Shown: positions 1 through 64,000 of the stretch, one piece after another | Numbering within the stretch: position 1 is the stretch's first letter | Layout: the number at the start of each line of letters is the position of its first letter | Sequence record: NC_028927.1 | DNA length: 64,000 nucleotides | Origin: Escherichia phage slur02 | Strand: one strand, 5' to 3' | Translations under genes and position numbers: made by a program | Notes under the pieces: generated by a model | Databases searched by the model: none | Told to the model about the DNA's origin: nothing | What the model saw: only the letters and a program-made list of their open reading frames with translations

Positions 1-8
1 GGAAAATA

Positions 9-36
9 AAAAAGGACTCCCGAAGGAGTCCTCAAC
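9..36 (-). terminator. rho-independent terminator hairpin (GGACTCC-CGAA-GGAGTCC) with T-run on minus strand
   Basis: Inverted repeat read directly at approx 13-30; A-run on + strand gives T-run on minus-strand RNA; just 3' of ORF 37..255; identical hairpin recurs at approx 54607-54624. Confidence 0.6.
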
Positions 37-255
37 TTATGCTTTCTGCTTACCAAAACGAGAAGCATCATCTCGAAGAACCGCACGTGCTCGGCGCATG
101 ATCTTCTCAACAGTTTGATTGATACGAGAGTTCGACCCACGCTTGTAACCAGCGCGTTTAGAATCACCAACTTTCTTTTCAACTGCTTTCTTTGCTTTAG
201 CTTGTTTTGCCATTATAAATTCTCTTTTAAATGAAAATGCAGGACTTATTGGCAT
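37..255 (-). CDS. small basic hypothetical protein (72 aa)
   Basis: ORF track; Lys/Arg-rich; SD-like AAGAG upstream; co-oriented with rIII; position of T4 30.x ORFs. Confidence 0.55.
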   Translation of the reverse strand: MPISPAFSFKREFIMAKQAKAKKAVEKKVGDSKRAGYKRGSNSRINQTVEKIMRRARAVLRDDASRFGKQKA

Positions 256-501
256 TGCCTGCGCAAGCCCTCAAAGGGGTACTTAGGTTTTGAATATTTA
301 CCGACAGGATAACCATAAACCTCGTCATCATACCACCAAGACTTACACAGATAACACTTTTCTGACGCATGATAGTAACATTCAAGAGGTACACCGTAAA
401 ACTGCCGGGGTCTTAAAACTATAATGATTTGCGAATCATTAATCAGACAGTTCGACGGCTCCTCGATTTAGCTCACACTAAGGCAGTGAATCTCCAATAA
501 A

Positions 502-750
502 TTACTTCAATGTTACCACAAAGTGACGAACTGCTTTTCGTGCAGCAGAAGCCAGAGGCTTAGCATACTTAAGTTCATCTTTTTCCTGAAGCTCAGCAGC
601 TAATGCAGTTTGAGCAGGATTCAGATGTTTGAAATAACGCAGGATTTCAAGAGCTTCGGCTTCAACATCAATAGATGCGCCATAGTTTTCGTGACCATTA
701 TTCCATGCGTTTCGTTGCAGTTCAAGAGCGTGTTGTAATTGTTTAATCAT
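502..750 (-). CDS. rIII: rIII lysis-inhibition accessory protein (82 aa)
   Basis: Length matches T4 RIII and sits next to gene 31; identification by synteny and size only. Confidence 0.65.
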   Translation of the reverse strand: MIKQLQHALELQRNAWNNGHENYGASIDVEAEALEILRYFKHLNPAQTALAAELQEKDELKYAKPLASAARKAVRHFVVTLK

Positions 751-876
751 TTAAAAATTCTCGTTAGAGATTAAAACTCGGTAGTCACGTTCTTCTGAAT
801 TTCATCTTCTTTCGACAGATCTCTCAGTTGTAGACTACCACATAGAATTGAAACTCAATTCATATTATTATTTATA

Positions 877-1212
877 TCACTTATAAAGACACGGAATAGC
901 TTTATAGTGACAGGTAACAAATTTTTGTTTAATTTCTTTTGGCTGCTTAAGACCCAGAGCTACAAAAGGATGCGGAACATTTCGAATTTGACCAACTGGG
1001 AGAGAAGTCAAATCACCAACTTCGCAGAAACCTTCAGGAACATCAGGACCGACAGAGTGAATTACACACAGTTCAGGAACTTCACCTTGAACACGTTTAC
1101 CGATAATAAGTCCTGATTCTGTAACTTCTTCATCACCGGCTTGTGCAGGTTCAGAAACTAAAATAACATATTCACCGACAGCACGAATTGGTAGCTGTTG
1201 TACTTCAGACAT
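877..1212 (-). CDS. 31: gp31 head-assembly co-chaperonin (GroES-like), 111 aa
   Basis: 111 aa as T4 gp31; sequence recalled as gp31-like; synteny rIII-31-cd. Confidence 0.85.
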
Positions 1213-1268
1213 CGTTTTTCCTTTTTGTTAACAGATGAGTTAATAATAACAAATAATTCTTAAAGCAT

Positions 1269-1577
1269 TTATTTACCAATAAATTGAAGCAAATGCTCAA
1301 CTTTCATACCATTAACAGAAATCAATTTGTCAATAGAAAAACCTCGCCATGCACCGAGCTCAACATCAAATACTGGAATCATATCCGTAGATTCTTTCCG
1401 AGTAGATTCAGTCAATTTACCGGTTTGCATGGTTGGCATAAAGTCTGCATCACGAGTACCTTTCATAGTACGAATAGTACCATCAGACTTTTCAAAAACT
1501 ACGTTTGAAACACCCATGGACAGTTTAGTTTTCAAAATTTCACGAATTGCTACTTTCTGCTCAGTTGTCAGTTTCAT
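1269..1577 (-). CDS. hypothetical protein (102 aa)
   Basis: ORF track; co-oriented, tightly packed between 31 and cd. Confidence 0.55.
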   Translation of the reverse strand: MKLTTEQKVAIREILKTKLSMGVSNVVFEKSDGTIRTMKGTRDADFMPTMQTGKLTESTRKESTDMIPVFDVELGAWRGFSIDKLISVNGMKVEHLLQFIGK

Positions 1578-1814
1578 TTATTTACCTATCACAGTTTTAA
1601 TATGAGTTGTTCCACGTTCTTTAAGGGTGGAAAGTAATTTTTGGCATTTTTCTAAATCAGATTTCCAACTATATGGTCTATCAATACTAGTCCAATCAGT
1701 TTTATAATACTGTTTCCATTTAGAGAAAAAATACTTCTTATACTCTACAGCAAATGAAATGTTCTCGTTAGAATAAGAACTAATTGCTGTGAGCTGTACC
1801 AAACGAAATTTCAT
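1578..1814 (-). CDS. hypothetical protein (78 aa)
   Basis: ORF track; abuts neighbours without gap. Confidence 0.5.
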   Translation of the reverse strand: MKFRLVQLTAISSYSNENISFAVEYKKYFFSKWKQYYKTDWTSIDRPYSWKSDLEKCQKLLSTLKERGTTHIKTVIGK

Positions 1815-2395
1815 TATTCACCACAGAATTCGTTGATATTTTCCCAATTTAACTTATTCAAGTTTTTCTTAGGAACATTAAACACTTCAATACCTGCATT
1901 TCGCAGAATATCATCCCAGCCAGGTTTATTTTTATCGTATGTTTCACAATAAACCAGCTTTTTAATTCCAGATTGAGCTATCGCTTTTGCACAATCTGGG
2001 CAAGGAGAAAGTGTTACATACATAGTAGCACCTTCAATAGAAGAACCATTTCGTGCAGCAAACAAAATCGCATTTAGTTCAGCGTGAATTTCATTTTTAG
2101 ACGACCATTCAGAGTGAGCGCTACGGTGTTCTTTCGCCAAGACAAAACGATCAGTTGAACCAAACGATACGCATTCAGGCTTATGACCTTGAATGATAGT
2201 ATGTTTAGGCTTGTTCAACAACCAGCCTTGTTCAGCAGCATAATCACAGCAATTCACACCACCAGCAGGTGAACCATTATATCCGGTAGAAATAATACGT
2301 CCATTCTTTTCAATTACTGCTCCTACCTTCCAGGAGCAGCATTTTGATTCTTGCGATACTAAATATGCAATTTGAAGTACTGTACTCGCTTTCAT
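1814..2395 (-). CDS. cd: dCMP deaminase (193 aa)
   Basis: 193 aa; cytidine/dCMP deaminase zinc motifs HAE...PCxxC visible (HAELNAI, SPCPDCAK); T4 cd position. Confidence 0.9.
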   Translation of the reverse strand: MKASTVLQIAYLVSQESKCCSWKVGAVIEKNGRIISTGYNGSPAGGVNCCDYAAEQGWLLNKPKHTIIQGHKPECVSFGSTDRFVLAKEHRSAHSEWSSKNEIHAELNAILFAARNGSSIEGATMYVTLSPCPDCAKAIAQSGIKKLVYCETYDKNKPGWDDILRNAGIEVFNVPKKNLNKLNWENINEFCGE

Positions 2396-2730
2396 TTCAT
2401 AATCACCAGATAAGCAGATTTAGCAGTTTCTACACGATAAATTTCGTGACGAAGTTTAGTTATACTTTTAATAACAGAACTAATTATATTCTGCCCATCT
2501 TTAAAGCGGTTTTTCTTATCAATAAAAATTGCGCCAACCAGCTTTTTGTGAAGCTCAACTGGATACTTCGTCACAATAATAGCATCATACACAGAAGGAT
2601 GAATACTATTCACTAGAGTGTCATTCATTAAAGTTATTCTAATGAACTGTGCTGTTTCAGAGTCAAGCGCTCTATGATCGCCAGTATCATTTTCAAGACA
2701 ATTATCAATTATATCAGTTAAATTCATCAT
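2392..2730 (-). CDS. hypothetical protein (112 aa)
   Basis: ORF track; 4-nt overlap with cd start (coupled). Confidence 0.5.
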   Translation of the reverse strand: MMNLTDIIDNCLENDTGDHRALDSETAQFIRITLMNDTLVNSIHPSVYDAIIVTKYPVELHKKLVGAIFIDKKNRFKDGQNIISSVIKSITKLRHEIYRVETAKSAYLVIMK

Positions 2731-2963
2731 AGTACGCCATACACCCTTTGTGCTTCAACTAATCCATCAAAATCCAATTTGAGATGTGTTATTTGATCAC
2801 CATCACCTGGATTCACAATTACTAATACTGAACGAGGAGTTTCGGTAATAACGCGAACCGATGTTTCTGGAAATCGTTCAGAAACCTTATTTACCAATTC
2901 CTGAGCAAATAGTTTAACTTTTTCTTGGAATTCTTTAACAGTAATTGGTTTTTCACTTAGCAT
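2727..2963 (-). CDS. hypothetical protein (78 aa)
   Basis: ORF track; overlapping stop/start with neighbours. Confidence 0.5.
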   Translation of the reverse strand: MLSEKPITVKEFQEKVKLFAQELVNKVSERFPETSVRVITETPRSVLVIVNPGDGDQITHLKLDFDGLVEAQRVYGVL

Positions 2964-3502
2964 GTTGATCCCAGCTCCTTACTTTCAACGTTTTTAACTA
3001 ATTTGACAGAAACTAATTCGGCATCTTGGGTAATCATTACCGGGCCTTCTTCATACTCTTCAAGATATTCTAGAGCTTTCTTTTTAGCTTCTTCCTTCGT
3101 ATCAGTTTGAGCATAGATATAAAACATGCAACCACCAGTAATACCTACTACTTTCCACTTAATTTCTTTATCAGTTTTAATTTCAAATTTACTGACAGAA
3201 TCATCTTTTTGAACTTCTTCGAAAAAATAATATTCTGACATATAAGTAATTGAAAATAGCGGGCTATCTTTATAGCATTCGCCCATTACATCAACAGCTT
3301 TATACCAGCAGTCATCAATTTCGCGTTTAATGCTAATAACATTCTTCGCGGGATCAATTTTTACTTTAAATGAATTTTCATCAATAAACTGGGCAATTCG
3401 TTTATTAGCCCCACAAGTTTCATTAAAAATATCTTTATATCCAGCTTTAAAGCGATAAACCTTATCTTCTTCAAACCATTCGCTCATTTTCAATTTCCTC
3501 AT
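2957..3502 (-). CDS. hypothetical protein (181 aa)
   Basis: ORF track; early promoter immediately upstream. Confidence 0.55.
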   Translation of the reverse strand: MRKLKMSEWFEEDKVYRFKAGYKDIFNETCGANKRIAQFIDENSFKVKIDPAKNVISIKREIDDCWYKAVDVMGECYKDSPLFSITYMSEYYFFEEVQKDDSVSKFEIKTDKEIKWKVVGITGGCMFYIYAQTDTKEEAKKKALEYLEEYEEGPVMITQDAELVSVKLVKNVESKELGSTC

Positions 3503-3517
3503 TTGTTTGGTAGAGCT

Positions 3518-3548
3518 ATAATATCACAACTCTACCGTAAAGTAAACT
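3518..3548 (-). promoter_or_regulatory. T4-type early promoter (GTTTAC-N18-TATTAT)
   Basis: Minus-strand reading acaGTTTACtttacggtagagttgtgaTATTATag seen directly (approx coords). Confidence 0.5.
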
Positions 3549-3549
3549 G

Positions 3550-3825
3550 TTAAATTGCTTTGAATTCTGATGTCTGTGATTCAAAGCGAATATCGCCTTT
3601 GATGACTAGCTCAGCATCAAGACCAAATACGACAATGATATGCGCAGAACCTGGATACAGCGTAATGGCAATAGAATCCACCTGGTCTGGAAGCAAAGTG
3701 TTCAATACATGAGTCACTTGAGCATGAATTCGAAGCTCGGCTGCGTTATCAAGCTTTTCAAACATATTATTAGCGATAATTTGGCTAAAAACTACTTCTA
3801 CGATTTTAGAATAAGTCGGAAACAT
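3550..3825 (-). CDS. hypothetical protein (91 aa)
   Basis: ORF track; co-oriented. Confidence 0.5.
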   Translation of the reverse strand: MFPTYSKIVEVVFSQIIANNMFEKLDNAAELRIHAQVTHVLNTLLPDQVDSIAITLYPGSAHIIVVFGLDAELVIKGDIRFESQTSEFKAI

Positions 3826-3827
3826 AT

Positions 3828-4020
3828 TTACCTCACATAATTTTCTTCAAGCCAATCAATAACATCCAACGCATTATCAAAAGTTGAACCATCTACTTTT
3901 TCTTCTGTTTCATAATCAAGAACATCTAAGCCTAATCTTCCGTTAACAATAGGCCATAAACAAAATAGATATTTCTTTTCTTTTTCAATTTTATCACAAA
4001 GACGATAAATCTTTTCTAGA

Positions 4021-4028
<8 letters not shown>
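3828..4028 (-). CDS. hypothetical protein (66 aa)
   Basis: ORF track; tight packing. Confidence 0.45.
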
Positions 4029-5443
<1,415 letters not shown>

Positions 5444-5677
5444 TTATTTTTTCTCAACCAATGATTGAATATAATCATGCAGGTCTTTAGATGCTTTACC
5501 CCACTTATTTTGATATTCATTTTTGAGATTAGCGCGTGATTGAGCTAATAAAACATCATTAGTTGGAGGTAAAGATTCTAATCGCTGAATCTGGCGTCCA
5601 TAAATCATTGCAGCCATCTCGGATTCATAAATCAATCCTTTAAGATGTTCAAATTGATGCCATGAAATCATTTGCAT
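5444..5677 (-). CDS. hypothetical protein (77 aa)
   Basis: ORF track. Confidence 0.45.
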   Translation of the reverse strand: MQMISWHQFEHLKGLIYESEMAAMIYGRQIQRLESLPPTNDVLLAQSRANLKNEYQNKWGKASKDLHDYIQSLVEKK

Positions 5678-5967
5678 TTATCCTCTTTTAACTCTTGACG
5701 ATAATAACATATCATAGTTTTCTGGTCATGTACATATCGTTTTACATCATTAAGCCAAATACGAAATTCCTGGGAATCTTCAAATGGCATACCGACCCAA
5801 GCTTTACCATCAATAACTTTAACTTGCCAAGATAGTTTAGCTTCATCATATGACTTTATCTGCACAGGCCAATTAGGATGAACTGTTTCTTTCTTTACTT
5901 CTAGAGGCTTTGTCGAACAACCAACTAGAAGACCAATAGATAATATTACTGCTGATAGTCTAATCAT
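5668..5967 (-). CDS. putative lipoprotein (99 aa)
   Basis: N-terminal signal peptide with lipobox LLVGCS seen in translation. Confidence 0.55.
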   Translation of the reverse strand: MIRLSAVILSIGLLVGCSTKPLEVKKETVHPNWPVQIKSYDEAKLSWQVKVIDGKAWVGMPFEDSQEFRIWLNDVKRYVHDQKTMICYYRQELKEDKCK

Positions 5968-6317
5968 TTAGAAAGGTCCTGGATGTCTTCTACGAACTTG
6001 TTGAAGGAGTTATTGATTTGTTTTTCAACCAATCCTGGCTTATGAGCCACCACATCCGCCTTCTTTGCGTCTTTGCGCAGTTTTTCATTTTCACGCTCAA
6101 TAGCAGCAATTGCCTCACGATTTTTATTATTCATCGCATCAATATAATTATACTGAATTCGCAAATTATTTAATGCTAAAGCGTTTTCATTGGCCGTTTT
6201 TGTAATTTCTACAACAGACGTTTCTAATCTTTCAATTTTGTTTTTTAAAATTAAAGAAGTTCCGCCCAATGCAATTACAATTAATAGCAAGCCTGTTGTC
6301 ATATTACTTAATTGCAT
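5964..6317 (-). CDS. hypothetical membrane-anchored protein (117 aa)
   Basis: N-terminal hydrophobic helix followed by charged, coiled-coil-like sequence. Confidence 0.5.
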   Translation of the reverse strand: MQLSNMTTGLLLIVIALGGTSLILKNKIERLETSVVEITKTANENALALNNLRIQYNYIDAMNNKNREAIAAIERENEKLRKDAKKADVVAHKPGLVEKQINNSFNKFVEDIQDLSK

Positions 6318-6814
6318 AAAGTTTTAATAACCTCTATAATATCGTCTTGAGAAAGACCATTAATTAAAATATGATGTTCAGCCGGAGATTTAGAAATTTT
6401 AAAGCATGCCTCAACATCTTCTGCCATATCCGATGCGCTACGATTTGGATTACTAATTCCAAGACGATGTTTTCCCGTTAAAGGATTAACGATGATATAG
6501 CATTTACAGCTATTGATATGAACATTAGGTTGAGTCTGATTAATGAACACTTCACAATCATACTTAGCGAGTTGATTTTCTAAAAAGACTTTCATCTCTT
6601 CAACCGCATCAGGAAGCATATCACGGGCTTGCTCAAGACGACGATTTCGATATTCTTTAATGGTCGTTTTCCGCTTGACTTGCTTAGCTAAATCTTTCTT
6701 AAGATCGGTGATATATCCAACTCGACGATTTCCTTTAAATACAGAAATCCCATCTGTAGTATCACCGTATGCTTCAACGACCATTTCAGTAGTAATAAGC
6801 TGCAAATCCATCAT
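6308..6814 (-). CDS. alc: probable Alc (host transcription terminator on dC-DNA), 168 aa ORF
   Basis: Size and position (between pseT region and rnlA) match T4 alc; no motif confirmation. Confidence 0.5.
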   Translation of the reverse strand: MMDLQLITTEMVVEAYGDTTDGISVFKGNRRVGYITDLKKDLAKQVKRKTTIKEYRNRRLEQARDMLPDAVEEMKVFLENQLAKYDCEVFINQTQPNVHINSCKCYIIVNPLTGKHRLGISNPNRSASDMAEDVEACFKISKSPAEHHILINGLSQDDIIEVIKTLCN

Positions 6815-6842
6815 AAAGTCCTCATGTTATGTCAGTAAGATT

Positions 6843-6872
6843 ACTATAACACAACACGAGGGACTTGTAAAC
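6843..6872 (-). promoter_or_regulatory. T4-type early promoter (GTTTAC-N18-TATAGT)
   Basis: Minus-strand GTTTACaagtccctcgtgttgtgtTATAGT in the rnlA-alc gap (approx coords). Confidence 0.5.
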
Positions 6873-6875
6873 AGC

Positions 6876-8463
<1,588 letters not shown>

Positions 8464-8470
8464 AATAAAA

Positions 8471-8486
8471 TGGGCCTTGCGGCCCA
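8471..8486 (-). other. GC hairpin (TGGGCC-GCAA-GGCCCA) between nrdB stop and denA start
   Basis: Perfect 6 bp stem with tetraloop read directly; U-rich 3' flank on minus-strand RNA; lies within about 10 nt of the denA ATG. Confidence 0.5.
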
Positions 8487-8490
8487 CTCC

Positions 8491-9669
8491 TTAAAAATAT
8501 TTTTTAAAACTCATCATAACTTTATCATCAACGTCATTATCAATCTGTGCTACAAGATAAGATGACAGTTCTACTTCTTGCGGCGCGGATTGAACATTAT
8601 CAGAATTAAGATATTCACGAATCCAAGGATATGGATGTTTAACCGGAGCATCGGTAATTGGGCATGGAAGACCACACTGTTTCATACGAGATACAGTTAA
8701 GTAATCAATAAAGCTCCACATGCTATTTGTATTTAATCCAGGAACATCGCCATCTTTAAATAAATGAACTGCCCAATCTTTTTCTTGGCGGTTAACTTCC
8801 ATGAAAATATCAACTGCTTCTTGTTCACACTCTTTGGCAATTTTAACCCATTCATCACCATCCGTGCCAAGTTGAAGTTGACGAATAATATATTGTGTAC
8901 CTTTAAGATGAAGCTGCTCATCACGTGCAATGAACTTCATAATCTTGGCATTACCTTCCATGATTTCCATGTTCTTATGGAAGTTAAAGGTACATGCGAA
9001 AGATACATAAAAACGAATAGCTTCCAATGCGTTGATTACGTGTAGGCAGAGGTAAAGAGAGCGCATTAGTTCACGTTTCCAATACATTTCATGCTCTATG
9101 GCATCTTTAATATCATCTTCGTCTGCATTAATTTCTTTTTGGTATTCGATATCAGCTTTAGCGTTTTCCCAATAACGAGTTTTAATCAGAACATCATCAT
9201 AATAACGTCCAATGGATTCAGCACGTTTCATAATAGCTTCATCTAATACAATTTCATCAAATACCTTCGATGGATCAGTATAAAGATTTCGCATGATATG
9301 TGTATATGAACGACTGTGAATAGTTTCACTAAAAGTCCATGTAGCAACCCATGTATCAAGACTTGGGTCTGAAATTAACGACATAAGTACAGCAGATGGT
9401 GCACGACCCTGAATGCTATCCAAAAGTGATTGATACTTCAGGTTATTAGTAAAAATATCTTGCTGATATTGAGGAAGCTTGTTAAATTGCGCAGCATCCA
9501 TCATTAAGTTTACTTCTTCGGGACGCCAAAAAAATGATAAAGATTTCTCAATAAGTTCTTCAAATACTCTATGTCGTTGAATATCATATCGAGCTAAACC
9601 CAATCCAGAACCAAAAAACATCGGCTCAGTCAAAATATTAACAGGGGATGTATTAAAAACTGTACTCAT
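8491..9669 (-). CDS. nrdB: ribonucleotide reductase small subunit (NrdB)
   Basis: 392 aa continuous ORF (no intron) in the denA-nrdB-nrdA arrangement of T4. Confidence 0.95.
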   Translation of the reverse strand: MSTVFNTSPVNILTEPMFFGSGLGLARYDIQRHRVFEELIEKSLSFFWRPEEVNLMMDAAQFNKLPQYQQDIFTNNLKYQSLLDSIQGRAPSAVLMSLISDPSLDTWVATWTFSETIHSRSYTHIMRNLYTDPSKVFDEIVLDEAIMKRAESIGRYYDDVLIKTRYWENAKADIEYQKEINADEDDIKDAIEHEMYWKRELMRSLYLCLHVINALEAIRFYVSFACTFNFHKNMEIMEGNAKIMKFIARDEQLHLKGTQYIIRQLQLGTDGDEWVKIAKECEQEAVDIFMEVNRQEKDWAVHLFKDGDVPGLNTNSMWSFIDYLTVSRMKQCGLPCPITDAPVKHPYPWIREYLNSDNVQSAPQEVELSSYLVAQIDNDVDDKVMMSFKKYF

Positions 9670-10307
9670 TTAGAATCCTTAAATTTACATTTATCATAAT
9701 GCCATCTTAAAGCATTGCCTTTATTAACTTTCTTGCCACAATGCGGACAAGGCGGATACTCTGTACCTTGCTTAGTTCTCAAAGAAATCAAATCACGGGT
9801 TTCTTTAGTATGAGGAACATCTCTTGTCGGAGAGATTGTACCATACATCGGATTAAGCACGCCGACTTTAGCAGCAGCTATATTCTTTTTAGCTTCTTCG
9901 GTTTTAGGTTTTCTCATGCGAGCTAAATGCTCTTTGGTAAATTTCCTTCCTTTAAGGGCTCTACTTATCTTTTCTCTGGTTTCCATAGAAACTTCACGTC
10001 CTGTAGCAGCTTCAGATAAACGTCGTCTACCTAATTCGTACAGTTGAGAAGAAATTTTATATGAGCGATTTTTACCAGTCAAGCACATTAAACCAAAAGC
10101 TTTCTTTAATCCTGGGGTGTCATATATTTTACATAAAAGCCAATGAGCTATAAAATGCTCTCTACCTGTTAATTCAACTAAATTTTCTTTATCATCAGAA
10201 CCTCCCATACATCTAGGGATTATATGATGTGTCTCTTTATATTCAGATAAAGGTTCCCGAGCCTGAGCTCGGGAAATTAGGTCATTATAGATTTTTTGAT
10301 AATTCAT
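9666..10307 (-). CDS. mobE: HNH endonuclease, freestanding homing-endonuclease-like (mobE-like), 213 aa
   Basis: HNH motif HHIIPRCMGGSDDKENLVELTGREHFIAHW; wedged between nrdA and nrdB with overlapping boundaries as for T4 mobE. Confidence 0.75.
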   Translation of the reverse strand: MNYQKIYNDLISRAQAREPLSEYKETHHIIPRCMGGSDDKENLVELTGREHFIAHWLLCKIYDTPGLKKAFGLMCLTGKNRSYKISSQLYELGRRRLSEAATGREVSMETREKISRALKGRKFTKEHLARMRKPKTEEAKKNIAAAKVGVLNPMYGTISPTRDVPHTKETRDLISLRTKQGTEYPPCPHCGKKVNKGNALRWHYDKCKFKDSK

Positions 10308-12571
10308 TACAATTTACACGCTGCACAATCTTCAGCTTTTGGAGTTTCTATTTCATAATCATCAGTACCAGAACCATCGCGGGTATTATGATAATAGAAA
10401 TTTTTTCCGCCAAAATACCAAAAATACAAAAGGTCATCAATCATTATTGACATTGGAACCTTGCCTTTAGGGAAGATTTGGGGGTCATAGTATGTATTCG
10501 CCGAAGCTGATTGACAAACCCATTTCAGCATAATAGCTACCTGCGTAAGATAAGGTTTATTACCTTTCTTAGCTAATTTCCATGTATAGTCGTAAAGGTC
10601 TATGTTATGCTCAATATTGGGCACGACTTGATTAAAGGAGCCCTCTTTTGATTCTTTAACAGAGACTGGTCCACGTGGAGGCTCGATACCGTTTGTACTG
10701 TTAGAAACTTGGGAAGATGACTCACATGGCATAAGTGCTGATAATGTGCTATTACGGATGCCAAAGAGCTTAAGGTCTTCCCGCAGCGACGACCAGTCAC
10801 AAACGTATTTTGGAGCTGCGATTTGGTCAATCTTTTTATTGTACCAGTCGATAGGTAATTCGCCTCGAGACCAACGAGTGTCTGAATAATATTCGCAAGG
10901 TCCTTTTTCTTTGGCGAGCTTAATGGATGCTTTAATGAGTCCATACTGTAATCTCTCAAATAGTTCATGTGTTAAATCGTTAGCATCTTCATAAGAAGCA
11001 AAGTTACTTGCCAGCCAAGCTGCATAGTTAGTAACACCTACACCAAGGTTTCGACGCTTTTTAGCTTTTTCTGCTTCAGGAACTGGATATCCTTGGTAAT
11101 CCAAAAGATTATCAAGAGCACGAACTTGAACTTCTGCTAATTCATTAATTTTATCTTGGTCTTGCCAATCGAAGTTATCCAGCACAAATGCAGATAACGT
11201 GCACAATCCAATTTCAGCATCAGGGCTATTCACATCATTTGTTGGAATAGCAATTTCACAGCACAAGTTACTCTGACGAATAGGTGCCTTTTCACGAATA
11301 AACGGAGTATAGTTATTCGTATTATCAATGAACTGCACATAAATCCTTGCTGTTCCTGAGCGTTCAGTCATGAGCAATTCAAATAGTTCACGGGCTTTAA
11401 TACGCTTTTTGCGAATATTAGGGTCTTTTTCTGCTGCTTCGTATAATTCACGGAAACGGTCTTGGTCTTTAAAATAAGAATAATAAAGCTCGCCACCCAT
11501 TTCATGCGGACTGAACAAAGTAATGTAGTCGTTCTTTCCAAAACGTTCCATCATTAGATCATTCAGTTGAACACCATAATCCATATGACGAATGCGGTTT
11601 TCTTCTACACCTTTGTTATTTTTCAAAACAAGAAGATTTTCAACTTCCAAATGCCAAATAGGATAATAAGCAGTAGCAGCGCCGCCACGAATTCCACCTT
11701 GTGAGCATGATTTAACAGCAGTCTGAAAATGTTTCCAAAAAGGAATAACACCAGTATGGCGTACTTCACCCATGCCAATCTTAGAACCTTCGGCACGAAT
11801 CATACCAACGTTAATACCAATTCCAGCACGTTTGGAGATATATTCAACAATTGAAGCGGAAGCCTTATTGATAGACTTTAATGAATCACCTGCCTCAATA
11901 ACAACACATGAACTAAACTGTCGAGTCGGAGTACGACAACCAGCCATAATAGGAGTTGGTAATGAAATCTGTCGAGTAGATACTGCTTCATAAAAACGGA
12001 TAACGTGTTTTAATCTATCAACAGGTTCATCTTGATGCAGTGCCATTCCAATAGTCATAAATGCAAACTGTGGAGTTTCATAAATTTGACCAGTGGTTTT
12101 ATCTTTAACTAAATATTTTTCTTTTAATTGCATCGCCCCGGAATAAGTAAATTCCATATCCCGCTCGTGCTTAATTTTTGATTCTAAAAATGTAATTTCT
12201 TCTGCTGAATATTTTGACAATAATTCAGGGTCATATTTACCTGCATTTACACAATAAGAAATATGGTCAATAAATGAACGTGGTTCATACTGCCCATAAA
12301 CATGCTTACGAAGAGCAAACATTAAACAGCGTGCAGCTACATATTGATAATCAGGCTCTTCAACCGAAATAGAATTCGCAGCAGCCTTAATGACAATAGT
12401 CTGAATATCATCAGTTGTCATTCCATCACGGAGATAAGATTTAATATTTTCATATAATTCATAAGGATCTACTGATGTTCCTTCAGCTGCCCAAGATAAA
12501 ACTTTAATAATTTTTTGTGGGTCAAAGCTCTGAGAAACACCACTACTTTTGATAACATTAATTAATTGCAT
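10307..12571 (-). CDS. nrdA: ribonucleotide reductase large subunit (NrdA), 754 aa
   Basis: 754 aa as T4 NrdA; class I RNR large-subunit sequence; synteny. Confidence 0.95.
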   Translation of the reverse strand: MQLINVIKSSGVSQSFDPQKIIKVLSWAAEGTSVDPYELYENIKSYLRDGMTTDDIQTIVIKAAANSISVEEPDYQYVAARCLMFALRKHVYGQYEPRSFIDHISYCVNAGKYDPELLSKYSAEEITFLESKIKHERDMEFTYSGAMQLKEKYLVKDKTTGQIYETPQFAFMTIGMALHQDEPVDRLKHVIRFYEAVSTRQISLPTPIMAGCRTPTRQFSSCVVIEAGDSLKSINKASASIVEYISKRAGIGINVGMIRAEGSKIGMGEVRHTGVIPFWKHFQTAVKSCSQGGIRGGAATAYYPIWHLEVENLLVLKNNKGVEENRIRHMDYGVQLNDLMMERFGKNDYITLFSPHEMGGELYYSYFKDQDRFRELYEAAEKDPNIRKKRIKARELFELLMTERSGTARIYVQFIDNTNNYTPFIREKAPIRQSNLCCEIAIPTNDVNSPDAEIGLCTLSAFVLDNFDWQDQDKINELAEVQVRALDNLLDYQGYPVPEAEKAKKRRNLGVGVTNYAAWLASNFASYEDANDLTHELFERLQYGLIKASIKLAKEKGPCEYYSDTRWSRGELPIDWYNKKIDQIAAPKYVCDWSSLREDLKLFGIRNSTLSALMPCESSSQVSNSTNGIEPPRGPVSVKESKEGSFNQVVPNIEHNIDLYDYTWKLAKKGNKPYLTQVAIMLKWVCQSASANTYYDPQIFPKGKVPMSIMIDDLLYFWYFGGKNFYYHNTRDGSGTDDYEIETPKAEDCAACKL

Positions 12572-12888
12572 AAGTCCTCAACTTGAAAATCGTCTTTAAA
12601 CAATCGGTTAACTATATGAGCTATTATATCACCATGACACGGCTTTGGTTTACATGTGCATCCTAGCCTCATTCCACGTAAAGGCTCTAAATGTGCTTTA
12701 GTTATTTCTCCGGATTTAATTCGACGTATAAAATCTTTTTTGAATAATTCAATGGCAGCCTCCCGGCTGCCAGCATCTTTACCGACGTGATTTCCCCAAA
12801 ATGTACCGCGGTGAATATTAACATCAAAGTCGGATTTGTATTTATTCACTACCCGGCATAGACGGCCCGGTTGGTAATAATTCTTCAT
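12562..12888 (-). CDS. hypothetical protein (108 aa)
   Basis: ORF track; overlaps nrdA start; position of T4 nrdA.x ORFs. Confidence 0.5.
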
Positions 12889-13105
12889 ATTGTTTTTCCG
12901 TTAATACAGTAATATCATAGTAACAATCGGAAGAAGTTTTAACTGTGGAAATTTTATTGTCAAAATACTCACGAGTCATTTTATGAGTATAGTATTTTTT
13001 ACCATAAATGGTAATAGGCTGTTCTGGTCCTGGAACTTCTAACTCGCTTGGGTTAGGAAGTGTAAAAAGAACGGCACCAGAAGTATCTTTAAATCGTAAA
13101 ATCAT
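12842..13105 (-). CDS. hypothetical protein (87 aa)
   Basis: ORF track; overlaps neighbours. Confidence 0.45.
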
Positions 13106-13962
13106 ATTGCCATTTTCCCTTTAATTGCTGGATGCGATTCATAATTTTCAAGGATAAAATCTTTCGGTTTCATGTATTCAGTTAACCAGTAAAGCTGTGT
13201 TTCGGTGTCACAATTTCCAAACTCTATAGGCCAATCAATTTTAAGTTCACACAGTTCTTTAGGCTCACGACGTAAAATTTCTTTACATTGCTCAGTATGA
13301 TTCATATAGATGTGAGTATTACCACCAGAAAATATCAAATCTCCTGGGATAAGATTACACATCTTAGCCACAATATGCGTCAAGGCAGCGTACGAGGCAA
13401 TGTTGAATGGCAAGCCCAAGAAAACATCTACACTTCTTTGGTACCATTGTAAATCAAGATAACCATTACGCACATTAAACTGATAGAACATATGACAGGG
13501 CGGTAATGCCATTTGATTGATTTCAGCTGGATTCCATGCTGAAACGATTTGACGTCGATCAGTTGGTAATTTTTTAATACGATCAATAGTTTCAACTAAT
13601 TGATCCACACCACCGAAATCACGCCATTGTTTACCGTATATAGGACCAAGTTCACCACTATGATATCCTAGGTCTTTAGCCTGGTTTTCATAGTTATCGT
13701 CCCAAATAGTTTTACCTTGAATAAGACTACCATGAGTGCGAAGACGTAAATCATTAACATTGGTAGAACCGGAAATAAACCATAAAAGCTCAGCAACGCA
13801 TGCATTCCAGGCGAGCTTCTTAGTTGTTACTGCAGGAAAACCTTTGGTTAAATCCCAACGCAATTTAGTACCGAACAGAGCAATTGTTCCTGTGCCCGTT
13901 CGGTCATCGGTTTCATAGCCATTTTCAAAAATGTCTTTAATTAAATCTTGGTATTGTTTCAT
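13102..13962 (-). CDS. td: thymidylate synthase (286 aa, intronless)
   Basis: 286 aa continuous ORF; ThyA-like sequence; no intron. Confidence 0.95.
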
Positions 13963-14006
13963 TTAGTACCTTATATAAATTATAATACATTTTATGAAGC
14001 TAATAA

Positions 14007-14354
14007 TTAATACGGTTTAGCATCAAATTTTCTCTCAATTTCAGGCGTGAAATATAATTCTTTACCGCGTTTGGAAAAGCGACCAATAATATGATAATTA
14101 TTCTCATCAAACGTAATATTACCAATATCCATAGCTTTCAACCAAATATCGATATTTCTATCCAGCTTTATGTCAAAATTCCAATACGGAGAACTATTAC
14201 CGAAAATACTACAAGCGGATTCAGTGAAACAGCTACTATAAATCTTGTCTTTAGGAACTACTAATTGATAGACACCTTTAATAAACTGAGGACCTTGCCA
14301 TTTTGGCTGTTTCTCGTCTTTTTCTAATAGAATAGGGTAATAATTAAAATTCAT
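14007..14354 (-). CDS. hypothetical protein (115 aa) inserted between td and frd
   Basis: ORF track; co-oriented; occupies a gap that is absent in T4, where frd and td overlap. Confidence 0.5.
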   Translation of the reverse strand: MNFNYYPILLEKDEKQPKWQGPQFIKGVYQLVVPKDKIYSSCFTESACSIFGNSSPYWNFDIKLDRNIDIWLKAMDIGNITFDENNYHIIGRFSKRGKELYFTPEIERKFDAKPY

Positions 14355-14373
14355 ATTTCCGCCACGCGTTATT

Positions 14374-15200
<827 letters not shown>

Positions 15201-15211
15201 ATTATCTCCTA

Positions 15212-15544
15212 TTAAAAAGGATCAGGAACATATCCGCTAGCTTTAATCATTTTAATTAACGTTAACATTCCTTTGTTAACTGCTCGTGAGATTTCATCAA
15301 AAACTTCATCACTAAAAAGTTCTAACACGCCCTTCTGAACTTTTAATTTACAGCCAACAATTTCTTCATCGCCTATAGTAAATTCATTACCACCAATTCC
15401 ACCGAAAAACTTAATTACACCAGTTAACTGTCTTCCACGAGAATATGGGTCGTGTGATAAAGTAATATGAGTCACCCCGGGTACAGTTTTAAATTGGCAG
15501 CGAATATTTACTTGTGAAATTCCAGTTACATGAATATCAGACAT
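15212..15544 (-). CDS. hypothetical protein (110 aa)
   Basis: ORF track. Confidence 0.5.
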   Translation of the reverse strand: MSDIHVTGISQVNIRCQFKTVPGVTHITLSHDPYSRGRQLTGVIKFFGGIGGNEFTIGDEEIVGCKLKVQKGVLELFSDEVFDEISRAVNKGMLTLIKMIKASGYVPDPF

Positions 15545-15554
15545 AATATTTTCC

Positions 15555-15797
15555 TCAAATAGACTTTTTCACAATTTTCCAATCAGCTTTAAACTGATCG
15601 ACGTCAGAGTGATAAATCCAAAATCCTGCGCTTTCTCCGTCTTCATAAAGAGGACATCCATCGCATTCATCTTCCCACCCCATATCGCGTAAAAGGTGTT
15701 CAGCTTTTTCAACAAGCTCAGAATCTTTACCGATGATATTAAAATACCATTTACCTCTAACTTCTGAATCTTTGATGCTCTGGCGTTGTAATCTCAT
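15555..15797 (-). CDS. hypothetical protein (80 aa)
   Basis: ORF track. Confidence 0.5.
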   Translation of the reverse strand: MRLQRQSIKDSEVRGKWYFNIIGKDSELVEKAEHLLRDMGWEDECDGCPLYEDGESAGFWIYHSDVDQFKADWKIVKKSI

Positions 15798-15908
15798 TTT
15801 ATTCTCCTTAGCAAGCTTTAATCAAAAGATATAAACAGACCAACATAACTGCTGCCATAATATAAGGTGCGAACATTTTCTTTTCTCCATTAGTTTTGAT
15901 AGGGTAAT

Positions 15909-15936
15909 AGTATCACACTACTACCCTTCTGTAAAC
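15909..15936 (-). promoter_or_regulatory. T4-type early promoter (GTTTAC-N18-TACTAT)
   Basis: Minus-strand GTTTACagaagggtagtagtgtgaTACTAT; the -35 overlaps the stop of the upstream ORF (approx coords). Confidence 0.5.
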
Positions 15937-16316
15937 TACTTTTTGAAAGTTTTTCGCAAAAGTTCAATGATTTCATCTACATTGTTTTCGTCAACAACGC
16001 AGTGAATTTTTGTTACGCCAGAAACCTTGTCTTTGACTTCATCTTCTTCAGAAGTCGGTTCTTTATACTCACGAAAACAATGAAATTCATCTTCGCAAAT
16101 TTCTAAAAGTCTATCTTTGAGGTAAAAATGCTTTCCATTTGCGCATTCAATGTGTTTTACTGCTTTATATCCATTAGCGACGGAAACTTCTTTAACTTCA
16201 AACCATCCGCCATTCTCTCGAATGGCTTTAACTATTGATGAATTAGAACGTGGGCTATAATTAATAAATGTATCAATAAGTCTTGGAACAAGTTCATACT
16301 TTTTACCGGTATACAT
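15936..16316 (-). CDS. hypothetical protein (126 aa)
   Basis: ORF track. Confidence 0.5.
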   Translation of the reverse strand: MYTGKKYELVPRLIDTFINYSPRSNSSIVKAIRENGGWFEVKEVSVANGYKAVKHIECANGKHFYLKDRLLEICEDEFHCFREYKEPTSEEDEVKDKVSGVTKIHCVVDENNVDEIIELLRKTFKK

Positions 16317-16360
16317 TACGGTTTCCTCATTTTAATAGGGGCTTGATAGCCCCTTGATAA

Positions 16361-16591
16361 TTATTGTTCAATCAGTCCCATGTAAAATTCTGCGTCTTCA
16401 GAATCCATGCCATCACAATATTCATTAGCCATAAAGCGGGTGAGGTCTTCAAGAGGACCTTCAATGACAATAGAAAAATTGCAATAATTGGGATCATCGT
16501 GAATACTTGTGATACTAAGCTCAGGATAACGATTACGAATAATTTCTTCAATATATTCAAAATCAACAATGTCAATATCAACTTTAGCCAT
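16361..16591 (-). CDS. hypothetical acidic protein (approx 76 aa)
   Basis: Track ORF 16361..16654 trimmed to the internal Met (MAKVDIDIV) preceded by AAGAGGAAAATAAT, because an early promoter occupies the 5' part of the track ORF. Confidence 0.45.
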
Positions 16592-16634
16592 ATTATTTTC
16601 CTCTTTAATCATCAGCAGTATTGCCGATAGTTGT

Positions 16635-16664
16635 ATAGTACCATGGAAGGACAAGGATGTAAAC
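16635..16664 (-). promoter_or_regulatory. T4-type early promoter (GTTTAC-N18-TACTAT)
   Basis: Minus-strand cGGTTTACatccttgtccttccatggTACTATAcaactatc; immediately downstream of the gene 32 terminator (approx coords). Confidence 0.55.
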
Positions 16665-16689
16665 CGTTTTGTGAAAAAATTTTTGAAAT

Positions 16690-16716
16690 AAAAAAGGGGA
16701 CCTCTAGGGTCCCCAA
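16690..16716 (-). terminator. rho-independent terminator after gene 32 (GGGGACC-CTAGA-GGTCCCC + T-run)
   Basis: Perfect 7 bp GC stem with T-run on minus strand, directly 3' of gene 32. Confidence 0.65.
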
Positions 16717-16736
16717 TTAATTAGTAATGTAATCTA

Positions 16737-17645
16737 TTAAAGGTCATTCAAAAGGTCATCTAGGTCCGTGTCATCAGCACTAGATGAACTACCAGAGCTT
16801 GAGCTCATAAAATCATCTTCAGTTTTTGTATTGAAGTCATCAACATTGAATGCATCCAAATCATCAGCAACTTTATCAGCTTTCTTAGCAGCAGTTGCAG
16901 CAGCACCGCCCATCACAGCAGTTCCCATAACTTGACCAAATTTAGTGCTCAGTTCTTCAAACGATTTGAATTTATCTTTAGAAGTCATTTCAGAAAGGTC
17001 AACCATTTGTTCGAACAGTTCTTTCTGGAAAGATTCATCATCAATGTTTGGAATCGCAGATTGATTCAGGAATTTAGATTCGTCGTAGTTACTAAATCCA
17101 GAAACTTGTTTAACTTTCAGTACAAAGTTAGCACCTTCCCACGGACAAGTTACATCAACTGGAGTTTCACCCATTTCAACATCAACCGCAATCATTGCAT
17201 TGATTTTATCCCAGATTTTCTTACCGAAACGGTATTTAAATACTTTACCTTCGTTTTCTGGAGCAGCTGGGTCTTTTACTACAAGAATGTTAGCCCAGTA
17301 AGAAGTTTTACGTTTAACAAGACTGTACTCTTTATTGTCAGTGTTGTACAGATCATTTTTACTGATGTACTGACATACTGGGCAAGAATCGTAATCACCG
17401 TGGGTAGATGAACAGTTTTCAATATACCATTTACCATTTTTCTTGAAACCGTGATTTACAAGAATTGCGAATGGTGCTTGTTCATCATTTTTAGACGGAA
17501 GAAAACGAATTACTGCTTGACCATTACCCGCATTGTCGAGTTTCAGTTTCCACTCGCCTTTATCTTCAGAAGAAAAACCACCTTTATTTCCAGCCAGTTT
17601 AGCCATTTGTGCAGCGAGTTCAGCAGTAGATTTACGTTTAAACAT
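16737..17645 (-). CDS. 32: gp32 single-stranded DNA-binding protein
   Basis: 302 aa ORF; gp32-like sequence with acidic Ser/Asp-rich C-terminal tail; synteny frd-32-59. Confidence 0.95.
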
Positions 17646-17700
17646 TTTTATTTCCTTTTTAATTTAATTAACAGTTGGTGCTATGACGATGTATGACCTC
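17646..17700 (-). promoter_or_regulatory. gene 32 translational operator (structured leader plus A/U-rich UUAAA repeats before the start codon)
   Basis: mRNA-sense ...gaggucauacaucgucauagcaccaacuguuaauuaaauuaaaaaggaaauaaaaAUG read directly; matches the known autoregulatory leader architecture of T4 gene 32. Confidence 0.6.
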
Positions 17701-17745
17701 ATAGCTGGTCAGTGAGATAATTATAATCTATTTATAATAAGCAAT
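17700..17745 (-). promoter_or_regulatory. overlapping late (TATAAATA) and middle (MotA box TTGCTTA, 12 bp spacer, TATAAT) promoters for gene 32
   Basis: Minus-strand aattGCTTAttataaatagatTATAATtatctc; TATAAATA present on the transcribed strand (approx coords). Confidence 0.5.
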
Positions 17746-18398
17746 TAATACTTGCAAGATTTCACAGTTTCAATGAAAACATTTTTAGCTTTCTGTGAAT
17801 CAATATTTAAAATTTTTCTATAAGCCTTTAACTTTATAGAATAATTATTCCAGACTAAATTATCAGTCTGTTCATCATGTTTATCAATTATATTTAAAAA
17901 CGAATCAAGCAAGATAAACGTCTCAAACGAAATTATGTTCGATTGCAGAAGTTTAAAAATATAACTTGACTGAACTTTTGGATTATATTCAAAGATTTCT
18001 TTAAAAGCAGAAACTTCAACTTTTTTACTAAAATAATAAATGTTGCGAATATCTTCTTCAAACTTAAATTTAATTTGCTTTAAGCGTCCGATATATTCAC
18101 GATAAAACACAAGTGCATCAGCGTCAGAGATGTCACCAATCCAAGCATCTTGGTTAGCAACAAGATTGCTTATAAAGATTAAAGCAAGTTCCTTTAATTT
18201 ATATTTTTCTGATAACTTCTGGAAAAAATACTTATCCCTTCGCTTTTGATAAGCGGCATCAGACACCCGCATGCACCAATTATACTTAATAACATCATAC
18301 TTTCCATTCATATGCTGTTTTATCATTAAGTATAATTTATAAACTGATTTACCATCAATGTATCTTTCACCACCAGCAGGCATGCGGAGTTTAATCAT
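17745..18398 (-). CDS. 59: gp59 helicase-loading protein (217 aa)
   Basis: 217 aa as T4 gp59; synteny 32-59-33. Confidence 0.9.
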   Translation of the reverse strand: MIKLRMPAGGERYIDGKSVYKLYLMIKQHMNGKYDVIKYNWCMRVSDAAYQKRRDKYFFQKLSEKYKLKELALIFISNLVANQDAWIGDISDADALVFYREYIGRLKQIKFKFEEDIRNIYYFSKKVEVSAFKEIFEYNPKVQSSYIFKLLQSNIISFETFILLDSFLNIIDKHDEQTDNLVWNNYSIKLKAYRKILNIDSQKAKNVFIETVKSCKY

Positions 18399-18733
18399 AG
18401 TAGAAAATCTAATGTATTAGTTTTTTCACAACGAACAACAGAAGGACGTAAAAGATTTTCGTCGATAGCTTCTGACTGAATTTTTTCAATTATACCCGAA
18501 GGAATAAATTTAGCAAATTGAGTTTCAGGAATAGAGTTTTCTTCCAAGAATGCTGTCGTAGCTTCAAGATAACTCATTCCAAACTCTTCTACCATTTTTT
18601 CAATAATAAATCCATTTTCTTGGCGGTCAAGAAGCTTTGCAATTTCATCCTTTTCTTTCTTAATTGAAAGTTCTTTTTCTGAAAGACCGGTCTCATCGAC
18701 CGGACGAATATCATTTAGAGAAAACTGTGTCAT
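18395..18733 (-). CDS. 33: gp33 late-transcription co-activator (approx 112 aa)
   Basis: Track ORF trimmed to Met4 (MTQFSL) to give the 112 aa of T4 gp33; synteny. Confidence 0.8.
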   Translation of the reverse strand: MTQFSLNDIRPVDETGLSEKELSIKKEKDEIAKLLDRQENGFIIEKMVEEFGMSYLEATTAFLEENSIPETQFAKFIPSGIIEKIQSEAIDENLLRPSVVRCEKTNTLDFLL

Positions 18734-18980
18734 AAAGTTCAACTACCTCTTCAGTTTCAGCTTCAAACACATCACGGTTATCTTTATGATACAAAGCTAA
18801 TAGACGATTAAACATCTTACCATCAACACCAAGTTCATCTTTGGCACGAATTCGAATATCTTTAATCAGTTCATTATAACCGGAAATTTTCAGTTTATGA
18901 TCAGATGCTTCTTTAATAAATTTAGCCAAGTCTTCGCCGTGGATAGCTTCATCAAATTCAACCATTTCTTTTTTAGCCAT
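18711..18980 (-). CDS. dsbA: DsbA dsDNA-binding late-transcription protein (89 aa)
   Basis: 89 aa; position between 33 and rnh as in T4. Confidence 0.8.
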   Translation of the reverse strand: MAKKEMVEFDEAIHGEDLAKFIKEASDHKLKISGYNELIKDIRIRAKDELGVDGKMFNRLLALYHKDNRDVFEAETEEVVELYDTVFSK

Positions 18981-18988
18981 TATTCACC

Positions 18989-19906
18989 TCAAAATTCATT
19001 AATGCTATTAGTTAATTTAGAAAGACCCGCTTTTACAAAATATGAATAAATTTTGCCACGCGGTGGTAATTTATATGAATTATAGTAATTCACAATGTTT
19101 GAAGCAATATTATCAGGAATATAATCAAAATCAATTAGAACTAAATTTTCTTTATAACGATTATATTCAGATTCTGTGAGAAGCACCTTAGCTTGCTCAC
19201 GGTCATTAGCAATAGCTTCAACGATTGAAGTTTTCATTGAAGGAGTTCGTTCACCTTCAACTCTGGTAAACCAAAAGTCAGATCGTACTTTAACTGAAGC
19301 AACGTTATCCTTTTTGTCGCCTTTAAGGATTTTAGTCATACAGTCAATTTCAGCAGAACCGCTTTTAATTTTAACCCATTTCTTATGCATCGGTGACCAT
19401 TGCTTAACATTTGGGTATTTGTGAAGCTGTGTAAAGTCACCATCCGATGAAATGATTAAAATCTTGTGTCCTTCTAAAGAGAACTTTTTAACAAGAACAG
19501 CAATGTGGTCATCTGCTTCATACTTATCAATATCCATAACAATGTATGGCATATAAGCTTTCAATTCATCTATAACTTTATGACTAGATTCAAAATAACC
19601 TTCCCAGTCCCAAGTCGATTCTTCTCGTGCTTTTCCACGGTTTTTCTTATAATAATAAGCAAAATCACGGCGCCAGTATCCAGATTTCGCGTTATCAATA
19701 CACAGTACAATTTTAGTGTATCCAAGCGTTTTTGCTTTTTTGACATTAAACTTAATTGAGTTCAATATCAAATGACGAACCATTGATAAATTAATTTTTT
19801 CTTTATCTGGGAAGTTTACCAAAGCAGTTGAAAGCGCAATTTGACTAAAGTCAATAAAGCAAATTCCTTCTTTGTAATCTTCATCCAGCATCATTTCTAA
19901 ATCCAT
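18989..19906 (-). CDS. rnh: RNase H / 5'-3' exonuclease (FEN family), approx 305 aa
   Basis: Start trimmed to Met6 (MDLEMML), preceded by GAGG; 305 aa as T4 Rnh; synteny. Confidence 0.9.
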   Translation of the reverse strand: MDLEMMLDEDYKEGICFIDFSQIALSTALVNFPDKEKINLSMVRHLILNSIKFNVKKAKTLGYTKIVLCIDNAKSGYWRRDFAYYYKKNRGKAREESTWDWEGYFESSHKVIDELKAYMPYIVMDIDKYEADDHIAVLVKKFSLEGHKILIISSDGDFTQLHKYPNVKQWSPMHKKWVKIKSGSAEIDCMTKILKGDKKDNVASVKVRSDFWFTRVEGERTPSMKTSIVEAIANDREQAKVLLTESEYNRYKENLVLIDFDYIPDNIASNIVNYYNSYKLPPRGKIYSYFVKAGLSKLTNSINEF

Positions 19907-19936
19907 ATGAACCTCGTTCAATTAGTGAGATTTCTA

Positions 19937-19965
19937 TTATATACCATCCAAATCTTAAAGTAAAC
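19937..19965 (-). promoter_or_regulatory. candidate early promoter for rnh (GTTTAC ... TATATAAT)
   Basis: Minus-strand GTTTACtttaagatttggatggTATATAATag; spacer length approximate. Confidence 0.45.
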
Positions 19966-19968
19966 AAG

Positions 19969-19976
19969 TATAAATA
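19969..19976 (+). promoter_or_regulatory. late promoter TATAAATA for gene 34
   Basis: Exact TATAAATA on + strand about 35 nt upstream of the gene 34 ATG. Confidence 0.6.
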
Positions 19977-20010
19977 CTTATTATTGAAAACACAATAGGA
20001 GCCCGGGAGA

Positions 20011-23000
20011 ATGGCCGAGATTAAAAGAAAGTTCAGAGCAGAAGACGGTCTGGACGCAGGTGGTGATAAAATAATCAACGTAGCTTTAGCTGATCGTACC
20101 GTAGGAACTGACGGTGTTAACGTTGATTACTTAATTCAAGAAAACACAGTTCAACAATACGATCCAACTCGTGGATATTTAAAAGATTTTGTAATCATTT
20201 ATGATAACCGCTTTTGGGCTGCTATAAATGATATTCCAAAACCGGCAGGAGCTTTTAATAGCGGACGCTGGAGAGCATTACGTACCGATGCTAACTGGAT
20301 TACGGTTTCATCTGGTTCATATCAATTAAAATCTGGTGAAGCTATTTCAGTTAACACCGCAGCTGGTAATGATATTACATTTACTTTACCATCTACCCCA
20401 ATTGATGGTGATACTATCGTTCTCCAAGATATTGGAGGAAAACCTGGAGTTAACCAAGTTTTAATTGTAGCTCCGGTGCAAAGTATTGTAAACTTTAGAG
20501 GTGAACAGGTACGTTCAGTACTAATGACTCATCCAAAGTCACAGCTAGTTTTAATTTTTAGTAATCGTCTGTGGCAAATGTATGTTGCTGATTATAGCAG
20601 AGAAGCTGTAGTTGTAACACCAGCAAGTCTATATCAGGCGCAATCTAATGATTTTATCGTACGTAGATTTACTTCTGCTGCACCGATAAATATTAAACTT
20701 CCAAGATTTGCTAATCACGGCGATATTATTAATTTCGTCGATTTGGACAAATTAAATCCACTTTATCATACAATTGTTACTACATACGATGAAACTACTT
20801 CAATACAAGAAGATGGAACTCATTCTATTGAAGGCCGTACATCGATTGACGGTTTCTTGATGTTTGATGATAATGAGAAATTGTGGAGATTGTTTGACGG
20901 GGATAGTAAAGCACGTTTACGCATTATAACGACTAATTCTAATATTCGTCCAAACGAAGAAGTTATGGTATTTGGTGCGAATAACGGAACAACTCAAACA
21001 ATTGAGCTTCAGCTTCCAACTAATATTTCTGTTGGTGATACTGTTAAAATTTCCATGAATTACATGAGAAAAGGACAAACAGTTAAAATCAAAGCTGCAG
21101 GTGAAGATAAAATTGCTTCTTCAGTTCAATTGCTGCAATTCCCAAAACGTTCAGAATATCCGCCTGAAGCTGAATGGGTGACTGTTCAAGAATTAGTTTT
21201 TAACGGTGAAACTAATTATGTTCCAGTTTTACAACTTGCTTATATAGAAGATTCTGACGGAAAATACTGGGTTGTACAACAAAACGTTCCAACCGTAGAA
21301 AGAGTTGATTCTTTAAATGATTCTACTAGAGCAAGATTAGGCGTAATTGCTTTAGCTACACAGGCTCAAGCTAACGTCGATTTAGAAAATTCTCCACAAA
21401 AAGAATTAGCAATTACTCCAGAAACATTAGCTAACCGTACTGCTACAGAAACTCGTAGAGGTATCGCAAGAATAGCAACTACTGCTCAAGTGAATCAGAA
21501 CACCACATTCTCTTTTGCTGATGATATTATCATCACTCCTAAAAAGCTGAATGAAAGAACTGCTACAGAAACTCGCAGAGGTGTTGCAGAAATTGCTACT
21601 CAGCAAGAAACAAACGCAGGAACAGATGATACAACCATCATTACTCCTAAAAAGCTTCAAGCTCGTCAAGGTTCTGAATCATTATCTGGTATTGTAACTT
21701 TTGTATCTACTGCAGGTGCTACTCCAGCTTCTAGCCGTGAATTAAATGGTACGAATGTTTATAATAAAAACACTAATAATTTAGTTGTTTCGCCAAAAGC
21801 TTTGGATCAATATAAAGCTACTCCAACGCAACAAGGTGCAGTAATTTTAGCAGTTGAAAGTGAAGTAATTGCTGGACAAAGCCAAGAAGGATGGGCAAAT
21901 GCGGTTGTAACGCCAGAAACGTTACATAAAAAGACATCAACTGATGCAAGAATTGGTTTAATTGAAATTGCTACGCAAAGTGAAGTTAATACAGGAACTG
22001 ATTATACTCGTGCAGTCACTCCTAAAACTTTAAATGACCGTAGAGCAACTGAAAGTTTAAGTGGTATAGCTGAAATTGCTACACAGGTTGAATTCGACGC
22101 AGGCGTCGACGATACTCGTATCTCTACACCATTAAAAATTAAAACCAGATTTAATAGTACTGATCGTACTTCTGTTGTTGCTCTATCTGGATTAGTTGAA
22201 TCAGGAACTCTCTGGGACCATTATACCCTTAATATTCTTGAAGCAAATGAGACACAGCGTGGTACACTTCGTGTAGCTACACAAGTTGAAGCTGCTGCAG
22301 GAACATTAGATAATGTTTTAATAACTCCTAAAAAGCTTTTAGGTACTAAATCTACTGAAGCACAAGAAGGTGTTATTAAAGTTGCAACTCAGTCTGAAAC
22401 TGTGACTGGAACGTCAACAAATACTGCTGTATCTCCAAAAAATTTAAAATGGATTGTGCAGAGTGAACCTACTTGGGCAGCTACTACTGCAATAAGAGGT
22501 TTTGTTAAAACTTCATCTGGTTCAATTACATTCGTTGGTAATGATACAGTCGGTTCTACACAAGATTTAGAACTGTATGAGAAAAATAGCTATGCAGTAT
22601 CACCATATGAATTAAACCGTGTATTAGCAAATTATCTGCCGTTAAAAGCAAAAGCTGTAGATAGTAATTTATTGGATGGTCTAGATTCATCTCAGTTCAT
22701 TCGTAGGGATATTGCACAGACGGTTAATGGTTCACTAACCTTAACCCAACAAACGAATCTGAGTGCCCCTCTTGTATCATCTAGTACTGCTACGTTCGGT
22801 GGATCAGTCACAGCAAATAGTACATTAACTATTTCTAATACTGGTACGTCTTCTTCTCGATTTACATTTGAGAAGGGTCCTGCTTCTGGTAGTAATGCTG
22901 ATTCTGCACTGCATGTTCGTGTATGGGGTAATAAGTACAGCGGCGGTTCTGATGTAACTCGCGCAACGATTATAGAATTCTATGATGCATCCGGCACTCA

Positions 23001-23883
23001 TTTCTATTCTCAAAGAGATACGTCAAATAATGTGTTGTTCAACATTTTAGGTACGATGCAATCAGTCCATGCTAACGTTCGTGGTGTTCTGAACGTTACA
23101 GGTGTCTCAACGTTTAATAGTTCAGTTACTGCTAATGGCGAATTTATCAGTAAATCGTCGAATGCTTTTAGAGCAATAAATGGTGATTATGGATTCTTTA
23201 TTCGCAATGATGGATCAGTAACGAATTTTATGCTTACTGCATCCGGTGATCAGACCGGTGGATTTAATGGATTACGTCCTTTATCTATTAATAATGCATC
23301 TGGTCAAGTAACGATTGGTGAAAGCTTAATCATTGCCAAAGGTGCTACTATAAGTTCAGGTGGTTTGACTGTTAACTCGAGAATTCGTTCTCAAGGTACT
23401 AAAACTTCTGATTTATACACTCGTGCGCCAACGTCTGATACTGTAGGATTCTGGTCAATCGATATTAATGATTCAGCTACTTATAACCAGTTCCCAGGTT
23501 ATTTTAAAATGGTTGAAAAAACTAATGAAGTGACTGGGCTTCCATACTTAGAACGTGGCGAAGAAGTTAAATCTCCTGGTACATTGACTCAGTTTGGTAA
23601 CACACTTGATTCGCTTTACCAAGATTGGATTACTTATCCAACGACTCCAGAAGCACGTACCACTCGCTGGACACGTACATGGCAGAAAACCAAAAACTCT
23701 TGGTCAAGTTTTGTTCAGGTATTTGATGGAGGTAACCCTCCTCAGCCGTCTGATATCGGTGCTTTACCATCTGATAATGCTACAATGGGGAATCTTACTA
23801 TTCGTGATTTCTTACGAATTGGTAATGTTCGCATTATTCCTGACCCAGTGAATAAAACGGTTAAATTTGAATGGGTTGAATAA
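20011..23883 (+). CDS. 34: gp34 long tail fiber proximal subunit (1290 aa)
   Basis: 1290 aa (T4 gp34 is 1289); internally repeated modules (TATETRRG..IAT, IEIATQSE, etc.); first gene of the 34-38 fiber operon. Confidence 0.95.
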   Translation: MAEIKRKFRAEDGLDAGGDKIINVALADRTVGTDGVNVDYLIQENTVQQYDPTRGYLKDFVIIYDNRFWAAINDIPKPAGAFNSGRWRALRTDANWITVSSGSYQLKSGEAISVNTAAGNDITFTLPSTPIDGDTIVLQDIGGKPGVNQVLIVAPVQSIVNFRGEQVRSVLMTHPKSQLVLIFSNRLWQMYVADYSREAVVVTPASLYQAQSNDFIVRRFTSAAPINIKLPRFANHGDIINFVDLDKLNPLYHTIVTTYDETTSIQEDGTHSIEGRTSIDGFLMFDDNEKLWRLFDGDSKARLRIITTNSNIRPNEEVMVFGANNGTTQTIELQLPTNISVGDTVKISMNYMRKGQTVKIKAAGEDKIASSVQLLQFPKRSEYPPEAEWVTVQELVFNGETNYVPVLQLAYIEDSDGKYWVVQQNVPTVERVDSLNDSTRARLGVIALATQAQANVDLENSPQKELAITPETLANRTATETRRGIARIATTAQVNQNTTFSFADDIIITPKKLNERTATETRRGVAEIATQQETNAGTDDTTIITPKKLQARQGSESLSGIVTFVSTAGATPASSRELNGTNVYNKNTNNLVVSPKALDQYKATPTQQGAVILAVESEVIAGQSQEGWANAVVTPETLHKKTSTDARIGLIEIATQSEVNTGTDYTRAVTPKTLNDRRATESLSGIAEIATQVEFDAGVDDTRISTPLKIKTRFNSTDRTSVVALSGLVESGTLWDHYTLNILEANETQRGTLRVATQVEAAAGTLDNVLITPKKLLGTKSTEAQEGVIKVATQSETVTGTSTNTAVSPKNLKWIVQSEPTWAATTAIRGFVKTSSGSITFVGNDTVGSTQDLELYEKNSYAVSPYELNRVLANYLPLKAKAVDSNLLDGLDSSQFIRRDIAQTVNGSLTLTQQTNLSAPLVSSSTATFGGSVTANSTLTISNTGTSSSRFTFEKGPASGSNADSALHVRVWGNKYSGGSDVTRATIIEFYDASGTHFYSQRDTSNNVLFNILGTMQSVHANVRGVLNVTGVSTFNSSVTANGEFISKSSNAFRAINGDYGFFIRNDGSVTNFMLTASGDQTGGFNGLRPLSINNASGQVTIGESLIIAKGATISSGGLTVNSRIRSQGTKTSDLYTRAPTSDTVGFWSIDINDSATYNQFPGYFKMVEKTNEVTGLPYLERGEEVKSPGTLTQFGNTLDSLYQDWITYPTTPEARTTRWTRTWQKTKNSWSSFVQVFDGGNPPQPSDIGALPSDNATMGNLTIRDFLRIGNVRIIPDPVNKTVKFEWVE

Positions 23884-23891
23884 GAGGTATT

Positions 23892-25007
23892 ATGGAAAAA
23901 TTTATGGCAGAGTTTGGACAAGGATATGTCCAAACGCCATTTTTATCGGAAAGTAATTCAGTAAGATATAAAATAAGTATAGCGGGTTCTTGCCCGCTTT
24001 CTACGGCAGGACCATACGTTAAATTTCAGGATAATCCTGTCGGAAGTCAAACATTTAGCGCAGGTCTTCATCTAAGAGTTTTTGACCCTTCCACCGGAGC
24101 ATTAGTTGATAGTAAGTCATATGCTTTTTCGACTTCAAATGATACTACATCAGCTGCTTTTGTTAGTTTCATGAATTCTTTGACGAATAACAGACTTGTT
24201 GCTATATTAACTAGCGGAAAGGTTAATTTTCCTCCTGAAGTAGTATCTTGGTTAAGAGCTGCAGGAACGTCTGCTTTTCCATCTGATTCTATATTGTCAA
24301 GATTTGACGTATCATATGCTGCTTTTTACACTTCTTCTAAAAGAGCTATTGCATTGGAGCATGTTAAACTAAGTAATAGAAAAAGCACAGATGACTATCA
24401 AACTATTTTAGATGTTGTATTTGACAGTTTAGAAGACGTTGGAGCTACCGGGTTTCCAAGAAGAACATATGAAAGCGTTGAGCAATTTATGTCGGCAGTT
24501 GGCGGAACTAATAACGAAATTGCACGTCTACCAACTTCAGCTGCGATAAGTAAATTATCTGACTATAATTTAATCCCTGGTGATGTTCTTTATCTTAAAG
24601 CACAGTTATATGCTGATGCCGATTTACTTGCGCTTGGAACTACAAATATATCTATCCGTTTTTATAATGCATCGAATGGATATATTTCCTCGACACAAGC
24701 TGAGTTTACCGGGCAAGCTGGGTCTTGGGAATTAAAGGAAGATTATGTGGTTGTTCCAGAAAACGCTGTCGGATTTACGATATATGCACAAAGAACAGCA
24801 CAAGCGGGTCAAGGCGGTATGAGAAATTTAAGCTTTTCTGAAGTGTCAAGAAATGGTGGCATTTCAAAACCTGCTGAGTTTGGCGTCAATGGTATTCGAG
24901 TTAATTATATCTGTGAATCTGCTTCACCTCCGGATATAATGGTACTTCCTACACAAGCATCGTCTAAAACTGGTAAAGTGTTTGGGCAAGAATTTAGAGA
25001 AGTATAA
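23892..25007 (+). CDS. 35: gp35 long tail fiber hinge/connector (371 aa)
   Basis: Size and position as T4 gp35; SD AAGAGG upstream. Confidence 0.9.
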   Translation: MEKFMAEFGQGYVQTPFLSESNSVRYKISIAGSCPLSTAGPYVKFQDNPVGSQTFSAGLHLRVFDPSTGALVDSKSYAFSTSNDTTSAAFVSFMNSLTNNRLVAILTSGKVNFPPEVVSWLRAAGTSAFPSDSILSRFDVSYAAFYTSSKRAIALEHVKLSNRKSTDDYQTILDVVFDSLEDVGATGFPRRTYESVEQFMSAVGGTNNEIARLPTSAAISKLSDYNLIPGDVLYLKAQLYADADLLALGTTNISIRFYNASNGYISSTQAEFTGQAGSWELKEDYVVVPENAVGFTIYAQRTAQAGQGGMRNLSFSEVSRNGGISKPAEFGVNGIRVNYICESASPPDIMVLPTQASSKTGKVFGQEFREV

Positions 25008-25012
25008 ATTGA

Positions 25013-25036
25013 GGGAGCCTTCGGGTTCCCTTTTTC
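25013..25036 (+). terminator. rho-independent terminator after gene 35 (GGGAGCC-TTCG-GGTTCCC + TTTTT)
   Basis: Hairpin plus T-run on + strand read directly. Confidence 0.6.
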
Positions 25037-25038
25037 TT

Positions 25039-25046
25039 TATAAATA
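25039..25046 (+). promoter_or_regulatory. late promoter TATAAATA for gene 36
   Basis: Exact TATAAATA about 24 nt upstream of the gene 36 ATG. Confidence 0.6.
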
Positions 25047-25069
25047 CTATTAAAATAAAGGGGCATACA

Positions 25070-25732
25070 ATGGCTGATTTAAAAGTAGGTTCAACAACTG
25101 GAGGCTCTGTCATTTGGCATCAAGGAAATTTTCCATTGAATCCAGCCGGTGACGATGTACTCTATAAATCATTTAAAATATATTCAGAATATAATAAACC
25201 ACAAGCTGCTGATAACGATTTCGTTTCTAAAGCTAATGGTGGTACTTACGCCGCGACCGTTCGATTTAATGGAGGAGTACATGTTCCTACTATAGGTAGT
25301 AGTCAACAGTGCGGTGTTTATCCAGGTAACGGTGATGCAGCTACTTTTGCTATGGCAAATATTGACATCGTTTCATGGAATGGTATTGGTTTTAAATCAT
25401 CACAAGGTTCAGCAGACCGAACTGTTGTAATTAATGCACGTAATGGTGATATTAGTACAAAAGGCGTTGTGACAGCAGTAGGTCAAATAAGAAGTAATGC
25501 AGTTTCTCCTGTATCAGCAAATGACCTTACTAGAAAGGACTATGTTGATGGAGCAATAAATACTGTTACGGCAAATGCGAACTCTAGAGTGTTACGATCT
25601 GGCGACACTATGACGGGTAACTTAACCGCACCAAACTTTTTCTCGCAGAATCCCGCATCTCAACCTTCACATGTTCCACGATTTGACCAAATCGTAATTA
25701 AGGATTCTGTTCAAGATTTCGGCTATTATTAA
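25070..25732 (+). CDS. 36: gp36 long tail fiber distal connector (220 aa)
   Basis: Size and position as T4 gp36. Confidence 0.9.
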
Positions 25733-25740
25733 GAGGACTT

Positions 25741-28700
25741 ATGGCTACTTTAAAACAAATACAATTTAAAAGAAGCAAAACCGCAGGTGCACGTCCTGCT
25801 GCTTCAGTATTAGCCGAAGGTGAATTGGCTATAAACTTAAAAGATAGAACAATTTTTACTAAAGATGATTCAGGAAATATCATCGATCTAGGTATTGCTA
25901 AAGGCGGTCAAATTGATGGAAATGTAACTATCAATGGTCTTTTGAGGTTAAACGGTGATTATGTACAAACAGGTGGAATGACCGTAAATGGACCTATTGG
26001 TTCTACTGATGGCGTAACTGCAAAAGTTTTCAGATCTACACAGGGTTCATTTTATGCAAGAGCAACAAACGATACTGCAAATGCCCATCTTTGGTTTGAA
26101 AATACAAATGGCTCAGAACGTGGCGTTTTATATTCAAAACCGCAGTCTGAAAATGAAGGCGTAATTACAATGCGTGTTCGTCAAGGAACCGCTGCGGGAG
26201 CTCAAAATTCAGAATTTCATTTCATTTCTACTGATGGAGGTATCTTCCAGGCACGTAAGTTAACTGCTTTAACTTCTATTAGTACACCAACTATTAGTGT
26301 TAATTTAATTAATCATGATTCTAAATCATTTGGACAATACGATTCACAATCTTTGGTTAACTATGTTTATCCTGGAACCGGTGAAACAAATGGTGTAAAC
26401 TATCTTCGTAAAGTTCGCGCTAAGTCCGGTGGTACAATTTATCATGAAATTGTTACTGCCCAAACAGGCCTGGCTGATGAAGTTTCTTGGTGGACTGGTA
26501 ATACACCATTATTTAAACTATACGGTATTCGTAACGACGGTAGAATGATTATCCGCAATAGTTTGGCCATTGGTACTGTGACACAAGGGTTTCCGTCAAG
26601 TGATTATGGCAATGTTGGGGCACTAGGAAATATATTTCTTGCTTTAGGTGATAATGGAACTGGTCTAGTTTATAGAAAAACCGGGGTATTTGATTTCGTT
26701 GGTTCTGGTTTATCTTTGGCATCTATTACTCCTGATAGTTTCCGTAGTACCCGTAAAGCAATTTTTGGTCGTTCCGAGGACCAAGGTACAACATGGATTA
26801 TGCCTGGCACTAATGCTGCTTTCTTGTCTGTTCAAACACAAGCTGATGAAAACACTGCTGGAGATGGTCAAACCCATATTGGATATAATTCTGGCGGAAA
26901 AATGAACCACTATTTCCGTGGTAAAGGCAAGACTAATATTAATACTCAAGAAGGCATGGAAGTTAATCCGGGTATTTTGAAATTGGTAACTGGCTCTAAT
27001 AACGTACAGTTTTATGCTGACGGAACAGTATCTTCAATACAAAGAATTAAATTTGATAACGGATTAGTTCTTACTGGTGCTAGACCCGACGGTATTCAAC
27101 TTGACGCTCCTACAACAACAGATGGCACTAAAACTATATTGTGGGCCGGCGGTACTCGCCCAGGTCAGAATAAAAGTTATCTATCTATCAAAGCATGGGG
27201 TAACGCCTTTAACACATCTGGCGATCGCGCTCGTGAATCAGTTTTTGAAGTAGCTGATGGACAAGGTTATTATTTTTATGCGCAGCGTGTAGCTCCTGCG
27301 GCAGGTTCAACAACTGGAGTAGTTCAATTCAGAATTGCTGGAGCATTATTAACTGGTGGGGGTATTACATCATCTGGTTCTATTGTTACTGAATCAAGTT
27401 TAGTTGCCAATAATGGCATGTCAGTAAATGGTCAGGCTAAATTTGGCGGAACAGCAAACGCATTGAGAATTTGGAACGCCGAATATGGCGCTATTTTCCG
27501 TCGTTCAGAAAGTAACTTTTATATTATTCCAACCAATCAAAATGAAGGCGAAAGTGGAGACATTCACAGCTCTTTAAGACCTGTTAGAATAGGATTAAGC
27601 GATGGCATGGTTGGGTTAGGAAGAGATTCTTTTATAGTAGATCAAAATAATGCTTTAACTACTATAAACAGTAACTCTCGCATTAATGCCAACTTTAGAA
27701 TGCAATTGGGGCAGTCGACATATATTGATGCAGAATGCACTGATGCCGTTCGTCCAGCCGGTGCAGGTTCATTTGCTTCGCAAAATAATGAAAACGTCCG
27801 TGCTCCGTTCTATATGAATATTAATCGCACAGATACAAGTACTTACGTTCCAATTGTTAAACAGAGATACGTACAAAATAATAGTTGCTATTCTATTGGT
27901 ACTTTAATTAATGGCGGTAATTTTAGAGTTCATTATCATGAAGGTGGTGATGGCGGTTCAACTGGTGCGATTATAAAGGATTTAGGCTGGGAATTTAACA
28001 AAAATGGTGATTTTTACTCTCCTGGTAAATTAGGTGCTGGAAATATTCGTATCGGAACAGACGGTAATATTACCGGTGGTTCTGGTAACTTTGCTAACCT
28101 AAATACGACTTTAAACCGTAAAGTAACTACCGGCTGGATTAACTATTCTTCTGTAAGCGGTTGGTATAAATTGGCAACAGTAACTATGCCTCAAGGTGTA
28201 GCTACGGTCCAATTTAAAATAACAGGCGGTTCCGGTTTTAACGTTGGTATTTTCGAACAAGCAACAATTAATGAAATTGTATTACGTTCTGGTAATAATA
28301 CACCTAAAGGAATTAACGGTGTTTTGTGGCAACGTGAAACAGATGCTATTAAAGATATTGCGTATATTAATACCTCAGGCGATGAGTATGATGTTTATAT
28401 TAGTTGTGGCACTTATTTAAATAGACTTACCATAGAATATAGCACTTCAGAAAATGCTTCTGTGGTAGTTCATGGATTATATGGGCCTACGCAATCACCG
28501 GTAGAAGAGCTTCCTGTAGATATTGTTAAAGGTCGTGTTTTTAAACTTCTTAATAATAGCTCAGGCGTTTTTGACGCGGGTAGTTCTAATATTTCTACAA
28601 ATGCAACTTTTGTGGCAAATACTACTATAGGATACCGTCACAAATCTAACGGCGACGAAAGTGGCTCTGCAGCTGCTCTGTTTTATAATGATGGTACTAC

Positions 28701-29562
28701 GTTCCACATATTATTAACAGATAAAAATACCGATACTGATAAAACTAAAGCCTCGGGTTCTTATAATAGCTTGAGACCTTTTTCTATCAATATCGCTTCA
28801 GGTAAAGTAACTATTTCAAACTCTATGAGCGTTTCTGGGGTATCAGAGTTTTATAATGGCCTTAACATCAAAAATAATGGAAGCATTAACTTTGATAAGT
28901 CTGGTGCTAACCCGAGAAATATGAGAATATTTCATGCTGGCGATGCTTCTCGCGGTAACCGCATTGAAATTGCAGATGAAACTAACTATATTGCTTACTT
29001 TGAAAAAACTCCAGGTGGAGCTAACCGCTTTGTAGTAAATAATGCTACTGTAGCTGGTGTTAATCAAATGAATTCATTTGGTATTAACATCAATAACGCG
29101 CTTGGTGGAAATAGTATAGCATTTGGTGATAATGACACAGGTATTAAGCAAAACGGCGATGGATTATTAGACATTTATGCGAATGGTGTGCAAACGTTCC
29201 GTTTTCAAAACGGTGATTTGTACTCATATAAAAATATAAATGCCCCAAACGTTTATATTCGTTCTGATATTCGCTTAAAATCTAATTTCAAACCTATCGA
29301 AAATGCACTTGATAAAGTTGAAAAACTCAATGGTGTCATTTATGATAAAGCTGAATACATCGGTGGAGAGGCAATTGAAACTGAAGCGGGTATTGTAGCT
29401 CAAACGTTACAAGACGTTTTACCAGAAGCCGTCCGTGAAACAGAAGACAGCAAGGGTAATAAAATACTCACTGTTTCTTCTCAAGCCCAGATTGCTCTTC
29501 TGGTTGAAGCTGTGAAAACGCTTTCTTCTCGTGTAAAAGAACTTGAATCTAAACTTATGTAA
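25741..29562 (+). CDS. 37: gp37 long tail fiber distal subunit with C-terminal intramolecular chaperone domain (1273 aa precursor)
   Basis: Position after 36; C-terminal approx 98 aa shows the autoproteolytic chaperone signature S-D-x-x-x-K (SDIRLK) and helical tail. Confidence 0.9.
29266..29559 (+). other. predicted self-cleaving C-terminal intramolecular chaperone domain of gp37 (cleavage after Ser1175)
   Basis: [32 protein letters not shown]... resembles peptidase S74/endosialidase-type chaperone domains; T2 gp37 is known to be C-terminally processed. Confidence 0.6.
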
Positions 29563-29566
29563 AAGA

Positions 29567-29590
29567 GGGCTTCGGCCCTCTAAGGATTTT
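29567..29590 (+). terminator. weak terminator-like hairpin (AGAGGGC-TTCG-GCCCTCT) between 37 and 38
   Basis: Hairpin read directly; 3' T-run is interrupted (aaggattttt), so readthrough is likely. Confidence 0.4.
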
Positions 29591-29592
29591 TA

Positions 29593-30378
29593 ATGGCAAT
29601 TGTAGGTGTTCCTGGCTGGATTGGTGAATCTGCCGTGAATGAAACTGGACAACGTTGGATGGATGCTGCAATGAGAGCAGTCCGTGTTTCAGTTCCCGGT
29701 TGGATGAGCTCAATGGCCGGACAATCTAAAGAAGTATATTATAGCATTGGTGCTAGTAATTCTTATAATAAAGATACATTAATAAACTGGATAAAAGCCC
29801 AAGGCAGTACTCCTGTTGTTATTACTATTACAGGAAATATTGTTTCTCAATCTACTGGTGTTCCATGCTTAGATTTTCCTAGCTCATTAACTAATGCATA
29901 CGTGACACTTAATATCAATTCAGGCGTGCATGTTTGGGGCCGTGGCGGGAATGGCGGAAATAACTCTGCCGGTGGAGCAGGAGGAACTGCAATAAATAAT
30001 GGAATTGGAACTAGATTGCGTATTAACAACAATGGTGTTATCGCAGGAGGCGGTGGAGGCGGTGGAGGCGGATATTATTCTCCTTTTTCACAAATGAAAT
30101 TGACTTTTGGCGGTGGCGGCGGTCGTCCATTTGGTGCTGCTGGCGGGTCTGCTAATATGGAACAGGGCGCTACTGCTGGTACTATTTCTGCACCTGGTAA
30201 AGGGTCTGTCAATGGTATCTATAATGGCGGGAATGGCGGTGATGCTGGTGCCGCAGGTGGTAAATGTAATATTCGTGGGCAAGGATCAGAATATAACGGC
30301 GGTGCGGCCGGTAAAGCTGTTACTGGTAATGCTCCAACTTGGACTAAGGTTGGTACAATATATGGTTCAAGAGTATAA
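29593..30378 (+). CDS. 38: gp38 receptor-binding adhesin, T2-type with glycine-rich motifs (261 aa)
   Basis: Conserved N-terminus MAIVGVPGWIG; several poly-Gly motifs (GGGGGGGGGYY, FGGGGGRPFG) separated by variable segments; 261 aa versus 183 aa T4 gp38. Confidence 0.85.
   Translation: MAIVGVPGWIGESAVNETGQRWMDAAMRAVRVSVPGWMSSMAGQSKEVYYSIGASNSYNKDTLINWIKAQGSTPVVITITGNIVSQSTGVPCLDFPSSLTNAYVTLNINSGVHVWGRGGNGGNNSAGGAGGTAINNGIGTRLRINNNGVIAGGGGGGGGGYYSPFSQMKLTFGGGGGRPFGAAGGSANMEQGATAGTISAPGKGSVNGIYNGGNGGDAGAAGGKCNIRGQGSEYNGGAAGKAVTGNAPTWTKVGTIYGSRV
30046..30072 (+). repeat. 9-bp tandem repeat (ggaggcggt)x3 encoding poly-Gly in gp38
   Basis: Read directly; second shorter Gly-codon tract at approx 30109-30123. 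Confidence 0.7.
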
Positions 30379-30410
30379 TTTTTGAATAAATATCCTTAAA
30401 AGGAGGGTCT

Positions 30411-31067
30411 ATGGCAGCACCTAGAATATCATTTTCGCCCTCTGATATTCTATTTGGTGTTCTAGATCGCTTGTTCAAAGATAACGCTACCGGGAAAGTT
30501 CTTGCTTCCCGGGTAGCTGTCGTAATTCTTTTATTTATGATGGCGATTGTTTGGTATAGGGGAGATAGTTTCTTTGAGTACTATAAGCAATCAAAGTATG
30601 AAACATACAGTGAAATTATTGAAAAGGAAAGAAATGCACGCTTTGAATCTGTCGCCCTGGAACAACTCCAGATAGTTCATATATCATCTGAGGCAGACTT
30701 TAGTGCGGTGTATTCTTTCCGCCCTAAAAACTTAAACTATTTTGTTGATATTATAGCATACGAAGGAAGATTACCTTCAACAATAACTGAAAAATCACTT
30801 GGAGGATATCCTGTTGATAAAACTATGGATGAATATATAGTTCATTTAAATGGACGTCATTATTATTCTGACTCAAAATTTGCTTTTTTACCAACTAAAA
30901 AGCCTACTCCCGAAATAAACTACATGTACAGTTGTCCATATTTTAATTTGGATAATATCTATGCTGGAACGATAACCATGTACTGGTATAGAAATGATCA
31001 TATAAGTAATGACCGCCTTGAATCAATATGCGCTCAGGCGGCCAGAATATTAGGAAGGGCTAAATAA
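30411..31067 (+). CDS. t: holin T (218 aa)
   Basis: 218 aa; single N-terminal TM segment and large periplasmic domain; follows gene 38 as in T4. Confidence 0.9.
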   Translation: MAAPRISFSPSDILFGVLDRLFKDNATGKVLASRVAVVILLFMMAIVWYRGDSFFEYYKQSKYETYSEIIEKERNARFESVALEQLQIVHISSEADFSAVYSFRPKNLNYFVDIIAYEGRLPSTITEKSLGGYPVDKTMDEYIVHLNGRHYYSDSKFAFLPTKKPTPEINYMYSCPYFNLDNIYAGTITMYWYRNDHISNDRLESICAQAARILGRAK

Positions 31068-31340
31068 TTATTTGTTCGTATACATCTCTAGATATCGATA
31101 TACACCCTCAAAACCCTCGTTGAATTCGTCGATGAGGGTTTTCTTATCTTCTTGAGTTAATTCAGAAACAATTTTACGGAATGAATTCTGATTTAATTTT
31201 CTACCTTCATGCGTTACTCCAATCTCATTCAGAAATGCAATAAAATTAGCACGATTCTCAACAATATCTTCTCTGGAAAATTTAATCAAAATAGACGCAA
31301 CAGTAATAATTTCACGAACTGTATCAATGTTTTTATTCAT
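31068..31340 (-). CDS. asiA: AsiA anti-sigma70 factor (90 aa)
   Basis: 90 aa; sequence recalled as AsiA (MNKNIDTVREIITVASILIKF...); synteny. Confidence 0.9.
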   Translation of the reverse strand: MNKNIDTVREIITVASILIKFSREDIVENRANFIAFLNEIGVTHEGRKLNQNSFRKIVSELTQEDKKTLIDEFNEGFEGVYRYLEMYTNK

Positions 31341-31352
31341 TAACTATACCAC

Positions 31353-31505
31353 TCAATTAGTTGACTTTGTTATAATATCATCAGACGCTTGATTTGTAAA
31401 CTGGTCTGTGTTATTTTCTTCAAAAATTTTTTCTACGAATTCCTTGAACGACTTACGTTCCTGAGCTACATTATGCTCGATTACTTTTTCAAGATTATGA
31501 CTCAT
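31353..31505 (-). CDS. possible small ORF (approx 50 aa) between arn and asiA
   Basis: Hand translation MSHNLEKVIEHNVAQERKSFKEF...; its ATG overlaps the arn stop (ATGA); below the track length cutoff. Confidence 0.3.
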   Translation of the reverse strand: MSHNLEKVIEHNVAQERKSFKEFVEKIFEENNTDQFTNQASDDIITKSTN

Positions 31506-31780
31506 TCGAAATAATCTTCAATTTCATAATCATGGACGTAAATCATTATAGTTTTTAATACATCATCAATACTTTTTCCTGGAGCTGGAATTACGTAGAA
31601 ATATCCTGCTTTTGAGAGGTCTTTATAAGTTCCAATCAAGAAATCATTATTCTCAAGATGTAGTTCTTCAACTAATTCATTAACAATTGAATGGTATAGG
31701 TTTGGTAGAAACTTATATAGCTTTTCTAGAATATCAATTTTGATTGTGTATTGAACCACGGATTGAGAATCAATAATCAT
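31502..31780 (-). CDS. arn: probable Arn (anti-restriction nuclease, McrBC inhibitor), 92 aa
   Basis: 92 aa and adjacent to asiA as in T4; acidic protein; no motif confirmation. Confidence 0.55.
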   Translation of the reverse strand: MIIDSQSVVQYTIKIDILEKLYKFLPNLYHSIVNELVEELHLENNDFLIGTYKDLSKAGYFYVIPAPGKSIDDVLKTIMIYVHDYEIEDYFE

Positions 31781-31863
31781 AGACCTTCCCCTTATGTTTC
31801 TGTTTGCGATTAGATTCTTTAAACGCTTTCTTCTTATCCTTATGAACAGAAGCTTTATTAAAA

Positions 31864-32082
31864 TTATGTTTTGCGACTAAATTGTTCATAGTGCTGAATT
31901 ACCTCTCTTAAACATTTGCATGTGAATGAGAACTTTTTAGCTACACCACATTCAAATATATGTTCTCTTAAATCACGCGTATCAGTATATCCCATCTCAA
32001 CAATAAAATGCCTTATTAGATTTTTATCTTTATCATTGAGAGAATTAAAATAATCAGATTTTGAATTAATTTCCCTGGCCAA
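31864..32082 (-). CDS. hypothetical protein (72 aa)
   Basis: ORF track; co-oriented. Confidence 0.5.
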   Translation of the reverse strand: MAREINSKSDYFNSLNDKDKNLIRHFIVEMGYTDTRDLREHIFECGVAKKFSFTCKCLREVIQHYEQFSRKT

Positions 32083-32362
32083 ATTGAATCACCTTCAGTT
32101 GACGTTTTAATTCTTTTATCATCTCTTCGTTCATCGCAATATAAAGATCGCGTAAAGCAGGTTTTAGCATTCCATTTGCTGGAGAACTAAATGGACATAC
32201 ATAATCTTTTCCTACGAGCTTTTTGGTGAATTCCATATTACAGAACTTAAACCCCGGTTCATTGGTATAAATTCCCCAATTAGTTGACATCATTTTATTG
32301 GCATATTCTAGTGCCTGGATTTGATTCATAATTCCATCAATTTGAAACTTTTTAATATTCAT
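32066..32362 (-). CDS. hypothetical protein (98 aa)
   Basis: ORF track. Confidence 0.5.
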   Translation of the reverse strand: MNIKKFQIDGIMNQIQALEYANKMMSTNWGIYTNEPGFKFCNMEFTKKLVGKDYVCPFSSPANGMLKPALRDLYIAMNEEMIKELKRQLKVIQFGQGN

Positions 32363-32823
32363 TAGTAAAGGTCCTCAGAGTAAAGTTCTTTTTCACTACC
32401 ACCACGTTCAATACGTACTTGTCCAGCGTAAGTTGCAATAATCATTGCTTCTTCACGTGTCCAATAATTACTATATTGGTCAATAAACCCTTGGTCATCA
32501 TTACAAACTTGTTGAGTAACTAATTGAGGTTTAACTACATCTAAAACTTCTGCCATATCTTTAGAATAATGACGAGCACCTGGAATAATAAGAGTTCGTC
32601 CATCTTTTAATTTAAAACGGTTGGCTGCACAAACAATTCGTCGTTGATACTTTTGGTTTTCATCCCAATACGCAGTCTGCCAACAGATTTCAGGAACTTC
32701 TTTCAGAATATCTTCTTCTGTGCATTTATAACCATGCGCTTTAAATTTTTCAACAAGACTTTCTGGAGTTTCACGAGATAAAGGCACATTCAGCATTTTT
32801 AAACGATTAATAAATGGGTTCAT
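32362..32823 (-). CDS. hypothetical protein (153 aa)
   Basis: ORF track. Confidence 0.55.
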
Positions 32824-33149
32824 TTAAACCATCCTTTAATACGTTGCCACAAAGTTTTCTGTTGAGCTTTGTTAACACCAATTGAGCGAATAACTGGTTG
32901 AGATTCCTGGAATTCTTTATAATCAGCAAGGTAAATTTCGTAAGCTGCATCCGTAAATGAACTTATCGCCGCCATAAAATTATTGCGAATACCTACTGGA
33001 GCATCTTTACTTTCACGAATAATCATGTATTTACCAGTCTTAATCTTTACGATAGTTCCAAGATAAGCTCCATGGTACCAGATGTCCCACCCCTCTTGAG
33101 TGGGTTCTGCACAACGACGAAGTTCATTAACAATTTCTAACTTGTTCAT
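32820..33149 (-). CDS. hypothetical protein (109 aa)
   Basis: ORF track. Confidence 0.5.
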
Positions 33150-33159
33150 TATTTATTCC

Positions 33160-33795
33160 TCACAGTTCAGATGCTACGGTGATTACTGCTTCAATGTTTT
33201 CTGCCGAGCGTTTAATGTCAAGATACACATTACCGTTTTTAGCGATTTTACATGACATTCCGATATCAGTAAATTTCTGAATATGATGTTCCATCATTTT
33301 GTATCCAAAAATTCGCATATTTCCATTGTTGTTAATTTCAAAATTGCGAATTCCGTGAGTGCGTTTTTCTAAAATAGCAAGATAGTTACTGCGGTAAGTT
33401 TCAACCTTTTTAAGAACAAATCCATTTTCATCTAAAAGTTTTAACATGAAGTCTTTATCTTCTTCCATATCGGAAGTAATCTCACGAGCTTTACGAGTCG
33501 CCCGTTTTTTCAGTAGTTCAGGAGCATTTTCCTGCGCATATAAAGTTGCTGCATTTGAAATAATATCCTGAGCTTCACCAGTAATGATTAATCCATCACC
33601 AGATTTCTCCACCAGGCCTTTTTTAATCAATACCCCAATATTACTATTAACTACTGCGTTACCTAAATCTGGATGCACCTCACGAACTTCTGCAGCTGTA
33701 ATGAAATCTTTCTTAGCAATAGTAATTAAAATCGCAGCGGTTTTTTCATTCAGAACATCGTTAGAAGCTTTGATGATGTAAGTTACTTTAGACAT
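33160..33795 (-). CDS. motA: MotA middle-transcription activator (211 aa)
   Basis: 211 aa as T4 MotA; synteny with 52. Confidence 0.9.
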   Translation of the reverse strand: MSKVTYIIKASNDVLNEKTAAILITIAKKDFITAAEVREVHPDLGNAVVNSNIGVLIKKGLVEKSGDGLIITGEAQDIISNAATLYAQENAPELLKKRATRKAREITSDMEEDKDFMLKLLDENGFVLKKVETYRSNYLAILEKRTHGIRNFEINNNGNMRIFGYKMMEHHIQKFTDIGMSCKIAKNGNVYLDIKRSAENIEAVITVASEL

Positions 33796-33836
33796 TTTCT
33801 AATCTCCGTAATTCTGTATCAGTAGTTGATAGTTGT

Positions 33837-33866
33837 ATAGTACCACAGTATGCTTTGGTTGTAAAC
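33837..33866 (-). promoter_or_regulatory. T4-type early promoter for motA (GTTTAC-N18-TACTAT)
   Basis: Minus-strand GGTTTACaaccaaagcatactgtggTACTATAcaactatcaactactgatacag; near-identical to promoters at 16635 and 37703. Confidence 0.55.
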
Positions 33867-33875
33867 CGTTTTGTG

Positions 33876-33916
33876 AAAAAAATTTTAAAATAAAAAGGGA
33901 GAGCCAAGGCTCTCCC
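33876..33916 (-). terminator. terminator hairpin (GGGAGAGCC-AAGG-CTCTCCC) + T/A-rich run
   Basis: 8 bp GC stem read directly, immediately upstream (on minus strand) of the motA early promoter. Confidence 0.6.
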
Positions 33917-33921
33917 TAAAA

Positions 33922-34071
33922 TTACTGCATGACTGTGATAACTGTCATGATAACACGTTGAATTCCGAACGCAAGAAGACCTCCTGCTACGGCTGGAACA
34001 ACGCCTAAACCCGCCAGTAAAATGCTACCGGATACTAATGCAGCGCTTGTAATACCAATGAATGGACTCAT
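33922..34071 (-). CDS. possible small hydrophobic protein (approx 49 aa)
   Basis: Hand translation MSPFIGITSAALVSGSILLAGLGVVPAVAGG...; ATG overlaps gene 52 stop (ATGA); below track cutoff. Confidence 0.4.
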   Translation of the reverse strand: MSPFIGITSAALVSGSILLAGLGVVPAVAGGLLAFGIQRVIMTVITVMQ

Positions 34072-35396
34072 TTGATTTCCTCTAAATCTTTAGTGTATTC
34101 AGTAACTACATCAGTAGTTTTCCAATATTCGTTTTCTTCTTTCTTAGCTTTAGCTTCTTCAGCAAGTTTCTTCGCTTCATCGGAAGTCATATGAAAAATA
34201 TTCATTCCAACTAGTTTATCAACATAAGAAGAATACATATCGATTTTCGAAAGTTCTTCGGTCAGTTCTTTACGAGTTTTACCTTGTACAACAATTTCAC
34301 CTGAAATTACTTTCTTAATGAAATGTGCCTTGGCAAAGGCTAAACGAAAAGCTGACTCAGTTTCTTTGATTTTGTTATCAATTCGTTTTTGGACATAAGT
34401 TTTACGAACTTCAACAAAGTCTTTAATTAAATCGACTACGTTATCGTAAACTTGTAGCTTTCCTTTCTCATTAATAACGGTAATATTTTGGGAACGACGC
34501 TCAATCAACCCAAAGTCTTTCATAATTTTTGCATGGCGTTCTTCTTCATTATCGCTCAAAGAATATTCTTTACGGAATTTAACTTTAAAGCCAAAACCAT
34601 GCTCACCACAAGCATCATCCCATGTAATGAAGCCTTTATCTTCAAGTGGGTCTAAGATTTTACTCACATAAGTTTCACGATCATACTTATACGGAATCTC
34701 AGTGATGTGCATTTGAGTTCGTGAAGTAAACTTATATGTTCCACGAATTTCATATTGTCCATCAATTTCAACGACTTCACCACGAAATTCTGGGAATTCT
34801 ACCTTCGGTTTAGTTACTTTCTTTCCTTGAAGAGCTTGTAGTACAGCTTTCTTGACAGAAGAAACACTATGAGGAAGAATGTAAGTTGCATAACCAGTTG
34901 CAATACCGGAAACGCCATTAAGAAGAACAGTAGGAATAATAGGCAAATAGAAAGCAGGCGGAATGTGTTCTTTATCTTGATGTACCGGAGCATACTCAGT
35001 ATCTTTATATACGTTATAGAAATTTTTACTTACACGAGCAAAAATATAACGACTTGCTGCTGCTTTTTGGACAGTACGAGAACCAAAGTTTCCTTGACCA
35101 TCTAACAGAGGAAAGTTATTATTCCAAGTGTTAGCCATCAAAGCACCTGCGTCTTGCGCAGAGTTTTCACCATGATGATATCCAAGGTCCGCTACACCAC
35201 CTGCAATAGAAGCGAGTTTGTGAAACTTATCTTTATTTCCTCGTGCCAAATCAAGAGCTCGAGCAATAACAAATCGTTGAACTGGCTTAAATCCATCAAT
35301 CATATTTGGAATAGCACGATTTTCAACCGTGTACATAGCATAAGCCAATGCTTCATTATCAATGATACTTTTTAAATCGCGATTATTCAGTTGCAT
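34068..35396 (-). CDS. 52: gp52 DNA topoisomerase II medium subunit (442 aa)
   Basis: 442 aa; GyrA-like cleavage-domain motifs (PVQRF, active-site AAxRY region). Confidence 0.9.
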   Translation of the reverse strand: MQLNNRDLKSIIDNEALAYAMYTVENRAIPNMIDGFKPVQRFVIARALDLARGNKDKFHKLASIAGGVADLGYHHGENSAQDAGALMANTWNNNFPLLDGQGNFGSRTVQKAAASRYIFARVSKNFYNVYKDTEYAPVHQDKEHIPPAFYLPIIPTVLLNGVSGIATGYATYILPHSVSSVKKAVLQALQGKKVTKPKVEFPEFRGEVVEIDGQYEIRGTYKFTSRTQMHITEIPYKYDRETYVSKILDPLEDKGFITWDDACGEHGFGFKVKFRKEYSLSDNEEERHAKIMKDFGLIERRSQNITVINEKGKLQVYDNVVDLIKDFVEVRKTYVQKRIDNKIKETESAFRLAFAKAHFIKKVISGEIVVQGKTRKELTEELSKIDMYSSYVDKLVGMNIFHMTSDEAKKLAEEAKAKKEENEYWKTTDVVTEYTKDLEEIK

Positions 35397-35400
35397 AAAT

Positions 35401-35541
35401 TTACCATACTAGTGAATGTAGTGCCATAATAACATCAGAAATGAAAAGCACGACTTGAATTAATCCGAACATTATTCCGTAATATAATGCTATCAATAAA
35501 ATAGCAAGGGCTAATGAATAGCCCAAGATTTTCTTAATCAT
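35401..35541 (-). CDS. possible small membrane protein (approx 46 aa)
   Basis: Hand translation MIKKILGYSLALAILLIALYYGIMFG...; start overlaps the stop of the upstream small ORF (TAATG); approx coords. Confidence 0.35.
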   Translation of the reverse strand: MIKKILGYSLALAILLIALYYGIMFGLIQVVLFISDVIMALHSLVW

Positions 35542-35692
35542 TAGTAGATAACAACACAAATGTTAAATATGCACACATACCCTGAGCTAAAGCTTGCGAA
35601 AACACACTGCTGGCATCAATACAGATAGTTAAAACACATGCTACTATCCAACAAATAAATGAAATAACTCCTAATAATTTTGCAATATTCAT
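35541..35692 (-). CDS. possible small membrane protein (approx 50 aa), perhaps the ac-like ORF
   Basis: Hand translation MNIAKLLGVISFICWIVACVL...; position of T4 ac (52.1); approx coords. Confidence 0.35.
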
Positions 35693-35699
35693 ATTTTCC

Positions 35700-35780
35700 T
35701 CACTGGTGTCCGAAGACGCCTTTGGTTTTAAGATTGTTACGATAGAACTGCATCACGTGTTCGTTGTGGAAATTACTCAT
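35700..35780 (-). CDS. stp: Stp peptide (26 aa)
   Basis: Hand translation [26 protein letters not shown] matches recalled T4 Stp; start overlaps ndd stop. Confidence 0.7.
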
Positions 35781-36238
35781 TAATATGCCTGCAAAACAAA
35801 TTTAAAGTTATCAGCCAACATACGGTTCATTTCTTCAAGTGTTTGATACTCAGAATGATGATTACGAGTAAACGCTAAAGCTAACTGTCCTTTTCCAAAT
35901 CCCGTCGTCAGAGGTTTCATCTTAGAAGCAGGCAGATAAAATACTGTGTATGGAACATTGTTATTTGCAATAGTACGTGCAAGTTGAGACCGACGCTGGC
36001 GAATATGACTTAGAACCGCACTGAATCCTTGCTTAGAACGCTGATTACCTACATAAAATCGTGCAGACACACATGGATTACTAAATGGACGACCATCTAA
36101 TTTACTTACTAAAAAGTAAAATCCAGGTTTAGATAAAATATCTTTATGCGGAGTTCCTAAAAACCATTCACCACCCTTGATTGTACCAATAACAGTTGCG
36201 CCTGCATTATTCAGATCAGTAACAGTCATGTATTTCAT
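35780..36238 (-). CDS. ndd: Ndd nucleoid disruption protein (approx 152 aa)
   Basis: Track ORF trimmed to internal Met (MKYMTVTDL) preceded by GAGGAAATTAAT; size and position as T4 ndd. Confidence 0.75.
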
Positions 36239-36298
36239 ATTAATTTCCTCTAAATTATTTTCTACTCCAAGGCCGCATAAATACACACGGCCATTAAA

Positions 36299-36514
36299 TT
36301 AATCGTCGCAGTCGACGCTCAATTCCCAAAACTCTTCTACAGTATAAGTTTCAGTATCATTTTCAATACAGAAACGTTCATTACTGTTATTTGCTAAAGT
36401 AGCGTTAACTGTCATTTTCTCGCTGGTGCTCTTAAGAGGTGAAATACGAATTAACTGATCACCGTTATCTAAACAGAAAATTTCACCAACTTTTACATCT
36501 TTAAAGATTTTCAT
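36299..36514 (-). CDS. hypothetical protein (71 aa)
   Basis: ORF track. Confidence 0.5.
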   Translation of the reverse strand: MKIFKDVKVGEIFCLDNGDQLIRISPLKSTSEKMTVNATLANNSNERFCIENDTETYTVEEFWELSVDCDD

Positions 36515-36630
36515 AATTCACCTCAAGGAGTATAAAATCCAAATGCAGTTGTTGACCATCCCATCCAATACGGAAAAATTTGCACCAATGTAAAACATAA
36601 GAATATAAAACCAAATGTTTAGTAAATTCA

Positions 36631-36849
36631 TTATTTTACACCATTCCAAATTGTTTCAACCACAGATTTTAAACCATTTTGATGAATATCAATTCCGACT
36701 ACTGTCATCAAATAGATTCCAACTACAACTGAACCTAAGGCAAAAATCAGCATGAAAATGAATAAAGCCGGAAAAATATTATCGAAAAACCATTCAATAA
36801 ATGTAAAAGCACTGCGTTTACGCTTCATATTTTCCTCACATAAATCCAA
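36631..36849 (-). CDS. hypothetical small membrane protein (72 aa)
   Basis: ORF track; hydrophobic core. Confidence 0.5.
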   Translation of the reverse strand: MDLCEENMKRKRSAFTFIEWFFDNIFPALFIFMLIFALGSVVVGIYLMTVVGIDIHQNGLKSVVETIWNGVK

Positions 36850-36949
36850 AGTAAACGTTTAATACATCAATCATTAAAACGATTGGGAATATACTCAAAA
36901 CTATTAGTATTATAACTACATTCCATATAGCTTTAATAATCTTTTTCAT
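36836..36949 (-). CDS. small membrane protein (approx 37 aa)
   Basis: Track ORF 36836..37084 trimmed to the internal Met (MKKIIKAIWNVVIILIVL...) preceded by GGAGGAACAGAAA, because an early promoter lies in the 5' part of the track ORF. Confidence 0.4.
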   Translation of the reverse strand: MKKIIKAIWNVVIILIVLSIFPIVLMIDVLNVYFGFM

Positions 36950-36977
36950 TTTCTGTTCCTCCGTAGTTGATAGGGTA

Positions 36978-37007
36978 ATAATACCACGGAAGAACAGTCC
37001 TGTAAAC
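36978..37007 (-). promoter_or_regulatory. T4-type early promoter (GTTTAC-N18-TATTAT)
   Basis: Minus-strand tTGTTTACaggactgttcttccgtggTATTATtaccc (approx coords). Confidence 0.5.
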
Positions 37008-37192
37008 AACTTTTTTAAAAATATTCGTAATAAATGTGAATACCAACTACTACCGCTGAAACCTGTGCAACCCACCACGCACAAGCAATAAGTACAGAAT
37101 TCATAATTTTCATAATAACCTCATCACAAAAGTAAATGTTAAACAAATTACTGGAATACTAATTAACCAAACAAAACACCACCATAGTGAAC

Positions 37193-37465
37193 TCATAGCT
37201 CAATCTCAGCGATTTTCATTTCATTACTATTAATAGCCGCTTTAAGACTATCTGAAAGAATTACATTCCAGTGGTCATTCATATGACCATTAATTAAGCG
37301 TGTAATTTCTTCTGGAGTTGAAAAATAAGGCGTATCAGACTCCCAATGCGATAATCCTAAGCGAGTATAAATCATACCTTCATCATCGCTAGAATATTCA
37401 ACTGACACAAACTCATCAGTTATTTTATGTTTAGCGTAATAAAATTTAAATTTCATTTTACTCAA
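37193..37465 (-). CDS. hypothetical protein (90 aa)
   Basis: ORF track. Confidence 0.5.
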   Translation of the reverse strand: MSKMKFKFYYAKHKITDEFVSVEYSSDDEGMIYTRLGLSHWESDTPYFSTPEEITRLINGHMNDHWNVILSDSLKAAINSNEMKIAEIEL

Positions 37466-37680
37466 TAATCCGCTAAAAGATCGACGATTGCATCACGAAG
37501 ACACTTATTCGCAATACGTTTAAGAGCAATTTCAGTTTCTGGAGCATTTTGAATAATCATCGAATTCAACTCAGCCTCAGCAAACTGAAGTTCTTTAACT
37601 AGTTCAGCTTTATATTTCCCTTGCCCTTTCTTAGCCTTTGCCCGTTTTAATTCAGCTGTAGTAAACATTTTATTCTCCAA
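37462..37680 (-). CDS. hypothetical protein (72 aa)
   Basis: ORF track; early promoter upstream. Confidence 0.5.
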   Translation of the reverse strand: MENKMFTTAELKRAKAKKGQGKYKAELVKELQFAEAELNSMIIQNAPETEIALKRIANKCLRDAIVDLLADY

Positions 37681-37702
37681 ATCCGTATCAGTTGATAGTT
37701 GT

Positions 37703-37732
37703 ATAGTACCACAGTCCTTGTGGTATGTAAAC
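37703..37732 (-). promoter_or_regulatory. T4-type early promoter (GTTTAC-N18-TACTAT)
   Basis: Minus-strand cagTTTACAtaccacaaggactgtggTACTATAcaactatcaactga with AT-rich upstream element. Confidence 0.55.
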
Positions 37733-37750
37733 TGTTTTATGAAATTTTTT

Positions 37751-38308
37751 TTAAATAGAAAGATACCATCCGTTGTAGTTGCTTTTTCTTACAACCTTAC
37801 GAAGGTCTTCTCTGTCACCGATGAACTTCGGAGTGTACTGGATGACACCTGGATGAATTTCTTTAGTGTTGAATATAATTATACAGTCCGCGACTTGATG
37901 ATTTAGAATGGGCCCTAGATTTATTCCAGAACCGTATGGATACTCTCCGCTGCATCCTGTTGTTACAGAAATCCAACGTGAGTCAGTTTGGTGTGTCTTA
38001 ACTTCTACACGAAGCCCGCAGTATCTTGGATGCGCCAATACATCCCATGCGTATGTATACGGGTCATTAACATCTTCTTGACCTTTATTAACATATCCGC
38101 TTAGCCAATCTGCCACAAAAAACTCTGCGTACACAGCGATACGACATCTTTCGATAACTTCTGCTTTATCCTGGTTCGGGTTTTGTTTTAAAGAGTATCT
38201 TGCTGTATCAGCAATTTTGACCTTCATTTCACTAGTCAAGTCACTGTTCGATAGGGTAAATGTCGGAATCTGAAATAGTCTCTGTAAACCCGGATTCGTT
38301 TTCTGCAT
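37751..38308 (-). CDS. denB: endonuclease IV (DenB), 185 aa
   Basis: 185 aa as T4 DenB; position next to rIIB. Confidence 0.8.
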   Translation of the reverse strand: MQKTNPGLQRLFQIPTFTLSNSDLTSEMKVKIADTARYSLKQNPNQDKAEVIERCRIAVYAEFFVADWLSGYVNKGQEDVNDPYTYAWDVLAHPRYCGLRVEVKTHQTDSRWISVTTGCSGEYPYGSGINLGPILNHQVADCIIIFNTKEIHPGVIQYTPKFIGDREDLRKVVRKSNYNGWYLSI

Positions 38309-38570
38309 TTAGACTTTCCTTTTTGCCGCTGAGATAGGCGTTATATACTTTAAGAGTACCATAATAAATTCGGTCATTTTCATCTAAAGACTCGCGGTCA
38401 AGTTCATCGAGCTCCTTTTTATCCATGACTATAACATCATTACAGTAAAGAAACCCAAGTTTTTCGTGACCAAACTCAAATTTATTACAGTACACAATAT
38501 TAGCGTGATGATTTCCGTGCAGTTTAATCTCTTTTATGTCGGAATCACCGATATTCATACAATAAATCAT
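38241..38570 (-). CDS. hypothetical protein (109 aa), 3' end overlaps denB start
   Basis: ORF track; 68-nt out-of-frame overlap, start uncertain. Confidence 0.45.
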   Translation of the reverse strand: MIYCMNIGDSDIKEIKLHGNHHANIVYCNKFEFGHEKLGFLYCNDVIVMDKKELDELDRESLDENDRIYYGTLKVYNAYLSGKKESLNAENESGFTETISDSDIYPIEQ

Positions 38571-38584
38571 AATTTTTCCTTAAA

Positions 38585-38606
38585 ACAAAAGGGCCGAAGC
38601 CCTTTA
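38585..38606 (-). terminator. terminator-like hairpin (AAGGGC-TTCG-GCCCTT) + T-rich tail
   Basis: Read directly downstream of ORF 38609..38803. Confidence 0.5.
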
Positions 38607-38608
38607 TT

Positions 38609-38803
38609 TTACTTGAATTGTGCAATTCTTTTCTCTAGACATTCAGCATAAGATTTCATTGAGATGAACTGTGAAAGTAGTAGTTCTTGCTCAACTGCAC
38701 TAACTGTTAGAAACTTTGCGCTTTCTAAAAATTTGTTCAGTGCATTAATTTTGAGCATTAATTGATCGTATTCTTCTTTTACTCGTGCTTGATAACCTAA
38801 CAT
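38609..38803 (-). CDS. hypothetical protein (64 aa)
   Basis: ORF track. Confidence 0.5.
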   Translation of the reverse strand: MLGYQARVKEEYDQLMLKINALNKFLESAKFLTVSAVEQELLLSQFISMKSYAECLEKRIAQFK

Positions 38804-38831
38804 AATTTTCCTTAGTTAAGGGACGAAGCCC

Positions 38832-39770
38832 TTATTTAAATTGTTCAGTAACGTCTTCAACTACTTCGTATTGGCAGGTACGCATTTTAGCGTCGTTGTA
38901 ATCAATCGGAATTGATACTACATCGCGAGGATGTACTTTAACTTTTACAACTCGGCTGGTTGAACTGCCAAAGTGACGAATATAAGATTTAGAACACACA
39001 TGCAGACCACGAGAACAAGTTTGTGTATCATCGTCATTCACACGAGTACGTGGCATTTTAACTACTTTACCAGGACTGTTATCAAAGGTGTTTGAGTGAC
39101 AGTCAAAGTAATTGCTGCGAACTACTTTCCAAGCATAGAAGTAACCATCTTCTGTAATTTCAATATCGTTTGCTACCAAGAAATCAAAGAGTCGAGATAC
39201 AGCTTTTTGGCTTGGGTTTTCCAACAGATTTTCCAAGAACGGAAAATAAAATTCAAAGTTTTCGCCTTTTTCCATCGAGTCAAGAATACGATCAACCAAA
39301 CCAGACCGCAATTCGATATTTTGATAGAACAAGCTTCCACCTTCAATTCGAACATCACCGGAAATATATTTTTCAACAGCGCGACGAACATTAATTTTTT
39401 GTGCAGCTTCTTCCAGCTTATCCGCTACAAGCAGATTAAGAATTTCCTGGAAGTTTGAATGAGTATTAGGAGTTGCGTTATAAGTTACACCGTCAACAGT
39501 AATTGAAATGAATTTTTTAGATGCATTCCAAATAATGTCAGATTTAGCAACTGGAGCAATAACTGCATCGCTATTAACTTTAACTGTAATATCACCGCTA
39601 ATAGTAACTTTAGAGCGTTTAGCTTCTTCAGCATTTTTCAAAACACGACGGATTGTGTCAACTGATACATCCTTCCAATAAGCCAATTCCTGTTGGGTGT
39701 AATTACCGCTTGAATACAGTTTAACAATTTCAGCTTGTTCGTTTTTGGTCAGGCATTTAATATTGTACAT
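38832..39770 (-). CDS. rIIB: rIIB (312 aa)
   Basis: 312 aa as T4 rIIB; directly follows rIIA. Confidence 0.9.
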   Translation of the reverse strand: MYNIKCLTKNEQAEIVKLYSSGNYTQQELAYWKDVSVDTIRRVLKNAEEAKRSKVTISGDITVKVNSDAVIAPVAKSDIIWNASKKFISITVDGVTYNATPNTHSNFQEILNLLVADKLEEAAQKINVRRAVEKYISGDVRIEGGSLFYQNIELRSGLVDRILDSMEKGENFEFYFPFLENLLENPSQKAVSRLFDFLVANDIEITEDGYFYAWKVVRSNYFDCHSNTFDNSPGKVVKMPRTRVNDDDTQTCSRGLHVCSKSYIRHFGSSTSRVVKVKVHPRDVVSIPIDYNDAKMRTCQYEVVEDVTEQFK

Positions 39771-39781
39771 AATTTTCCTTA

Positions 39782-41959
39782 TTAGGCCGCAAGGGCCTTC
39801 ATAGTTTTAGCGATTTGGGAAACTTCATCATCACTTAAAGAGTTGCGATAACCGATGAAGTCGGAAACAATACGGAATTTCTTGGTAAACTCAGCAACCA
39901 TTTTATCACTGTTTTTTGAAGCATTATTTGATAATACATCAAAAAGATTAGTTACTGTCCAGATGTCATGACCAATGGTATCTTTTCCACCATTAAAATA
40001 TACACCGCGCAATGAACTAACTATATTAGCGAGTCGTGTATATTCTTCAGAAACTTCATCTGTGCTGAAGTACTTCATCATAAAATCTAGTTCAGGATAC
40101 TTGATAATTTTATCAATATATCGTTGAGCTGAACTTGAATAACCTACGTACTTATCATAATCTACATCATCAAAAGCATCTACATATAAATCGCGCAAAG
40201 CTTCAAAAATACATTGGCACTGACCGAGTTCTTTTACCTTTTTCTGCAAAAGCGGACGAATAACATAAAACTCATTAATGCCAATAATATTAGCCATACG
40301 AATCAAAATATTCATAGATGGATGACAAAGAGATGTAGTACCATCCATAGAGAAAATATCAGAACGATGCATATACGCTACATAACCAGTAATTTCATCT
40401 GCTTCTGATGTGAGCGTAAATAATTCCTCTTTTTCCCAGCGCCCGTCTTTAATTTCAAACTTAAATGCTGTAGCAGCTTTAGGACGAGGAGCTTTACTTT
40501 TAACTACCTTTGGAATATAGCTTTTAACTAAAGCTTCAATTTCTGACAAATAATGAATGTTAACTTCATCACTTTCAAACATCGCCATAATATCAGGGAG
40601 TAAATCAATCTGCGATTCTACTTCTGGATTAATAAACAGAAGACGCTCATTATGATGAATATTCAGAGTGTTATTAAATTCACTATCATCTAACGCACGT
40701 GCTAATCCACGGACAATATTAACACGATTTTTAATATTATCAATAACGATATTAATTTTTGTTGTATTAATACCAAACAGACGATAACTTGATGCAACGG
40801 CTGAAGTTTCATGACTTTGCTTAATGCGCTTCAGTCGAGGGTCAAGATTTACTTCATACACAACTCCCGCGTTGCATAACTTACTGTCAGGTTCAAACAT
40901 GCTCTGCATCTTTTTATATGACAGATTTTTAGTCGTGAATTTGACTGAATTGCTAATCATATAATCTCGAGCAGAATACCCCATCTTCATCAATTCACGG
41001 TATGTATGACGAGGAGATGTAGATTCTTTAAATCGTTTTACATCTTCATTAAATGCTTTCTCACTGAGTTCTTTAACTCGTTCAATAATATTTTTACGAG
41101 TACGATCATCCAGTGAAAGAGCCTCGCGAGATGGAGCAATATCAAGCGAACCCATTGGAAACTTAATGTAATTCACTTCATTGCGGATGCTTAACCAGTT
41201 ACGGTCTCTAATAACACCATCGATAGGATAAACAATACCGCCGTAGATAGCATATAATCCACCACGATCTGGCCAGTATCTTTCTGGATTTACACCGTAA
41301 TAATCATCAAAATCCGGAAAATAATCAATTTCGCGGTCAAGACCATTAATGATAGCCAAATCTTTGAACGGTCGCATGATATAAGAAACTTCATAAGCAA
41401 AGTTTCTAAAGTCTTTTTCTTCAACTGGAACTACGATTTCAATACCAGTTTTATCATCTGGACCCATTTCTTTTACGAATGTAGGTTTAATCTGTGGACC
41501 ATCACCATCCATATAAGCTACATAACCACGAATTTCACCTTTATGATACGAAGTAATACTAAATGTATCAGTATAACTAAACGGAGATTTAGAACCTAAA
41601 CCAAATCCGCCAATGAAATCGTTAGATTCAGCCTTAGATGAACTGAAGTATGAATTATACAGACCAGGAGAATTATCATCACCCTGAATATCAAAATCAC
41701 TCATACCGGGACCAAAATCTCGGCAAACAAATCGTGGATCTAAACGTCCAGGAACTTGTATGATAAATTTTTCAGGATTTCCATTGAGTGCATGGGCATC
41801 AATCATGTTGGTAATCAATTCACGGACTACTGCGCGAATTTTGTTTGTATACAAATCAGATGACAGAATTTTAAATACTTTAGGAGATGCTGTGATGCTA
41901 AATGCTTTTGATTTAGAACCATTACCAAGAATTGTTTCTTTTTCAGTGGTGATAATCAT
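39782..41959 (-). CDS. rIIA: rIIA (725 aa)
   Basis: 725 aa as T4 rIIA; N-terminal ATPase-like (GHKL-type) region. Confidence 0.9.
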
Positions 41960-41969
41960 AATTTCCTCA

Positions 41970-42173
41970 TTAATTCATATTACGCTTAATAACTTCAGCA
42001 ACTTCTAGTAGTTCATCTTTAGTTGCGGTGTCGGATTGAATTTTATCTCTAATATCTTTAAAGCGGTTTTTAAACTCTTCGGCTTCTCCCATATCGAAAA
42101 AGCGTTGAATAATTCTATATTCTCGATGAACTGCTTTATCAAAAAGTTCTAAATTTACTTTATATGATTTCAT
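41970..42173 (-). CDS. hypothetical protein (67 aa), rIIA.1-like
   Basis: ORF track; between gene 39 and rIIA. Confidence 0.55.
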
Positions 42174-42197
42174 TTCAATATCCTCATTTGCCCAATT

Positions 42198-42227
42198 AAT
42201 TATACCACATCCTTGTGGTAAAGTAAA
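42198..42227 (-). promoter_or_regulatory. T4-type early promoter (GTTTAC-N18-TATAAT)
   Basis: Minus-strand cagtaGTTTACtttaccacaaggatgtgGTATAATtaatt right after the gene 39 stop. Confidence 0.55.
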
Positions 42228-44048
42228 CTACTGGCTCATCCATTCTTTACGAAGGTCAGCATTATCTCCCATGAGCATTTCAAAAAGCTCTTTCCAGTTC
42301 TCAGGAAGTTTAACAACATCATATACTGGATTTTGAATCATCTCACGATATTCAGATTTTTCCAAAGAGCCAAGTCCTTTAATATAACGGATGCTATGTT
42401 TAGGTAGAGCATCTTTGGCACTCTCATATTCAGCGACTGTATAAAACCATTCTTGTTTTTTACCGACCTGAGCGATGATTACCGGAGTTTTGACAAAGCG
42501 AATTCGTCCTTGCTCAAACAATTCTGGCCAATTACTAAAAAACCCGAGCAGAGAAGGATAAATGCTTCCTAGACCATCATGGTCAGCATCAGTCATAATA
42601 GCAATATTGCGATAATTCAAGTTTTCAGCTTTTTCACCAAGAACTAGACCAGTGATTGCGCAAATATCAAATAGTTCTTTGTTTTTAAGCATATCAGCAT
42701 ATGACATACCCCAACTGTTGAGAACTTTACCACGCAATGGATAACCACCATGAAGTTCTTTATCACGAACATCAATAAGATATCCGATAGCCGAATCACC
42801 CTCAGTCAGGAAAAGAGTAGTGTCAGCATCTTTACCACAAAGATTCGCTTTGATATGTTTATGAACTTTAGCTTTAGAAGCCTTTTTAGCTGCTTTAGTT
42901 TCAGCTGCTTTTTCTGCTGCCAATTTACGGGCCAAGGCAGCTTCAATAATTGGCATCAAAATAGCTTCATTATTTAGAATAGCGCGTGAAATCTTTTTAG
43001 CATCAAGCTGAATATGACTACGAATTTCGCCAAATGGAGAAGTCAAACGCTCTTTAGTTTGAGAATCAAATCGCATGTTTTTCATATCACGAACAAACAT
43101 AACGATAGTCAAACATTCTTTAACACGTGCTTTAGTTACATCAATTTTGAATTTACGTTTGATTTGTGGAATAAGGTCTTCACAAATATCATCCATAACG
43201 CAGTCAATGTGATGGCCACCATTCTTAGTGTGAATGTTATTCACATAAGTTAATTGACGAAATCCATCCGGTGAACGACCAACCGCAATAGAACAATTTT
43301 CTTGTTCTTGAACAATAGCATGTTCATCATACTGTCGTGCATATTTCTTAAAATTGCCCTGAACCTTTTTACCATTAAAGGTAAATTGAATATCAGGATA
43401 AACAACAGCAAGTGTCTGGAGACGATCTAGTGTAATGTCAAGATAAACTTGGGACAGCTCATTAGTTTCAAATGACATAAAATCAGGAATGAAAGTAACA
43501 CGAGTTCCTTTCCATTTTCCAGGAATAGTTTCCCAGGATTTATTTTCCATGCCATTTGAACAACGAACTACAATATTATTTTGACCATCGCCAGTTTCAC
43601 CGACAAACATCACAGAAAAAATGTTAGTTAAACTAGAACCAACACCATTCATACCACCGGTGACGCGTTCTTTATCATCACCAAAGTTACCACCTGCTTT
43701 TGGAATAGTCCAAGCAGCAACTGGGCCAGGAATTTCTTCACCGGTAGGTGTTTTAACCATCGCTTGTGGAATACCGCGACCGTTATCTTCAACTGTTACC
43801 TGATTATTTTTAATGGTAACATTAATTTTATTTGCGAATTTAAACTTAGTACGAATACCTTCATCTACTGAGTTATCGATAATTTCATCAATAAGCTTAA
43901 CAAGACCAGGTACATACTGAACACTTTCCCATTTACCAAACAGAAAGCGCTCATGCATTTCATTAGCTGAAGAGCCAATGTACATGCCGCTACGCTTTTT
44001 GATATGTTCAATATCGCTCAGAATTTTAATTTCATTCTTAATCATCAC
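42228..44048 (-). CDS. 39: gp39 DNA topoisomerase II large (GyrB-like ATPase/Toprim) subunit, uninterrupted 606 aa form
   Basis: GHKL ATPase and Toprim motifs (EGDSA); 606 aa, about the length of T4 gp39 plus gp60 combined. Confidence 0.9.
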   Translation of the reverse strand: MMIKNEIKILSDIEHIKKRSGMYIGSSANEMHERFLFGKWESVQYVPGLVKLIDEIIDNSVDEGIRTKFKFANKINVTIKNNQVTVEDNGRGIPQAMVKTPTGEEIPGPVAAWTIPKAGGNFGDDKERVTGGMNGVGSSLTNIFSVMFVGETGDGQNNIVVRCSNGMENKSWETIPGKWKGTRVTFIPDFMSFETNELSQVYLDITLDRLQTLAVVYPDIQFTFNGKKVQGNFKKYARQYDEHAIVQEQENCSIAVGRSPDGFRQLTYVNNIHTKNGGHHIDCVMDDICEDLIPQIKRKFKIDVTKARVKECLTIVMFVRDMKNMRFDSQTKERLTSPFGEIRSHIQLDAKKISRAILNNEAILMPIIEAALARKLAAEKAAETKAAKKASKAKVHKHIKANLCGKDADTTLFLTEGDSAIGYLIDVRDKELHGGYPLRGKVLNSWGMSYADMLKNKELFDICAITGLVLGEKAENLNYRNIAIMTDADHDGLGSIYPSLLGFFSNWPELFEQGRIRFVKTPVIIAQVGKKQEWFYTVAEYESAKDALPKHSIRYIKGLGSLEKSEYREMIQNPVYDVVKLPENWKELFEMLMGDNADLRKEWMSQ

Positions 44049-44089
44049 TTATCCTCGTTTGGTTTCGGGAATATTATACTCCAGTAATC

Positions 44090-44113
44090 ATAAAGCTAAA
44101 GGCCCGAAGGCCT
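44090..44113 (-). terminator. hairpin (AAGGCC-CGAA-GGCCTT) flanked by A/T runs
   Basis: Read directly just 3' of ORF 44115..44384; flanking runs allow function on either strand. Confidence 0.5.
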
Positions 44114-44114
44114 T

Positions 44115-44384
44115 TTATTTAAAACGGATAGTCGAATCCTTGAAGAATAGACCAGAACATACTGTTCCTTCTACTTTCTGCCCAGTAGGTCCAACAGCAC
44201 GAAATCCAGTGTGTTGGAAATCATTTTCAGAGCAACCGAACCAGTTATATCCAGTGATTTCAATATTAGTAAAACCGCTTGAAGATAAAACTTTGGTTGC
44301 ATTATCAGCATCAGTACATCCTACTAAAGATACTGCTAATACTAATGCTGCAATAGAACGATTAATATATTTCATAATTTTCAC
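44115..44384 (-). CDS. putative lipoprotein (89 aa)
   Basis: Signal peptide with lipobox SLVGCT. Confidence 0.55.
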   Translation of the reverse strand: MKIMKYINRSIAALVLAVSLVGCTDADNATKVLSSSGFTNIEITGYNWFGCSENDFQHTGFRAVGPTGQKVEGTVCSGLFFKDSTIRFK

Positions 44385-44752
44385 TTAAATTTAATGGCTT
44401 GAAGAAGACTAATAATTCTCAAGCGACTTCTTTCATCTTTAACTGTAAAAGAAAGAGGGTCACCAGATTTCATAGTAATAGTACATTCAAAATCAAAATC
44501 TTCGGGAACTTCTTCGAATAGGTCAAATTCTTCATCATAAATTAGAACATTACTCTGAAAACTGTGAAGAATTTTTCCATCATTTCCAGATGCTGTACTA
44601 ATCATTGTAACATTATTACCTTTCATATCTTCAACGATAAATTCGCTTGTAGATATTACATTACTAATAGAACCATTCCTATAAATAGCAGAAAATAGAT
44701 ATTTCTTTTCTTCACCTTCGCGAATACGATACTTCTTACCGATTTTAAACAT
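44381..44752 (-). CDS. hypothetical protein (123 aa)
   Basis: ORF track; 4-nt overlap. Confidence 0.5.
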   Translation of the reverse strand: MFKIGKKYRIREGEEKKYLFSAIYRNGSISNVISTSEFIVEDMKGNNVTMISTASGNDGKILHSFQSNVLIYDEEFDLFEEVPEDFDFECTITMKSGDPLSFTVKDERSRLRIISLLQAIKFK

Positions 44753-44754
44753 AA

Positions 44755-44931
44755 TTACCCTTTAAGTAAGTCGTAAAAACCGCCATTCACATGCTTAGGA
44801 GCAGAAGGCCGACGAGTAGACAGACGATGACATTTAGGACAAACATCATTTTCTCGTTCAGAAATCTTTTTAATTTTTTCATATTCATGCCCGCAATCTT
44901 CGGATTGGCATTTATAATCATACATTGGCAT
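44755..44931 (-). CDS. small zinc-ribbon protein (approx 58 aa, FmdB-like CxxC...CxxC)
   Basis: Hand translation MPMYDYKCQSEDCGHEYEKIKKISERENDVCPKCHRL...; SD AAGGA upstream; below track cutoff. Confidence 0.45.
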   Translation of the reverse strand: MPMYDYKCQSEDCGHEYEKIKKISERENDVCPKCHRLSTRRPSAPKHVNGGFYDLLKG

Positions 44932-44933
44932 AA

Positions 44934-45353
44934 TTATTCCTTAAAGTGTGCTTTCAACATCTGATACAAGGACCATGCCTGTTCATTATTTTCAATAGTA
45001 ACTTTCATGACCGGGAATTCTGTGAAATCTTCTATTTGTTCTTGCTCTTCCTGCTTTTGCTCTTCGGACGCTTGATATGGATTTCCAACTTCGTCAAAGA
45101 ACTCTGCTTCATTCGTGGAGAGCCAGATAAAGTTTTCATCAAGGATATCACCGCCTGTTGCGTATCCAACCGTGCCAGTAGATGTCACAATTTTAGTAGG
45201 ACGACTGAGATGGTCAACATCTAAAATTTTAAAAGGTTCCATACCTAAACGTCGTGCGTAGATTCCGTTATCAGTATGGTCTTTAATAAAAGCTTCTTGA
45301 GCTTGTTTATTTTTAAATTGATACCATTTATTAACTTCAAATCTAATAGCCAT
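44934..45353 (-). CDS. hypothetical protein (139 aa), possibly goF-like
   Basis: ORF track; size close to T4 goF, not verified. Confidence 0.5.
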
Positions 45354-45568
45354 TAATAAATTTCCTTCCAGTAAGTTGTACCGTCTTCAGTGATTTCACG
45401 GAATACACCATAAATCGGTTGTTTATCACCAACCTTTTCATACACATAAACCGAAGTCAAGTGAGTAAACTTGATGGTGTGTTCCTTTTGAACTACTACC
45501 AAATCTGGATCGAATAATACATCTTCAAATTCGTCATTAGTACAATTCTGAACAATTTTACGTTTCAT
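45353..45568 (-). CDS. hypothetical protein (71 aa), possibly cef-like
   Basis: ORF track; size and position only. Confidence 0.5.
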
Positions 45569-45581
45569 TACAATTTCCTCA

Positions 45582-45863
45582 TTAATTAAACAGTGGAGCG
45601 ATGCGTTTCAGAAGAGTAGCAGCACCTTTGGCGAATTTTACATCATGAAAAACAGTTTCTTCTTCCGTTACAACACGAGCTTTAATGTTTTCACAATCCC
45701 AATTTTTGCGAACAATCTTCAAAAGCTGCAGTAAATCTTTACATTCAGCAATATCGATAACACATCCACGAGAATCTTCCATTATCGCACGATAACCGTA
45801 AGCCATACCATAATCGTTGAAAGATTGCTCGATGATAATTAAGTTTTCCATTTTATTCTCCAA
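45582..45863 (-). CDS. hypothetical protein (93 aa)
   Basis: ORF track. Confidence 0.5.
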   Translation of the reverse strand: MENKMENLIIIEQSFNDYGMAYGYRAIMEDSRGCVIDIAECKDLLQLLKIVRKNWDCENIKARVVTEEETVFHDVKFAKGAATLLKRIAPLFN

Positions 45864-45873
45864 GTTGTTTTCT

Positions 45874-45918
45874 GTATCAGTAGTTGATATTGATATAGTA
45901 CCATAATCAACTACTGAT
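45874..45918 (-). promoter_or_regulatory. early-promoter-like -10 (TACTAT) bracketed by a perfect 13-bp inverted repeat
   Basis: atcagtagttgat ... atcaactactgat read directly with TACTATA between the arms; no canonical GTTTAC -35. Confidence 0.4.
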
Positions 45919-45948
45919 GTATATAGTTTTATGAAAAAATTTTAAACT

Positions 45949-46437
45949 TTATGCATAGAGAGCATTGCTATAGTGTTTAATCCAACTTTCAGGAATGACT
46001 TTGTATGTTCCTAAAAATACCACATTGTATAACTTAACGCCATCTTCTACCCATTGATCGGTAATATATCCACACATAGCACGAGTATAAGCAGCCTTTC
46101 CATCATCTTTGATAAATTTAAATTCGCAAGGAGCAATGAACTTAATAGCTTGACCGAGTTTCCACTTAAAGTCTACGCCTACATGTGAAGTATCAATCGT
46201 TTCAATTACTTTAGCAGGAACAGCTTTCAAAAACGCAGATTCAAGAAATTTCGCACGAACATAGCCAAACTGGGGTTTAGACTTTCCATCTTTAGGAATG
46301 ATACGCACTTTTACTTCAGAATCTTCATCTTTAACGCCATGTTTAAGCTGAATGCTTACAATTTCGACCAATTTTCCTGCTGCTTTAGAGCGGGATTTAT
46401 CAGATACACGAGCTAATTCACCAATATTAATAATCAT
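45949..46437 (-). CDS. hypothetical protein (162 aa), possibly MotB-like
   Basis: ORF track; 162 aa matches T4 MotB size; shares a C-terminal motif with the next ORF. Confidence 0.5.
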   Translation of the reverse strand: MIINIGELARVSDKSRSKAAGKLVEIVSIQLKHGVKDEDSEVKVRIIPKDGKSKPQFGYVRAKFLESAFLKAVPAKVIETIDTSHVGVDFKWKLGQAIKFIAPCEFKFIKDDGKAAYTRAMCGYITDQWVEDGVKLYNVVFLGTYKVIPESWIKHYSNALYA

Positions 46438-46510
46438 AGTTATTTCTCACTTGTTAAAAAGATTTTATACTCCGCGGGACCATTATACTCTGGTCCCAAG
46501 AGTTTGTAAA

Positions 46511-46948
46511 CTAGCTTACACGAACATTAATCACTGCGCTGCGAGGAACTACGGAGTACTCTCCAGCATGAACTACATTAAGAAGTTCAACGCCATCTTC
46601 AATCCACTGGTCAGTTACCCAACCGCCAATCGGATTCGCGAATGGACGACGAATATAAACTGCCTTACACAACAAATCAGTCGGGTCTTCAGGTTTTTCA
46701 ATTTCTGTCAATAGACTAAAATCTTTTTCATAAATAATAAGCGGTGATACCATTCCATAATAGTTTCTAATTTCAATATACATCATACCGATAAGAATTC
46801 CGCTATTAACACTAATAACAGTAAAAGGATATCCGCCAGTTAAACCAAGAAGTTCACAAAACTTATTATGAGCTGTATTAGACAGTACCGAAAAATTCTT
46901 AATTTCATCAAATTTTTTCAATTGATAAACAGCATTATTTTTAATCAT
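46511..46948 (-). CDS. hypothetical protein (145 aa), C-terminal paralog of the preceding ORF
   Basis: Shared motif W/Y-x-TDQW-I/V-EDGV-x-L-x-NVV seen in both translations. Confidence 0.5.
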   Translation of the reverse strand: MIKNNAVYQLKKFDEIKNFSVLSNTAHNKFCELLGLTGGYPFTVISVNSGILIGMMYIEIRNYYGMVSPLIIYEKDFSLLTEIEKPEDPTDLLCKAVYIRRPFANPIGGWVTDQWIEDGVELLNVVHAGEYSVVPRSAVINVRVS

Positions 46949-46958
46949 AATTTTCTCT

Positions 46959-47462
46959 TTAATCTAAGGTAATAAAGCCTTTTAATTCGGCATGGGATTT
47001 GCGGAACATTACTTGGTGCCCACCAATGATAACTTCATCTTCAGGAACTTCGTATACAGCAAGATAAAATCCTTTAGAAGCTAATTCTTCACGCTCTTCT
47101 CGTGTGAACCATCTCATCATATCATATTCACTAGCGAAAGCAAAATGATAAAGAGCTATAAACCATCCTGGAATATAGTGATCTACGCCTACATATTCCT
47201 CTTTCTCAAATTTAGTATTAATTGCTATATTAGCATTTTTAACTAATAATTTGTCTTCGCGCGGAAGAGGAATTCTTTTGTTATCATTACTATGATGTGT
47301 AAAATTAGGTCTATCATAACCTACGTGTAATAACCACTCTTCGCTCCATGAATCTATTATACTCCTGTATGGCGTTATTTGAACACAAAGATTTCGACGT
47401 ATTGTTATAGCATCTTCACAATTAAGAATACTAAACGATGATTCAACACGGTAAATTTTCAT
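46959..47462 (-). CDS. hypothetical protein (approx 167 aa)
   Basis: Track ORF begins at a non-ATG codon inside the promoter; trimmed to the internal ATG (MKIYRVESS) preceded by GAGGATAATAAA. Confidence 0.5.
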   Translation of the reverse strand: MKIYRVESSFSILNCEDAITIRRNLCVQITPYRSIIDSWSEEWLLHVGYDRPNFTHHSNDNKRIPLPREDKLLVKNANIAINTKFEKEEYVGVDHYIPGWFIALYHFAFASEYDMMRWFTREEREELASKGFYLAVYEVPEDEVIIGGHQVMFRKSHAELKGFITLD

Positions 47463-47490
47463 TTTATTATCCTCAGTAGCTATGGTGTTA

Positions 47491-47520
47491 TAATACCACA
47501 ACTAACCGAGGAAGTAAACA
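47491..47520 (-). promoter_or_regulatory. T4-type early promoter (GTTTAC-N18-TATTAT)
   Basis: Minus-strand GTTGTTTACttcctcggttagttgtggTATTATaacacc. Confidence 0.5.
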
Positions 47521-47525
47521 ACTTT

Positions 47526-48209
47526 TTATCGTTTTGTTGGAAGAGATAGAGGATCGCACTCTTCCTCTGACGGAGCATCTTCAAGACCCATAGCATATCG
47601 CAAAGCATACTTCATCATCAGGATGTCTTTCGCACAATCATGAATAGAATCATGCGCAACGAATCCATCTAAAGTTCCCTTTGGAAGAGGACATGTAGTC
47701 ATATCACGAACAAGCAGAAGTGCTTCAATTCTGGTACGAATATCACGCTGATTCCAGAATTTACAAGGTTCTAACTTAAACGTATCAAGCTCATTCTCAG
47801 AAACGCCATTAAGACGTTGAATATCGCGAATGAGATCGACTAAAATTGGAAAATCAAACGACATTCCACGGCACCAACCTTGAGATTTCCAAGGATCGAT
47901 ATTATGCGCATTGATGTAATCATTAAATTTTGCAATACCATCGATAGTGCTTACATCTTCATCTGATGGTGCAATATTTTTTCGAGCTTCAGGAGATTGA
48001 TTTTTCCACCATTCGATAGTGCTTTTAGTAAAAAGACGATGTCCCTTTTGGCTTTTTAAATCAAACTTGATTTTAATGCCGCGTGAAACTAATTCATCAA
48101 AGGATTCAACTACTTCTGGATTAGGGTCAAAGGCAATAACAGCCAAATCAATAACAGCTGCCTTTTCACCGCTTCCCATTGTTTCAAAATCTATAATAAA
48201 ATCAAACAT
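47526..48209 (-). CDS. dexA: exonuclease A (DexA), 227 aa
   Basis: 227 aa as T4 DexA; DEDD-type exonuclease-like N-terminus (FDFIIDFET). Confidence 0.85.
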   Translation of the reverse strand: MFDFIIDFETMGSGEKAAVIDLAVIAFDPNPEVVESFDELVSRGIKIKFDLKSQKGHRLFTKSTIEWWKNQSPEARKNIAPSDEDVSTIDGIAKFNDYINAHNIDPWKSQGWCRGMSFDFPILVDLIRDIQRLNGVSENELDTFKLEPCKFWNQRDIRTRIEALLLVRDMTTCPLPKGTLDGFVAHDSIHDCAKDILMMKYALRYAMGLEDAPSEEECDPLSLPTKR

Positions 48210-48484
48210 TAAATTTTCCTCGCTAAATCGCGAATTTGACCTACAGTATAATCTTGGATATAAACTTTATTAATGGGCTCATCAATAAATTTTGCCATAG
48301 ATTCAATATCTTTTTGTATCTCTTCAAGACTGTATACTATCTTTAAAGCTTTTTCGCGAATAGTAACATTATCAGGTCCTGGATTTTCCTCAATGACAGC
48401 TTTGACATTTGTCATAAGAGATTTAAACTGATGCAAACTTAATTCAATCATTAATAATCGCCTTATAAAGATGGCTAATTTCAC
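48209..48484 (-). CDS. hypothetical protein (91 aa)
   Basis: ORF track; weak similarity to the adjacent 86-aa ORF (tandem paralogs). Confidence 0.5.
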   Translation of the reverse strand: MKLAIFIRRLLMIELSLHQFKSLMTNVKAVIEENPGPDNVTIREKALKIVYSLEEIQKDIESMAKFIDEPINKVYIQDYTVGQIRDLARKI

Positions 48485-48704
48485 CTAAAATGTAATCACT
48501 GATTGTAACAGTTTTTACTTCACCACAAAAGAATTCTAACGCAATCAAATCTCGTTCAATTTCTTCCAATTGAAGCATTAACTTGCCTGATTCAATTTTT
48601 ACATTTCTGCGATTTTTACTATAAGCTATTTCATATATTTCGCTCACTTTATCTTGAAGTAGATAAAACTGGTCTTTAGTTATTTCCACGAATAGCTTCC
48701 TCAA
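48444..48704 (-). CDS. hypothetical protein (86 aa)
   Basis: ORF track; overlaps neighbour by 41 nt. Confidence 0.5.
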   Translation of the reverse strand: MRKLFVEITKDQFYLLQDKVSEIYEIAYSKNRRNVKIESGKLMLQLEEIERDLIALEFFCGEVKTVTISDYILGEISHLYKAIIND

Positions 48705-48710
48705 ATTTAA

Positions 48711-50030
48711 TCATACGTAAAACACATCATAACGACCACGAGTGACACCAACATAAAGAAGCTGCTGAGCTAGTTCAGCATCTGCATAATGAATACAAGG
48801 CGTATAGATAAAAGCACGGTCTACAGACATACCCTGAGCTTTATGGAATGTTGACGCAGGAAGTGCTTTCACTTTACTAAACTGTGATTTAGCATCCCAA
48901 AAATCACTCCACGGAGCTTTTCCACCTTTATTCCAATTTTTGTAAGTTTCTGCCGTTTTACCTAAAAATAAGTTAAACTTATACAGCTCTTCATCAGATG
49001 AAATTATTTTAATCTTTTCACGATAATATTCATCATCGCCGTAAGTTTCTACTGTTAAATCCCAATGACGAATTAGATATTCTCCAGAAACACCACGAGC
49101 TTTAACAAAGGTTGATGTATACTCTGCTTCTATAATACGAACTAATTGTCCGTTATTAAAAATAATTTCTGACACAGGCTTTCCATCAATTTTATATGTT
49201 TTAATTAATGGTTCCTGCATTACAATAATTTCACCGACAATAAAATCTTTATCAGTTTCAAAAATCTTTTTACGAATAATGCTATTTAACTTATCAACAG
49301 ATTTATTCGTAAATGCCATTACGCGATTTTCAAACAAATCATCTAGTGATTTGACGATTGAAAAATAATTTACCATAAAATCGCGTAAAGCGGTATCACC
49401 GGTAAATCCACGTACTCCATGACCGTCAACAACTTTATCATAAATCCACTTACCGTTACGAACGTCAGTAGCTACATCAATAATAGGAGCATTACTGCGT
49501 TTAACTTCAGTGAGTTCACACTGATAAAAGTCTTTGTGTGTAAAGAACGGACTGATATAAGCAGTGTTTTCTCCTGGGTCAACAGGTCTAATTTGCTTAT
49601 TATCGCCTATTCCAATTATAGTACACCATGGTGGAATAGTTGAAAGCAGAATTTTAAATAGCTTTCTATCATACATTGACACTTCGTCGCAGATTAATAC
49701 CCTGCATTTAGCTAAATCTGGTACTTCCTTCTGCTCAAAAAGAACATTTTCTTCATATGTTACTGGGTTAATTTTAAGAATACTATGAATAGTACTTGCT
49801 TCTTTCCCTGATAGTTTTGAAAGAATCTTTTTAGCTGCATGAGTAGGAGCTGCTAAAATAATACCAGTTTCACCCGTAGATATTAAAGCTTCAATGATGA
49901 ACTTAGTAAGAGTAGTCTTACCGGTACCGGCAGGTCCATTAATAGTTACATGGTGTTTCTTTTCTTTAATAGCCTTCATAATAATGTTAAAGGCATTTTT
50001 CTGGCCTTCGGTCAAATCATCAAATGTCAT
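48711..50030 (-). CDS. dda: Dda DNA helicase (SF1B), 439 aa
   Basis: Walker A GPAGTGKTT; 439 aa as T4 Dda. Confidence 0.9.
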   Translation of the reverse strand: MTFDDLTEGQKNAFNIIMKAIKEKKHHVTINGPAGTGKTTLTKFIIEALISTGETGIILAAPTHAAKKILSKLSGKEASTIHSILKINPVTYEENVLFEQKEVPDLAKCRVLICDEVSMYDRKLFKILLSTIPPWCTIIGIGDNKQIRPVDPGENTAYISPFFTHKDFYQCELTEVKRSNAPIIDVATDVRNGKWIYDKVVDGHGVRGFTGDTALRDFMVNYFSIVKSLDDLFENRVMAFTNKSVDKLNSIIRKKIFETDKDFIVGEIIVMQEPLIKTYKIDGKPVSEIIFNNGQLVRIIEAEYTSTFVKARGVSGEYLIRHWDLTVETYGDDEYYREKIKIISSDEELYKFNLFLGKTAETYKNWNKGGKAPWSDFWDAKSQFSKVKALPASTFHKAQGMSVDRAFIYTPCIHYADAELAQQLLYVGVTRGRYDVFYV

Positions 50031-50338
50031 CGTAAATTCCCTGCAATTGGTATACTAACAATACGCCCAGTATCTAAAATTCGCTGATATAATCTTTGCG
50101 TGTCTACATCAGGCTTAACATGTTTAACTTCTATTTTATTAAACCAAAATTTACGTGGGGTCTCAACTAATCTCGGAATTCCCATACCTAAAGCTAGTCG
50201 ATACTGCTCTTTAAGAGTAGTAAATACTTTATCAGCAATCTCCCTTTCAAAAAATACAGCAGGACGATGTTCATCAAGTGGAACTGGCGCTGTAAATCCG
50301 TCTTTGTCTCGGTAAACTATCGCATATACATAAACCAT
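50027..50338 (-). CDS. hypothetical protein (103 aa), dda.1-like
   Basis: ORF track; 4-nt overlap with dda start. Confidence 0.55.
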   Translation of the reverse strand: MVYVYAIVYRDKDGFTAPVPLDEHRPAVFFEREIADKVFTTLKEQYRLALGMGIPRLVETPRKFWFNKIEVKHVKPDVDTQRLYQRILDTGRIVSIPIAGNLR

Positions 50339-50339
50339 A

Positions 50340-51086
50340 TTATCCTCGGATAAGTTTAAAAATTGAACAATTTAGCGGGTATCCTCTTTTCAGTTTAAGT
50401 TTATCAATAAAAGACAAATTTTGATACCGCTCTACACCTTGAATAATTTTATCACACATATCATATTGCATTTCTGCTTCTGACAGCTTTTTCACAATTT
50501 TCCAATCCGAGCCTTTAAGAAGAACGTTCAATTTAACAACTTCAGCGCCTTCTGCTATGCGAGAACCATCAATACGTGCTTTAAGTGCTATAATCCTTAG
50601 CTTAATGTCAGAGGTCTGTTTTGATTTAGAAAGCTGAGAAATGTGTTCAATTCGGTTTTCACGTTTTTTCTGTATAGCTTTAATTTGATTATAAGTCTTT
50701 TTGATTTTAGCCCATTTCTTTTCATCTAAATTTAGTTTATGAACTTTTTTCGCAGATGAACGACCAATTCGCAAAGCAAATAAATCACGCTTTTCAATCA
50801 ACTCTTCTAAAGTATAATCAGAACGAAATGTATTATACTTTTTCTTTACTGCAATAACATTCCCTTTAATGTATCCAACGTTATTATCAAAACGTTCTAA
50901 TGATAATTTCTCTCCTTCAACACGATTATCAAAAGGTTCTCCTGAGTAAGCACAAACTTTCTGATCTAAAATGTTCTTAATGTAATTGAAGTCTAAGTTA
51001 AAATCTTTAGAACGTCTTTTTGCAGATGCCTGGGTATGCTCTAGACGACGTTTAATTTTACGAATTTGGTTATTAGACAGCTTCAT
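50340..51086 (-). CDS. srd: probable Srd (sigma-like decoy protein), 248 aa
   Basis: Size and position between dda and modA as in T4; basic protein. Confidence 0.6.
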   Translation of the reverse strand: MKLSNNQIRKIKRRLEHTQASAKRRSKDFNLDFNYIKNILDQKVCAYSGEPFDNRVEGEKLSLERFDNNVGYIKGNVIAVKKKYNTFRSDYTLEELIEKRDLFALRIGRSSAKKVHKLNLDEKKWAKIKKTYNQIKAIQKKRENRIEHISQLSKSKQTSDIKLRIIALKARIDGSRIAEGAEVVKLNVLLKGSDWKIVKKLSEAEMQYDMCDKIIQGVERYQNLSFIDKLKLKRGYPLNCSIFKLIRG

Positions 51087-51121
51087 ATTTTTCTCACATC
51101 TTACGGACGGTTAACTACTTA

Positions 51122-51152
51122 TACTATAACATTTTTACTTTAACTTGTAAAC
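51122..51152 (-). promoter_or_regulatory. T4-type early promoter (GTTTAC ... TATAGT)
   Basis: Minus-strand aaaGTTGTTTACaagttaaagtaaaaatgtTATAGTat upstream of srd. Confidence 0.45.
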
Positions 51153-51208
51153 AACTTTATGAAAAATGCTTTAAAACTTTCATGGTATAATGAATCTAAG
51201 TCCTTCCA

Positions 51209-51811
51209 TTATAGATTAAATCCTTCAAAATCAAGAGTATAGATAGTGTATGTTGAATACTTTTTGTATTCATATCTATCTGCAATTCTAAATACACTTC
51301 CAGCTGGTATCATTACTTCTTGTTCATCTGAAACTAATTCCATATTACGATAACGATGACTATCCGGAAACTTAAAGTTTGGATTGTATTCTTTACAACG
51401 TAGAGCTTTTATAGCATACTCCTGGAAATTGAATACCATAGGAGCTTTGAATTCAAAAATAACTTGTGTGTTATATTCTAAACCAGAAGCAAAATGTAGA
51501 GCTATATTTTTATCATATGAAGCTGATACTACTTTATCAAATGTAATAATATCAATTCCTTGATTTAATATTTGTTTAGTCTCAACTGGAACACCTCTCC
51601 AAAGAGGTTTATCGTTTGGAACCAAACGAGATTTGATTATTTCATTTAACCAAGTATGGTCATCTGGCTTATTAGTAATACAATGAATTAAAAGTTCAAT
51701 TTCAGATAAATTAAACCCTTCAGAAAGTAATTCTTCACGAATAGAAGCACGCACCGATGCATCCATTGATTTTATTTTAAAATCTTTTAGTTGCATTACT
51801 GAGTATTTCAT
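51209..51811 (-). CDS. modA: ADP-ribosyltransferase ModA (200 aa)
   Basis: ART R-S-EXE signature (WRGV ... SAS ... EQEVMIP); 200 aa; paralogous to the adjacent ORF. Confidence 0.75.
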   Translation of the reverse strand: MKYSVMQLKDFKIKSMDASVRASIREELLSEGFNLSEIELLIHCITNKPDDHTWLNEIIKSRLVPNDKPLWRGVPVETKQILNQGIDIITFDKVVSASYDKNIALHFASGLEYNTQVIFEFKAPMVFNFQEYAIKALRCKEYNPNFKFPDSHRYRNMELVSDEQEVMIPAGSVFRIADRYEYKKYSTYTIYTLDFEGFNL

Positions 51812-52431
51812 TCAACTACCTCAATATCATAAACTTTAAATGTTCCAAATGAATCGTGTAATTTTTCTTTTGAAATAGAAGTTATTTTATACTTTCCAAT
51901 TGGAATCATCCATTCTTGTTCACGCACAATCATCATTAAGTTATCAGTACGCTCTGAATCTAATCCATCAGTATCTTCATACGTGTACTTAAACTCAGTA
52001 TTAGGAGAAGAAAGTATAATATCGCTGATATGGTCAGAATAATTAAAAGCTTTATTAGTTTTTAAGCGAAGTATTATTTTAGTAAAATATTCAGCGTAAG
52101 AAAAAGAACATGCTGTGAGCAAACTAGTAGTAAATGAATCTACCCTGTTCGTTGAAAACACTTCTCCAACTTGTAAATCTTTAATAAGTTCTTCTGTTGA
52201 TTTTGATATACCACGATATAACTGATAAGGCGATTTAGTTAAATGCTTTTTAATGATTTTATTCAACTGTCTGTGAAGAGCTTCATTCTTTTTGGCTTCC
52301 ATACATTGCCAAAGAACAGACTGCTCAAAGTCAGTAAATTTTTCACAGACCTTTTTATACATATCATATTGAAAATCAACGCTTTCAGCTTTTATAGATA
52401 ACTGTTCAACATCTGCAAGATTAATAATCAT
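51808..52431 (-). CDS. modB: ADP-ribosyltransferase ModB (207 aa)
   Basis: ART signature (YRGIS ... STN ... EQEWMIP); 207 aa. Confidence 0.75.
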   Translation of the reverse strand: MIINLADVEQLSIKAESVDFQYDMYKKVCEKFTDFEQSVLWQCMEAKKNEALHRQLNKIIKKHLTKSPYQLYRGISKSTEELIKDLQVGEVFSTNRVDSFTTSLLTACSFSYAEYFTKIILRLKTNKAFNYSDHISDIILSSPNTEFKYTYEDTDGLDSERTDNLMMIVREQEWMIPIGKYKITSISKEKLHDSFGTFKVYDIEVVE

Positions 52432-52458
52432 GATAGCCTCCGTATACTTCAGAAGCTA

Positions 52459-52487
52459 TCATATCATCGTTAGAAAGGAAAGTAAAC
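52459..52487 (-). promoter_or_regulatory. T4-type early promoter (GTTTAC-N17-TATGAT)
   Basis: Minus-strand aaaGTTGTTTACtttcctttctaacgatgaTATGATag upstream of modB. Confidence 0.5.
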
Positions 52488-52498
52488 AACTTTTTGAA

Positions 52499-52681
52499 TT
52501 ATTTTGCCCAGGGAGCCCAGGGCGGAGGGTCAAGATGGTATGAAGCTAGTTCTTCTAGAAGAGCATCTGGGGCTTCAATTCCATAATTCTGTAATACTAT
52601 ACGGTACTCTTTCTTATAATCACTAGAATCATTCTGGATATTCGTAGAATGATTATCTTCTAACATCTCAAATAAATCCAT
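52499..52681 (-). CDS. hypothetical protein (60 aa)
   Basis: ORF track. Confidence 0.45.
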   Translation of the reverse strand: MDLFEMLEDNHSTNIQNDSSDYKKEYRIVLQNYGIEAPDALLEELASYHLDPPPWAPWAK

Positions 52682-52689
52682 ATTAATTC

Positions 52690-53160
52690 CTAGCGATAAA
52701 AACCAAATTGACGATTAGCTTCAATAATCTTTCTTTCTTCTTCGGACATTCTCCAGCGTAGTCCAACATCAAAATGAGCCCAGACCATCTTAACGAATGC
52801 ATTTATATCTTTAATATCTTCAATAATGAATGTTTTACTTTTAGAAGGTTGACTCGCTAATTTAACTTTATCGTCTTCAAACAGGTCAAAAAGACCATAT
52901 TCATGAGCTCTTTTATAGCCTTTAATAGTTAAAGCTTCAGAAGAAGAAAACGGTGAATCAGTATTCTGCAAAATATCTTCAGTATGCTTTATAATTAGAA
53001 TAACATTTTCTGGGTATTTTCTTTCTTTTATATCTTTAATTAAAATATCCGGATTTTCTGCTAAAGGAATAATTAATGAGCACTTTTTGTCAAGTGTATT
53101 TACTGATTTACCTTCTTTAGACATAAATTCTATTGAATAATGTTTTGCTACTTCAATCAT
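52690..53160 (-). CDS. hypothetical protein (156 aa)
   Basis: ORF track; mrh-region position, unverified. Confidence 0.5.
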
Positions 53161-53313
53161 GTGATTTCCTCTTGCCTACTAATGGGCCGTCAGGAATTTT
53201 GTTTTCCTGGATATATTTCTCATTTTCTTCCATCATTTTACTGCCAATTTTAAGAAGCAAATCCAGTGCTTCATTTGCTTTAGCTTTAGCCTCTTCCAGC
53301 GTCATATCTTTGT

Positions 53314-53517
53314 TCACGATTTATCCCCATAGATGTCTCTCATCAATTTAAGCGCTGAGCGTTCTAATTTCTTTTCTTTCTCAGCACTAATCATTGATTT
53401 CATCCATTCTTCCGATTCGTTCTGCATTTCTTTATTTGCTTGTTCAACCCAACCATCATCAATGTACATTGAGTTTGGTCTATTGAACCATTCAAGCATT
53501 TTCTTCAGAACTTTCAT
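53314..53517 (-). CDS. hypothetical protein (67 aa)
   Basis: ORF track. Confidence 0.45.
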
Positions 53518-53989
53518 TTGTTTTACCTAAAACAACAGTAGGAGCATCATCAAATTCATGAATTTTTAGCAAATTTGGATGTAAACTATTCCATACAGAA
53601 GAAATAAAGTATGATAAAGCATCTTCACTCACAATTATAAATTTATTTCCTTTATCTATTTTCCAGCTATATACTGAATCATACGAATAGAAAGATAAAG
53701 GTTTATCATTATATTGTTCTGCGCTAACATTGATGTATTCGGATTTAGTAAATGCTTCAATTGCTCTAAACGGAATATTTGGTACAGTTTCAATAATTCC
53801 GATCTTTTTAAGTTTTATTTCAGCATCTTCTGGAACTGGCATTGAAACAAAATTTTCTACGAGATACATTGGGTCACAATAACCCTTATCAATCATTACT
53901 GCTACGGTAATTGGAACGTCTTTAGCAAACGACATACTATTACTGCTAATATACATTTCAAACAAAATCGCTTCCATAATTTTCCTCAA
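53492..53989 (-). CDS. hypothetical protein (165 aa)
   Basis: ORF track. Confidence 0.5.
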
Positions 53990-54327
53990 TCACAAGATGT
54001 AGATGAACAACTAGAATCACAAGAATTTCCACATGAATCGCCCGTCAATACATGAACAGGAACATTAGTGTCATATGAATCAGAACTAGACTGTGTATTC
54101 TGCGTATTAGATGATGTAGTAGGTGTTGACCAGCGCCAAGGATTTTTATAATATTCTTGGGCTTCTTCATAAGTCATAGTAACTGCTTCTACTGTTCCAT
54201 CTCCCATATAAACATATTCAACTACAGTTAAAGGAAGATAGTCATTTGAAATAGGAACTACACCTTCTCCAGGAGTCGTAGAGAAAAAATCTTTAAAGAA
54301 ACTTTTAAACCAATTAAAGATAAACAT
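53986..54327 (-). CDS. hypothetical protein (113 aa) with Cys/Ser-rich C-terminal tail
   Basis: Translation ends ...[18 protein letters not shown]. Confidence 0.5.
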
Positions 54328-54533
54328 TACAAAAAGCCTCTTTTGAATTCGACTTGCTTATCGCCATAATCATATCGAATCTCTGCGTTAAATTCAACAG
54401 AACCATCTGCGTACATCATAAATGAATGCACAACAACTTCTGTAGACCATGGTTGCAATTCATATTTCTTCATTACATGCCGTGAAATGATAATATCTAA
54501 ATCTTCATTTGGTTTAATCCAACGATTTAACAT
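54327..54533 (-). CDS. hypothetical protein (68 aa)
   Basis: ORF track. Confidence 0.45.
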   Translation of the reverse strand: MLNRWIKPNEDLDIIISRHVMKKYELQPWSTEVVVHSFMMYADGSVEFNAEIRYDYGDKQVEFKRGFL

Positions 54534-54558
54534 AGTGCTCTCCTCTATAAGATAATTT

Positions 54559-54588
54559 TATTATACCATACTCATTTTGGAAAGTAAA
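54559..54588 (-). promoter_or_regulatory. T4-type early promoter (GTTTAC-N18-TATAAT)
   Basis: Minus-strand ccgGTTTACtttccaaaatgagtatggTATAATaaa immediately after the soc terminator. Confidence 0.55.
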
Positions 54589-54600
54589 CCGGTAAAATGA

Positions 54601-54625
54601 AAAAAGGACTCCCGAAGGAGTCCTT
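54601..54625 (-). terminator. rho-independent terminator after soc (GGACTCC-CGAA-GGAGTCC + T-run)
   Basis: Identical sequence to the hairpin at window positions approx 13-30. Confidence 0.65.
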
Positions 54626-54629
54626 GAAA

Positions 54630-54875
54630 TTATTCACCAGTTACTTTCCACAAATCTTCATTTGCAGCAATCCATTCAGTACGTTGATTTTCTTCATATA
54701 CTGTAGAATACGCTGCTTTTTCTGAAGGGAATGTCTGGTAATGAGCGCCAGAAATTTTGTGAACATCAGAATAAAGAGGGAAAGCTACAGAAATTTCCTT
54801 TCCTTCAATTTTCTTATTTCCATCTAATTTCTGCTCAAATGTTTTGATATTAACATAACCGCGAGTACTAGCCAT
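54630..54875 (-). CDS. soc: Soc small outer capsid protein
   Basis: 81-codon ORF; sequence recalled as T4 Soc (MASTRGYVNIKTFEQKLDGNKKIEGKEISVAFPLY...). Confidence 0.9.
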   Translation of the reverse strand: MASTRGYVNIKTFEQKLDGNKKIEGKEISVAFPLYSDVHKISGAHYQTFPSEKAAYSTVYEENQRTEWIAANEDLWKVTGE

Positions 54876-54891
54876 GTAATTCTCCTTTTAT

Positions 54892-55101
54892 TTAAATTAC
54901 AAGACTATTTATAATAAATTCTTGCGGAACGTTAAAATACCCAATTTTAGTTAATATAACAACATCACCGTTAATAATTACCGGAGAATAATCGGCTGGA
55001 GCATTAAACTTCCAGTGGGCTCTAATATTATATCCATCAGAACCAAATGCTCGACTAGCAGGTCTACCGGCTTTTTGCCATGCATAAAAATCAAATTTCA
55101 T
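54892..55101 (-). CDS. hypothetical protein (69 aa)
   Basis: ORF track; occupies the slot where T4 carries segF. Confidence 0.5.
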   Translation of the reverse strand: MKFDFYAWQKAGRPASRAFGSDGYNIRAHWKFNAPADYSPVIINGDVVILTKIGYFNVPQEFIINSLVI

Positions 55102-55301
55102 TTTGAATGCTCTATAATTAATTTTAAGGCTTCTTCATGCAACCACTTACCTGGTATATGTCCAGTTTTAATTGTGTGAGCTTTGCGGAGCTGATTAGAT
55201 AAGAGCTCACATATGAGCTCTTTGTCATAATTTTTAAATAGCTGGTCAATACGTTTCTTGCGGGCTTTCTTAAGCTGACGTTTATTTAAACGAGCCATCA
55301 A
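55098..55301 (-). CDS. hypothetical basic protein (67 aa)
   Basis: ORF track. Confidence 0.5.
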   Translation of the reverse strand: MMARLNKRQLKKARKKRIDQLFKNYDKELICELLSNQLRKAHTIKTGHIPGKWLHEEALKLIIEHSK

Positions 55302-55816
55302 TAACCTCGGTCTTGACGAGCAAAGTTTTCAGCATTTTTCAGATAATAAAGTTTAAAGATTTCTTCAGCCGTAAGACCGAGACCTTGGAACATGTTCAGA
55401 ACGAAATGAAGAATATCAATCATTTCGAATTTAATTTCCAACTGGTCTTGTGGAGACAAATCAGTAATTAGAGTTTCACGACGTTCACCATGCTGTGACT
55501 TCCAAGGTTTCCATACAGCAGATGCATCTTTTTCACCATTGCTCATACCGCCAAGAGAAGTCAGAAGTTCACGGAATTCATCATCAATGTAATCTTTCTG
55601 ATTACGCAGCCAATCAACAACTTCGCCTGCAGTAGCCAAATCATCAGGATGACGGTTATATTCAGGTTTATCTTTAGCTAAACGAATCTGCAGAGATTTC
55701 TGCATGTCAAGCATTACCTGCAGCGGGTCTTTTTCATCACCGAGAATATCCCAATATTCATTTTGAGCTTTATCAGCGCCTTCAATCAGTTGTGAACATT
55801 CATTAAAATATGCCAT
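55298..55816 (-). CDS. 56: gp56 dCTPase/dUTPase (MazG-like), 171 aa
   Basis: Track ORF trimmed to Met32 (MAYFNECSQL), preceded by AAGGAAAAATA; 171 aa as T4 gp56. Confidence 0.85.
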   Translation of the reverse strand: MAYFNECSQLIEGADKAQNEYWDILGDEKDPLQVMLDMQKSLQIRLAKDKPEYNRHPDDLATAGEVVDWLRNQKDYIDDEFRELLTSLGGMSNGEKDASAVWKPWKSQHGERRETLITDLSPQDQLEIKFEMIDILHFVLNMFQGLGLTAEEIFKLYYLKNAENFARQDRGY

Positions 55817-55887
55817 TATTTTTCCTTTCAATTCATGGGTTAGTAGATTAATTATACAATAAATATATAAAGCAATAAGGAGGACAT

Positions 55888-56088
55888 ATGGTACAAAAAT
55901 TAATGGCACTTGTTGATGCCATAAAAGGTAATAAAAAACGTATAGCTTTTACTATTTCTGCTATGGTAGGAATTTTACTCTGGAACTTTATTTTATCACC
56001 TGTTGCAATTGCACATGGTATTAATATTCCAGTAGTTACTCTTGATACATTCGTAGATTTAGCATTTGCTTTAGTTGGGTTAATTTAA
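55888..56088 (+). CDS. small membrane protein candidate (66 aa), plus strand, convergent with gene 61
   Basis: Strong SD AAGGAGG 5 nt before the ATG; two hydrophobic segments; stop codon overlaps the gene 61 stop on the opposite strand. Confidence 0.45.
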   Translation: MVQKLMALVDAIKGNKKRIAFTISAMVGILLWNFILSPVAIAHGINIPVVTLDTFVDLAFALVGLI

Positions 56089-57113
56089 ATCTTAGCATAT
56101 TTAGATAGCCGCATTTTAGCCATCAACCCCTGGGCAATATTATTTTTCATATATTCCATAATTTGTTCAGGGGTTGCACCTTCCTTTCTAATCATATCAT
56201 TAACATCTTTTGATTTCCAGGGAGATTTATCCCAAAACATAACCCTTTCTCCTGCATCAACTAATTTAGTCATTCGCTTAATAGTGTCAGGATGACGAGG
56301 TTCATTATCTAAAACCCACACTCGTCTATCTTTAAATGGAACAACTTCTAGGTCTAATTGACCACCCGTAATAGCTATACCATTTTCAATAAAAAGTGAA
56401 TCTATAGGTCCTTCTAGAACATATACATCACCATCTTTAACTCGTTCGACTCCATAGATTTTTGTTGCTTCAGGATAAGCTTTGATAGTGATATATTTTT
56501 GGGGAGCATCTTTCTTTAATGCACGTCCTTGAAAAGACTCAGCTTTTCCATTAGCATTATAAATTGGAATAACAAGACGAGGCTCAGGTATTTCCTTTTT
56601 ATATGTTCCCGGTGCTATGCTATTAACTAATTTAGGCCATTCAGTTGTAAACCAAAGATATTTCCATTTATCCTTTGGAATACAACGAGCTTTTACATAT
56701 TTTATAATTGGATGGTCTTCCGCCAGTTTATCTAATCTAACACATGACGGAAGAGATTTAATTATTTTCTTCTCAGGTTGTTTAGGAAGTTCTTTAGGTT
56801 TTTCTACTGGACGACTTTTACCTTTTTCTTTTCTTATTTCAAAGATATACTCACGATATAAATCAGGTTCAAACTCCTTTAAATATATTCCGATTGGTGC
56901 ATGATAGTTACAGTTATAACAATGAATATTTCCTTCATTATTATCACCATAATACCATCCACGAGCTTTATTCTGGTCGGTTTTTGAATCTCCACAAACA
57001 GGACATCTAAACCGTAATTTAAAAGTTGAACTATTATTTACTTGTGTGAATTTAGGTAAATGAGCTAATGCACGGTATGCAAACTCATTATCAATCCAAG
57101 GTATTGATGACAT
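56085..57113 (-). CDS. 61: gp61 DNA primase (342 aa)
   Basis: N-terminal zinc ribbon CPVCGDSK ... CYNC; Toprim region; 342 aa as T4 gp61. Confidence 0.9.
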   Translation of the reverse strand: MSSIPWIDNEFAYRALAHLPKFTQVNNSSTFKLRFRCPVCGDSKTDQNKARGWYYGDNNEGNIHCYNCNYHAPIGIYLKEFEPDLYREYIFEIRKEKGKSRPVEKPKELPKQPEKKIIKSLPSCVRLDKLAEDHPIIKYVKARCIPKDKWKYLWFTTEWPKLVNSIAPGTYKKEIPEPRLVIPIYNANGKAESFQGRALKKDAPQKYITIKAYPEATKIYGVERVKDGDVYVLEGPIDSLFIENGIAITGGQLDLEVVPFKDRRVWVLDNEPRHPDTIKRMTKLVDAGERVMFWDKSPWKSKDVNDMIRKEGATPEQIMEYMKNNIAQGLMAKMRLSKYAKI

Positions 57114-57115
57114 TT

Positions 57116-57278
57116 TTACTCTTCTTTTTCTTTAGATTCCTCTTTTTTCTTTTTAGGAATCTGTTCAGGGCCTTTATTTACTACAGCGCCTGACGTTGTT
57201 CCAATAGAGATATTTTCAGGATTACCACCTGAATCTCCAGCGACCATATCTTCTTTAATAAATTCTTTATATGTTTTC
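57116..57278 (-). CDS. possible small protein (approx 54 aa), 61.1-like
   Basis: Hand translation MKTYKEFIKEDMVAGDSGGNPENISIG...; stop lies 2 nt before the gene 61 ATG; below track cutoff. Confidence 0.35.
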
Positions 57279-57328
57279 ATATTAACCTCTATTCATAAAA
57301 GCATTAAAAATTTGGTCATCAATAGATG
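57279..57328. repeat. direct repeat copy 1 (approx 46 bp)
   Basis: attaacctctattcataaaagcattaaaaatttggtcatcaatagat, near-identical to the copy at approx 57639. Confidence 0.8.
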
Positions 57329-57638
57329 GAATAGCAACCTTTTCGGCATCATTTAGCAAATCATTAATTTCATCAGATAGCATAACACATGTGCCTTTAT
57401 TTCCTGTAATTGTTACTGCACAATTACGAACGTTTTCTTTATCAAATTTTAGGTTAATATTTTCGTAGTGAAAATCCTTTAATGCCGAATATATCTTTAA
57501 AATGAAATTGTCTTTTACTACAATAAACCCAACTTCACTATTAAAACGTGGTTCATGGAAACTGTAATAAACCTTTTCATCTATGAAATCGTATGAAATT
57601 TTTTCCATTTTTAAATATGAAAATTCAGAACTATACAT
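57282..57638 (-). CDS. hypothetical protein (118 aa), paralog of the C-terminal half of the next ORF
   Basis: Shares motif YxSF...VG-F/I-x-VKDN-x-I and an identical C-terminal tail SIDDQIFNAFMNR with ORF 57640..58266. Confidence 0.5.
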   Translation of the reverse strand: MYSSEFSYLKMEKISYDFIDEKVYYSFHEPRFNSEVGFIVVKDNFILKIYSALKDFHYENINLKFDKENVRNCAVTITGNKGTCVMLSDEINDLLNDAEKVAIPSIDDQIFNAFMNRG

Positions 57639-57686
57639 ATTAATCTCTATTCATAAAAGCATTAAAAATTTGGTCATCAATAGAAA
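57639..57686. repeat. direct repeat copy 2 (approx 46 bp)
   Basis: attaatctctattcataaaagcattaaaaatttggtcatcaatagaa; one mismatch to copy 1. Confidence 0.8.
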
Positions 57687-58266
57687 CATTTACTTTAGAC
57701 TGTTTTTCAGATGGCAATTCATATCCACATATTACAATTTTATGATCAATATCAAAATACACAGAAGCAATATGATTAATGATATTTTCAGTGAAGTCTA
57801 AATCGACATCAATATCTTTTTGACCAAATCCCAGAGGATAAATAATGCGAGTAATTCGATTATCTTTAACAAAGATTCCACCGACATACTCTGTACTGCG
57901 TTTAAAGTCTACACGCCGACGAAATGAAAAATATTCAGGCTCTTTATGAGCTCGGCTCATAGGACACAACGAATAACTAGAATAAGAGATGTCAAATCCT
58001 ACGCCTTCGATATGAGCCAAAGTGTCATGATTAAACCAATTATAATCGTACGCCAAATCCATTAGATTATAATATGTAAAAGGCACCGGATTAACATCAT
58101 TAGTCACAAGCATGTAATTAGCAACTGCTATAATTTCATTGTTTTTAACGAATACAAACCGTGATTGATGCGAATGACCTGGACCCGCGTTTTCACGATT
58201 AATGATATAACACTGGGCACCTTTATATTTGTATGTATCTTTGCACTTGTGCATTTGATAGAGCAT
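57640..58266 (-). CDS. hypothetical protein (208 aa) with internally repeated FVKxN domain, 61.2-like position
   Basis: Internal repeat RFVFVKNNEIIAVANY / GGIFVKDNRITRIIY; C-terminus duplicated in the adjacent ORF. Confidence 0.55.
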   Translation of the reverse strand: MLYQMHKCKDTYKYKGAQCYIINRENAGPGHSHQSRFVFVKNNEIIAVANYMLVTNDVNPVPFTYYNLMDLAYDYNWFNHDTLAHIEGVGFDISYSSYSLCPMSRAHKEPEYFSFRRRVDFKRSTEYVGGIFVKDNRITRIIYPLGFGQKDIDVDLDFTENIINHIASVYFDIDHKIVICGYELPSEKQSKVNVSIDDQIFNAFMNRD

Positions 58267-58559
58267 TATTCACCTACCACTTCAGCGATGATATTTTTGT
58301 TATTAAAGTTTTTATCGCAATACAGAACATAATTATACTGCATTACACCACCAGACTTAAGTTGTTTTTGCACTTCAGCTTTCATTTCAGGGCGATCGCG
58401 CTCAACGATATTCATAATATCTGCTTCAATTTGAGTTTCAACTTCAGTCTGATCCGCAGTCATAGACCATTCGCACAAATCTTTATCATAACCTGCCATA
58501 GCAGGCTGAGCAGCACAAGAAGCTAAAGCAAAAATTGTGGCAAAGATAAATTTTTTCAT
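58266..58559 (-). CDS. sp: Spackle (Sp) periplasmic superinfection-exclusion protein, 97 aa
   Basis: Signal peptide MKKFIFATIFALASCAAQPAMA; 97 aa as T4 Sp; position between 61 and 41. Confidence 0.8.
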   Translation of the reverse strand: MKKFIFATIFALASCAAQPAMAGYDKDLCEWSMTADQTEVETQIEADIMNIVERDRPEMKAEVQKQLKSGGVMQYNYVLYCDKNFNNKNIIAEVVGE

Positions 58560-58587
58560 GATAATCTCCTCAGTAATTTATGTTTAT

Positions 58588-58617
58588 ATAGTATCTCAAT
58601 TTCCAACAAAAGTAAAC
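58588..58617 (-). promoter_or_regulatory. T4-type early promoter (GTTTAC-N18-TACTAT)
   Basis: Minus-strand acTGTTTACttttgttggaaattgagaTACTATataaac upstream of sp. Confidence 0.5.
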
Positions 58618-58619
58618 AG

Positions 58620-58919
58620 TTATTTTAAAACTTCTGCGTAATCACATGTTACAAACTGTTTCTCTAGCTTAACGATCTTACGAAAATACCTTTTACACTG
58701 ACGAATCTGTCGCTTCGTAGGACGTACAGCAAACTTAATAAATTCCACTCGACCAAATGGAGGACTTTCTTCTGCTGGAATATCTAACACCAATTCCCAC
58801 GTATCTGCAATAAGTGCTTTGAATTGCGTATTTTTCCTGACGTTATACGGAGTAGGTTTAAATAAAACAATATGCATATTATCCTCGGCAATCCACTTCA
58901 CATACTTTCTTGTCATCAA
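58620..58919 (-). CDS. hypothetical protein (99 aa), 61.4-like
   Basis: ORF track. Confidence 0.5.
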   Translation of the reverse strand: MMTRKYVKWIAEDNMHIVLFKPTPYNVRKNTQFKALIADTWELVLDIPAEESPPFGRVEFIKFAVRPTKRQIRQCKRYFRKIVKLEKQFVTCDYAEVLK

Positions 58920-59061
58920 TGAAAGCTTTAACTAATGCTTTATTAACTTCAGCATACTGAGTAGTAACCCATTGAACGTCATCTTTCATCATTGTGGTTT
59001 CTTTAGTAAACATGCTTTCATTCTTAAACCACCCCATAAAAACTACCTTTACCAATTCCAT
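58879..59061 (-). CDS. dmd: Dmd (discriminator of mRNA degradation; antitoxin against RnlA/LsoA), 60 aa
   Basis: 60 aa; sequence recalled as T4 Dmd (MELVKVVFMGWFKNESMFTKE...); next to gene 41. Confidence 0.8.
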   Translation of the reverse strand: MELVKVVFMGWFKNESMFTKETTMMKDDVQWVTTQYAEVNKALVKAFIDDKKVCEVDCRG

Positions 59062-59080
59062 AACAATCTCCTCATTTAAC

Positions 59081-59110
59081 CAACAAGACTACTATACCAT
59101 AGTCTCGTCA
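59081..59110 (-). promoter_or_regulatory. T4-type early promoter (GTTTAC-N18-TATAGT)
   Basis: Minus-strand ttaGTTTACaagctgacgagactatggTATAGTagtc upstream of dmd. Confidence 0.5.
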
Positions 59111-59119
59111 GCTTGTAAA

Positions 59120-60547
59120 CTAAAATTTTAATTCATTCGCCAAAGCATCTAACTGAGCTCGAGTGGATTCATTTCTTTGATAGCGATTCTGCTCAGCCTG
59201 AATCTGTTGTGAACCTGCTACTTCACTCACTTCAGTTGGAGTAGAATCTTGTTCAATTTCTACCCATTTCTGATTTCCCTTTTGAACACCCATCAAAAAC
59301 TTATTCCACTTATTCTTATCGCCATATCGTGATTTGATTTGCTTAATGAGTTGTTGTTCAGCAGCTGCTAGCTCCTCAGTTTCAATGACCGCAAGCATAA
59401 AATCGGCTGTTGCTGGAAGACCAGCAGATTCTGCAATATCGCTCATGTTAACATCAGAAGAATCCCAAGCCTGTTTGCCGACCTGTGCTGCAGTCCAAAG
59501 AACAGTTTCGGTTTCAACAGCCAGAGCACGCAATTCCTCTGCAATAGCTTTAACAGTTGTGTAACTATTTTCTGAATAAACTCTAATGCGGCAAGATTTA
59601 CAAATACCTAGATAGTCGACAATAATGATTGTTGGAACAAAATTCTTTTTGAGCTTCAATTCATTCAAGAGAGACCTGAATGTATTAGCATCTGCTCCAC
59701 CAGTAGGATACTGTTTAACGATTAAACGACCAAGAGTAGATTTCTCACGCCATTTTTCCATTTTTCCTTTATACTCAGCGTAAGAAATATGCCCATCATC
59801 AATGTCATCAAGAGAAACATCAAGCATATTAGCATCAATACGTTTCGCACAGACTTCTTCAGCCATTTCCATGGAAATGTAAAGAACGTTATGACCAAGC
59901 TGCAAATAATCTGCTGCCAATGAACACAATCCTAATGACTTACCAACGTTAACGCCAGCCATTAAAACGTTCAGTGTTCCAGTCTCAGCTCCGCCTTTAG
60001 TAATTTTGTTTAGAATTCTGAGTTTAAATGGAACCTTACGAGCTTTATTCATATAAGATAGCCAACGCGCTTCATAGTCATCCATCCAATCATGACCAAC
60101 GTAGCTATCAAATGAAATTGATAATGCTTGGCGCATGATGTCAGGAATAGCACCAACATCCGGCATTTTCTTATTTCGTTTTTCCGGAGGAAGCTCAGCA
60201 TTAGTTTGAATTTCGATTATTTTAGACGTAGCATTAAACATCGCCCTTTGCTGAACATATTTTTCTGTTTCTTTTATTAACCAACTGTGGTCTTCCGGAG
60301 AATCAGCTAGTTTTGAAATAAGTGTTTTTACACCAGAATATTCTGTTTCAGTAAATGAACTATTTTCTAATGCAACATTTAACGCATTAATAGATGGAAC
60401 GCTATGATACTCATTAACATGAGATTTAATTAATTTGAATGTATTTTTAGCTGGACCACTTTCAAAATATTCTGAATCCATATATGGCCAAACTTTTGAA
60501 AAATAAGCTTGATCAAATATGAGATGAGAAAGAATAATTTCTACCAC
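59120..60547 (-). CDS. 41: gp41 replicative DNA helicase (DnaB-like), 475 aa
   Basis: Walker A GVNVGKS; 475 aa as T4 gp41. Confidence 0.95.
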   Translation of the reverse strand: MVEIILSHLIFDQAYFSKVWPYMDSEYFESGPAKNTFKLIKSHVNEYHSVPSINALNVALENSSFTETEYSGVKTLISKLADSPEDHSWLIKETEKYVQQRAMFNATSKIIEIQTNAELPPEKRNKKMPDVGAIPDIMRQALSISFDSYVGHDWMDDYEARWLSYMNKARKVPFKLRILNKITKGGAETGTLNVLMAGVNVGKSLGLCSLAADYLQLGHNVLYISMEMAEEVCAKRIDANMLDVSLDDIDDGHISYAEYKGKMEKWREKSTLGRLIVKQYPTGGADANTFRSLLNELKLKKNFVPTIIIVDYLGICKSCRIRVYSENSYTTVKAIAEELRALAVETETVLWTAAQVGKQAWDSSDVNMSDIAESAGLPATADFMLAVIETEELAAAEQQLIKQIKSRYGDKNKWNKFLMGVQKGNQKWVEIEQDSTPTEVSEVAGSQQIQAEQNRYQRNESTRAQLDALANELKF

Positions 60548-60556
60548 ACTTACTCC

Positions 60557-60919
60557 TTAAAAGAATTTAAATTTTTTCTTTGACCTTTTATTAAATGCAT
60601 CTTGCAGTTGCATTGTAATACATTTTTCTACATGAGGAGCTAACTCAGCTTTTCTTTCTTGGTCAAGAACAGCAAAGTCCATTACAACCTTTCCATCAAC
60701 CCAATCCAGTTTTGTTACATACACTATATGTGTAGAACCGTCTTCTAGTTTAATGACAATCTCCTGGATAACATTTTCCATGGCAGATTTAATTATCTTA
60801 AGAGATTCATTAAAAAGACGTTCTTTTCTTTCTTCTTCCCCCTCCGAAGAGGGGGATTCATCGATAATTTCTAGATCTAAATCTAAATCATCTTTATTCA
60901 TTAAATTCTTCCATATCAC
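60557..60919 (-). CDS. 40: gp40 head vertex assembly chaperone (120 aa)
   Basis: Size and position between uvsX and 41. Confidence 0.7.
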   Translation of the reverse strand: MIWKNLMNKDDLDLDLEIIDESPSSEGEEERKERLFNESLKIIKSAMENVIQEIVIKLEDGSTHIVYVTKLDWVDGKVVMDFAVLDQERKAELAPHVEKCITMQLQDAFNKRSKKKFKFF

Positions 60920-62075
60920 TTAACTGTTCGAGGTCAGTTTCTAAATCAGCAGCTGATTTACTTTTACTTTCTGGAGATTTAAATTTTTCAACCTTTGAGT
61001 TAATCAATTCATCAACTTCAGCTTCAACAATTTCATTACTATCAATAGCACCTAACTGATAAGCACGTTTAATAGCATCTCGGAATGGTTGATGCTTAAA
61101 TAAAGGACCCCAGAATGTAGTGCAGTTGGTATCTTTTGCACGCCAAGATTTTTCTTCGCGAATCATCTCGCCGGTTTCTTCATCAAGAAATTCGCGAGCA
61201 TACCAGCCATTTTTTGGTTTTACTACAAATCCTAATTCTAGAGCCATATCTAACAATCCAGAATAAGGATCGATACCACCGTCAAATTTAACATCAATAA
61301 AGAATTTACTTTTTTCTTTAACGGTACGAGATTTTTCTACATTTAGAACAAATTGATACCCCTGAAGATCAGAACCATCTTTAATCTGGCGTTTACCGAT
61401 AATGAATACGGTATCAGCCGAATACATTACGCCTGTACCACCTGTCATCACGGTTTTACTAAACATTTCAATTGTTTCAATTGTATGGTTAACCGCAACA
61501 CATGGAATATTTTTAATGCTAAAATAAGGAGTAACAATACGGAATAATGACTTCAGTGATTTAGCACGAGTCATATCTGCCACAGATTTTTCATTCAAGG
61601 CATCTTCCGTTTCTTTCTTAGAAGCCATATTACCGATTGAGTCGATGAATACAATAACCTTTTCACCACGCTCAATAGCTTCAAGCTGATTCACCATGTC
61701 AATTTTCAGTTGTTCAACTGACTGGATTGGTGTATGAATTACTCGTTCCGGGTCAACTCCCATGGATCGCAAATAAGCTGGAGTAATACCAAATTCGCTA
61801 TCATAGAATAGACAAACCGCGTCAGGATATTTGTTCAAATATGCCGCAACCATAGTCAAAGACATATTTGATTTAAAGTGTTTAGAAGGCCCTGCGAAAA
61901 TAGTTAAACCAGACTGCATACCGCCATCAATCGCACCAGAAATAGCGATATTAAGCATTGGGATTTTTGTACGGATTACATCCTTTTCATTAAAGAATTT
62001 AGATGTAGTCAGTTCAGCAGTCATTTTAGAAGTGGAAGCTTTAATCAAACGGGATTTTAAATCTGCAATAGACAT
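60894..62075 (-). CDS. uvsX: UvsX recombinase (RecA-like), 393 aa
   Basis: Walker A GPSKHFKS; RecA fold motifs; acidic C-terminus. Confidence 0.95.
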   Translation of the reverse strand: MSIADLKSRLIKASTSKMTAELTTSKFFNEKDVIRTKIPMLNIAISGAIDGGMQSGLTIFAGPSKHFKSNMSLTMVAAYLNKYPDAVCLFYDSEFGITPAYLRSMGVDPERVIHTPIQSVEQLKIDMVNQLEAIERGEKVIVFIDSIGNMASKKETEDALNEKSVADMTRAKSLKSLFRIVTPYFSIKNIPCVAVNHTIETIEMFSKTVMTGGTGVMYSADTVFIIGKRQIKDGSDLQGYQFVLNVEKSRTVKEKSKFFIDVKFDGGIDPYSGLLDMALELGFVVKPKNGWYAREFLDEETGEMIREEKSWRAKDTNCTTFWGPLFKHQPFRDAIKRAYQLGAIDSNEIVEAEVDELINSKVEKFKSPESKSKSAADLETDLEQLSDMEEFNE

Positions 62076-62152
62076 TCATTTTTTCCATAGGCATCATTAT
62101 ATTTTCCTCACTGGTTAAAGATAGAGTAATTATAACACAATAAATTTAGGCA

Positions 62153-63001
62153 TTAATCAACTGCTATTGGATGAATAGCATTAAACTTATGAAATGCTTC
62201 TGATTTTTCTTTACGCGAAACACACATGCGAAGAACCTTTAGTGGTTCATCTTCTTCACCCAACGATTTTCGTTTTTCAATATTCGATGTTTTCCAACGA
62301 GCTTGCTCTGGAAACTCTCTATTGATTTGCTCAAGCGCTCTATTATGTTTAGAATTACTGCGAATTGAACTACATCCGCCAGGAGCTTGTGCTTTTCCAG
62401 ATACAACCAGATATTTGAACAAGGCCAAATGCGGATAACCTTGATTAATTAAATTGAGAAATGCATACATATCTTCGCATAAATCAATTTTTCCATACCC
62501 AATTTGTTCTGTCGTAAGTTTTCCGAGGTCATACCATGTATTCGTGAATCCATATGAATTTTCACGATAATTACCCCAAGATGAAGTAATTTTAAAAATA
62601 GGTAGACGAGCATGGCCATGATAATACCCGCAATCCATAGCATCCTCAACATATTGAATCAATTCATAGAACTGTTCACGAGTCAATTGATTAATTTTAT
62701 CTACACAACGACGATCATCTCTTTTTCGCATTGAACTCATACGAATAGTAGTATCATCGTCAATCATCCAAATTCGTTGACCTGCATACATATCAGTAAT
62801 TGCTTTACGAGTTCCAGCAATTCCATTTACATCATCAGGAATAGTTATAATTTTAGCTCTAGACCCATAGGCATCATAATAAGCTTTTTCTTCGTGTTCA
62901 CGTACTACAATATGTGGTTCATAATCAGTCGGAAACATATCAAGGGCAGAAACTGCCCCTACACGTTGATAGCTTGGAATTACGAATTGAATCATTTCCA
63001 C
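62153..63001 (-). CDS. glycosyltransferase, candidate beta-glucosyl-HMC-alpha-glucosyltransferase of T2/T6 type (282 aa)
   Basis: Occupies the bgt slot between uvsX and 42 but is 282 aa, not the 351 aa of T4 beta-gt; acidic DDD motif (IWMIDDDTTI) typical of nucleotide-sugar transferases. Confidence 0.55.
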   Translation of the reverse strand: MEMIQFVIPSYQRVGAVSALDMFPTDYEPHIVVREHEEKAYYDAYGSRAKIITIPDDVNGIAGTRKAITDMYAGQRIWMIDDDTTIRMSSMRKRDDRRCVDKINQLTREQFYELIQYVEDAMDCGYYHGHARLPIFKITSSWGNYRENSYGFTNTWYDLGKLTTEQIGYGKIDLCEDMYAFLNLINQGYPHLALFKYLVVSGKAQAPGGCSSIRSNSKHNRALEQINREFPEQARWKTSNIEKRKSLGEEDEPLKVLRMCVSRKEKSEAFHKFNAIHPIAVD

Positions 63002-63732
63002 TCACCGTTATAATCTTTTTTCACAATATGAGTTTCGCCAGTATTCCACCAATGATCAACCAAGTAAAAATGACGAGAATATACATGAAGACTTCCAACA
63101 TTCCATATAATAGAACCTGCTTTATACTGACGAGTTGAATCGCCTGCATTCAAATCAGATACTAATTTATCTAATACGTATTTTTGCCATGCATAATCAT
63201 TACGGAATCCGAAGACCACGTCATTTGAGCGCATGCTTACTACTGCATTGACTTTCTTATCACGAATCAGGTATTGTACTGTATTAGTACACATGAAATC
63301 TGACATGCCATCTTTATTGTAGTCAAATTGCATGGATGGACGAGTATAAATCATGATACCACGTCGAGAATCAGGGTTTTGACCAAGTTCAGCTAAACAC
63401 ATATCATACTGGGCATAGTTATCTTCTGACCAAATAGCCCAACCATAATTTGAGTTAATTTCACCTTTAGAAGATGCTACCTGCTGCCAAATCTTTGGTG
63501 TTTCACCTGGAATATCTTTAACAAACAAGCTTTTAGATTTATACCATTCAAGTTCACGCTGAATGTATTCATCATTAAGAGCGCCAAAAATAAACGGTTC
63601 ATCTGCTACAAATGATGCGCCAATAATTTCAATAGTTTTAACACCAGTTTTATCAACTACGAAATCTTTTTCTTTTAATGCAATCCCCAAATGAAGACGG
63701 ATTTCTTCAACTGTCATAGAGTCATTAATCAT
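62992..63732 (-). CDS. 42: gp42 dCMP hydroxymethylase (246 aa)
   Basis: 246 aa as T4 gp42; thymidylate-synthase-like fold. Confidence 0.9.
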   Translation of the reverse strand: MINDSMTVEEIRLHLGIALKEKDFVVDKTGVKTIEIIGASFVADEPFIFGALNDEYIQRELEWYKSKSLFVKDIPGETPKIWQQVASSKGEINSNYGWAIWSEDNYAQYDMCLAELGQNPDSRRGIMIYTRPSMQFDYNKDGMSDFMCTNTVQYLIRDKKVNAVVSMRSNDVVFGFRNDYAWQKYVLDKLVSDLNAGDSTRQYKAGSIIWNVGSLHVYSRHFYLVDHWWNTGETHIVKKDYNGEWK

Positions 63733-63739
63733 TTAAACC

Positions 63740-63889
63740 TCAATTGATACATTCATATTTAACTTGTAACAGTAATAAGCTCCAACCTAAAATAATAGTT
63801 GGAATCATAAGAGGAACCGTTACACTATAGTATATACTTATTATAACCATCAAGATTAAAAGCAACACTGTTATAATTTTGCTTTTCAT
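63740..63889 (-). CDS. possible small membrane protein (approx 49 aa) upstream of gene 42
   Basis: Hand translation MKSKIITVLLLILMVIISIYYSVTVPLMIP...; below track cutoff; imm-region position. Confidence 0.3.
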   Translation of the reverse strand: MKSKIITVLLLILMVIISIYYSVTVPLMIPTIILGWSLLLLQVKYECIN

Positions 63890-64000
63890 TCCTTCTCTCT
63901 GATGATAATTACCTGATTTAGTTGTGCAGACTTTTTAGTTTCACCCGCAATTGACCAAATAAATGTAATAAACCAACCAATAATTGACCAGTTAAACAGT

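Follow-up and report, generated by a model that had tools for sequence, protein, structure and literature searches.

Between nrdA and nrdB, and on the same strand as both, the window (the whole stretch of 64,000 nucleotides that was analyzed) contains an ATG-initiated ORF of 213 codons plus a stop codon (Table 1). The question that this locus raises is whether the ORF is a mobile endonuclease gene of the kind represented by mobE of phage T4, and, if so, to what extent the published account of the T4 gene can be carried over to it. In our reading, to which we assign a probability of about 0.9, the ORF is the T6-type mobE, a free-standing HNH homing endonuclease gene that would act by the published T4 MobE model. 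For the T6-type allele, expression, nicking, homing and immunity would follow T4 by analogy; note that the T4 allele, which is the source of the functional data, differs from the T6-type allele in the central 75 residues. The gene itself is already known, in that the T6 gene has been sequenced and named, the slur04 copy is annotated, and the T4 orthologue has been characterized functionally.

Table 1. Features of the nrdA-mobE-nrdB region, with positions in the window
Feature	Position	Strand	Basis
nrdA, 754 aa	10307..12571	-	upstream neighbour of mobE, same strand
TAATGA, overlap of nrdA stop and mobE start, coupling arrangement	10304..10309	-	read from sequence
mobE CDS (T6-type allele)	9666..10307	-	ORF and identity to T6/T4 MobE
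Predicted intrinsic-terminator hairpin and weak U-tract	10244..10275	-	terminator scan
HNH catalytic core, aa 21-55, SEYKETHHIIPRCMGGSDDKENLVELTGREHFIAH	10143..10247	-	Pfam HNH and invariant residues
Central variable cassette, aa 56-130	9918..10142	-	sharp breakpoints in nucleotide alignment with T4
NUMOD3 motif, aa 103-121, within the central cassette	9945..10001	-	Pfam
Conserved C-terminal module, aa 131-213	9669..9917	-	~97% nucleotide identity to T4
CxxC...HxxxC zinc-finger-like element, aa 187-207	9687..9749	-	weak profile matches to C2H2 zinc fingers
nrdB middle promoter in mobE 3' end	9693..9716	-	base-for-base identical to T4 X04140 promoter
MotA box AATGCTTTA	9716..9708	-	T4 X04140 identity
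-10 TATGAT	9698..9693	-	T4 X04140 identity
nrdB ribosome-binding site AGGA	9679..9676	-	identical to the site annotated in T4 X04140
ATGA, overlap of mobE TGA and nrdB ATG	9669..9666	-	read from sequence
nrdB, 392 aa	8491..9669	-	downstream neighbour of mobE, same strand
Resident MobE-target region in nrdB (presumed immune)	9514..9556	-	alignment and T2 nick map

Identity of the gene and its expression signals

The first-pass annotation had described a 213-aa HNH ORF that overlaps the nrdA stop and the nrdB start in the arrangement of T4 mobE. The description of the ORF is confirmed by the reading frame itself, by the overlaps (direct reading of TAATGA, 10309..10304, gives one base common to the mobE ATG and the nrdA stop), and by a Pfam HNH match. 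The assignment to mobE is borne out by the alignment with T4 MobE (232 aa; 72% protein identity, E=6e-121), by the slot and the overlaps, which are alike in the two phages, and by MobE of phage T6 (MH550421 AXN58263.1; AY262134.2), which is also 213 aa long and 100% identical in protein sequence. In addition, positions 8400-12600 of the window are 100% identical to Escherichia phage slur04 (Tequatrovirus), in whose annotation the same ORF is a 'homing endonuclease'. Every feature that can be tested in silico places the gene in the MobE family. In base composition, mobE does not stand out as foreign, with a GC content of 0.361 against 0.355 in the window.

The protein scores 24.4 bits against Pfam HNH (cut-off 21.4) and 35.3 bits against Pfam NUMOD3 (cut-off 20.4), and it matches PHROG 655, 'homing endonuclease', over its full length (E=3e-67). 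On these family scores, a chance ORF was rejected. Across eight diverged homologues, H27, H28, N42, H51 and H55 of the HNH core are invariant, as are C187, R201, W202 and D205 of the C-terminal module; the HNH residues are unchanged in homologues down to 39% identity. When a profile of the eight homologues is compared with solved structures, it aligns to the HNH cores of a group II intron maturase, McrA and Cas8f-HNH, the matches being marginal only and confined to the HNH core and the zinc-finger-like tail. A phmmer search of solved structures with the mobE protein gave no match, and entries for I-HmuI were absent from the results of both the single-sequence and the profile searches. From the single sequence, AlphaFold2 gave a model too poor for use (mean pLDDT 41, pTM 0.24).

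At the level of sequence, the regulatory features published for T4 mobE are all found here as well. T4 mobE is promoterless and is co-transcribed with nrdA (Wilson & Edgell 2009, PMC2790892). Just past its AUG, a hairpin (9-nt stem, 4-nt loop) terminates 30-50% of transcripts, and the T4 nrdB middle promoter is located within its 3' end (PMC2790892); furthermore, the UAAUGA overlap of T4 suggests translational coupling (review PMC2988022). The present gene likewise has the TAATGA coupling arrangement, an internal terminator hairpin and an embedded nrdB promoter. The hairpin, at 10275..10254 and 29 nt past the mobE ATG, consists of a 9-bp stem (TTCCCGAGC/GCTCGGGAA) and the 4-nt loop TCAG, and folds with -19.1 kcal/mol (z=-3.5); its sequence is identical in T6, T4 and G28, and as a predicted terminator it matches the mapped T4 mobE terminator (PMC2790892). 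A consensus scan also returns several sigma-70-like matches, of which TTGTAA/TATAAT at 10312..10284 spans the mobE start.

Given these T4-identical features, mobE would be transcribed together with nrdA and have no promoter of its own, a weak terminator, the hairpin some 30 nt past the start, would lower the amount of transcript, and UAAUGA would couple translation of mobE to termination of nrdA, which would result in a low level of MobE. Since the nrdB middle promoter lies inside the 3' end of mobE, a precise loss of the gene would be expected to harm nrdB expression, and the embedded promoter would in this way guard mobE against deletion.

Distribution and mobility

mobE is the sole annotated homing endonuclease gene in positions 1-50000 of the window, and a profile of MobE-like proteins matched no other ORF in the whole 64 kb. 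The earlier observations that td and nrdB have no introns here and that no segF-sized ORF lies between soc and gene 56 all hold: td is an uninterrupted ORF of 286 aa (13102..13962), nrdB is an uninterrupted ORF of 392 aa, and the interval from soc (54630..54875) to gene 56 (from 55298) holds only two small ORFs, of 69 and 67 aa. A tblastn search of the 64-kb window with T4 SegF gave no match, and the sites occupied in T4 by segG (32/59), mobA (gene 39/60) and I-TevI (td) are empty here.

For the comparison among relatives, the query consisted of the two 400-nt flanks of the gene without mobE itself; it matched 634 records, which were sampled at even spacing. In 37 of the 45 sampled junction-spanning records of Tequatrovirus type (~82%; T2, RB32 and others), the span exceeds the query by 56 nt, so that these have no insert and their slot is an empty 56-nt spacer. 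The inserts among the 45 fall into four classes: a 642-nt T6-type insert (n=4), a 699-nt T4-type insert (n=1), a 735-nt insert (n=2) and an 875-nt insert (n=1). The 735-nt insert (G28, RB3-type) has only the HNH module in common with mobE and carries a NUMOD1 C-terminus, and the 875-nt insert, found in ECO07P2, codes for a D12 methyltransferase. Counted by DNA matches, the flanks are found in 634 records and mobE in 141, at full length in 48. The final ~20 nt of nrdA vary together with the insert: carriers of an HNH insert all have …GCAGCGTGTAAATTGTAATG, whereas in phages without one (T2, 215Ecol030PP and the methyltransferase-carrying ECO07P2) the end of nrdA is …TCATCCTGTAAATTATGA.

The T6 copy of mobE and the one here differ at three synonymous positions (99.5% DNA identity) and occupy the same slot with the same overlaps to nrdA and nrdB, whereas identity in the flanks (nrdA 3'/nrdB 5') is only 88.6-96.4% (96.4% on one side and 88.6% on the other). 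The corresponding values for Klebsiella Jiaodavirus Boboto are 87.2% in mobE against 72.1% and 74.8% in the flanks.

Boboto is an exception in its own group, since 11 of the 12 sampled junction-spanning Jiaodavirus-type records are empty. It matches the mobE-less KPV15 at 95-100% identity along nrdA and, in nrdB, from nt ~187 on; between these parts lie the insert and a tract, nrdB nt 1-186, with 77-85% identity to KPV15. The T6-type bases in Boboto cluster exactly at the nick site (TCTTTATCA vs KPV15 CAATTGAGT). The pattern is co-conversion-like, with the footprint that homing with co-conversion would be expected to leave, and the end of the tract agrees with the recombination point seen in the laboratory (<189 nt; PMC2790892). 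One observation counts against the main account: the foreign nrdB tract of Boboto is only 73-82% identical to slur04. As a clear cross-genus acquisition of mobE, Boboto adds modest natural-history support. Far from being an ORF present in all relatives with no sign of mobility, an outcome that, by the first-pass annotation, would have spoken against its reading, the gene is missing from most relatives and has been transferred across genera.

In the homing-cycle model, homing endonuclease genes are expected to decay once fixed, and mobE might on this basis be an inactive relic that persists only for two elements in its DNA, the middle promoter of nrdB and the attenuator of transcription; the nrdB promoter does lie within the ORF. 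The activity of T4 MobE, moreover, could not be shown in vitro (PMC2790892). However, dN/dS among T6-type alleles is 0.06-0.20 and is similar across all three protein regions, including those far from the promoter, and the catalytic residues are invariant. In addition, the gene is far from fixed, with ~82% of relatives empty, and Boboto shows a recent acquisition across genera. Because dN/dS is in this range and the HNH residues do not vary, the mobE protein is under selection and not decaying. We consider a relic improbable, and on dN/dS and distribution this reading, including that of a pseudogene, was rejected.

The nrdB target site and allele pairing

The functional evidence comes from T4. 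A nick that depends on MobE and is strand-specific has been mapped at nt 122-126 of T2 nrdB, and deletion of the HNH domain of T4 MobE abolishes the nick (PMC2790892). In crosses between T4 and T2, mobE is inherited at 2.1 x input, or at 1.5 x once the HNH motif has been deleted, and recombination in the progeny maps to the first 189 nt of nrdB (PMC2790892). Cutting by T4 MobE has never been shown in vitro, and the authors left open a double-strand break or an indirect role (PMC2790892). The earlier proposal of a nuclease that targets the nrd locus is supported through the T4 orthologue, with the refinement that the T4 data describe a strand-specific nick in nrdB and not a demonstrated double-strand cut (PMC2790892).

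The caveat stated by the T4 authors (PMC2790892), together with the fact that the evidence for nicking is solely in vivo, leads to an alternative in which nrdB is nicked by a different phage nuclease that MobE recruits or regulates. We judge this to be very improbable: purifying selection acts on an HNH core that is intact and invariant, removal of the HNH domain abolishes the nick (PMC2790892), and related HNH endonucleases, such as I-HmuI, nick directly (review PMC2988022).

In the resident nrdB, the nick region (nt 114-131) is ACTTATTGAGAAATCTTT, in which codon 42 is AAA, and the FFWRPEE-coding block then follows. AAA at codon 42 is among the variants of mobE-carrying phages (PMC2790892), and the region differs from that of the nick-sensitive T2 at many positions. 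At NrdB residues 41-45, EKSLS is found in all five T6-type carriers examined (slur04, T6, HY03, Boboto and LF82-2), EKQLS in the mobE-less T2, ECO07P2, G28 and KPV15, and ERQIS in T4. Note that 215Ecol030PP is mobE-less, yet has the T4-type 'immune' nrdB allele.

If the T6-type gene acts by the T4 model, as we propose, then its N-terminal HNH domain would, during mixed infection, nick the non-coding strand of nrdB at about nt 122-126 in a mobE-less genome, as it does in T4, and the NUMOD3/zinc-finger module at the C-terminus would, as proposed, bind the conserved FFWRPEE-coding block beside the nick. Repair by recombination would then copy mobE and a flanking nrdA/nrdB tract into the recipient, again as in T4. 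Substitutions at the nick site of the resident nrdB (EKSLS codons against EKQLS) presumably protect self DNA.

When compared in sequence, the T4 and T6 mobE alleles are a mosaic with sharp breakpoints round the central cassette. Nucleotides 1-164 of the gene (the HNH module, aa 1-55, plus the hairpin) and the last ~250 nt (the C-terminal 83 aa) are each ~97% identical in DNA to T4, whereas the T4 central part is essentially unalignable with aa 56-130 here, the present gene being 57 nt (19 aa) shorter. In sliding comparison, nucleotide identity to T4 is 54-64% in the central cassette and 92-98% at the ends. As modules, the HNH part and the hairpin are common to the mobE alleles, and the C-terminal module is common to the T6 and T4 types.

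This structure raises the possibility that the homing endonuclease of the T6-type allele is active and has a recognition or nicking preference unlike that of T4, which would be compatible with the main account. The sharp mosaic breakpoints of the central cassette and the 19-aa length difference point in this direction, as does the nick-site allele, which in the genomes examined is strictly paired with the mobE allele (EKSLS vs ERQIS of T4), and the RB3/G28-type gene, with only the HNH module in common, is found beside a T2-like target. However, the comparison covers only a handful of genomes, and the T4 and T6 alleles may use the same site because the C-terminal module and the FFWRPEE-coding block are common to both; on balance, we regard a changed preference as unlikely.

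A broader version, which we put forward only tentatively and with low confidence, is that mobE alleles form a modular series with exchangeable central cassettes, each matched to an 'immune' nrdB nick-site allele. In that case, alleles would differ in nicking preference and could attack each other's carriers, and the nrd junction would be a site of competition between homing-endonuclease alleles, beyond presence versus absence. The central cassette may shift target preference together with the nrdB allele with which it is paired. A 2023 preprint on nucleases at recombination boundaries contains nothing specific to mobE.

Beyond correct annotation, the significance of the T6-type gene is small, the gene being already named and its T4 orthologue studied in detail. 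The allele pairing and the Boboto tract could guide experiments on specificity, and both show how homing elements drive mosaicism in essential genes of nucleotide metabolism.

Comparison with known systems

Apart from the central cassette, T4 differs from the present phage in two respects at the target gene. The resident nick-site allele of T4 is ERQIS, compared with EKSLS here, and T4 nrdB has an intron and I-TevIII for mobE to mobilize in trans, whereas nrdB here has neither.

Other genes occupy the same slot. The RB3/G28-type 'MobE' (243 aa, HNH plus NUMOD1) has the same position and the TAATG overlap, and its first ~165 nt (HNH module plus hairpin) are 96% identical to the gene here, whereas its C-terminal DNA-binding part, with NUMOD1, is wholly different and the nick site of its resident nrdB is T2-like. 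In phage U5, the nrdA-nrdB slot holds hef, an annotated homing endonuclease of 544 aa that is set apart here by annotation only; Hef has been reported as a cutter of nrdB (review PMC2988022). The D12 methyltransferase in the same slot of ECO07P2 is only 35% identical to T4 Dam and is not of the HNH/NUMOD3 type. In Acinetobacter Hadassahvirus Maestro, a homologue with 61% identity also lies between nrdA and nrdB. Remoter relatives (30-45% identity) adjoin other essential genes in many phages.

Among other known endonucleases, those of the I-HmuI type and MobE of phage Aeh1 are alike in combining an HNH nuclease with an extended DNA-binding module and in homing that is initiated by nicking (review PMC2988022). 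I-HmuI, a direct nickase, differs in that it is intron-encoded. Aeh1 MobE likewise has a ribonucleotide-reductase target (review PMC2988022), but the Aeh1 gene splits nrdA, whereas the gene described here is intergenic.

nrdB alleles and the codon 42 rule

The nrdB gene of the window is a mosaic: its segment at ~9000-9165 is 96% identical to that of phage T2 and 71-74% identical to those of T6, T4, G28, and ECO07P2, whereas its 5' end is T6-like, unlike this segment. The encoded protein also differs in length, being 392 aa in slur04 versus 388 aa in T6.

According to a published statement, codon 42 of nrdB is AAG in phages without mobE. Escherichia phage 215Ecol030PP lacks mobE (its nrdA-nrdB spacer is 51 nt) and its nrdB, which is split and apparently contains an intron, carries the T4-type nick-site allele with CGG at codon 42; this phage is therefore an exception to the rule.

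Two public records mislabel genes of this region. The T2 record AP018813 describes nrdA as 'single stranded DNA-binding protein' and nrdB as 'thymidylate synthase', and the HY03 record KR269718 describes nrdA as 'putative capsid vertex'.

Further genes in the window and in other phages

The features discussed in this part are listed in the table. The two small genes upstream of nrdA have hits to DUF4326 (E=6.6e-22) and to DUF5496 (E=7e-59), and overlap both with each other and with the nrdA start. Since the topoisomerase large subunit is encoded by one ORF, the gene 39/mobA/gene 60 split of T4 and the gene 60 bypass element are missing.

Features and their positions (in the window unless a record is named)
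Feature	Position	Strand	Description
nrdA.1 and nrdA.2 homologues	12562-12888 and 12842-13105		small gene pair in the td-nrdA interval
Topoisomerase large subunit gene	42228-44045		single 605-aa ORF
66-aa ORF	55888..56088	plus	sole ORF at the gene 56-gene 61 position
D12-class N6-adenine methyltransferase	L006:2945-3736		263 aa; nrdA-nrdB (mobE) slot of Escherichia phage ECO07P2 (Tequatrovirus)
RB3-type HNH gene	L007:2901-3632		phage G28

The G28 gene shares with mobE its first ~165 nt, comprising the HNH module and a terminator hairpin, at about 96% identity, but the C-terminus of its product is unrelated to that of MobE and contains NUMOD1. Because of this C-terminus, and because nrdB of G28 itself carries the T2-like, supposedly sensitive nick-site sequence, sequence comparison suggests that the two genes have different targets.

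Methyltransferase in the mobE slot

In T4, dam is located between gene 56 and gene 61; a tblastn search of the corresponding interval of the window (55817-56085) detected no Dam homologue. In ECO07P2, the protein encoded in the mobE slot matches the D12-class N6-adenine methyltransferase family of Pfam (E=5.5e-24), and thus a homing-endonuclease hotspot houses a non-nuclease cargo gene, whose product shares only 35% identity with T4 Dam.

Follow-up and report, generated by a model that had tools for sequence, protein, structure and literature searches.

Terminator hairpins followed by early promoters in a Tequatrovirus genome: anatomy, conservation and coincidence with gene exchange

Introduction

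In the DNA analysed here, a GC-rich hairpin behind gene 32 is followed directly by an early promoter. Does this arrangement separate two transcription units, or is it a site at which accessory genes are exchanged? An earlier note favoured the latter and regarded the arrangement, which it saw at several loci, as promoter early stem-loop (PeSL) cassettes that mark module boundaries. PeSLs and their T4/PST consensus TTTACW-N17-TAYWAT have been defined previously (Arbiol et al. 2010, PMC2839356; Comeau, Arbiol & Krisch 2014, PMC4122927). For RB49/phi1, mini-circles were demonstrated, and experimental mapping placed PeSL crossovers in the stretch from the -10 to the ATG (PMC2839356). T4 early promoters, on the other side, are described as "UP/-35/TGn/-10" promoters with additional consensus regions (Hinton 2010, review, PMC2988021).

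Materials and methods

The window, i.e., the whole stretch of 64,000 nucleotides that was analysed, is 100% identical to Escherichia phage slur04 (NC_042130.1; Tequatrovirus, the genus of T4) and wraps over the ends of that record. Its gene order is 30.9, cd, pseT, nrdAB, td, frd, 32, 59, and rnh in the first part, the tail-fibre genes 34-38 and t on the plus strand in the middle, then asiA, motA, 52, ndd, denB, rIIB, rIIA, 39, motB, dexA, and dda, and modAB, mrh, soc, 56, 61, 41, uvsX, and 42 at the end. Except for the tail-fibre block, transcription runs on the minus strand throughout the window; hence, the cassettes are to be read on the minus strand.

The full window was compared with six GenBank Tequatroviruses (T4, T2, ES21, HEMP5, PM136, and LH2) and, over most of its length, with four close relatives from IMG/VR, also Tequatrovirus genomes. 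Breakpoints were defined as the edges of gaps of at least 40 bp in chained blastn alignments of these ten relatives, with the tail-fibre genes excluded. For the comparison of promoters, 18 sites were aligned with the -35 as anchor. The window was also scanned in full against Rfam, with 0 matches.

Results

The gene 32/frd.3 cassette

The cassette consists of the following features:

16635-16714, minus strand: gene 32/frd.3 cassette, hairpin and T-run, then an early promoter GTTTAC-N17-TAnnAT
16696-16714, minus strand: predicted rho-independent terminator after gene 32 (ssb), GGGGACC-CTAGA-GGTCCCC and T6, -14.3 kcal/mol, z -2.0
16666-16684, minus strand: UP-like tract AAAAATTTTTTCACAAAAC upstream of the frd.3 promoter
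16635-16663, minus strand: frd.3 early promoter, -35 TTTACA at 16658-16663, TGG and -10 TACTAT at 16635-16640

Read along the minus strand, the gene 32 stop at 16737 is followed by the hairpin, the T-run, AAAAATTTTTTCACAAAACG, and GTTTACA, and then by a 17-nt spacer ending in TGG, TACTAT, CAACTATC..., AGAGGA, and the frd.3 ATG at 16591. The T-run (16687-16695) merges into the UP-like A/T tract of the next promoter.

Terminators after T4 genes 32 and soc are well known. Their hallmarks, namely a GC stem, a tetraloop-type loop (UUCG/CUUG), and a U-run directly after a highly expressed gene, recur in the window, with the difference that the T-run here doubles as the distal half of the UP element of the next promoter. 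Among 13 terminators from different genera of the Tevenvirinae, compensatory changes occur in six of the eight pairs of the gene 32 hairpin. With its GC-rich stem, short loop, U-run, and evolutionarily conserved structure, the element has what is expected of an intrinsic terminator, and termination is predicted at this site.

Within the genus, the cassette is nearly invariant, being unbroken in 489 of 497 matching records. The succession of gene 32 stop, hairpin, and GTTTAC promoter is also present in 24 of 25 Tevenvirinae genomes, in which gp32 is 57-99% identical to that of the window. The gene that follows varies by genus and is frd.3, another small ORF, or frd itself, which makes the cassette the edge of a variable block at deep divergence. 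At the same position, the flanks of T4 and slur04 are identical, and the spacers between them are unrelated. The T4 spacer orthologous to 16641-16657 contains a perfect 14-nt palindrome, CATAAAGCTTTATG, and slur04, PM136, and LH2 share TCCTTGTCCTTCCATGG, which is unrelated to it.

One IMG/VR genome (L008, IMGVR_UViG_2974787500_000001) has a 76-bp deletion equivalent to 16684-16761, which takes away the gene 32 hairpin together with the final ~8 codons of gp32 and places the frd.3 promoter straight after the truncated gene 32. This deletion could be real or an assembly artefact.

The product of frd.3 (16361-16591, 76 aa) matches only positions 317-391 of the 391-position PHROG profile phrog_1764, and the gene is labelled as a second "ssDNA-binding protein" in several GenBank records. 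The partial match suggests that phrog_1764 includes longer or fused gene models.

Related elements elsewhere in the window

At all three loci for which the earlier note had described a hairpin followed by an early promoter, we found both elements, on the minus strand and within 1-2 nt of the positions it had given. Together with promoter-only relatives, the further elements are:

33837-33917, minus strand: motA.1/motA cassette, hairpin, then promoter 33837-33865, TTTACA-N17-TACTAT
33896-33917, minus strand: predicted terminator hairpin after motA.1, -16.5 kcal/mol, z -3.5
33796-33865, minus strand: motA promoter and 5'UTR with GGAG Shine-Dalgarno (SD)
54560-54625, minus strand: soc/mrh.2 cassette, hairpin, then early promoter
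54604-54625, minus strand: predicted terminator hairpin after soc, -15.8 kcal/mol, z -3.7
54560-54588, minus strand: mrh.2 early promoter, TTTACT-N17-TATAAT, with TG
12-33, minus strand: predicted terminator hairpin after gene 30.9, its partner early promoter just outside the window
37669-37731, minus strand: ndd-region promoter (37703-37731) and 5'UTR, without hairpin, upstream of a variable ndd-region ORF
45895-45923, minus strand: degenerate subfamily member, -35 TATACA, -10 TACTAT

The gap between hairpin and early promoter is 15-30 nt at 16635, 33837, and 54560. The left edge of the window cuts through a fourth complete cassette, whose hairpin (12-33) is inside and whose promoter is outside. 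No stable hairpin was found at 37703 (-2.1 kcal/mol, z = 0.2), nor a stem-loop at 45895, so these two are promoter-only "half" elements. The promoter TTTACA-N17-TACTAT is common to 16635, 33837, and 37703, and that at 54560 is TTTACT-N17-TATAAT.

All four cassettes have near-identical orthologues in T4, T2, ES21, HEMP5, PM136, and LH2, the T4 immediate-early promoters being orthologous at frd.3, motA, the ndd region, and mrh.2. They are T4's own regulatory elements. Their assignment to the PeSL type, as the earlier note had it, also holds: the T4/PST consensus, the upstream stem-loop (at 16635, 33837, and 54560), the AT-rich region, the SD, and the ATG are all present.

The early promoters form a class

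Generic sigma-70 consensus scans gave no excess over shuffles in this AT-rich DNA (13 vs 9.2, 22 vs 22.4, and 15 vs 12.0) and are thus uninformative; the T4-specific pattern was used instead. With 0.40 sites expected, GTTTAC-N18-TANNAT occurs at 15 in the window, every one on the minus strand. Extension of the pattern to GTTTAC...TACTATAC gives three sites, exactly 16635, 33837, and 37703, with 0.00 expected. The generic counts taken alone would suit AT-rich, promoter-like hexamers that lie near hairpins by chance. This explanation, however, is refuted by the excess of the T4-specific patterns on one strand, the positional conservation across genera, and the covariation in the hairpin, and we give it practically no credence.

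Altogether, 18 early promoters were recognised in the window, three of them with a terminator (four with the copy at the window edge), and eight of the 18 sit 0-8 nt from the stop codon of the upstream gene. Conserved across all 18 are an upstream A/T tract, GTTTAC(A/T), TGTGG ahead of the -10, and "TATCAA" a few bases past it. The distance from promoter to ATG is 26-43 nt. Like T4 immediate-early promoters, they combine a GTTTAC -35, a TG-extended -10, an A/T-rich UP region, and an extra start-site consensus, and nothing substantive differs.

A subfamily with extended flanks

Within this class, a subfamily is defined by the -10 TACTAT and the leader CAACTATCAACT. It corresponds to D1, the top direct-repeat family of the whole window, with copies at 16626-16700, 33828-33902 (83%), 37694-37768 (67%), and 45886-45960 (61%). 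A UP-element-like upstream flank and the motif TGGTACTATACAACTATC are common to 16635, 33837, 37703, and the degenerate 45895, while the spacers differ. The start region of the subfamily promoters is CAACTATCAAC, and TACTATACAACTATC serves as the label of the subfamily. The promoters at 16635, 33837, and 37703 have an extra near-perfect UP-element-like tract, AAAAATTTTTT-cac-AAAA, which we take to match the E. coli UP-element consensus. Over the upstream 25 nt, identity between 16635 and 33837 is 92%; within the trio, spacer identity is 35-53%, which is not above background (0.36). Downstream, "caactatcaact" is common to 33837, 37703, and 45895 only, and 16635 departs after "caactatc". Thus, the near-identical flanks that had been noticed at 16635, 33837, and 37703 are real, except that caactatcaact is not part of 16635, and a hairpin is lacking at 37703.

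The leaders of motA, ndd, and 45895 are homologous through the 5'UTR almost to the ATG, which exceeds what RNA-polymerase contacts explain. The comparison across genera is also informative. Outside the hexamers, the gene 32 and motA cassettes of Tequatrovirus are 74% identical to each other, and their identity to the orthologues from two other genera is 33-49%, whereas in these two genera, orthologues are 54-74% alike and paralogues 37-54%. Hence, universal functional constraint alone is insufficient for the Tequatrovirus flanks, and the pattern points to copying or conversion in this lineage or to selection specific to it. Part of the flank is ancient, as a distant genus (L106/L107; MotA 52% identical) has CACAAAACAGTTTACA / CACAAAAC(A/G)GTTTACA upstream of motA.

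Could selection on promoter function, be it convergent or purifying, have produced the similarity by itself, without any copying or conversion between loci and without the cassettes having a part in recombination? The resemblance of the shared upstream flank to the UP-element consensus, the unrelated spacers, and the flank in the distant genus argue for it. Against it, the leader homology of motA, ndd, and 45895 runs well past the RNA-polymerase contacts, orthologous promoters in other genera have different flanks, and the duplication of the ES21 type described below is a true direct repeat bracketing an ORF. We consider this explanation rather improbable.

Polymorphism at the individual loci

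motA: ES21, HEMP5, PM136, and three of the four IMG/VR Tequatrovirus genomes have an insertion of ~320 bp with an ORF of 75 codons between motA.1 and motA. The ORF has its own second early promoter and is found in a substantial minority of Tequatroviruses. In the ES21-type arrangement, it is bracketed by a direct repeat of ~33 nt that comprises the -10 and the leader (TACTATA..CTATCAAATAAATGAACTGAAAC). By its sequence, the insertion has the very architecture predicted by the PeSL model. PHROG searches with the variable cargo ORFs returned only families of "unknown function".

We also considered whether the arrangement of the window is a simple deletion derivative of the ES21 type. We rejected this as the leaders differ ("actactgatacagaattac" vs "ataaatgaactgaaac").

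ndd: The ndd 5'UTR and the motA leader are homologous. At the ndd junction, no more than 113 of 507 records are colinear, with breaks at 37666 (the ATG) or at 37690 (just past the -10). Three alternative ORFs are joined to one ndd leader in different phages. The exchange concerns the locus of Fig. 6A in Comeau et al. 2014 (PMC4122927).

45895: The leader "atcaactactgatacagaa" is identical to the motA leader. The ORF downstream is missing in eight of the ten relatives, with the edge 7 nt inside the ORF.

soc/mrh.2: At this cassette, 356 of 536 records are colinear. The recurrent break at 54639 lies between the soc stop codon and the hairpin.

Of the proposed role as module or exchange boundaries, therefore, the part that stands concerns motA, ndd, soc, and 45895, which are indel sites; it does not extend to the largely intact gene 32 cassette. 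The breakpoints between a -10 and an ATG (37666/37690, 3494, 15883, and 45844) lie where the crossovers in the RB49/phi1 mini-circles do.

Breakpoints and cassettes

The ten relatives gave 65 distinct breakpoint edges. These touched 8/18 promoter junctions and 30/85 other junctions, i.e., no enrichment (OR 1.5, p = 0.59), with similar results for a padding of 15 or 50 bp. Of the non-coding edges, 5/17 fell in promoter footprints, where 41% was expected. Both tests indicate that breakpoints concentrate at gene boundaries generally and not at cassettes specifically. Complete cassettes considered separately had a breakpoint in 3/3 cases vs 35/100 others (one-sided p = 0.048), and the four-member subfamily in 4/4 vs 34/99 (p = 0.017, in a post hoc test). 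The sole breakpoint at 16635 is the 76-bp deletion in L008; without this case, the p-values become 0.29 for complete cassettes and 0.13 for the subfamily. The association of breakpoints with cassettes, by which the earlier note had wished to be judged, thus lacks a statistical excess and comes close to refutation, yet individual cassettes do coincide with breakpoints.

These data bear on the view that the cassettes are primarily recombination substrates (mobile PeSLs or mini-circles) that drive most of the accessory-gene exchange and mark module boundaries. Indels in relatives occur at 45895 and at three of the four named loci, the motA insertion has duplicated promoter and leader on its flanks, the two small-sample tests above lean the same way, paralogues appear homogenised in Tequatrovirus, and the mini-circles of RB49/phi1 (PMC2839356) provide a precedent. 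But neither breakpoint test over all promoters shows an enrichment, the gene 32 cassette is hardly ever broken, and the nominal significance disappears with the single genome L008. In addition, most window-specific ORFs have edges of another kind, as described in the following section, and promoter sequence is found at both ends in only one or two events. We regard this view as unlikely.

ORF gains and losses outside the cassettes

Most window-specific segments that are missing from relatives have words of 5-9 nt common to both edges, located at start codons. Typical words are TAAAATG, AAATGAAA, and AATTATG, with TAAAATGAAA as start-codon contexts. At one segment, 57326-57636, the edges are formed by a 49-nt repeat with 98% identity, which consists of a gene end, an SD, and an ATG and is not a promoter. 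Promoter sequence at both ends was seen for the motA insertion only, plus, loosely, for a deletion of 46512-47430 in T2. The rarity of such promoter-bounded indels argues that cassette-mediated exchange is a minority route in the window.

The T2 deletion was also examined as a promoter-to-promoter crossover. This was rejected: its edges lie 26 nt inside an ORF and just upstream of the second -35.

The copies of the 49-nt direct repeat (57278-57326 and 57636-57684) bracket the ORF 57282-57638. Segment 57326-57636 is absent in T4, ES21, HEMP5, and three IMG/VR genomes, and T2, PM136, and LH2 instead are without the neighbouring ORF 57649-58265 (61.2). From these complementary absences, it follows that slur04 combines, in tandem, two ORFs that are alternatives to each other in the relatives.

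Discussion

We consider it probable (about 85%) that the cassettes are transcription-unit boundary elements, composed of an intrinsic terminator and a strong immediate-early promoter, with recombination as a by-product. The intrinsic terminator would end transcripts of the strongly expressed gene that precedes it (gene 32, motA.1/52, or soc), and a very strong sigma-70 immediate-early promoter would start the next unit directly behind it. Its parts would be a near-consensus UP element (AAAAATTTTTT-cac-AAAA), the -35 GTTTACA, TGn, the -10 TA(C/T)(T/A)AT, and the start-site region CAACTATCAA. The resulting transcript likely begins with a short leader whose GGAG SD is the kind of site that RegB cleaves in motA mRNA; there, RegB is described to cut in the SD (PMC2988021). 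The anatomy, conservation, T4 orthology, and polymorphism of the cassettes are read directly from the genomes compared. Termination and initiation at these sites are expected from T4 homology and from the sequence, and activity with the unmodified host sigma-70 RNA polymerase right after infection is likely in view of the orthology to T4 loci and the literature.

The shared flanks would then be mostly RNA-polymerase contact elements kept by selection, and the 17-nt spacer would drift freely, which fits the published description of T4 early promoters. As a by-product, identical patches of 25-45 nt could serve the recombination system of the phage as homology, a mechanism that we infer for motA and ndd. 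For ORF gain and loss in the window, the cassettes would be a minor route.

Regarding PeSLs, the agreement comprises the upstream stem-loop, the AT-rich tract, TTTACW-N17-TAYWAT, the SD, and the ATG, the intergenic location in early-gene regions, and some ORF indels. Different here are the small share of early promoters with a real terminator hairpin (3/18, or four with the window-edge copy), the missing breakpoint enrichment compared with other junctions, and the gene 32 cassette, which is essentially invariant in the genus. The cassettes are already described elements without departure from the published description. What we report is a published element class recognised in a T4 relative, and no new biology is added. 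Nevertheless, in this 64-kb window, PeSL-type cassettes explain only a few of the ORF gains and losses with respect to ten relatives, and the dominance of start-codon microhomology tempers the published view that modular shuffling in T-even phages is driven in large part by the cassettes.

A more speculative proposal, which we think doubtful, goes further. The four-member subfamily (gene 32/frd.3, motA, ndd, and 45895) could be a "plug-in" cassette specific to Tequatrovirus, made of UP element, promoter, and leader, which was spread or homogenised by gene conversion after the genus split and at whose leader ORFs are swapped. Bulk ORF turnover would proceed via start-codon microhomology and not via PeSLs. 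If true, the subfamily would exceed generic early promoters in both specificity and mobility, and start-codon microhomology as the bulk route would revise the published PeSL model.

Further observations

The stems at 12-33 and 54604-54625 are almost the same although they are 54 kb apart: (G/A)AGGACTCC-TTCG-GGAGTCCTT and a T-run.

In several other genera of the Tevenvirinae (L009-L012, L021, and L023), the gene 32 terminator is separated from the early promoter by a long inverted repeat, located 30-110 nt past the gene 32 stop, for example GTAACGTAAAAGTTACATTAA...TAAAGTAACTTTTACGTTAC or GGCACATATATGTTACATTA...TAATGTAACATATATGTGCC. By sequence, it looks like a small palindromic insertion element.

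Antisense inside gene 34, a full match to GTTTACA-N17-TACAAT (20464-20493, minus strand) is conserved in T4 and LH2. The annotated oriG of T4 lies ~2.1 kb into gene 34. As the site is located ~450 nt into the gene, it is probably not the oriG primer promoter.

The early promoter at 46482-46510 (minus strand) has an inverted repeat across its -10 (GGGACCAGAG-TATAAT-GGTCCC). Here, the stem-loop overlaps the -10, as in one RB49 PeSL subclass, and is not an upstream terminator.

T4 silences translation from long transcripts by stems that pair with the SD and ATG. At 52429-52463 (minus strand), the -10 region of the 52458 promoter pairs with the downstream SD/ATG in a 14-bp stem of -17.7 kcal/mol with the arms TATGATAGC...GCTATCATG. 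The stem is predicted only in read-through transcripts from upstream.

Follow-up and report, generated by a model that had tools for sequence, protein, structure and literature searches.

The long tail fiber genes in the 64,000-nucleotide stretch analysed here (the window) very probably encode the distal fiber end of a Tequatrovirus built in the manner of T2, T6, and S16, with a self-cleaving gp37 and a Tsx-binding gp38 cap. This T2-type reading of the gp37-gp38 pair is both supported and already known: biochemical knowledge of the fiber-tip architecture goes back to 1986 and structural knowledge to 2018, and the receptor for this exact gp38 sequence is known from 2 determinations, both in other phages. 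The published phages slur04, slur11, and slur13 are 100% identical to the window, and the slur04 genome was published in 2015. The window's gene order is gp34-gp35-gp36-gp37-gp38-holin t, and the 2 open reading frames lie exactly where the original prediction had placed proteins of 1273 aa (gp37) and 261 aa (gp38) (Table 1). Across residues 1-1273 gp37 matches phrog_1699 (E=0), and NC_042130 annotates it as long tail fiber protein distal subunit.

Table 1. Features of the gp37-gp38 module, with coordinates in the window.
Feature	Position	Strand	Description or basis
T4-type late promoter motif TATAAATA	25039-25046	+	Upstream of gene 36; assigned by position
Gene 37	25741-29562 (including stop codon)	+	ORF; long tail fiber distal subunit, 1273-aa precursor
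gp37 residues 1-791, T4-like shaft	25741-28113	+	76% identity to T4 gp37 residues 1-802
gp37 residues 792-1100, divergent distal shaft	28114-29040	+	Identity to T2
gp37 residues 1101-1174, T2-type distal tip ending NVYIR	29041-29262	+	70-98% identity to T2
gp37 residues 1175-1273, Peptidase_S74 intramolecular chaperone	29263-29559	+	PF13884
SDIRLK codons, gp37 residues 1175-1180	29263-29280	+	Predicted catalytic dyad
C(UUCG)G hairpin between gp37 stop and gp38 Shine-Dalgarno	29564-29581	+	Fold
Gene 38	29593-30378 (including stop codon)	+	ORF; monomeric tail-fiber tip adhesin, 261 aa
gp38 residues 1-42, N-terminal attachment domain	29593-29718	+	PF21721; T2 subtype
gp38 residues 116-261, glycine-rich receptor-binding domain	29938-30375	+	6F45_D alignment
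gp38 hypervariable segments, overall span of four	30070-30300	+	Predicted Tsx-contacting loops
gp38 hypervariable segment, residues 160-171	30070-30105	+	Entropy
gp38 hypervariable segment, residues 185-195	30145-30177	+	Entropy
gp38 hypervariable segment, residues 203-211	30199-30225	+	Entropy
gp38 hypervariable segment, residues 223-236	30259-30300	+	Entropy

Near the module, the + strand has 2 copies of the T4-type late promoter motif TATAAATA, one preceding gene 34 (19969) and one preceding gene 36 (25039); a scan of the same strand found none before gene 38. The copy at 25039 probably drives genes 36, 37, and 38 as a single late transcription unit. Across the whole window the count of TATAAATA is not above chance, so the promoter is assigned by position only. 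A sigma-70 promoter scan round the module yielded 45 candidates against a shuffled expectation of 39.6 +/- 5.1, which is not above expectation, and searches of the entire window for tRNA genes and Rfam families found none.

The assignment of gp38 as an adhesin is supported by matches to PF05268 (GP38; E=3.5e-72, profile positions 1-218 of 218), PF21721 (E=8.2e-18, positions 1-40 of 40), and phrog_2056 (E=2.3e-105), and by the alignment of residues 8-259 with the solved S16 gp38 (6F45_D, E=2.7e-49). A conserved N-terminus followed by polyglycine motifs split by variable segments had been predicted for this protein, and the entropy across 21 distinct homologs agrees. The N-terminus has a mean entropy of 0.94, with W9 and W22 nearly invariant, while in the C-terminal domain 36 conserved-glycine columns average 0.13 bits versus 1.77 for the other 110. 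W9, W22, and W37 are invariant in the window, T6, T2, and S16, and N-terminal tryptophans of gp38 are described as docking into gp37 (PMC6851490). Glycine makes up 23% of the protein and 34% of residues 115-261, with runs at G152-G160 and G173-G177, and the alternation of glycine with hypervariable segments (defined by a smoothed entropy >1.6 bits) matches the GRM/HVS scheme of PMC3157838. From the alignment with 6F45_D we infer a polyglycine-II sandwich fold, probably with one gp38 copy per fiber in the virion.

Set against T2, T6, and S16, the T2-type architecture originally ascribed to gp38 holds, but its receptor-binding loops are not T2-like; by identity they resemble those of T6. Identity over residues 1-46 is 98% with T2 and 65% with T6, and over residues 161-261 it is 79% with T6 and 46% with T2. 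That the variable segments determine host range, also part of the original prediction, has been established by experiment (PMC3157838; bioRxiv 10.64898/2026.04.02.716166). The gp38 protein is 100% identical to those of FriedrichMiescher (Bas39), Shigella phage JK38, JK1, teqhal, and teqsoen. The primary receptor of Bas39 is Tsx (PMC8594841, supplementary file 5), and a phage called JK38, linked to GenBank MK962755 by name, is listed with Tsx/Kdo (bioRxiv 10.64898/2026.04.02.716166). By its sequence gp38 also falls in a Tsx-specific subgroup, sharing a set of variable loops common to phages with an experimentally found Tsx receptor. Tsx is the expected primary receptor of the window's gp38 because its sequence is identical to those of 2 Tsx phages whose receptors were found by independent methods, and not because of its similarity to T6, the classic Tsx phage. 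An adhesin that uses a primary receptor besides or instead of Tsx (e.g., OmpA), with Tsx alone insufficient for host range, could be argued from the few changes in T6-like loops that add OmpA/Yersinia recognition in PST compared with T6 (PMC3157838), from loops that are here 70-90%, not 100%, identical to T6, and from the residual plating of some Tevenvirinae without their primary receptor (PMC8594841). Against the experimental identification of Tsx, by independent methods, in 2 phages with an identical gp38, we regard such an adhesin as unlikely.

The last 99 residues of gp37 form an S74 domain, preceded by residues that align to the beta-helical part of gp37 in 6F45_A. A chaperone/autoprotease domain had been proposed here, to be checked by profile search, and the PF13884 match begins exactly at Ser1175 and extends to residue 1232, covering profile positions 1-58 of 58 (E=3.3e-15; 56.5 bits, the Pfam cutoff being 22). 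The S-D-x-x-x-K signature, SDIRLK, was found at the predicted residues, and the domain, put at about 98 aa, has 99 residues counted from Ser1175 and 98 after the serine. SDIRLK is the sole S-D-x3-K anywhere in gp37. A bare motif of this kind is not significant, with about 0.3 chance occurrences estimated for a protein of this size, and T2 gp37 carries a second, unrelated one (SDTGIK) 44 residues upstream of its own; the S74 call owes its validity to the profile match, not the bare motif. The serine and lysine of the putative dyad (codons at 29263-29265 and 29278-29280) align with those of SDRRIK in S16 gp37 (6F45_A) and of the MYRF S74 domain (7DC3), and their S-x4-K spacing equals that of Ser1264/Lys1269 in T5. 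In a phmmer search of the last 139 residues against PDB (E<=1), the only hits were S16 gp37 and MYRF, apart from chance hits on influenza haemagglutinin HA2; the K1F endosialidase and T5 chaperones were not among them, so the link to these comes through the Pfam profile and from the literature.

Conservation bears on whether this domain still works. S1175, D1176, R1178, and K1180 are invariant in the window, T6, T2, and S16, and in 28/28 related loci an S74-bearing gp37 lies directly upstream of the gp38 homolog and has, 94-117 residues before the stop, the motif YIR^SDxxxK or a variant of it. In searches for such loci, the gp38 sequence alone yielded 6 and a four-sequence profile 22. Only 1/99 positions of the domain differ from that of T2, and T2 and T6 gp37 are reported, in the account that PMC3157838 gives of Drexler et al. 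1986, to undergo C-terminal proteolysis before gp38 caps them. If the S74 domain were instead an inactive remnant, gp37 would retain its C-terminus and gp38 would be attached elsewhere or absent; the motif could arise by chance, as the second copy in T2 illustrates, but a full-length profile match far over the cutoff, the invariant residues, and near-identity to a domain whose protein is reported to be processed make an inactive remnant highly improbable.

For the self-cleaving gp37 that we favor, the position of the cut can be predicted from 2 homologous systems. S16 gp37 is reported to be cut at DLNVS^SDRRIKK, which bares the gp38 docking surface (as PMC7917993 relates, citing Dunne et al. 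2018), and in T5 pb1 the Ser1264/Lys1269 dyad cuts between Thr1263 and Ser1264 (PMC4690869). Since both are cut before the catalytic serine, the cut in the window's gp37 is predicted at Arg1174^Ser1175, releasing 99 residues, and not after Ser1175 as first proposed. Published accounts do not all agree on exactly which bond is cut.

The gp37-gp38 module is a mosaic in which a T4-like shaft is joined to a T2-identical docking tip and chaperone, and the mosaic continues in gp38, whose N-terminus is T2-like and whose variable loops are T6-like. Within the shaft, a segment at about residues 462-670 is related to the C-terminal region of gp34 (PF21446 Gp34_trimer), and PDB entry 5NXF is matched with E=1.7e-13. 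From residue 751 on, identity to T2 is 20-62% per 50-residue window, and a module spanning roughly residues 800-936 recurs in tail fibers of unrelated phage groups, with 40-47% identity in Moogle and KEP2 (~86-kb phages) and Cyrano (~108-kb). Residues 1117-1271 align with S16 gp37 (6F45_A, E=2e-11), and the last 173 residues are 98-100% identical to T2 gp37. Once cleaved, the tip at residues 1101-1174 is predicted to be the gp38 docking surface; the DVYIR strand, equivalent to NVYIR here, has been described as the gp38 docking site (PMC7917993). The C-terminus of gp37 and the N-terminus of gp38 are both of the T2 subtype, in keeping with the lock-and-key pairing described in PMC3157838.

A T4-type fiber, in which gp38 would be only an assembly chaperone missing from the virion and the gp37 C-terminus would bind the receptor, is effectively refuted: GenBank records do name identical or near-identical gp38 proteins "distal long tail fiber assembly catalyst" or "tail assembly protein," and gp37 residues 1-791 do share 76% identity with T4 gp37, but T4 gp38 has no similarity to the window's gp38 (E=19), which sits full-length in adhesin families and matches the solved S16 adhesin, the gp37 homology ends where the T4 receptor-binding tip begins, S74 replaces the Collar (PF07484) and Phage_fiber (PF03335) domains, both absent from the window's gp37 in Pfam, and a PDB search with this gp37 returned no T4 gp37 chain, S16 6F45_A being the sole distal-subunit match. 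An S74 domain is present in the gp37 of T2, T6, and the window but missing from that of T4, which has Collar and Phage_fiber instead, in line with the prediction of a T2-type and not a T4-type module. We read the labels on identical gp38 proteins as carried over from T4; gp38 should be annotated as an adhesin, not an "assembly catalyst," and mature gp37 as residues 1-1174.

The spacer between the 2 genes contains the gp38 Shine-Dalgarno sequence (AAGGA, ~29583-29587) and, upstream of it, a hairpin of -13.4 kcal/mol, whose z of -1.47 means that it is not exceptional by energy alone. GC-rich intergenic hairpins, often with a C(UUCG)G loop, are found in T2, T6, S16, and most metagenomic relatives, and in single-sequence folds a hairpin occupies the same position in nearly all relatives with a spacer, with differing stem sequences. 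Because the stems vary in length and register, RNAalifold retrieved only 4 pairs, and single-sequence folds are more informative for these spacers. It is doubtful that the hairpin is a dedicated regulatory element (e.g., a partial terminator or a processing/stability signal) as opposed to a generic T4-type intercistronic hairpin; if it were, it would lower gp38 output relative to gp37, fitting the 1:3 stoichiometry of the fiber tip.

Fiber-tip assembly can be proposed by transferring cleavage, a 3:1 gp37:gp38 stoichiometry, and Tsx use from identical or nearly identical homologs. After probable late transcription of genes 36, 37, and 38 as one unit, 3 gp37 precursors of 1273 aa would fold, with their own 99-residue S74 chaperones as guides, into a trimeric beta-helical fiber, and once the helix had formed correctly the Ser1175/Lys1180 dyad would cut the Arg1174-Ser1175 bond in each chain. 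Departure of the chaperone trimer would leave mature gp37 (1174 aa) with a bare NVYIR end, to which one gp38 would attach by its helical N-terminal domain, tryptophans 9, 22, and 37 sitting in 3 equivalent pockets. The glycine-rich C-terminal domain would serve as a rigid scaffold from which loops 160-171, 185-195, 203-211, and 223-236 would bind Tsx, the outer-membrane nucleoside channel of E. coli, as primary receptor. Slur04 is in this way predictable as Tsx-dependent, which is of use in choosing phages for cocktails because resistance by tsx loss would extend to T6-like phages as well.

Among known systems, T2 (AP018813) has the same gene order and spacing, S74 at the equivalent position, and, as here, NVYIR^SDIRLK and a 99-residue chaperone. 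In the comparison with T2, gp37 is 68 residues shorter and diverges at residues 51-200 and 751-1100, the variable loops of gp38 are only 23-45% identical, and the T2 receptor is FadL (PMC8594841) where Tsx is expected for the window's gp38. T6 (MH550421) has a gp38 of the same length (261 aa) that is 90% identical in some 20-residue windows, its receptor is Tsx, as expected here, and its gp37 likewise ends in VYIR^SDSRLK and an S74 domain, but that gp37, only 994 aa long, has 28% overall identity and a chaperone of 113 residues. The solved S16 structure (6F45) has a trimeric gp37 beta-helix, an autocleaved chaperone, and a monomeric gp38 comprising a helical attachment domain, a beta-helix, and a polyglycine-II sandwich. 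S16 belongs to another genus (Gelderlandvirus), its gp38 is 49% identical to the window's, its cleavage context is NVS^SD versus YIR^SD here, and its receptor is given as Salmonella OmpC where PMC7917993 cites Marti et al. 2013. T4 shares the gene order 34-35-36-37-38-t, but its gp37 ends in collar, needle, and head receptor-binding tip, and the 183-aa T4 gp38, an assembly factor, is unrelated to the window's gp38. The same Pfam family as here also takes in the K1F endosialidase and T5 pb1, with an S-x4-K Ser/Lys dyad opening a C-terminal domain that aids folding of a trimeric beta-helix and then releases itself (PMC4690869). Their S74 domains are only distantly similar in sequence to that of the window, the chaperone has 99 residues here versus 133 in T5, and its removal would here bare a docking site for a separate adhesin, not a receptor-binding tip.

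The C-terminus of gp37, the distal subunit of the long tail fiber, is matched over residues 1175-1232 by the Pfam Peptidase_S74 profile for an intramolecular chaperone domain (PF13884; S74), with profile positions 1-58 of 58 covered (E=3.3e-15; score 56.5 bits, Pfam cutoff 22 bits). The original prediction had proposed this profile check, and the outcome is positive, with the match starting exactly at Ser1175. That residue opens SDIRLK (residues 1175-1180), the sole S-D-x3-K in gp37, and 99 residues extend from it to the C-terminal end. The bare six-residue motif is not beyond chance, because about 0.3 chance occurrences are estimated at the length of gp37, and in T2 gp37 an unrelated SDTGIK that also fits the pattern precedes the real motif by 44 residues. 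We consider the profile evidence for S74 decisive. SDRRIK of S16 gp37 (PDB 6F45_A) and the S74 domain of the human protein MYRF (7DC3) both line up with gp37 at Ser1175 and Lys1180. S1175, D1176, R1178 and K1180 are invariant when window gp37 is aligned with its counterparts in T6, T2 and S16.

Several characterized homologs indicate where such a domain is cut. In S16, according to the passages of PMC7917993 that cite Dunne et al. 2018, the chaperone is autocleaved after gp37 trimerises, between both serines of DLNVS^SDRRIKK, and its loss uncovers the surface where gp38 docks; the aligned sequence in related Yersinia phages is DVYIR^SDGRLKI, with which the window context NVYIR^SDIRLKS can be compared. 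In T5 pb1 the scissile bond is Thr1263-Ser1264, the dyad consists of Ser1264 and Lys1269, and the catalytic serine departs with the chaperone, a cleavage pattern also seen in K1F endosialidase (PMC4690869). For T2 and T6, proteolytic cleavage of the gp37 C-terminus followed by capping with gp38 is mentioned in a part of PMC3157838 citing Drexler et al. 1986. Because cleavage precedes the serine in S16, T5 and K1F, the cut in gp37 is predicted at Arg1174^Ser1175, one bond away from the cleavage after Ser1175 originally proposed, so that mature gp37 would have 1174 residues and the released fragment 99. By analogy, gp37 would trimerise, its C-terminal chaperone would then autocleave at this bond, and chaperone release would expose the gp37 surface for docking of gp38, the tip adhesin.

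The attachment of gp38 has been described as that of a monomer, via tryptophans at the tips of three N-terminal helices (PMC6851490). W9, W22 and W37 are invariant in an alignment of gp38 from the window, T6, T2 and S16, and by analogy a gp38 monomer would attach to cleaved gp37 through the tryptophans of its N-terminal helices. The protein is matched by Pfam GP38 over the full profile (E=3.5e-72), by Gp38_N (E=8.2e-18) and by PHROG 2056 (E=2.3e-105), and the solved S16 adhesin (6F45_D) aligns to residues 8-259 (E=2.7e-49). Glycine makes up 23% of gp38 and 34% of residues 115-261, with one run of nine and one of five, and this content accounts for a local rise in G+C to 0.41-0.46. Across 21 distinct full-length homologs, mean entropy in the C-terminal domain is 0.13 bits in 36 conserved-glycine columns versus 1.77 in the other 110, and variability is concentrated in the segments 160-171, 185-195, 203-211 and 223-236 and, to a lesser degree, in 123-127. 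These column entropies bear out the poly-glycine motifs and variable segments that had been predicted, and the pattern is the already known scheme of glycine-rich motifs and hypervariable segments (PMC3157838).

The claim that the module is T2-type rather than T4-type was addressed directly by comparing the window with the T4, T2, T6 and S16 modules, and it holds. Window gp38 shows no sequence similarity to the 183-aa T4 gp38 (E=19), and T4 gp37 has Collar and Phage_fiber domains without S74, while the gp37 proteins of T2 and T6 carry S74 at their C-termini like that of the window. Residues 1-791 of gp37 have 76% identity to T4 gp37, and this homology extends no further than T4 residue 802, just short of the receptor-binding tip of T4. 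A T4-type arrangement is rejected on these grounds, and the loss of T4 homology before the tip together with the presence of S74 points to a T4-like shaft with a T2-type ending replacing the T4 tip.

Judged by these and finer comparisons, gp37 is a three-part mosaic: T4-like (residues 51-200 are far nearer T4 than T2), then divergent from T2 (20-62% identity in 50-residue windows over approximately 751-1100), then near-identical to T2 (70-100% over 1101-1273, with one differing position in the 99-residue chaperone). Residues 462-670 (27124-27750) are homologous to the gp34 C-terminal region (PF21446 Gp34_trimer; PDB 5NXF, E=1.7e-13) and therefore represent a fiber module common to gp34 and gp37. 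Residues ~800-936 (window ~28140-28550) have 40-47% identity to tail fibers of unrelated phage groups, namely ~86-kb Moogle and KEP2, several ~86-90-kb Salmonella phages and ~108-kb Cyrano, and match phrog_21552 and phrog_3299, PHROGs without known function. By the same measure gp38 is a mosaic of a T2-like N-terminus (residues 1-46, 98% identity to T2 and 65% to T6) and T6-like variable loops; the suggested comparison of the variable segments gave 70-90% identity to T6 over residues 161-240, compared with just 23-45% to T2. The crossover falls within residues 100-160, where the window, T2 and T6 proteins are similarly conserved. In published phages the gp38 N-terminus occurs in T2-, T6- and K3-like subtypes, each always with the matching gp37 C-terminus, and the variable loops track receptor specificity (PMC3157838); the mosaic agrees with this lock-and-key rule.

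The gp38 protein of the window recurs at 100% identity in FriedrichMiescher (Bas39), Shigella phage JK38, JK1, teqhal, teqsoen and others. For Bas39, Tsx is listed as the primary receptor and the LPS deep core as the terminal one (PMC8594841, supplementary file 5), and a phage called JK38, linked to MK962755 by name only, was assigned Tsx/Kdo by RB-TnSeq (bioRxiv 10.64898/2026.04.02.716166). Since its gp38 is identical to adhesins of Tsx phages, the primary receptor of slur04 is expected to be Tsx. The gp37-gp38 module has 100% DNA identity to slur04, slur11 and slur13 (species Tequatrovirus slur02), as do window positions 1-20000 and 40000-64000, and the deposited slur records are circularly permuted versions of a single genome, which explains how the window can extend beyond the end of the slur04 record. 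A 2015 publication describes this genome, with dairy cow slurry as isolation source and E. coli K-12 MG1655 as host (PMC4698387). RefSeq labels gp37 'long tail fiber protein distal subunit' and gp38 'tail fiber protein; host specificity', while GenBank labels on the identical gp38 protein differ: 'distal long tail fiber assembly catalyst', 'Phage tail assembly protein', 'tail fiber adhesin', 'receptor-recognizing protein' and 'hypothetical protein'. Those that speak of assembly seem to be inherited from the unrelated T4 gp38.

Viral contig scans yielded 26 loci with gp38 homologs, to which T2, T6 and S16 were added, and the gene upstream was recovered in 28. It ends in ...YIR^SDxxxK, 94-117 residues before the stop, in 28/28, with the variants NVS^SD, YVR^SD and YLT^SD. 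This ending is kept even where the gp38 homolog is short (~172 aa) with a differing C-terminal domain. Loci L021, L023-L027, L029 and L030 have homologs of 160-174 aa that retain the N-terminal attachment domain and an upstream S74-bearing gp37, together with a short, different C-terminal domain; the dock is thereby shared while the adhesin head is another one, probably the RB43-like type of PMC3157838.

The ORF positions of gp37 and gp38 agree exactly with the predicted coordinates and lengths.

Genes, hairpins and promoter motifs of the tail fiber region (window coordinates)
Feature	Coordinates	Strand	Description	Basis
gp34	20011-23883	+		ORF call
gp35	23892-25007	+	hinge protein	ORF call
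gp36	25070-25732	+		ORF call
gp37	25741-29562	+	1273 aa	ORF call
gp38	29593-30378	+	261 aa	ORF call
holin t	30411-31067	+		ORF call
C(UUCG)G hairpin, GC-rich	29564-29581		between gp37 stop codon and gp38 Shine-Dalgarno; -13.4 kcal/mol	
Second UUCG hairpin	25011-25032		directly after gp35, together with a T-run; resembles gp37-gp38 hairpin	
T4-type late promoter motif TATAAATA	25039-25046		ahead of gene 36, after gp35 hairpin	
TATAAATA	19969		ahead of gene 34	

A hairpin stands at the same place as that between gp37 and gp38 in nearly all relatives with a spacer, including T2, T6 and S16, with differing stem sequences; the only loci that lack it are those in which gp37 stop and gp38 ATG overlap (L011, L020, L022). 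TATAAATA does not occur ahead of gene 38. Hairpins of the CUUCGG type were reportedly first noted in T4 intercistronic regions by Tuerk et al. in 1988, and the gp37-gp38 hairpin is for that reason probably a generic intercistronic one; we think it improbable that it helps set the gp38:gp37 ratio. Residues 58-123 of gp35 match Pfam ILEI (PF15711, 'Interleukin-like EMT inducer'; E=4.9e-8, 33.8 bits, cutoff 27), a name otherwise taken from animal proteins; phage gp35 and FAM3-type proteins are described as sharing a 'GG domain'. Across the whole window (1-64000), ARAGORN found zero tRNA genes and zero Rfam families reached the gathering threshold.

The autocleavage of gp37, the fold and the virion stoichiometry are transferred here from the T2/T6/S16 system. 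All sequence-testable defining features of the S74 chaperone family and the gp38 adhesin family are present, and the module shows no departure from the described T2/T6/S16 system; the original finding is correct and already known. The combination of a T2-type dock with T6-type loops is modular reassortment of a documented kind.

Follow-up and report, generated by a model that had tools for sequence, protein, structure and literature searches.

A probable RNA stem-loop laid over a predicted early promoter downstream of motB in T4-like phages

Introduction

A perfect inverted repeat that encloses the -10 element of a promoter may be a binding site for a protein, the trace of a rearrangement or the stem of an RNA structure. 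Which of these applies is the question raised by a palindrome in Escherichia phage slur02 (NC_028927.1). The initial annotation of the 64,000-nt stretch of this genome that we analysed as a whole (the window) suggested that it could be an operator for a dimeric DNA-binding protein or a rearranged promoter cassette.

Results

Gene setting of the palindrome

The window comes from a T4-like phage of the genus Tequatrovirus. A megablast search with positions 45400-46500 matched 522 records, nearly all from phages of Escherichia, Shigella and related enterobacteria; Escherichia phage slur04 is 100% identical. The palindrome is located in a 97-nt spacer between motB and an 89-aa ORF, which is followed by cef. 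The local genes are encoded on the minus strand, so the palindrome must be read on that strand. The features of the locus, in the direction of transcription, are:

46482..46510, minus strand: early promoter of motB, TTTACA-17-TATAAT, from which read-through RNA probably originates, with its own spacer/leader hairpin around it
45949..46437, minus strand: motB (name from annotated relatives), the upstream gene, whose transcripts would cross the palindrome
45582..45851, minus strand: 89-aa ORF (phrog_3720, function unassigned), downstream of the palindrome, deleted in T4 and several relatives
45353-45568, minus strand: cef (name from annotated relatives)

The terminator scan found no terminator-like site from the motB promoter (46510-46482) up to the palindrome. 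Transcripts of motB should therefore read through and carry both of its arms. The T4 records NC_000866 and AF158101 list coding sequences only and hold no promoter features here.

The ORF list gives the 89-aa ORF as a 93-aa frame with a TTG start at 45863. This start is probably wrong because the ATG at 45851 is 6 nt past GGAG (10 nt from G to A). The C-terminal motif of MotB (...TDQW[IV]EDGV.L.NVV...) is common to the 145-aa ORF upstream (46511-46948, minus strand), which places motB in a tandem array of paralogues; the promoter at 46510 serves motB and the one at 47518 is located farther upstream.

Geometry and fold of the inverted repeat

The perfect 13-bp inverted repeat described initially was confirmed, with ATCAGTAGTTGAT at 45876-45888 and its exact reverse complement ATCAACTACTGAT at 45906-45918. 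The distance between the arms had been given as 19 bp and is actually 17 nt, so the feature starts at 45876, and the start of 45874 assigned to it was 2 nt too low. Read in the sense direction, the structure consists of the following parts:

45906..45918, minus strand: 5' arm (sense) ATCAGTAGTTGAT, made up of the last -35 base and the first 12 bases of the 17-nt promoter spacer, about -30 to -18
45891..45903, minus strand: inner 5-bp helix UGGUA/UAUCA with one G-U pair and a CUA loop, from fold prediction
45876..45888, minus strand: 3' arm ATCAACTACTGAT, which would be +1 to +13 of the site's own transcript if the start is A45888 (from spacing)

Pairing extends inward beyond the perfect arms, the 13-bp stem being separated from the inner helix by a 2x2 internal loop. 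When the inner pairs are counted, the arms are 20 nt long and show 85% complementarity. The stem is AT-rich, and its 13 perfect pairs include four G-C pairs. It represents the longest perfect inverted repeat (loop 3-30 nt) across the 64-kb window. A first-order Markov simulation predicts 0.13 repeats with arms of at least 13 per 64 kb, so the palindrome by itself is only mildly beyond chance; it is convincing because it is invariant in aligned relatives and recurs at other promoters, as described below.

The sense RNA from 45850-45935 has a folding energy of -20.8 kcal/mol (z = -5.9), and none of 200 shuffled sequences was equally stable. In a comparison of the two strands, the sense strand folds better (-20.2 versus -18.0 kcal/mol) because the inner helix uses a G-U pair, which weakly supports a role at the RNA level. 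The tail 3' of the stem, ACAGAAAACAAC, does not contain a U-tract, so the hairpin is not a canonical intrinsic terminator. Consideration of an intrinsic terminator on either strand led to its rejection, as an adjacent T-run is absent and the terminator scan made no call. A known RNA family was rejected likewise: a search of 45300-46600 with Rfam covariance models gave no relevant match, the lone snoRNA match, located elsewhere, being at chance level (E = 0.99).

An early promoter is predicted between the arms

The sense strand carries a series of promoter-like elements and, downstream of them, a ribosome-binding site:

45924..45948, minus strand: AT-rich block AAGTTTAAAATTTTTTCATAAAACTA, homologous to the one that precedes the motA promoter
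45918..45923, minus strand: -35-like TATACA, with one mismatch to the local TTTACA; the same hexamer is found in the orthologous Dhakavirus promoters
45895..45903, minus strand: extended -10 TGgTACTAT, with the hexamer TACTAT at 45900-45895, in the hairpin top
45851..45861, minus strand: GGAGAATAAAA, Shine-Dalgarno of the 89-aa ORF, fitting the strong RegB consensus GGAGRAYARAA at every position

The TACTATA sequence reported within the spacer is present on the minus (sense) strand, and TACTAT also serves as -10 of five other early promoters. It is preceded by TG at -15/-14, giving an extended -10, and the distance between -35 and -10 is 17 nt. The view that an arm of the palindrome had taken the place of the -35 had to be abandoned: TATACA occupies the -35 position, and the arm overlaps its last base only. 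The 30 nt upstream of the -35 have an A+T content of 87%, and the length of the A/T run in this block differs from phage to phage. From the sequence spacing, transcription is predicted to start at A45888, where the 3' arm begins, 7 nt past the -10.

Early promoters of the window were collected by pattern scan and inspection, which resulted in 18 promoters, all on the minus strand and all with 17-nt spacers. A weight matrix was built from 17 of them, with the site left out, and applied to 127,860 positions on both strands. The site reached 35.2 bits and rank 13 of 127,860. All 18 early promoters score at least 24.8 bits, and the best non-promoter position scores 13.4. The -35 of the site contributes 4.1 bits as compared with a mean of 9.0 for the other promoters, while its leader contributes 9.0 bits versus 5.9 elsewhere. 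The -35 lacks the conserved second T, which would leave activity dependent on the AT-rich block and the TGn extended -10.

On the sense strand of the spacer between motB and the ORF, no positive matrix score was obtained except at 45923, and no other register of this spacer gave a promoter-like score on either strand. An upstream promoter GTTTAA...TATATA, which would place the whole hairpin in the 5' UTR, was rejected because TATATA is without the final T and the spacing shifts with A/T-run length between phages. We also rejected an antisense (plus-strand) promoter formed via TGATATAGT, for which the whole site scores 0.4 bits and a shifted register 9.9 bits. Published start-site maps or transcript-end data for this site were not found in the literature searched, and the eLife paper on T4 evolution does not mention it.

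The consensus for strong cleavage by RegB is GG*AGRAYARAA (PMC3014915). At the site, GGAGAATAAAA begins 15 nt past the last stem base, with GGAG at 45861-45858 and the ATG at 45851-45849. The pattern GGAGRAYARAA has three copies in the window, where 0.43 are expected, and all of them read GGAGAATAAAA on the sense strand (15797-15807, 37668-37678 and 45851-45861, minus strand). The copies at 45861-45851 and 37678-37668 are situated in early-gene leaders, just before the ATG.

Relationship to the motA promoter

A copy of one arm had been noticed at the motA promoter, and this proved to be an exact third copy, just past the -10, at 33818-33830.

33812..33865, minus strand: paralogous early promoter of motA, sharing TGGTACTATA and ATCAACTACTGATACAGAA with the site; its -35 is GTTTAC and its spacer is not complementary

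The site can be aligned base for base with the motA promoter through the AT-rich block, the -35, the 17-nt spacer, TGgTACTAT and ATCAACTACTGATACAGAA:

AT-rich block: TTTAAAATTTTTTTCACAAAAC in motA, TTTAAAATTTTTTCATAAAAC at the site
-35 region: GGTTTAC in motA, TATATAC at the site
17 nt from the -35 region to GTACTATA: aaccaaagcatactgtg in motA, atcagtagttgattatg at the site
-10 region: GTACTATA in both
5 nt after the -10 region: caact in motA, tcaat at the site
Leader: ATCAACTACTGATACAGAA in both

The 13-mer arm corresponds largely to the conserved initial transcribed sequence of early promoters, ATCAACTAC. In view of this alignment and of the early-promoter score, the description as a 'rearranged promoter cassette' in the initial annotation was close to the evidence.

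Four minus-strand promoters (37731, 33865, 16663 and 45923) belong to one subfamily, with TTTTTTCAYAAAAC in common upstream and TGGTACTATA...ATCAAC downstream; 16663 diverges in the last element. Related cassettes with nearly the same leader precede an unrelated 87-aa gene in Carettavirus phiE142, Mosigvirus phi25-307 and phage EC.W2-9. At 33890-33917 on the minus strand, a hairpin of the classical terminator type (AGGGAGAGCC-tt-GGCTCTCCCT, then a T-run) immediately precedes the AT-rich block and the GTTTAC of motA's promoter. This is the layout, with the hairpin upstream of the promoter, given for the promoter-early stem-loop (PeSL) cassettes of T4/PST by Comeau 2014 (PMC4122927).

Self-complementary promoters elsewhere in the window

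Spacer and leader of every one of the 18 early promoters were paired in their best duplex, and this was compared with all cross-combinations. Spacer and leader pair at -14 kcal/mol or lower in seven of the 18, the site included:

-35 starting at 59119, 47518, 46510, 45923, 37006, 6871 and 3546, minus strand: the seven self-complementary promoters

The six promoters besides 45923 pair at -14 to -23 kcal/mol. Only 8.5% of the cross-pairings reach -12 kcal/mol, and the observed mean pairing was matched by none of 20,000 permutations. Each of the seven has its own, different arm sequence. The 3' arm contains the Shine-Dalgarno at 47518, 37006 and 6871, but not at the site under study. At these three promoters read-through RNA would thus hide the ribosome-binding site, and RNA from the promoter itself would not.

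Conservation and plasticity within Tequatrovirus

Twelve Tequatrovirus sequences, including T4, RB51 and IMG/VR contigs, were aligned. Absence of the palindrome from relatives had been named as a point against its significance. It is present in all 12, with arms and loop invariant except for the loop of phage Pinarejo. The -10 and the TG are invariant in 11 of the 12, and the bases just 3' of the stem and the upstream A/T run vary. As the arms never vary within the genus, strict base-pair covariation cannot show there. Identity over the 85-nt region reaches 95% or more in 484 of the 534 phage records that match it; the IMG/VR scan yielded seven motB loci only. T4 has the identical element (NC_000866.4 positions 6582-6624, complement).

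Most of the 89-aa ORF is deleted in T4, and several other phages show the same loss. The deletion junction reads ATGGAAA(A)TT[CT]GC, and a short frameshifted remnant is left (T4 locus 1484-1653). In RB51 (FJ839693.1), motB and the identical element are separated by an additional motB paralogue, ORF010c (1387-1930), so that this element stands behind a different upstream gene. A GCATAA motif is duplicated at the RB51 junction, which is consistent with insertion or loss of a cassette beside the element. The ORF losses and the extra gene of RB51 identify the setting as a plastic region.

In phage Pinarejo (PP925831.1, about 430-475; window 45889-45905), the arms are intact and the 17-nt loop is exactly reverse-complemented. 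The flipped loop presents TGaTATAGT at the same position as TGgTACTAT and scores 24.8 bits. This flip, found in one of 514 full-length records, may be a real inversion of the hairpin loop or a sequencing artefact.

Orthologous promoters in other genera

In Dhakavirus (C6, MN04 and one IMG/VR locus, the latter put in this genus by sequence similarity), the promoter has the form TATACA-17-TAAGAT or TACTAT, with the arms GGTAGGGTA and TACCCTATC around the -10. The Mosigvirus promoter (ST2, PNJ-9) is TTTACT-16 or 17-TACTAT, and its arms TTCTCCTCT and AGAGGAGAA reach the Shine-Dalgarno of cef. When the spacers of these cef-side promoters were shuffled, at most three of 500 shuffles paired as well in each case. 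Gaprivervirus has a hairpin, GATAGGGT...GCCCTATC, at the same place; a search by eye only revealed no evident promoter at this junction. Across genera, arm sequence and register differ and the stem bracketing the -10 persists (Dhakavirus, Mosigvirus). This pattern is that of a design re-created, not of homologous pairs strictly covarying.

Discussion

The palindrome downstream of motB probably encodes an RNA hairpin stem that is superimposed on an early promoter of sigma-70 type, in a composite PeSL-type cassette between motB and the next gene. It is from the anatomy of the site, its promoter-like score, the stability of the fold, the conservation and the recurrence of the design that we infer promoter activity, the start site and a role of the hairpin. 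RNA initiated at the motB promoter would carry both arms and form a 13 + 5 bp hairpin just past the motB stop codon. RNA initiated at the promoter inside the hairpin would have the 3' arm alone, at its 5' end, and form no hairpin, providing unstructured mRNA for the 89-aa ORF and cef. A transcript boundary is the most likely role of the hairpin. Read-through might be attenuated or paused there, or the 3' end of motB mRNA might be protected after RegB has cut GGAG 15 nt downstream.

It is unlikely, in our estimation, that the hairpin alone is functional, with the promoter being a decayed relic ('half PeSL') and the RNA stem-loop acting in processing, stability or attenuation of a polycistronic transcript from motB to cef. 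Degraded PeSLs have been described (Comeau 2014, PMC4122927), the -35 appears degraded from GTTTAC to TATAC with 4.1 bits against the mean of 9.0, and in Gaprivervirus the junction has a hairpin where no promoter was found by eye. However, the score of the whole site is well within the promoter range, the TG of the extended -10 is present and, like the -10, invariant in 11 of 12 aligned relatives, and Dhakavirus keeps TATACA and a TAnnnT -10 despite a different spacer and leader. A function at the level of DNA rather than RNA, namely as a cruciform or a hotspot of recombination or template switching, for cassette shuffling or promoter switching, would agree with the indel-rich region and with the exact inversion of the 17-nt loop between intact arms in Pinarejo, and PeSLs have been proposed as recombination linkers (PMC2839356, PMC4122927). 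We consider it quite unlikely. The flip is confined to one of 514 full-length records and is more plausibly a by-product than a function; the deletion junction of T4 is inside the ORF and not at the palindrome; and the sense strand is favoured by the fold because its inner helix requires a G-U pair. Furthermore, cruciforms are poorly extruded from 13-bp arms separated by a 17-nt loop.

The operator reading, in which the two 13-bp half-sites are occupied by a dimeric phage or host protein that acts as repressor or activator of the intervening promoter, is suggested by the perfect dyad symmetry, by arms that flank the -10 and are invariant within the genus, and by the same 13-mer at +1 to +13 of the motA promoter. 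That 13-mer, however, is largely the conserved initial transcribed sequence. Each of the other six hairpin promoters has an arm sequence of its own, so there is no common operator, and in other genera the orthologous promoters pair through different sequences; a half-site conserved across paralogous and orthologous sites was not found. Half-site centres 30 bp apart are atypical for a dimer, and we know of no sequence-specific repressor of T4 early promoters. Given the varied arm sequences, this spacing and the fold bias towards the sense strand, the operator first proposed is not supported and is, in our view, very unlikely. Chance or hitch-hiking, with the repeat as a functionless by-product of promoter duplication or of template-switch 'correction' of quasi-palindromic arms, is a very improbable explanation: the element is invariant while adjacent bases vary, the design is present at seven of 18 promoters with none of 20,000 permutations as good, and it occurs in three genera with different sequences. 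In its favour, 0.13 perfect repeats of at least 13 bp are expected per window and one arm is simply the conserved promoter leader. Template switching can also perfect quasi-palindromes, as was reportedly found by Ripley in work on T4 rII.

Among known systems, the element belongs to the PeSL-type design and does not constitute a new regulatory principle. In some PeSL subclasses the stem-loop overlaps the -10 or is placed between it and the -35 (Arbiol et al. 2010, PMC2839356); terminator-like activity was shown for one GC-rich PeSL stem, and analogous elements with weaker, AT-rich stems exist in T-even phages (PMC2839356). The site shares with PeSLs the intergenic order of AT-rich block, predicted sigma-70-type early promoter, stable stem-loop, Shine-Dalgarno and start codon (ATG), as well as the repetition of related copies in the genome and the position in a hyperplastic region beside indels, and its stem overlaps the -10. 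It differs in that the stem is AT-rich and not of the GGGG/CCCC type, and in its weakened -35. The stem-loops published for T4/PST sit just upstream of the promoter (Comeau 2014, PMC4122927), whereas that of the site surrounds the -10. The repeats at the internal-protein locus of T-even phages, as cited in PMC2839356 from Repoila et al. 1994, likewise combine T4-type early promoters with weaker, AT-rich stem-loops of variable size; according to the same source this locus is plastic like that of the site, but it is a different one.

The T4 genes e, soc, 49 and I-TevI have a promoter within the sequence specifying the 5' strand of an RNA helix, such that the long read-through RNA folds and the RNA from the inner promoter does not (PMC3014915). 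The site resembles them in having its 5' arm in the promoter spacer and its -10 in the hairpin top. In contrast to the predicted early promoter of the site, their promoters are late or middle, and their helix hides the Shine-Dalgarno or AUG. Neither Shine-Dalgarno nor start codon is paired in the helix of the site, where the stem ends at 45876 and the Shine-Dalgarno starts at 45861, so the documented hiding of the ribosome-binding site does not apply here; the Shine-Dalgarno is included in the helix at 47518, 37006, 6871 and the Mosigvirus cef promoter. With intrinsic terminators the site shares a stable stem-loop directly past a stop codon, but it differs from them by the missing U-tract, the AT-rich stem and the lack of a call by the terminator scan. 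A palindrome likewise flanks the -10 in the cruciform-regulated promoter that Horwitz and Loeb reportedly engineered in 1988, where extrusion would silence the promoter and which is said to have needed longer arms and high superhelical stress.

As a tentative and rather doubtful extension, promoter-embedded hairpins might serve T-even early transcription throughout the genome as a device with two isoforms, in which mRNA from a gene's own promoter is open and read-through mRNA is closed. Neighbouring cassettes would thereby be insulated from one another in translation or decay. At the site, the hairpin together with the consensus RegB site 15 nt downstream would then give a protected 3' end of motB mRNA, and the promoter would tolerate inversion of the loop; the Pinarejo flip keeps TGnTAnnnT in place. 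Since the element is identical in T4, it is directly testable in the best-studied lytic phage. Annotators should expect such conspicuous palindromes at T4-type promoters as ordinary components of these cassettes and not take them as evidence for a repressor. If the two-isoform reading is true, a control principle of a few late genes (e, soc, 49, I-TevI) would extend to a large fraction of early promoters, and this would help to explain how T4-type phages can arrange many small early genes head to tail, each with a promoter, without cross-talk.

Follow-up and report, generated by a model that had tools for sequence, protein, structure and literature searches.

The genes lying between modB and soc in Escherichia phage slur02 raise the question of what a run of small early genes, placed next to the genes of the ADP-ribosyltransferases, does for the phage. 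The initial annotation had described here six uncharacterised open reading frames (ORFs) of 60-165 aa in a promoter-bounded block, regarded the interval as a variable accessory region of T-even phages and proposed it as a reasonable place to look for anti-defence genes. All coordinates below are those of the window, namely the whole stretch of 64,000 nucleotides of record NC_028927.1 that was analysed.

Identity and gene content of the block

The setting of the block is a T4-like phage of the genus Tequatrovirus, and the interval 52499-54533 is almost certainly the T4 early gene cluster mrh.2, mrh.1, mrh, srh, modA.4, modA.3 and modA.2, which is already known and not new. In fact, one-to-one synteny is seen with the annotated genes of T4 and PP01, and the T4 counterpart at positions 13198-15232 of NC_000866 / AF158101 has the same order, orientation, lengths and overlaps as slur02. 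The flanks are also common to the two phages, with modB downstream and the soc terminator and an early promoter upstream, while upstream of soc there are soc.1 and soc.2 in slur02 and segF in T4. Six of the seven proteins share 95-100% identity with their T4 counterparts, Mrh being a different allele at 78%; the start codon of modA.4 is GTG in slur02 and ATG in T4. Over 52300-54900 of the window, moreover, the DNA is 100% identical to that of Escherichia phages slur11 (LN881734) and slur13 (LN881737), in whose records the T4 names are absent, each of the nine features within the matching stretch being called 'hypothetical protein'. Elsewhere in the databases, the genes of this cluster are widely mislabelled as 'molybdenum ABC transporter'.

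The block consists of seven minus-strand genes, all co-oriented and tightly packed, whose start and stop codons overlap or abut and whose starts are preceded by ribosome-binding sites, and all seven proteins fall into PHROG families with E <= 2.4e-31. The six ORFs first described are thus found at their positions, all on the minus strand, while the count has to be raised to seven by including modA.4. The first gene of the unit, mrh.2 (54327-54533), encodes 68 aa and is 97% identical to T4 Mrh.2 (phrog_1873, E 1.5e-36); it is followed by mrh.1 (53986-54327), encoding a protein of 113 aa and pI 4.05 that is 96.5% identical to its T4 counterpart and belongs to PF23836 (DUF7206) and phrog_2031. 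The mrh gene (53492-53977) encodes 161 aa of the MRH family (PF24070) if read from ATG; its ORF extends over 53492-53989, with 165 aa from TTG, and the ATG at 53977, which has GAGGA ahead of it and is also used in the T4 annotation, is most likely the true start. The 3' end of mrh is overlapped by 26 nt by srh (53314-53517), whose helical product of 67 aa is 100% identical to T4 Srh (phrog_2441, E 6.4e-41). An extra ORF of about 47 aa had been noticed at about 53162-53305, and it is real: it corresponds to modA.4 (53153-53317), with 54 aa from GTG or 50 aa from an internal ATG, 96% identical to T4 (phrog_2681). Downstream lie modA.3 (52690-53160), with 156 aa, a PF24070 match and 95% identity to T4, and modA.2 (52499-52681), with 60 aa, pI 4.27 and 98% identity to T4 (phrog_1647), the last gene before the ADP-ribosyltransferases. 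Plus-strand ORFs in the block are all of at most 72 aa, and none is annotated in the related records inspected.

The description of these ORFs as uncharacterised holds for ModA.2, ModA.3, ModA.4, Mrh.1 and Mrh.2, which have no assigned function, so that the block is not made up of core genes with established functions throughout; however, all seven carry T4 names, and mrh and srh have published phenotypes. The proteins have pI values of 4.05-6.44 and are mostly acidic. None of them is an integral membrane protein, as no 19-residue window exceeds a Kyte-Doolittle value of 0.92, and no enzyme family of Pfam or NCBIfam lies above threshold for any of the seven.

Transcription signals and the modB hairpin

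The transcription unit is delimited upstream by the intrinsic soc terminator (54604-54625, minus strand), with a 9-bp stem, a UUCG loop and a T-run; phages Lutter and G4500 have an annotated terminator at this position, and terminator-like sites number 12 against 2.0 expected. Next to it, at 54560-54589 on the minus strand, there is a T4-type early (sigma-70) promoter of the form GTTTACT-17-TATAAT with a TG extension; Lutter has a promoter annotated here too. A second T4-type early promoter, GTTTACT-17-TATGAT, is located at 52458-52487 on the minus strand, downstream of the block and before modB; it is annotated in Lutter as well, and its -35 and -10 are kept in nine phages. Both sites match the early-promoter consensus, which we define by GTTTAC at -35, a spacer of 17-18 nt, TAnnAT at -10, an A/T-rich upstream sequence and location on the early-gene strand, and both are among the 15 occurrences of GTTTAC-N17/18-TAnnAT in the window, all on the minus strand, where 0.54 would be expected. 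The promoter and terminator calls combine pattern matching with conservation and denote predicted RNA ends. With minus-strand promoter-like sites at both ends, the block is indeed co-oriented and promoter-bounded as first proposed. The promoter placed near 52459-52487 is likewise there, but its role has to be corrected: the genes are read towards lower coordinates, and it is the promoter at 54560-54589 that probably drives mrh.2 through modA.2, while the one at 52458-52487 appears to serve modB and modA.

The second promoter takes part in an RNA hairpin (52429-52463, minus strand), which pairs its -10 region with the Shine-Dalgarno sequence and start codon of modB. The hairpin has a dG of -20.8 kcal/mol with a z of -5.1, and 0/200 shuffles fold as well; its consensus helix has 12 pairs kept in nine phages, 2 of them with compensatory changes. 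This points to a regulatory role in which the ribosome-binding site of modB would be closed on read-through mRNA. Genes of T4 such as e, soc and 49 are translated differentially through RNA hairpins that depend on the promoter used, and the case of modB is similar in that its ribosome-binding site can pair with sequence present only in the transcripts from the upstream promoter; it differs in being deduced from folding and conservation, no report on modB having been found. A scan of the whole window with Rfam returned no RNA family.

Conservation and selection

Against six related phages, all seven ORFs show dN/dS values of 0-0.35 with substantial dS, and such purifying selection indicates that they are real coding genes. 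All seven are present in 6/6 Tequatrovirus genomes (T4, PP01, Lutter, RB32, teqhal and G4500), and of 572 matching phage records 493 contain 80% or more of the interval DNA. Beyond the genus, all but one of the seven families are found again in further genera of the Tevenvirinae, and most families are spread over genera whose hosts are Escherichia, Klebsiella, Proteus, Enterobacter and Erwinia. Variation within the block is allelic, in Mrh and Mrh.2, and does not concern gene content; from one genus to another, there are 2 to 7 genes from soc to the ADP-ribosyltransferase. The view of the interval as a variable accessory region is only partly right: the interval is dispensable, but it is not notably variable, the gene content being kept within Tequatrovirus. 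In T4 the block lies inside the deletable 39-56 region (PMC8262927, PMC6070864), and mrh.2 is non-essential, with deletions of up to 526 bp being viable (PMC8262927). The GC content of the block is 29-36%, like that of its flanks, and so gives no sign of recent foreign origin. The truly variable spots adjoin the block, namely soc-56 (segF or soc.1/soc.2) and 56-61.

Among the seven genes, mrh.2 has a dN/dS of 0.04-0.07. Likely relatives of its product, with 16-27% identity, were placed by annotation position in Gelderlandvirus, Kanagawavirus and a Klebsiella phage, where they are encoded by the first or second gene following soc, and W5, K7, P8, H36, E51 and F63 are invariant in the alignment with them. 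As for modA.4, the C-terminal IPDGPLVGK(R/L)K of its product is conserved, and orthologues are found in Dhakavirus, Mosigvirus and Jiaodavirus.

Mrh, ModA.3 and Srh

Two proteins of the block belong to the MRH family. Mrh matches PF24070 (T4_MRH) with 146.6 bits (E 5.8e-43) and ModA.3 with 131.7 bits (E 2.3e-38), against a gathering score of 24.4 bits, and both matches span nearly all of the 144-position profile; both also match phrog_1234, with E 8.7e-62 for Mrh and 2.3e-53 for ModA.3. ModA.3, at about 20% identity, is a paralogue of Mrh, and it is the MRH copy present in all the lineages examined. The two copies vary to very different degrees. The 11 listed representatives of ModA.3 are 96-99% alike, while Mrh is unusually allele-rich, its full-length sequences forming 100 distinct clusters at 90% identity, with a median pairwise identity of 0.90 and a minimum of 0.73; the slur02 allele is 98-99% identical to those of RB32, teqhal and G4500 and 78% to that of T4. 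The dN/dS of Mrh against T4, 0.35, is the highest in the block; it stays below 1, and the diversity suggests recombination between two types of allele. An exhaustive HMM search for MRH relatives among 1.84 billion representatives gave just 20 at E <= 1e-3, and the family is confined to T4-like phages, its fold having no detectable relatives outside them. This fold is neither a macrodomain nor any known ADP-ribose-binding or -hydrolysing fold.

Published genetics (Frazier & Mosig 1990 and Mosig et al. 1998, cited in PMC6070864 and PMC8076793) ties mrh and srh of T4 to rpoH and heat shock, mrh being a gene that genetically 'modulates rpoH'. According to PMC6070864, the two genes alter the expression of late genes as well as growth, both at 42 C and in mutants of rpoH. 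Within the MRH family, the rpoH/heat-shock phenotype is known for T4 mrh only, to which the slur02 allele is 78% identical. Recombinant Mrh forms a megadalton assembly, for which a cryo-EM structure at 3.3 A is mentioned as 'data not shown' (PMC8076793); there is no corresponding PDB entry, and a sequence search for solved structures returned none for Mrh, Mrh.1 or Srh.

Srh is annotated as a postulated decoy of sigma-32. The Srh types of T4 and Dhakavirus align with residues 244-279 of sigma-32 with 12/38 identities (32%) and a BLASTP E of 7e-4, and the Smith-Waterman score, with a z of 5.2, is reached by 0/1000 shuffles. The similarity to sigma-32 is weak, however, and does not extend to the whole family: the orthologues of Mosigvirus and of Proteus phages give a z of about 0, and the Srh profile matches RpoH with a probability of 0.24%. 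Srh resembles Srd, the postulated sigma-70/sigma-S decoy encoded just beyond modA, and the AsiA-type phage factors in being a small early T4 protein presumed to disturb host sigma factors by mimicry or binding, and it has a local likeness to region 4.2 of sigma-32; it differs in that this likeness spans 38 residues only and is not seen in the orthologues from Mosigvirus and Proteus phages, which leaves Srh a putative decoy. A literature search returned no report of Srh binding the RNA polymerase core, sigma-32, DnaK/J or FtsH.

A possible unit of host-takeover factors

The block is best explained as the mrh.2-modA.2 early transcription unit known from T4, encoding putative host-takeover factors, a reading to which, taken as a whole, we give a probability of about 0.6. 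The sigma-70 early promoter directly after the soc terminator would transcribe the seven genes from mrh.2 to modA.2, with read-through onward into modB and modA, which would have an early promoter of their own as well. The seven products are small, soluble and mostly acidic proteins, with neither a transmembrane segment nor a recognisable catalytic domain, and laboratory hosts support phage growth in their absence; together with the ADP-ribosyltransferases and Srd they may retune host transcription and heat shock at the level of RNA polymerase, sigma-32, chaperones and proteases. The mechanism itself, namely that the whole cassette consists of takeover factors which bind host proteins rather than catalyse, is the most likely one but more tentative, and we would put it somewhat below even odds. 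The soluble low-pI proteins, the lack of any enzyme family match, the largely disordered Mrh.1, the tie of mrh and srh to sigma-32 and the neighbourhood shared with the ADP-ribosyltransferase and Srd in nine lineages speak for a takeover unit; against it, two genes are extrapolated to seven, five of which have no phenotype, the likeness of Srh to sigma-32 is weak, and the conserved gene order could stem from shared transcription and not from shared function.

Could the block instead be an anti-defence cassette?

The proposal that the block harbours anti-defence genes found no support: the literature search gave no defence link for any of the seven genes, and the sequence and profile searches with their products pointed to no such role. 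The PADLOC models, which describe defence and not anti-defence systems, gave as sole match an 11-bit BrxC fragment in Mrh.2, which is noise. In its general form, the idea states that some of the seven early proteins inhibit or decoy host anti-phage systems, and that the genes are dispensable on laboratory strains because these lack the systems concerned. This would suit proteins that are early, small, acidic and non-essential, five of them encoded by genes of no assigned function, and it could also make use of the allelic richness of Mrh, with its 100 clusters and the highest dN/dS of the block. Moreover, in Klebsiella phage kv_tblp5 the known counter-defence gene dmd is located between the ADP-ribosyltransferase gene and srd, and its position near srd means that this neighbourhood can host counter-defence genes. 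Yet gene content is conserved and not shuffled, both within Tequatrovirus and across genera, no paper found ties any of the seven genes to defence systems, and the diversity of Mrh resembles two-allele recombination with dN/dS below 1. Altogether an anti-defence cassette is conceivable, though we regard it as unlikely.

The neighbourhood of the ADP-ribosyltransferases

A takeover unit is also to be compared with a reading in which ModA.3 and ModA.2, possibly with ModA.4, form an accessory module of ModA/ModB, for which they could serve as a targeting adaptor, as a regulator or antidote of a toxic transferase, or as binders of modified substrates. It has its origin in gene order. The string of an MRH-family protein, ModA.2 and an ADP-ribosyltransferase is kept in 9/9 lineages examined, comprising eight named genera; the MRH-family protein sits just upstream of ModA.2, and the pair just upstream of the transferase gene, in all nine, with 0-1 small ORF intervening, and the genes upstream of the MRH-ModA.2 pair come and go. 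By tblastn, ModA.2 is detected more widely than any other protein of the block, and the residues D51, P52-54, W55, P57 and W58 of its C-terminal DPPPWxPW are invariant in nine phages. Considering that modA expressed alone is reported to impair the growth of E. coli (PMC6070864), a modulator of the transferase would make sense. There is also a hint in the structure searches, at chance level: the top PDB match of the ModA.2 profile is to residues 51-72 of trigger factor (E 0.6), and trigger factor is among the ModB substrates given in the annotation of T4. The match is not significant, however, and PDB profile searches with ModA.2, Srh and Mrh.2 gave nothing beyond chance level (best E 0.07-0.6).

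Several observations weaken this reading further. The promoter of modB and the hairpin that may close its ribosome-binding site on read-through mRNA argue for an expression separate from the block and not coupled to it, and the MRH fold, as described above, is none of the known folds that bind or hydrolyse ADP-ribose. Fixed gene order, moreover, is common along the early region: Srd is part of the conserved neighbourhood across the nine lineages too, and srd, dda.1 and dda are equally fixed. We consider an accessory module improbable on these grounds, and a host-takeover unit remains the preferred explanation.

The tail of Mrh.1

The Cys/Ser-rich tail of 16 residues to which attention had been drawn exists, and it is the C-terminus of the 113-aa Mrh.1. 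Residues 4-113 of this protein match DUF7206 (PF23836) with 98.3 bits (E 4.9e-28; gathering score 25.6 bits), and its N-terminus forms an amphipathic helix, after which come a small core built on a beta-hairpin, a Ser-rich linker that is disordered and, at the C-terminus, a Cys motif. In the core motif YxGDGxxExV, the residues Y40, G42, D43, G44, E47 and V49 are invariant, and the slur02 protein carries the family signature in both a core of 10 residues and an end of 12 residues. The C-terminal SCDSxxxSCD is a family-wide motif, the last residues being SCD in 82 and [SG]C[DEN] in 88 of the 94 cluster representatives; the two Cys of the tail are conserved at no less than 90%, and in the T4-type tail the motif is duplicated to give four Cys. 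In an AF2 model (pLDDT 57, pTM 0.25), residues 67-113 are disordered and the tail is of low confidence.

Such a nearly invariant motif could suggest that Mrh.1 is the precursor of a modified peptide with a RiPP-like core, or that it is metal- or redox-active through its Ser/Cys tail, by metal binding or a disulfide. We hold both for quite doubtful. The only match in favour of a precursor, to FxLD lanthipeptides (NCBIfam TIGR04363; 15 bits, E 0.018), reaches half of the 30-bit curated cut-off, is probably compositional and was rejected; no RiPP maturase gene is found from soc to srd, where all genes are accounted for, and phages of the T4 type are not known to encode a lanthionine synthetase, a cyclodehydratase or a radical-SAM maturase. 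As for a disulfide, the cytoplasm is reducing, and for either role the tail is modelled at low confidence. Finally, four short genes (54-68 aa), the GTG start of modA.4 and the deletability of the region might suggest that part of the ORFs are spurious frames, or frames in decay; this notion is refuted by the PHROG families (E <= 2.4e-31), the orthologues in other genera and the dN/dS well below 1, together with the ribosome-binding sites.

Meaning of the block for T4-like phages

To sum up, as a discovery the block has little weight, being named and sequenced in T4 and identical in its DNA to a deposited phage. Its value is that of a pointer: five genes have been without an assigned function ever since the sequencing of T4, although purifying selection acts on all seven and most of the families extend across genera. 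Experiments can take hold of the string of MRH-family protein, ModA.2 and ADP-ribosyltransferase, of the DPPPWxPW of ModA.2, of the SCDSxxxSCD of Mrh.1 and of the allelic diversity of Mrh. There is a small but real chance that they would lead either to an MRH-ModA.2-transferase module across the Tevenvirinae, in which ModA.3 and ModA.2 would direct, restrain or complement the transferase, or to an undescribed counter-defence or host-mimic factor within the block, Mrh or Mrh.1 being the candidates. If the module or the counter-defence reading were true, T4 genes that have been 'hypothetical' for 30 years would gain a mechanism.

Gene content of the modB-soc interval

As listed by ORF, seven co-oriented genes lie on the minus strand between modB (51808-52431) and soc (54630-54875), both of which are also on the minus strand, and they are read from high to low coordinates. 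In the order of transcription they are mrh.2 (54327-54533, 68 aa), mrh.1 (53986-54327, 113 aa), mrh (53492-53977, 161 aa), srh (53314-53517, 67 aa), modA.4 (53153-53317, 54 aa), modA.3 (52690-53160, 156 aa) and modA.2 (52499-52681, 60 aa), the last before modB. The initial annotation had counted six ORFs; all six are found and are co-oriented, and a further one that it only suspected is real too, which makes the number seven. Each gene abuts the next or shares 1-26 nt with it, which fits a single transcription unit. The mechanical ORF of mrh opens at TTG 53989 (165 aa), and the start annotated in T4 is ATG 53977, preceded by GAGGA. The start codon of modA.4 is GTG in the window (listed at 53153-53155) and ATG at the equivalent codon of T4; in the PP01 annotation an internal ATG is taken as the start, for 50 aa.

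The same seven frames are found in PP01 and T4 under the names modA.2, modA.3, modA.4, srh, mrh, mrh.1 and mrh.2, and the proteins have an identity to T4 of 100% (Srh), 98% (ModA.2), 97% (Mrh.2), 96.5% (Mrh.1), 96% (ModA.4), 95% (ModA.3) and 78% (Mrh). By these names and identities the block was already known in T4: it is the cluster mrh.2-modA.2, a named and long-known part of that genome, alike in genes, order and flanks. At the DNA level, Escherichia phages slur11 and slur13 match 52300-54900 with 100% identity, and many further Tequatrovirus genomes match it with 97-98%; among the 572 phage records that match this stretch, 493 do so with at least 80% query coverage. The block contains no new kind of system, and the window sequence was already deposited. 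In many GenBank phage records ModA.2, ModA.3 and ModA.4 are labelled 'molybdenum ABC transporter / periplasmic molybdenum-binding protein ModA', and in one record srh is named 'S-ribosylhomocysteinase'. These labels are apparently gene-name collisions spread by annotation pipelines, and a Pfam scan of the block proteins detected neither a molybdenum-transporter nor an S-ribosylhomocysteinase domain.

The dN/dS values, calculated by Nei-Gojobori against T4, RB32, teqhal, G4500, PP01 and Lutter, are 0-0.35 for all seven genes with dS up to 1.6, and each protein has a PHROG family match with E no higher than 2.4e-31. Judged from such sequence evidence the seven ORFs are real genes. Their products have the properties of soluble proteins, with pI 4.05-6.44 and no hydrophobic span.

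Promoters, terminator and a hairpin at modB

The predicted upstream early promoter (54560-54589, minus; GTTTACT-17-TATAAT with a TG extension) is located 15 bases downstream of the putative soc terminator (54604-54625, minus), a strong UUCG-loop hairpin followed by a T-run, in a region with 12 terminator-like sites against 2.0 expected. A second predicted early promoter (52458-52487, minus; GTTTACT-17-TATGAT) is located between modA.2 and modB. A generic sigma-70 scan of the region found 29 sites where 24 were expected, which is no enrichment. The T4-specific pattern GTTTAC-N17/18-TAnnAT occurs 15 times in the 64-kb window against 0.54 expected and a shuffle maximum of 3, always on the minus strand, at 3518, 15907, 16635, 19936, 20464, 31372, 33837, 36978, 37703, 42199, 46482, 47490, 52458, 54560 and 58588, with both block-boundary sites included. 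The modB-proximal promoter is conserved across nine phages from at least six genera, and the depositors of phage Lutter marked promoters and a terminator at the equivalent places. The block is therefore correctly described as promoter-bounded, as first proposed, with the clarification that the upstream promoter would drive the block and the downstream promoter would serve modB and modA.

A predicted RNA hairpin at 52429-52463 (minus), which spans the modB start (52431), would pair the modB Shine-Dalgarno sequence and ATG with the -10 box of modB's own early promoter. It has a dG of -20.8 kcal/mol (z -5.1; none of 200 shuffles as stable), and its helix recurs in nine phages from several genera, where two of the pairs show compensatory changes. 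Since the 5' arm would be missing from a transcript that starts at the modB promoter, modB translation would be closed on read-through RNA from the block promoter only, and open on the promoter-proximal mRNA.

Conservation of the interval

The interval had been regarded as a variable accessory region, a label which does not fit Tequatrovirus, where gene content is fixed, with all seven genes in T4, PP01, Lutter, RB32, teqhal and G4500, and it is the alleles that vary. Mrh is 98-99% identical to RB32, teqhal and G4500, and Mrh.2 is 60% identical to RB32 against 97-98% for the other Tequatrovirus genomes compared; the soc and gene 56 flanks show an allele pattern like that of Mrh and Mrh.2. The label suits better the nearby gene-content hotspots, soc-56 and 56-61. 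At the former (54892-55301, minus) the window carries two small genes (69 and 67 aa; soc.1 and soc.2 in other records) in place of the T4 homing endonuclease gene segF, and in RB32 the spot is empty. At the latter, a hydrophobic ORF of 66 aa (55888-56088, plus) lies on the strand opposite to all neighbours. Equivalent opposite-strand ORFs of about 65 aa are annotated at this spot in teqhal, IME281, O157 typing phage 3, RB32 (as ORF030w, 'similar to RB69ORF029w') and Klebsiella and Proteus phages; the ORF probably encodes a real, conserved small membrane protein.

The initial annotation also pointed to the block as a sensible place in which to search for anti-defence genes. None of the seven proteins matched an enzyme family or a defence-system model, and a literature search found nothing tying any of the genes to anti-phage defence. 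In Klebsiella phage kv_tblp5, a homologue of dmd, an antitoxin-like counter-defence gene, is annotated between the ADP-ribosyltransferase gene and srd (3422-3613 of the compared locus), so counter-defence genes can move in near the ADP-ribosyltransferase; in T4, dmd lies elsewhere. We regard an anti-defence role for some block members as unlikely.

Across genera the cassette changes in size and its 3' end stays constant. From soc to the ADP-ribosyltransferase there are six genes in Dhakavirus (without mrh), six in Mosigvirus (with a ModA.4-like gene after ModA.2), four in Gelderlandvirus (a likely Mrh.2 relative, Srh, MRH and ModA.2), three in Jiaodavirus and two in Roskildevirus; in Kanagawavirus and an unclassified Klebsiella phage, position and weak alignment point to likely Mrh.2- and Srh-like genes, followed by MRH and ModA.2. 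One order recurs throughout the nine lineages examined, eight of which are named genera: a protein of the MRH family (about 135-170 aa), ModA.2, 0-1 small ORF, the ADP-ribosyltransferase gene and srd. When the seven proteins were concatenated, tblastn matched 961 phage records, and in the most distant ones ModA.2 alone was left. Such an order might be read as ModA.3 and ModA.2 forming a functional module with the transferases, which we consider slightly less probable again than an anti-defence role. A profile of ModA.2 against the PDB found at best trigger factor residues 51-72 at E 0.6, a chance level.

Sequence features of the block proteins

Pfam PF24070 (T4_MRH; cut-off 24.4 bits) is matched by Mrh with 146.6 bits and by ModA.3 with 131.7 bits, and the two are thus paralogues. 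In an exhaustive search of 1.84 billion representative proteins the MRH profile found only 20 matches at E of 1e-3 or lower, and a BFVD search returned orthologues from T4-like phages of Enterobacterales and nothing else. The AF2 model from a 19-sequence alignment is of moderate quality (pLDDT 66.7, pTM 0.67), with a predicted mixed alpha/beta fold and a disordered C-terminus; a macrodomain or another recognisable ADP-ribose-related fold was rejected. Recombinant Mrh has been reported to be soluble and to run as a megadalton assembly (PMC8076793, where a cryo-EM structure at 3.3 A is mentioned as 'data not shown'), and a PDB sequence search gave no match for Mrh, Mrh.1 or Srh.

At 90% identity, full-length Mrh falls into 100 clusters (with a median pairwise identity of 0.90), a count far above that of ModA.3, with 11 representatives listed that are 96-99% alike, or of Mrh.1, with 515 sequences in its main T4-type cluster alone. 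The Mrh alignment suggests recombination between two allele types, between which dN/dS is 0.35. The alleles of the window are mosaic: Mrh and gp56 (gene 56, 55298-55816; 74% to T4) lie among neighbours of 95-100% identity to T4, and gp56, like Mrh, is 98-99% identical to RB32. In RB32 a 91-bp duplication at the mrh/srh junction (4523-4639 of the compared locus) creates a 38-aa chimeric ORF, the Srh N-terminus fused with the Mrh C-terminus, annotated as 'possible partial duplication of srh'.

The 16-residue Cys/Ser-rich tail noticed at the outset is the C-terminus of the 113-aa Mrh.1, a DUF7206 protein (98.3 bits against a cut-off of 25.6). Among 94 cluster representatives the motif ...YDSGSCDSxxxSCD is conserved, with SCD at the C-terminal end in 82 and [SG]C[DEN] in 88, and this conservation marks the tail as a genuine family signature; in the T4 type the motif is duplicated, with four Cys. 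The invariant Y40, G42, D43, G44, E47 and V49 form a YxGDGxxExV core, and the N-terminus has a short amphipathic helix (muH 0.54-0.61 in T4 and Dhakavirus types). AF2 (pLDDT 57) predicts a helix at 4-15, a beta-hairpin at 34-52, helices at 53-61 and 63-66, and disorder from 67. A special chemistry of the tail (metal binding, redox, modification or mimicry), compatible with the other alternatives, is improbable. A match to lanthipeptide precursors (15 bits) is well under the cut-off of 30 bits and was rejected. ModA.2 is invariant in nine phages at D51, P52-54, W55, P57 and W58 (DPPPWxPW), with an acidic DLF-type N-terminus in most of them.

Function of the cassette

The block genes are real, conserved and dispensable, and stand behind an early-promoter motif. 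Passages of PMC6070864 describe the whole region as dispensable, citing Mosig et al. 1998 and Frazier & Mosig 1990, and give mrh and srh a modulating effect on T4 late expression that is tied to sigma-32 and heat shock; mrh.2 has served as a non-essential CRISPR target, with viable deletions of 35-526 bp (PMC8262927). Our literature search found nothing on modA.2, modA.3, modA.4 or mrh.1. Srh aligns with residues 244-279 (region 4.2) of E. coli sigma-32 with 12/38 identical (E 7e-4), and its Smith-Waterman score is above that of every one of 1000 shuffles in the T4 type (z 5.2) and of 997 in the Dhakavirus type. With z about 0 in the same test for the Mosigvirus and Proteus-phage orthologues, and a probability of 0.24% for the family profile against RpoH, the label 'decoy of sigma-32' is based on a lineage-restricted local similarity together with genetics, and not on a family-wide feature.

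What is new here is comparative only, namely the MRH-ModA.2-transferase string, the two short motifs, the narrow range of MRH and its orphan fold, and how weakly the decoy label is founded. For the cassette as a whole, we tentatively infer, with a probability of roughly 35-40%, a set of small binding proteins which, together with the adjacent ADP-ribosyltransferases and Srd, would retune the transcription and proteostasis apparatus of the host early in infection. For the phage itself, the 15 early-promoter motif sites provide a ready candidate early-promoter map of the window.
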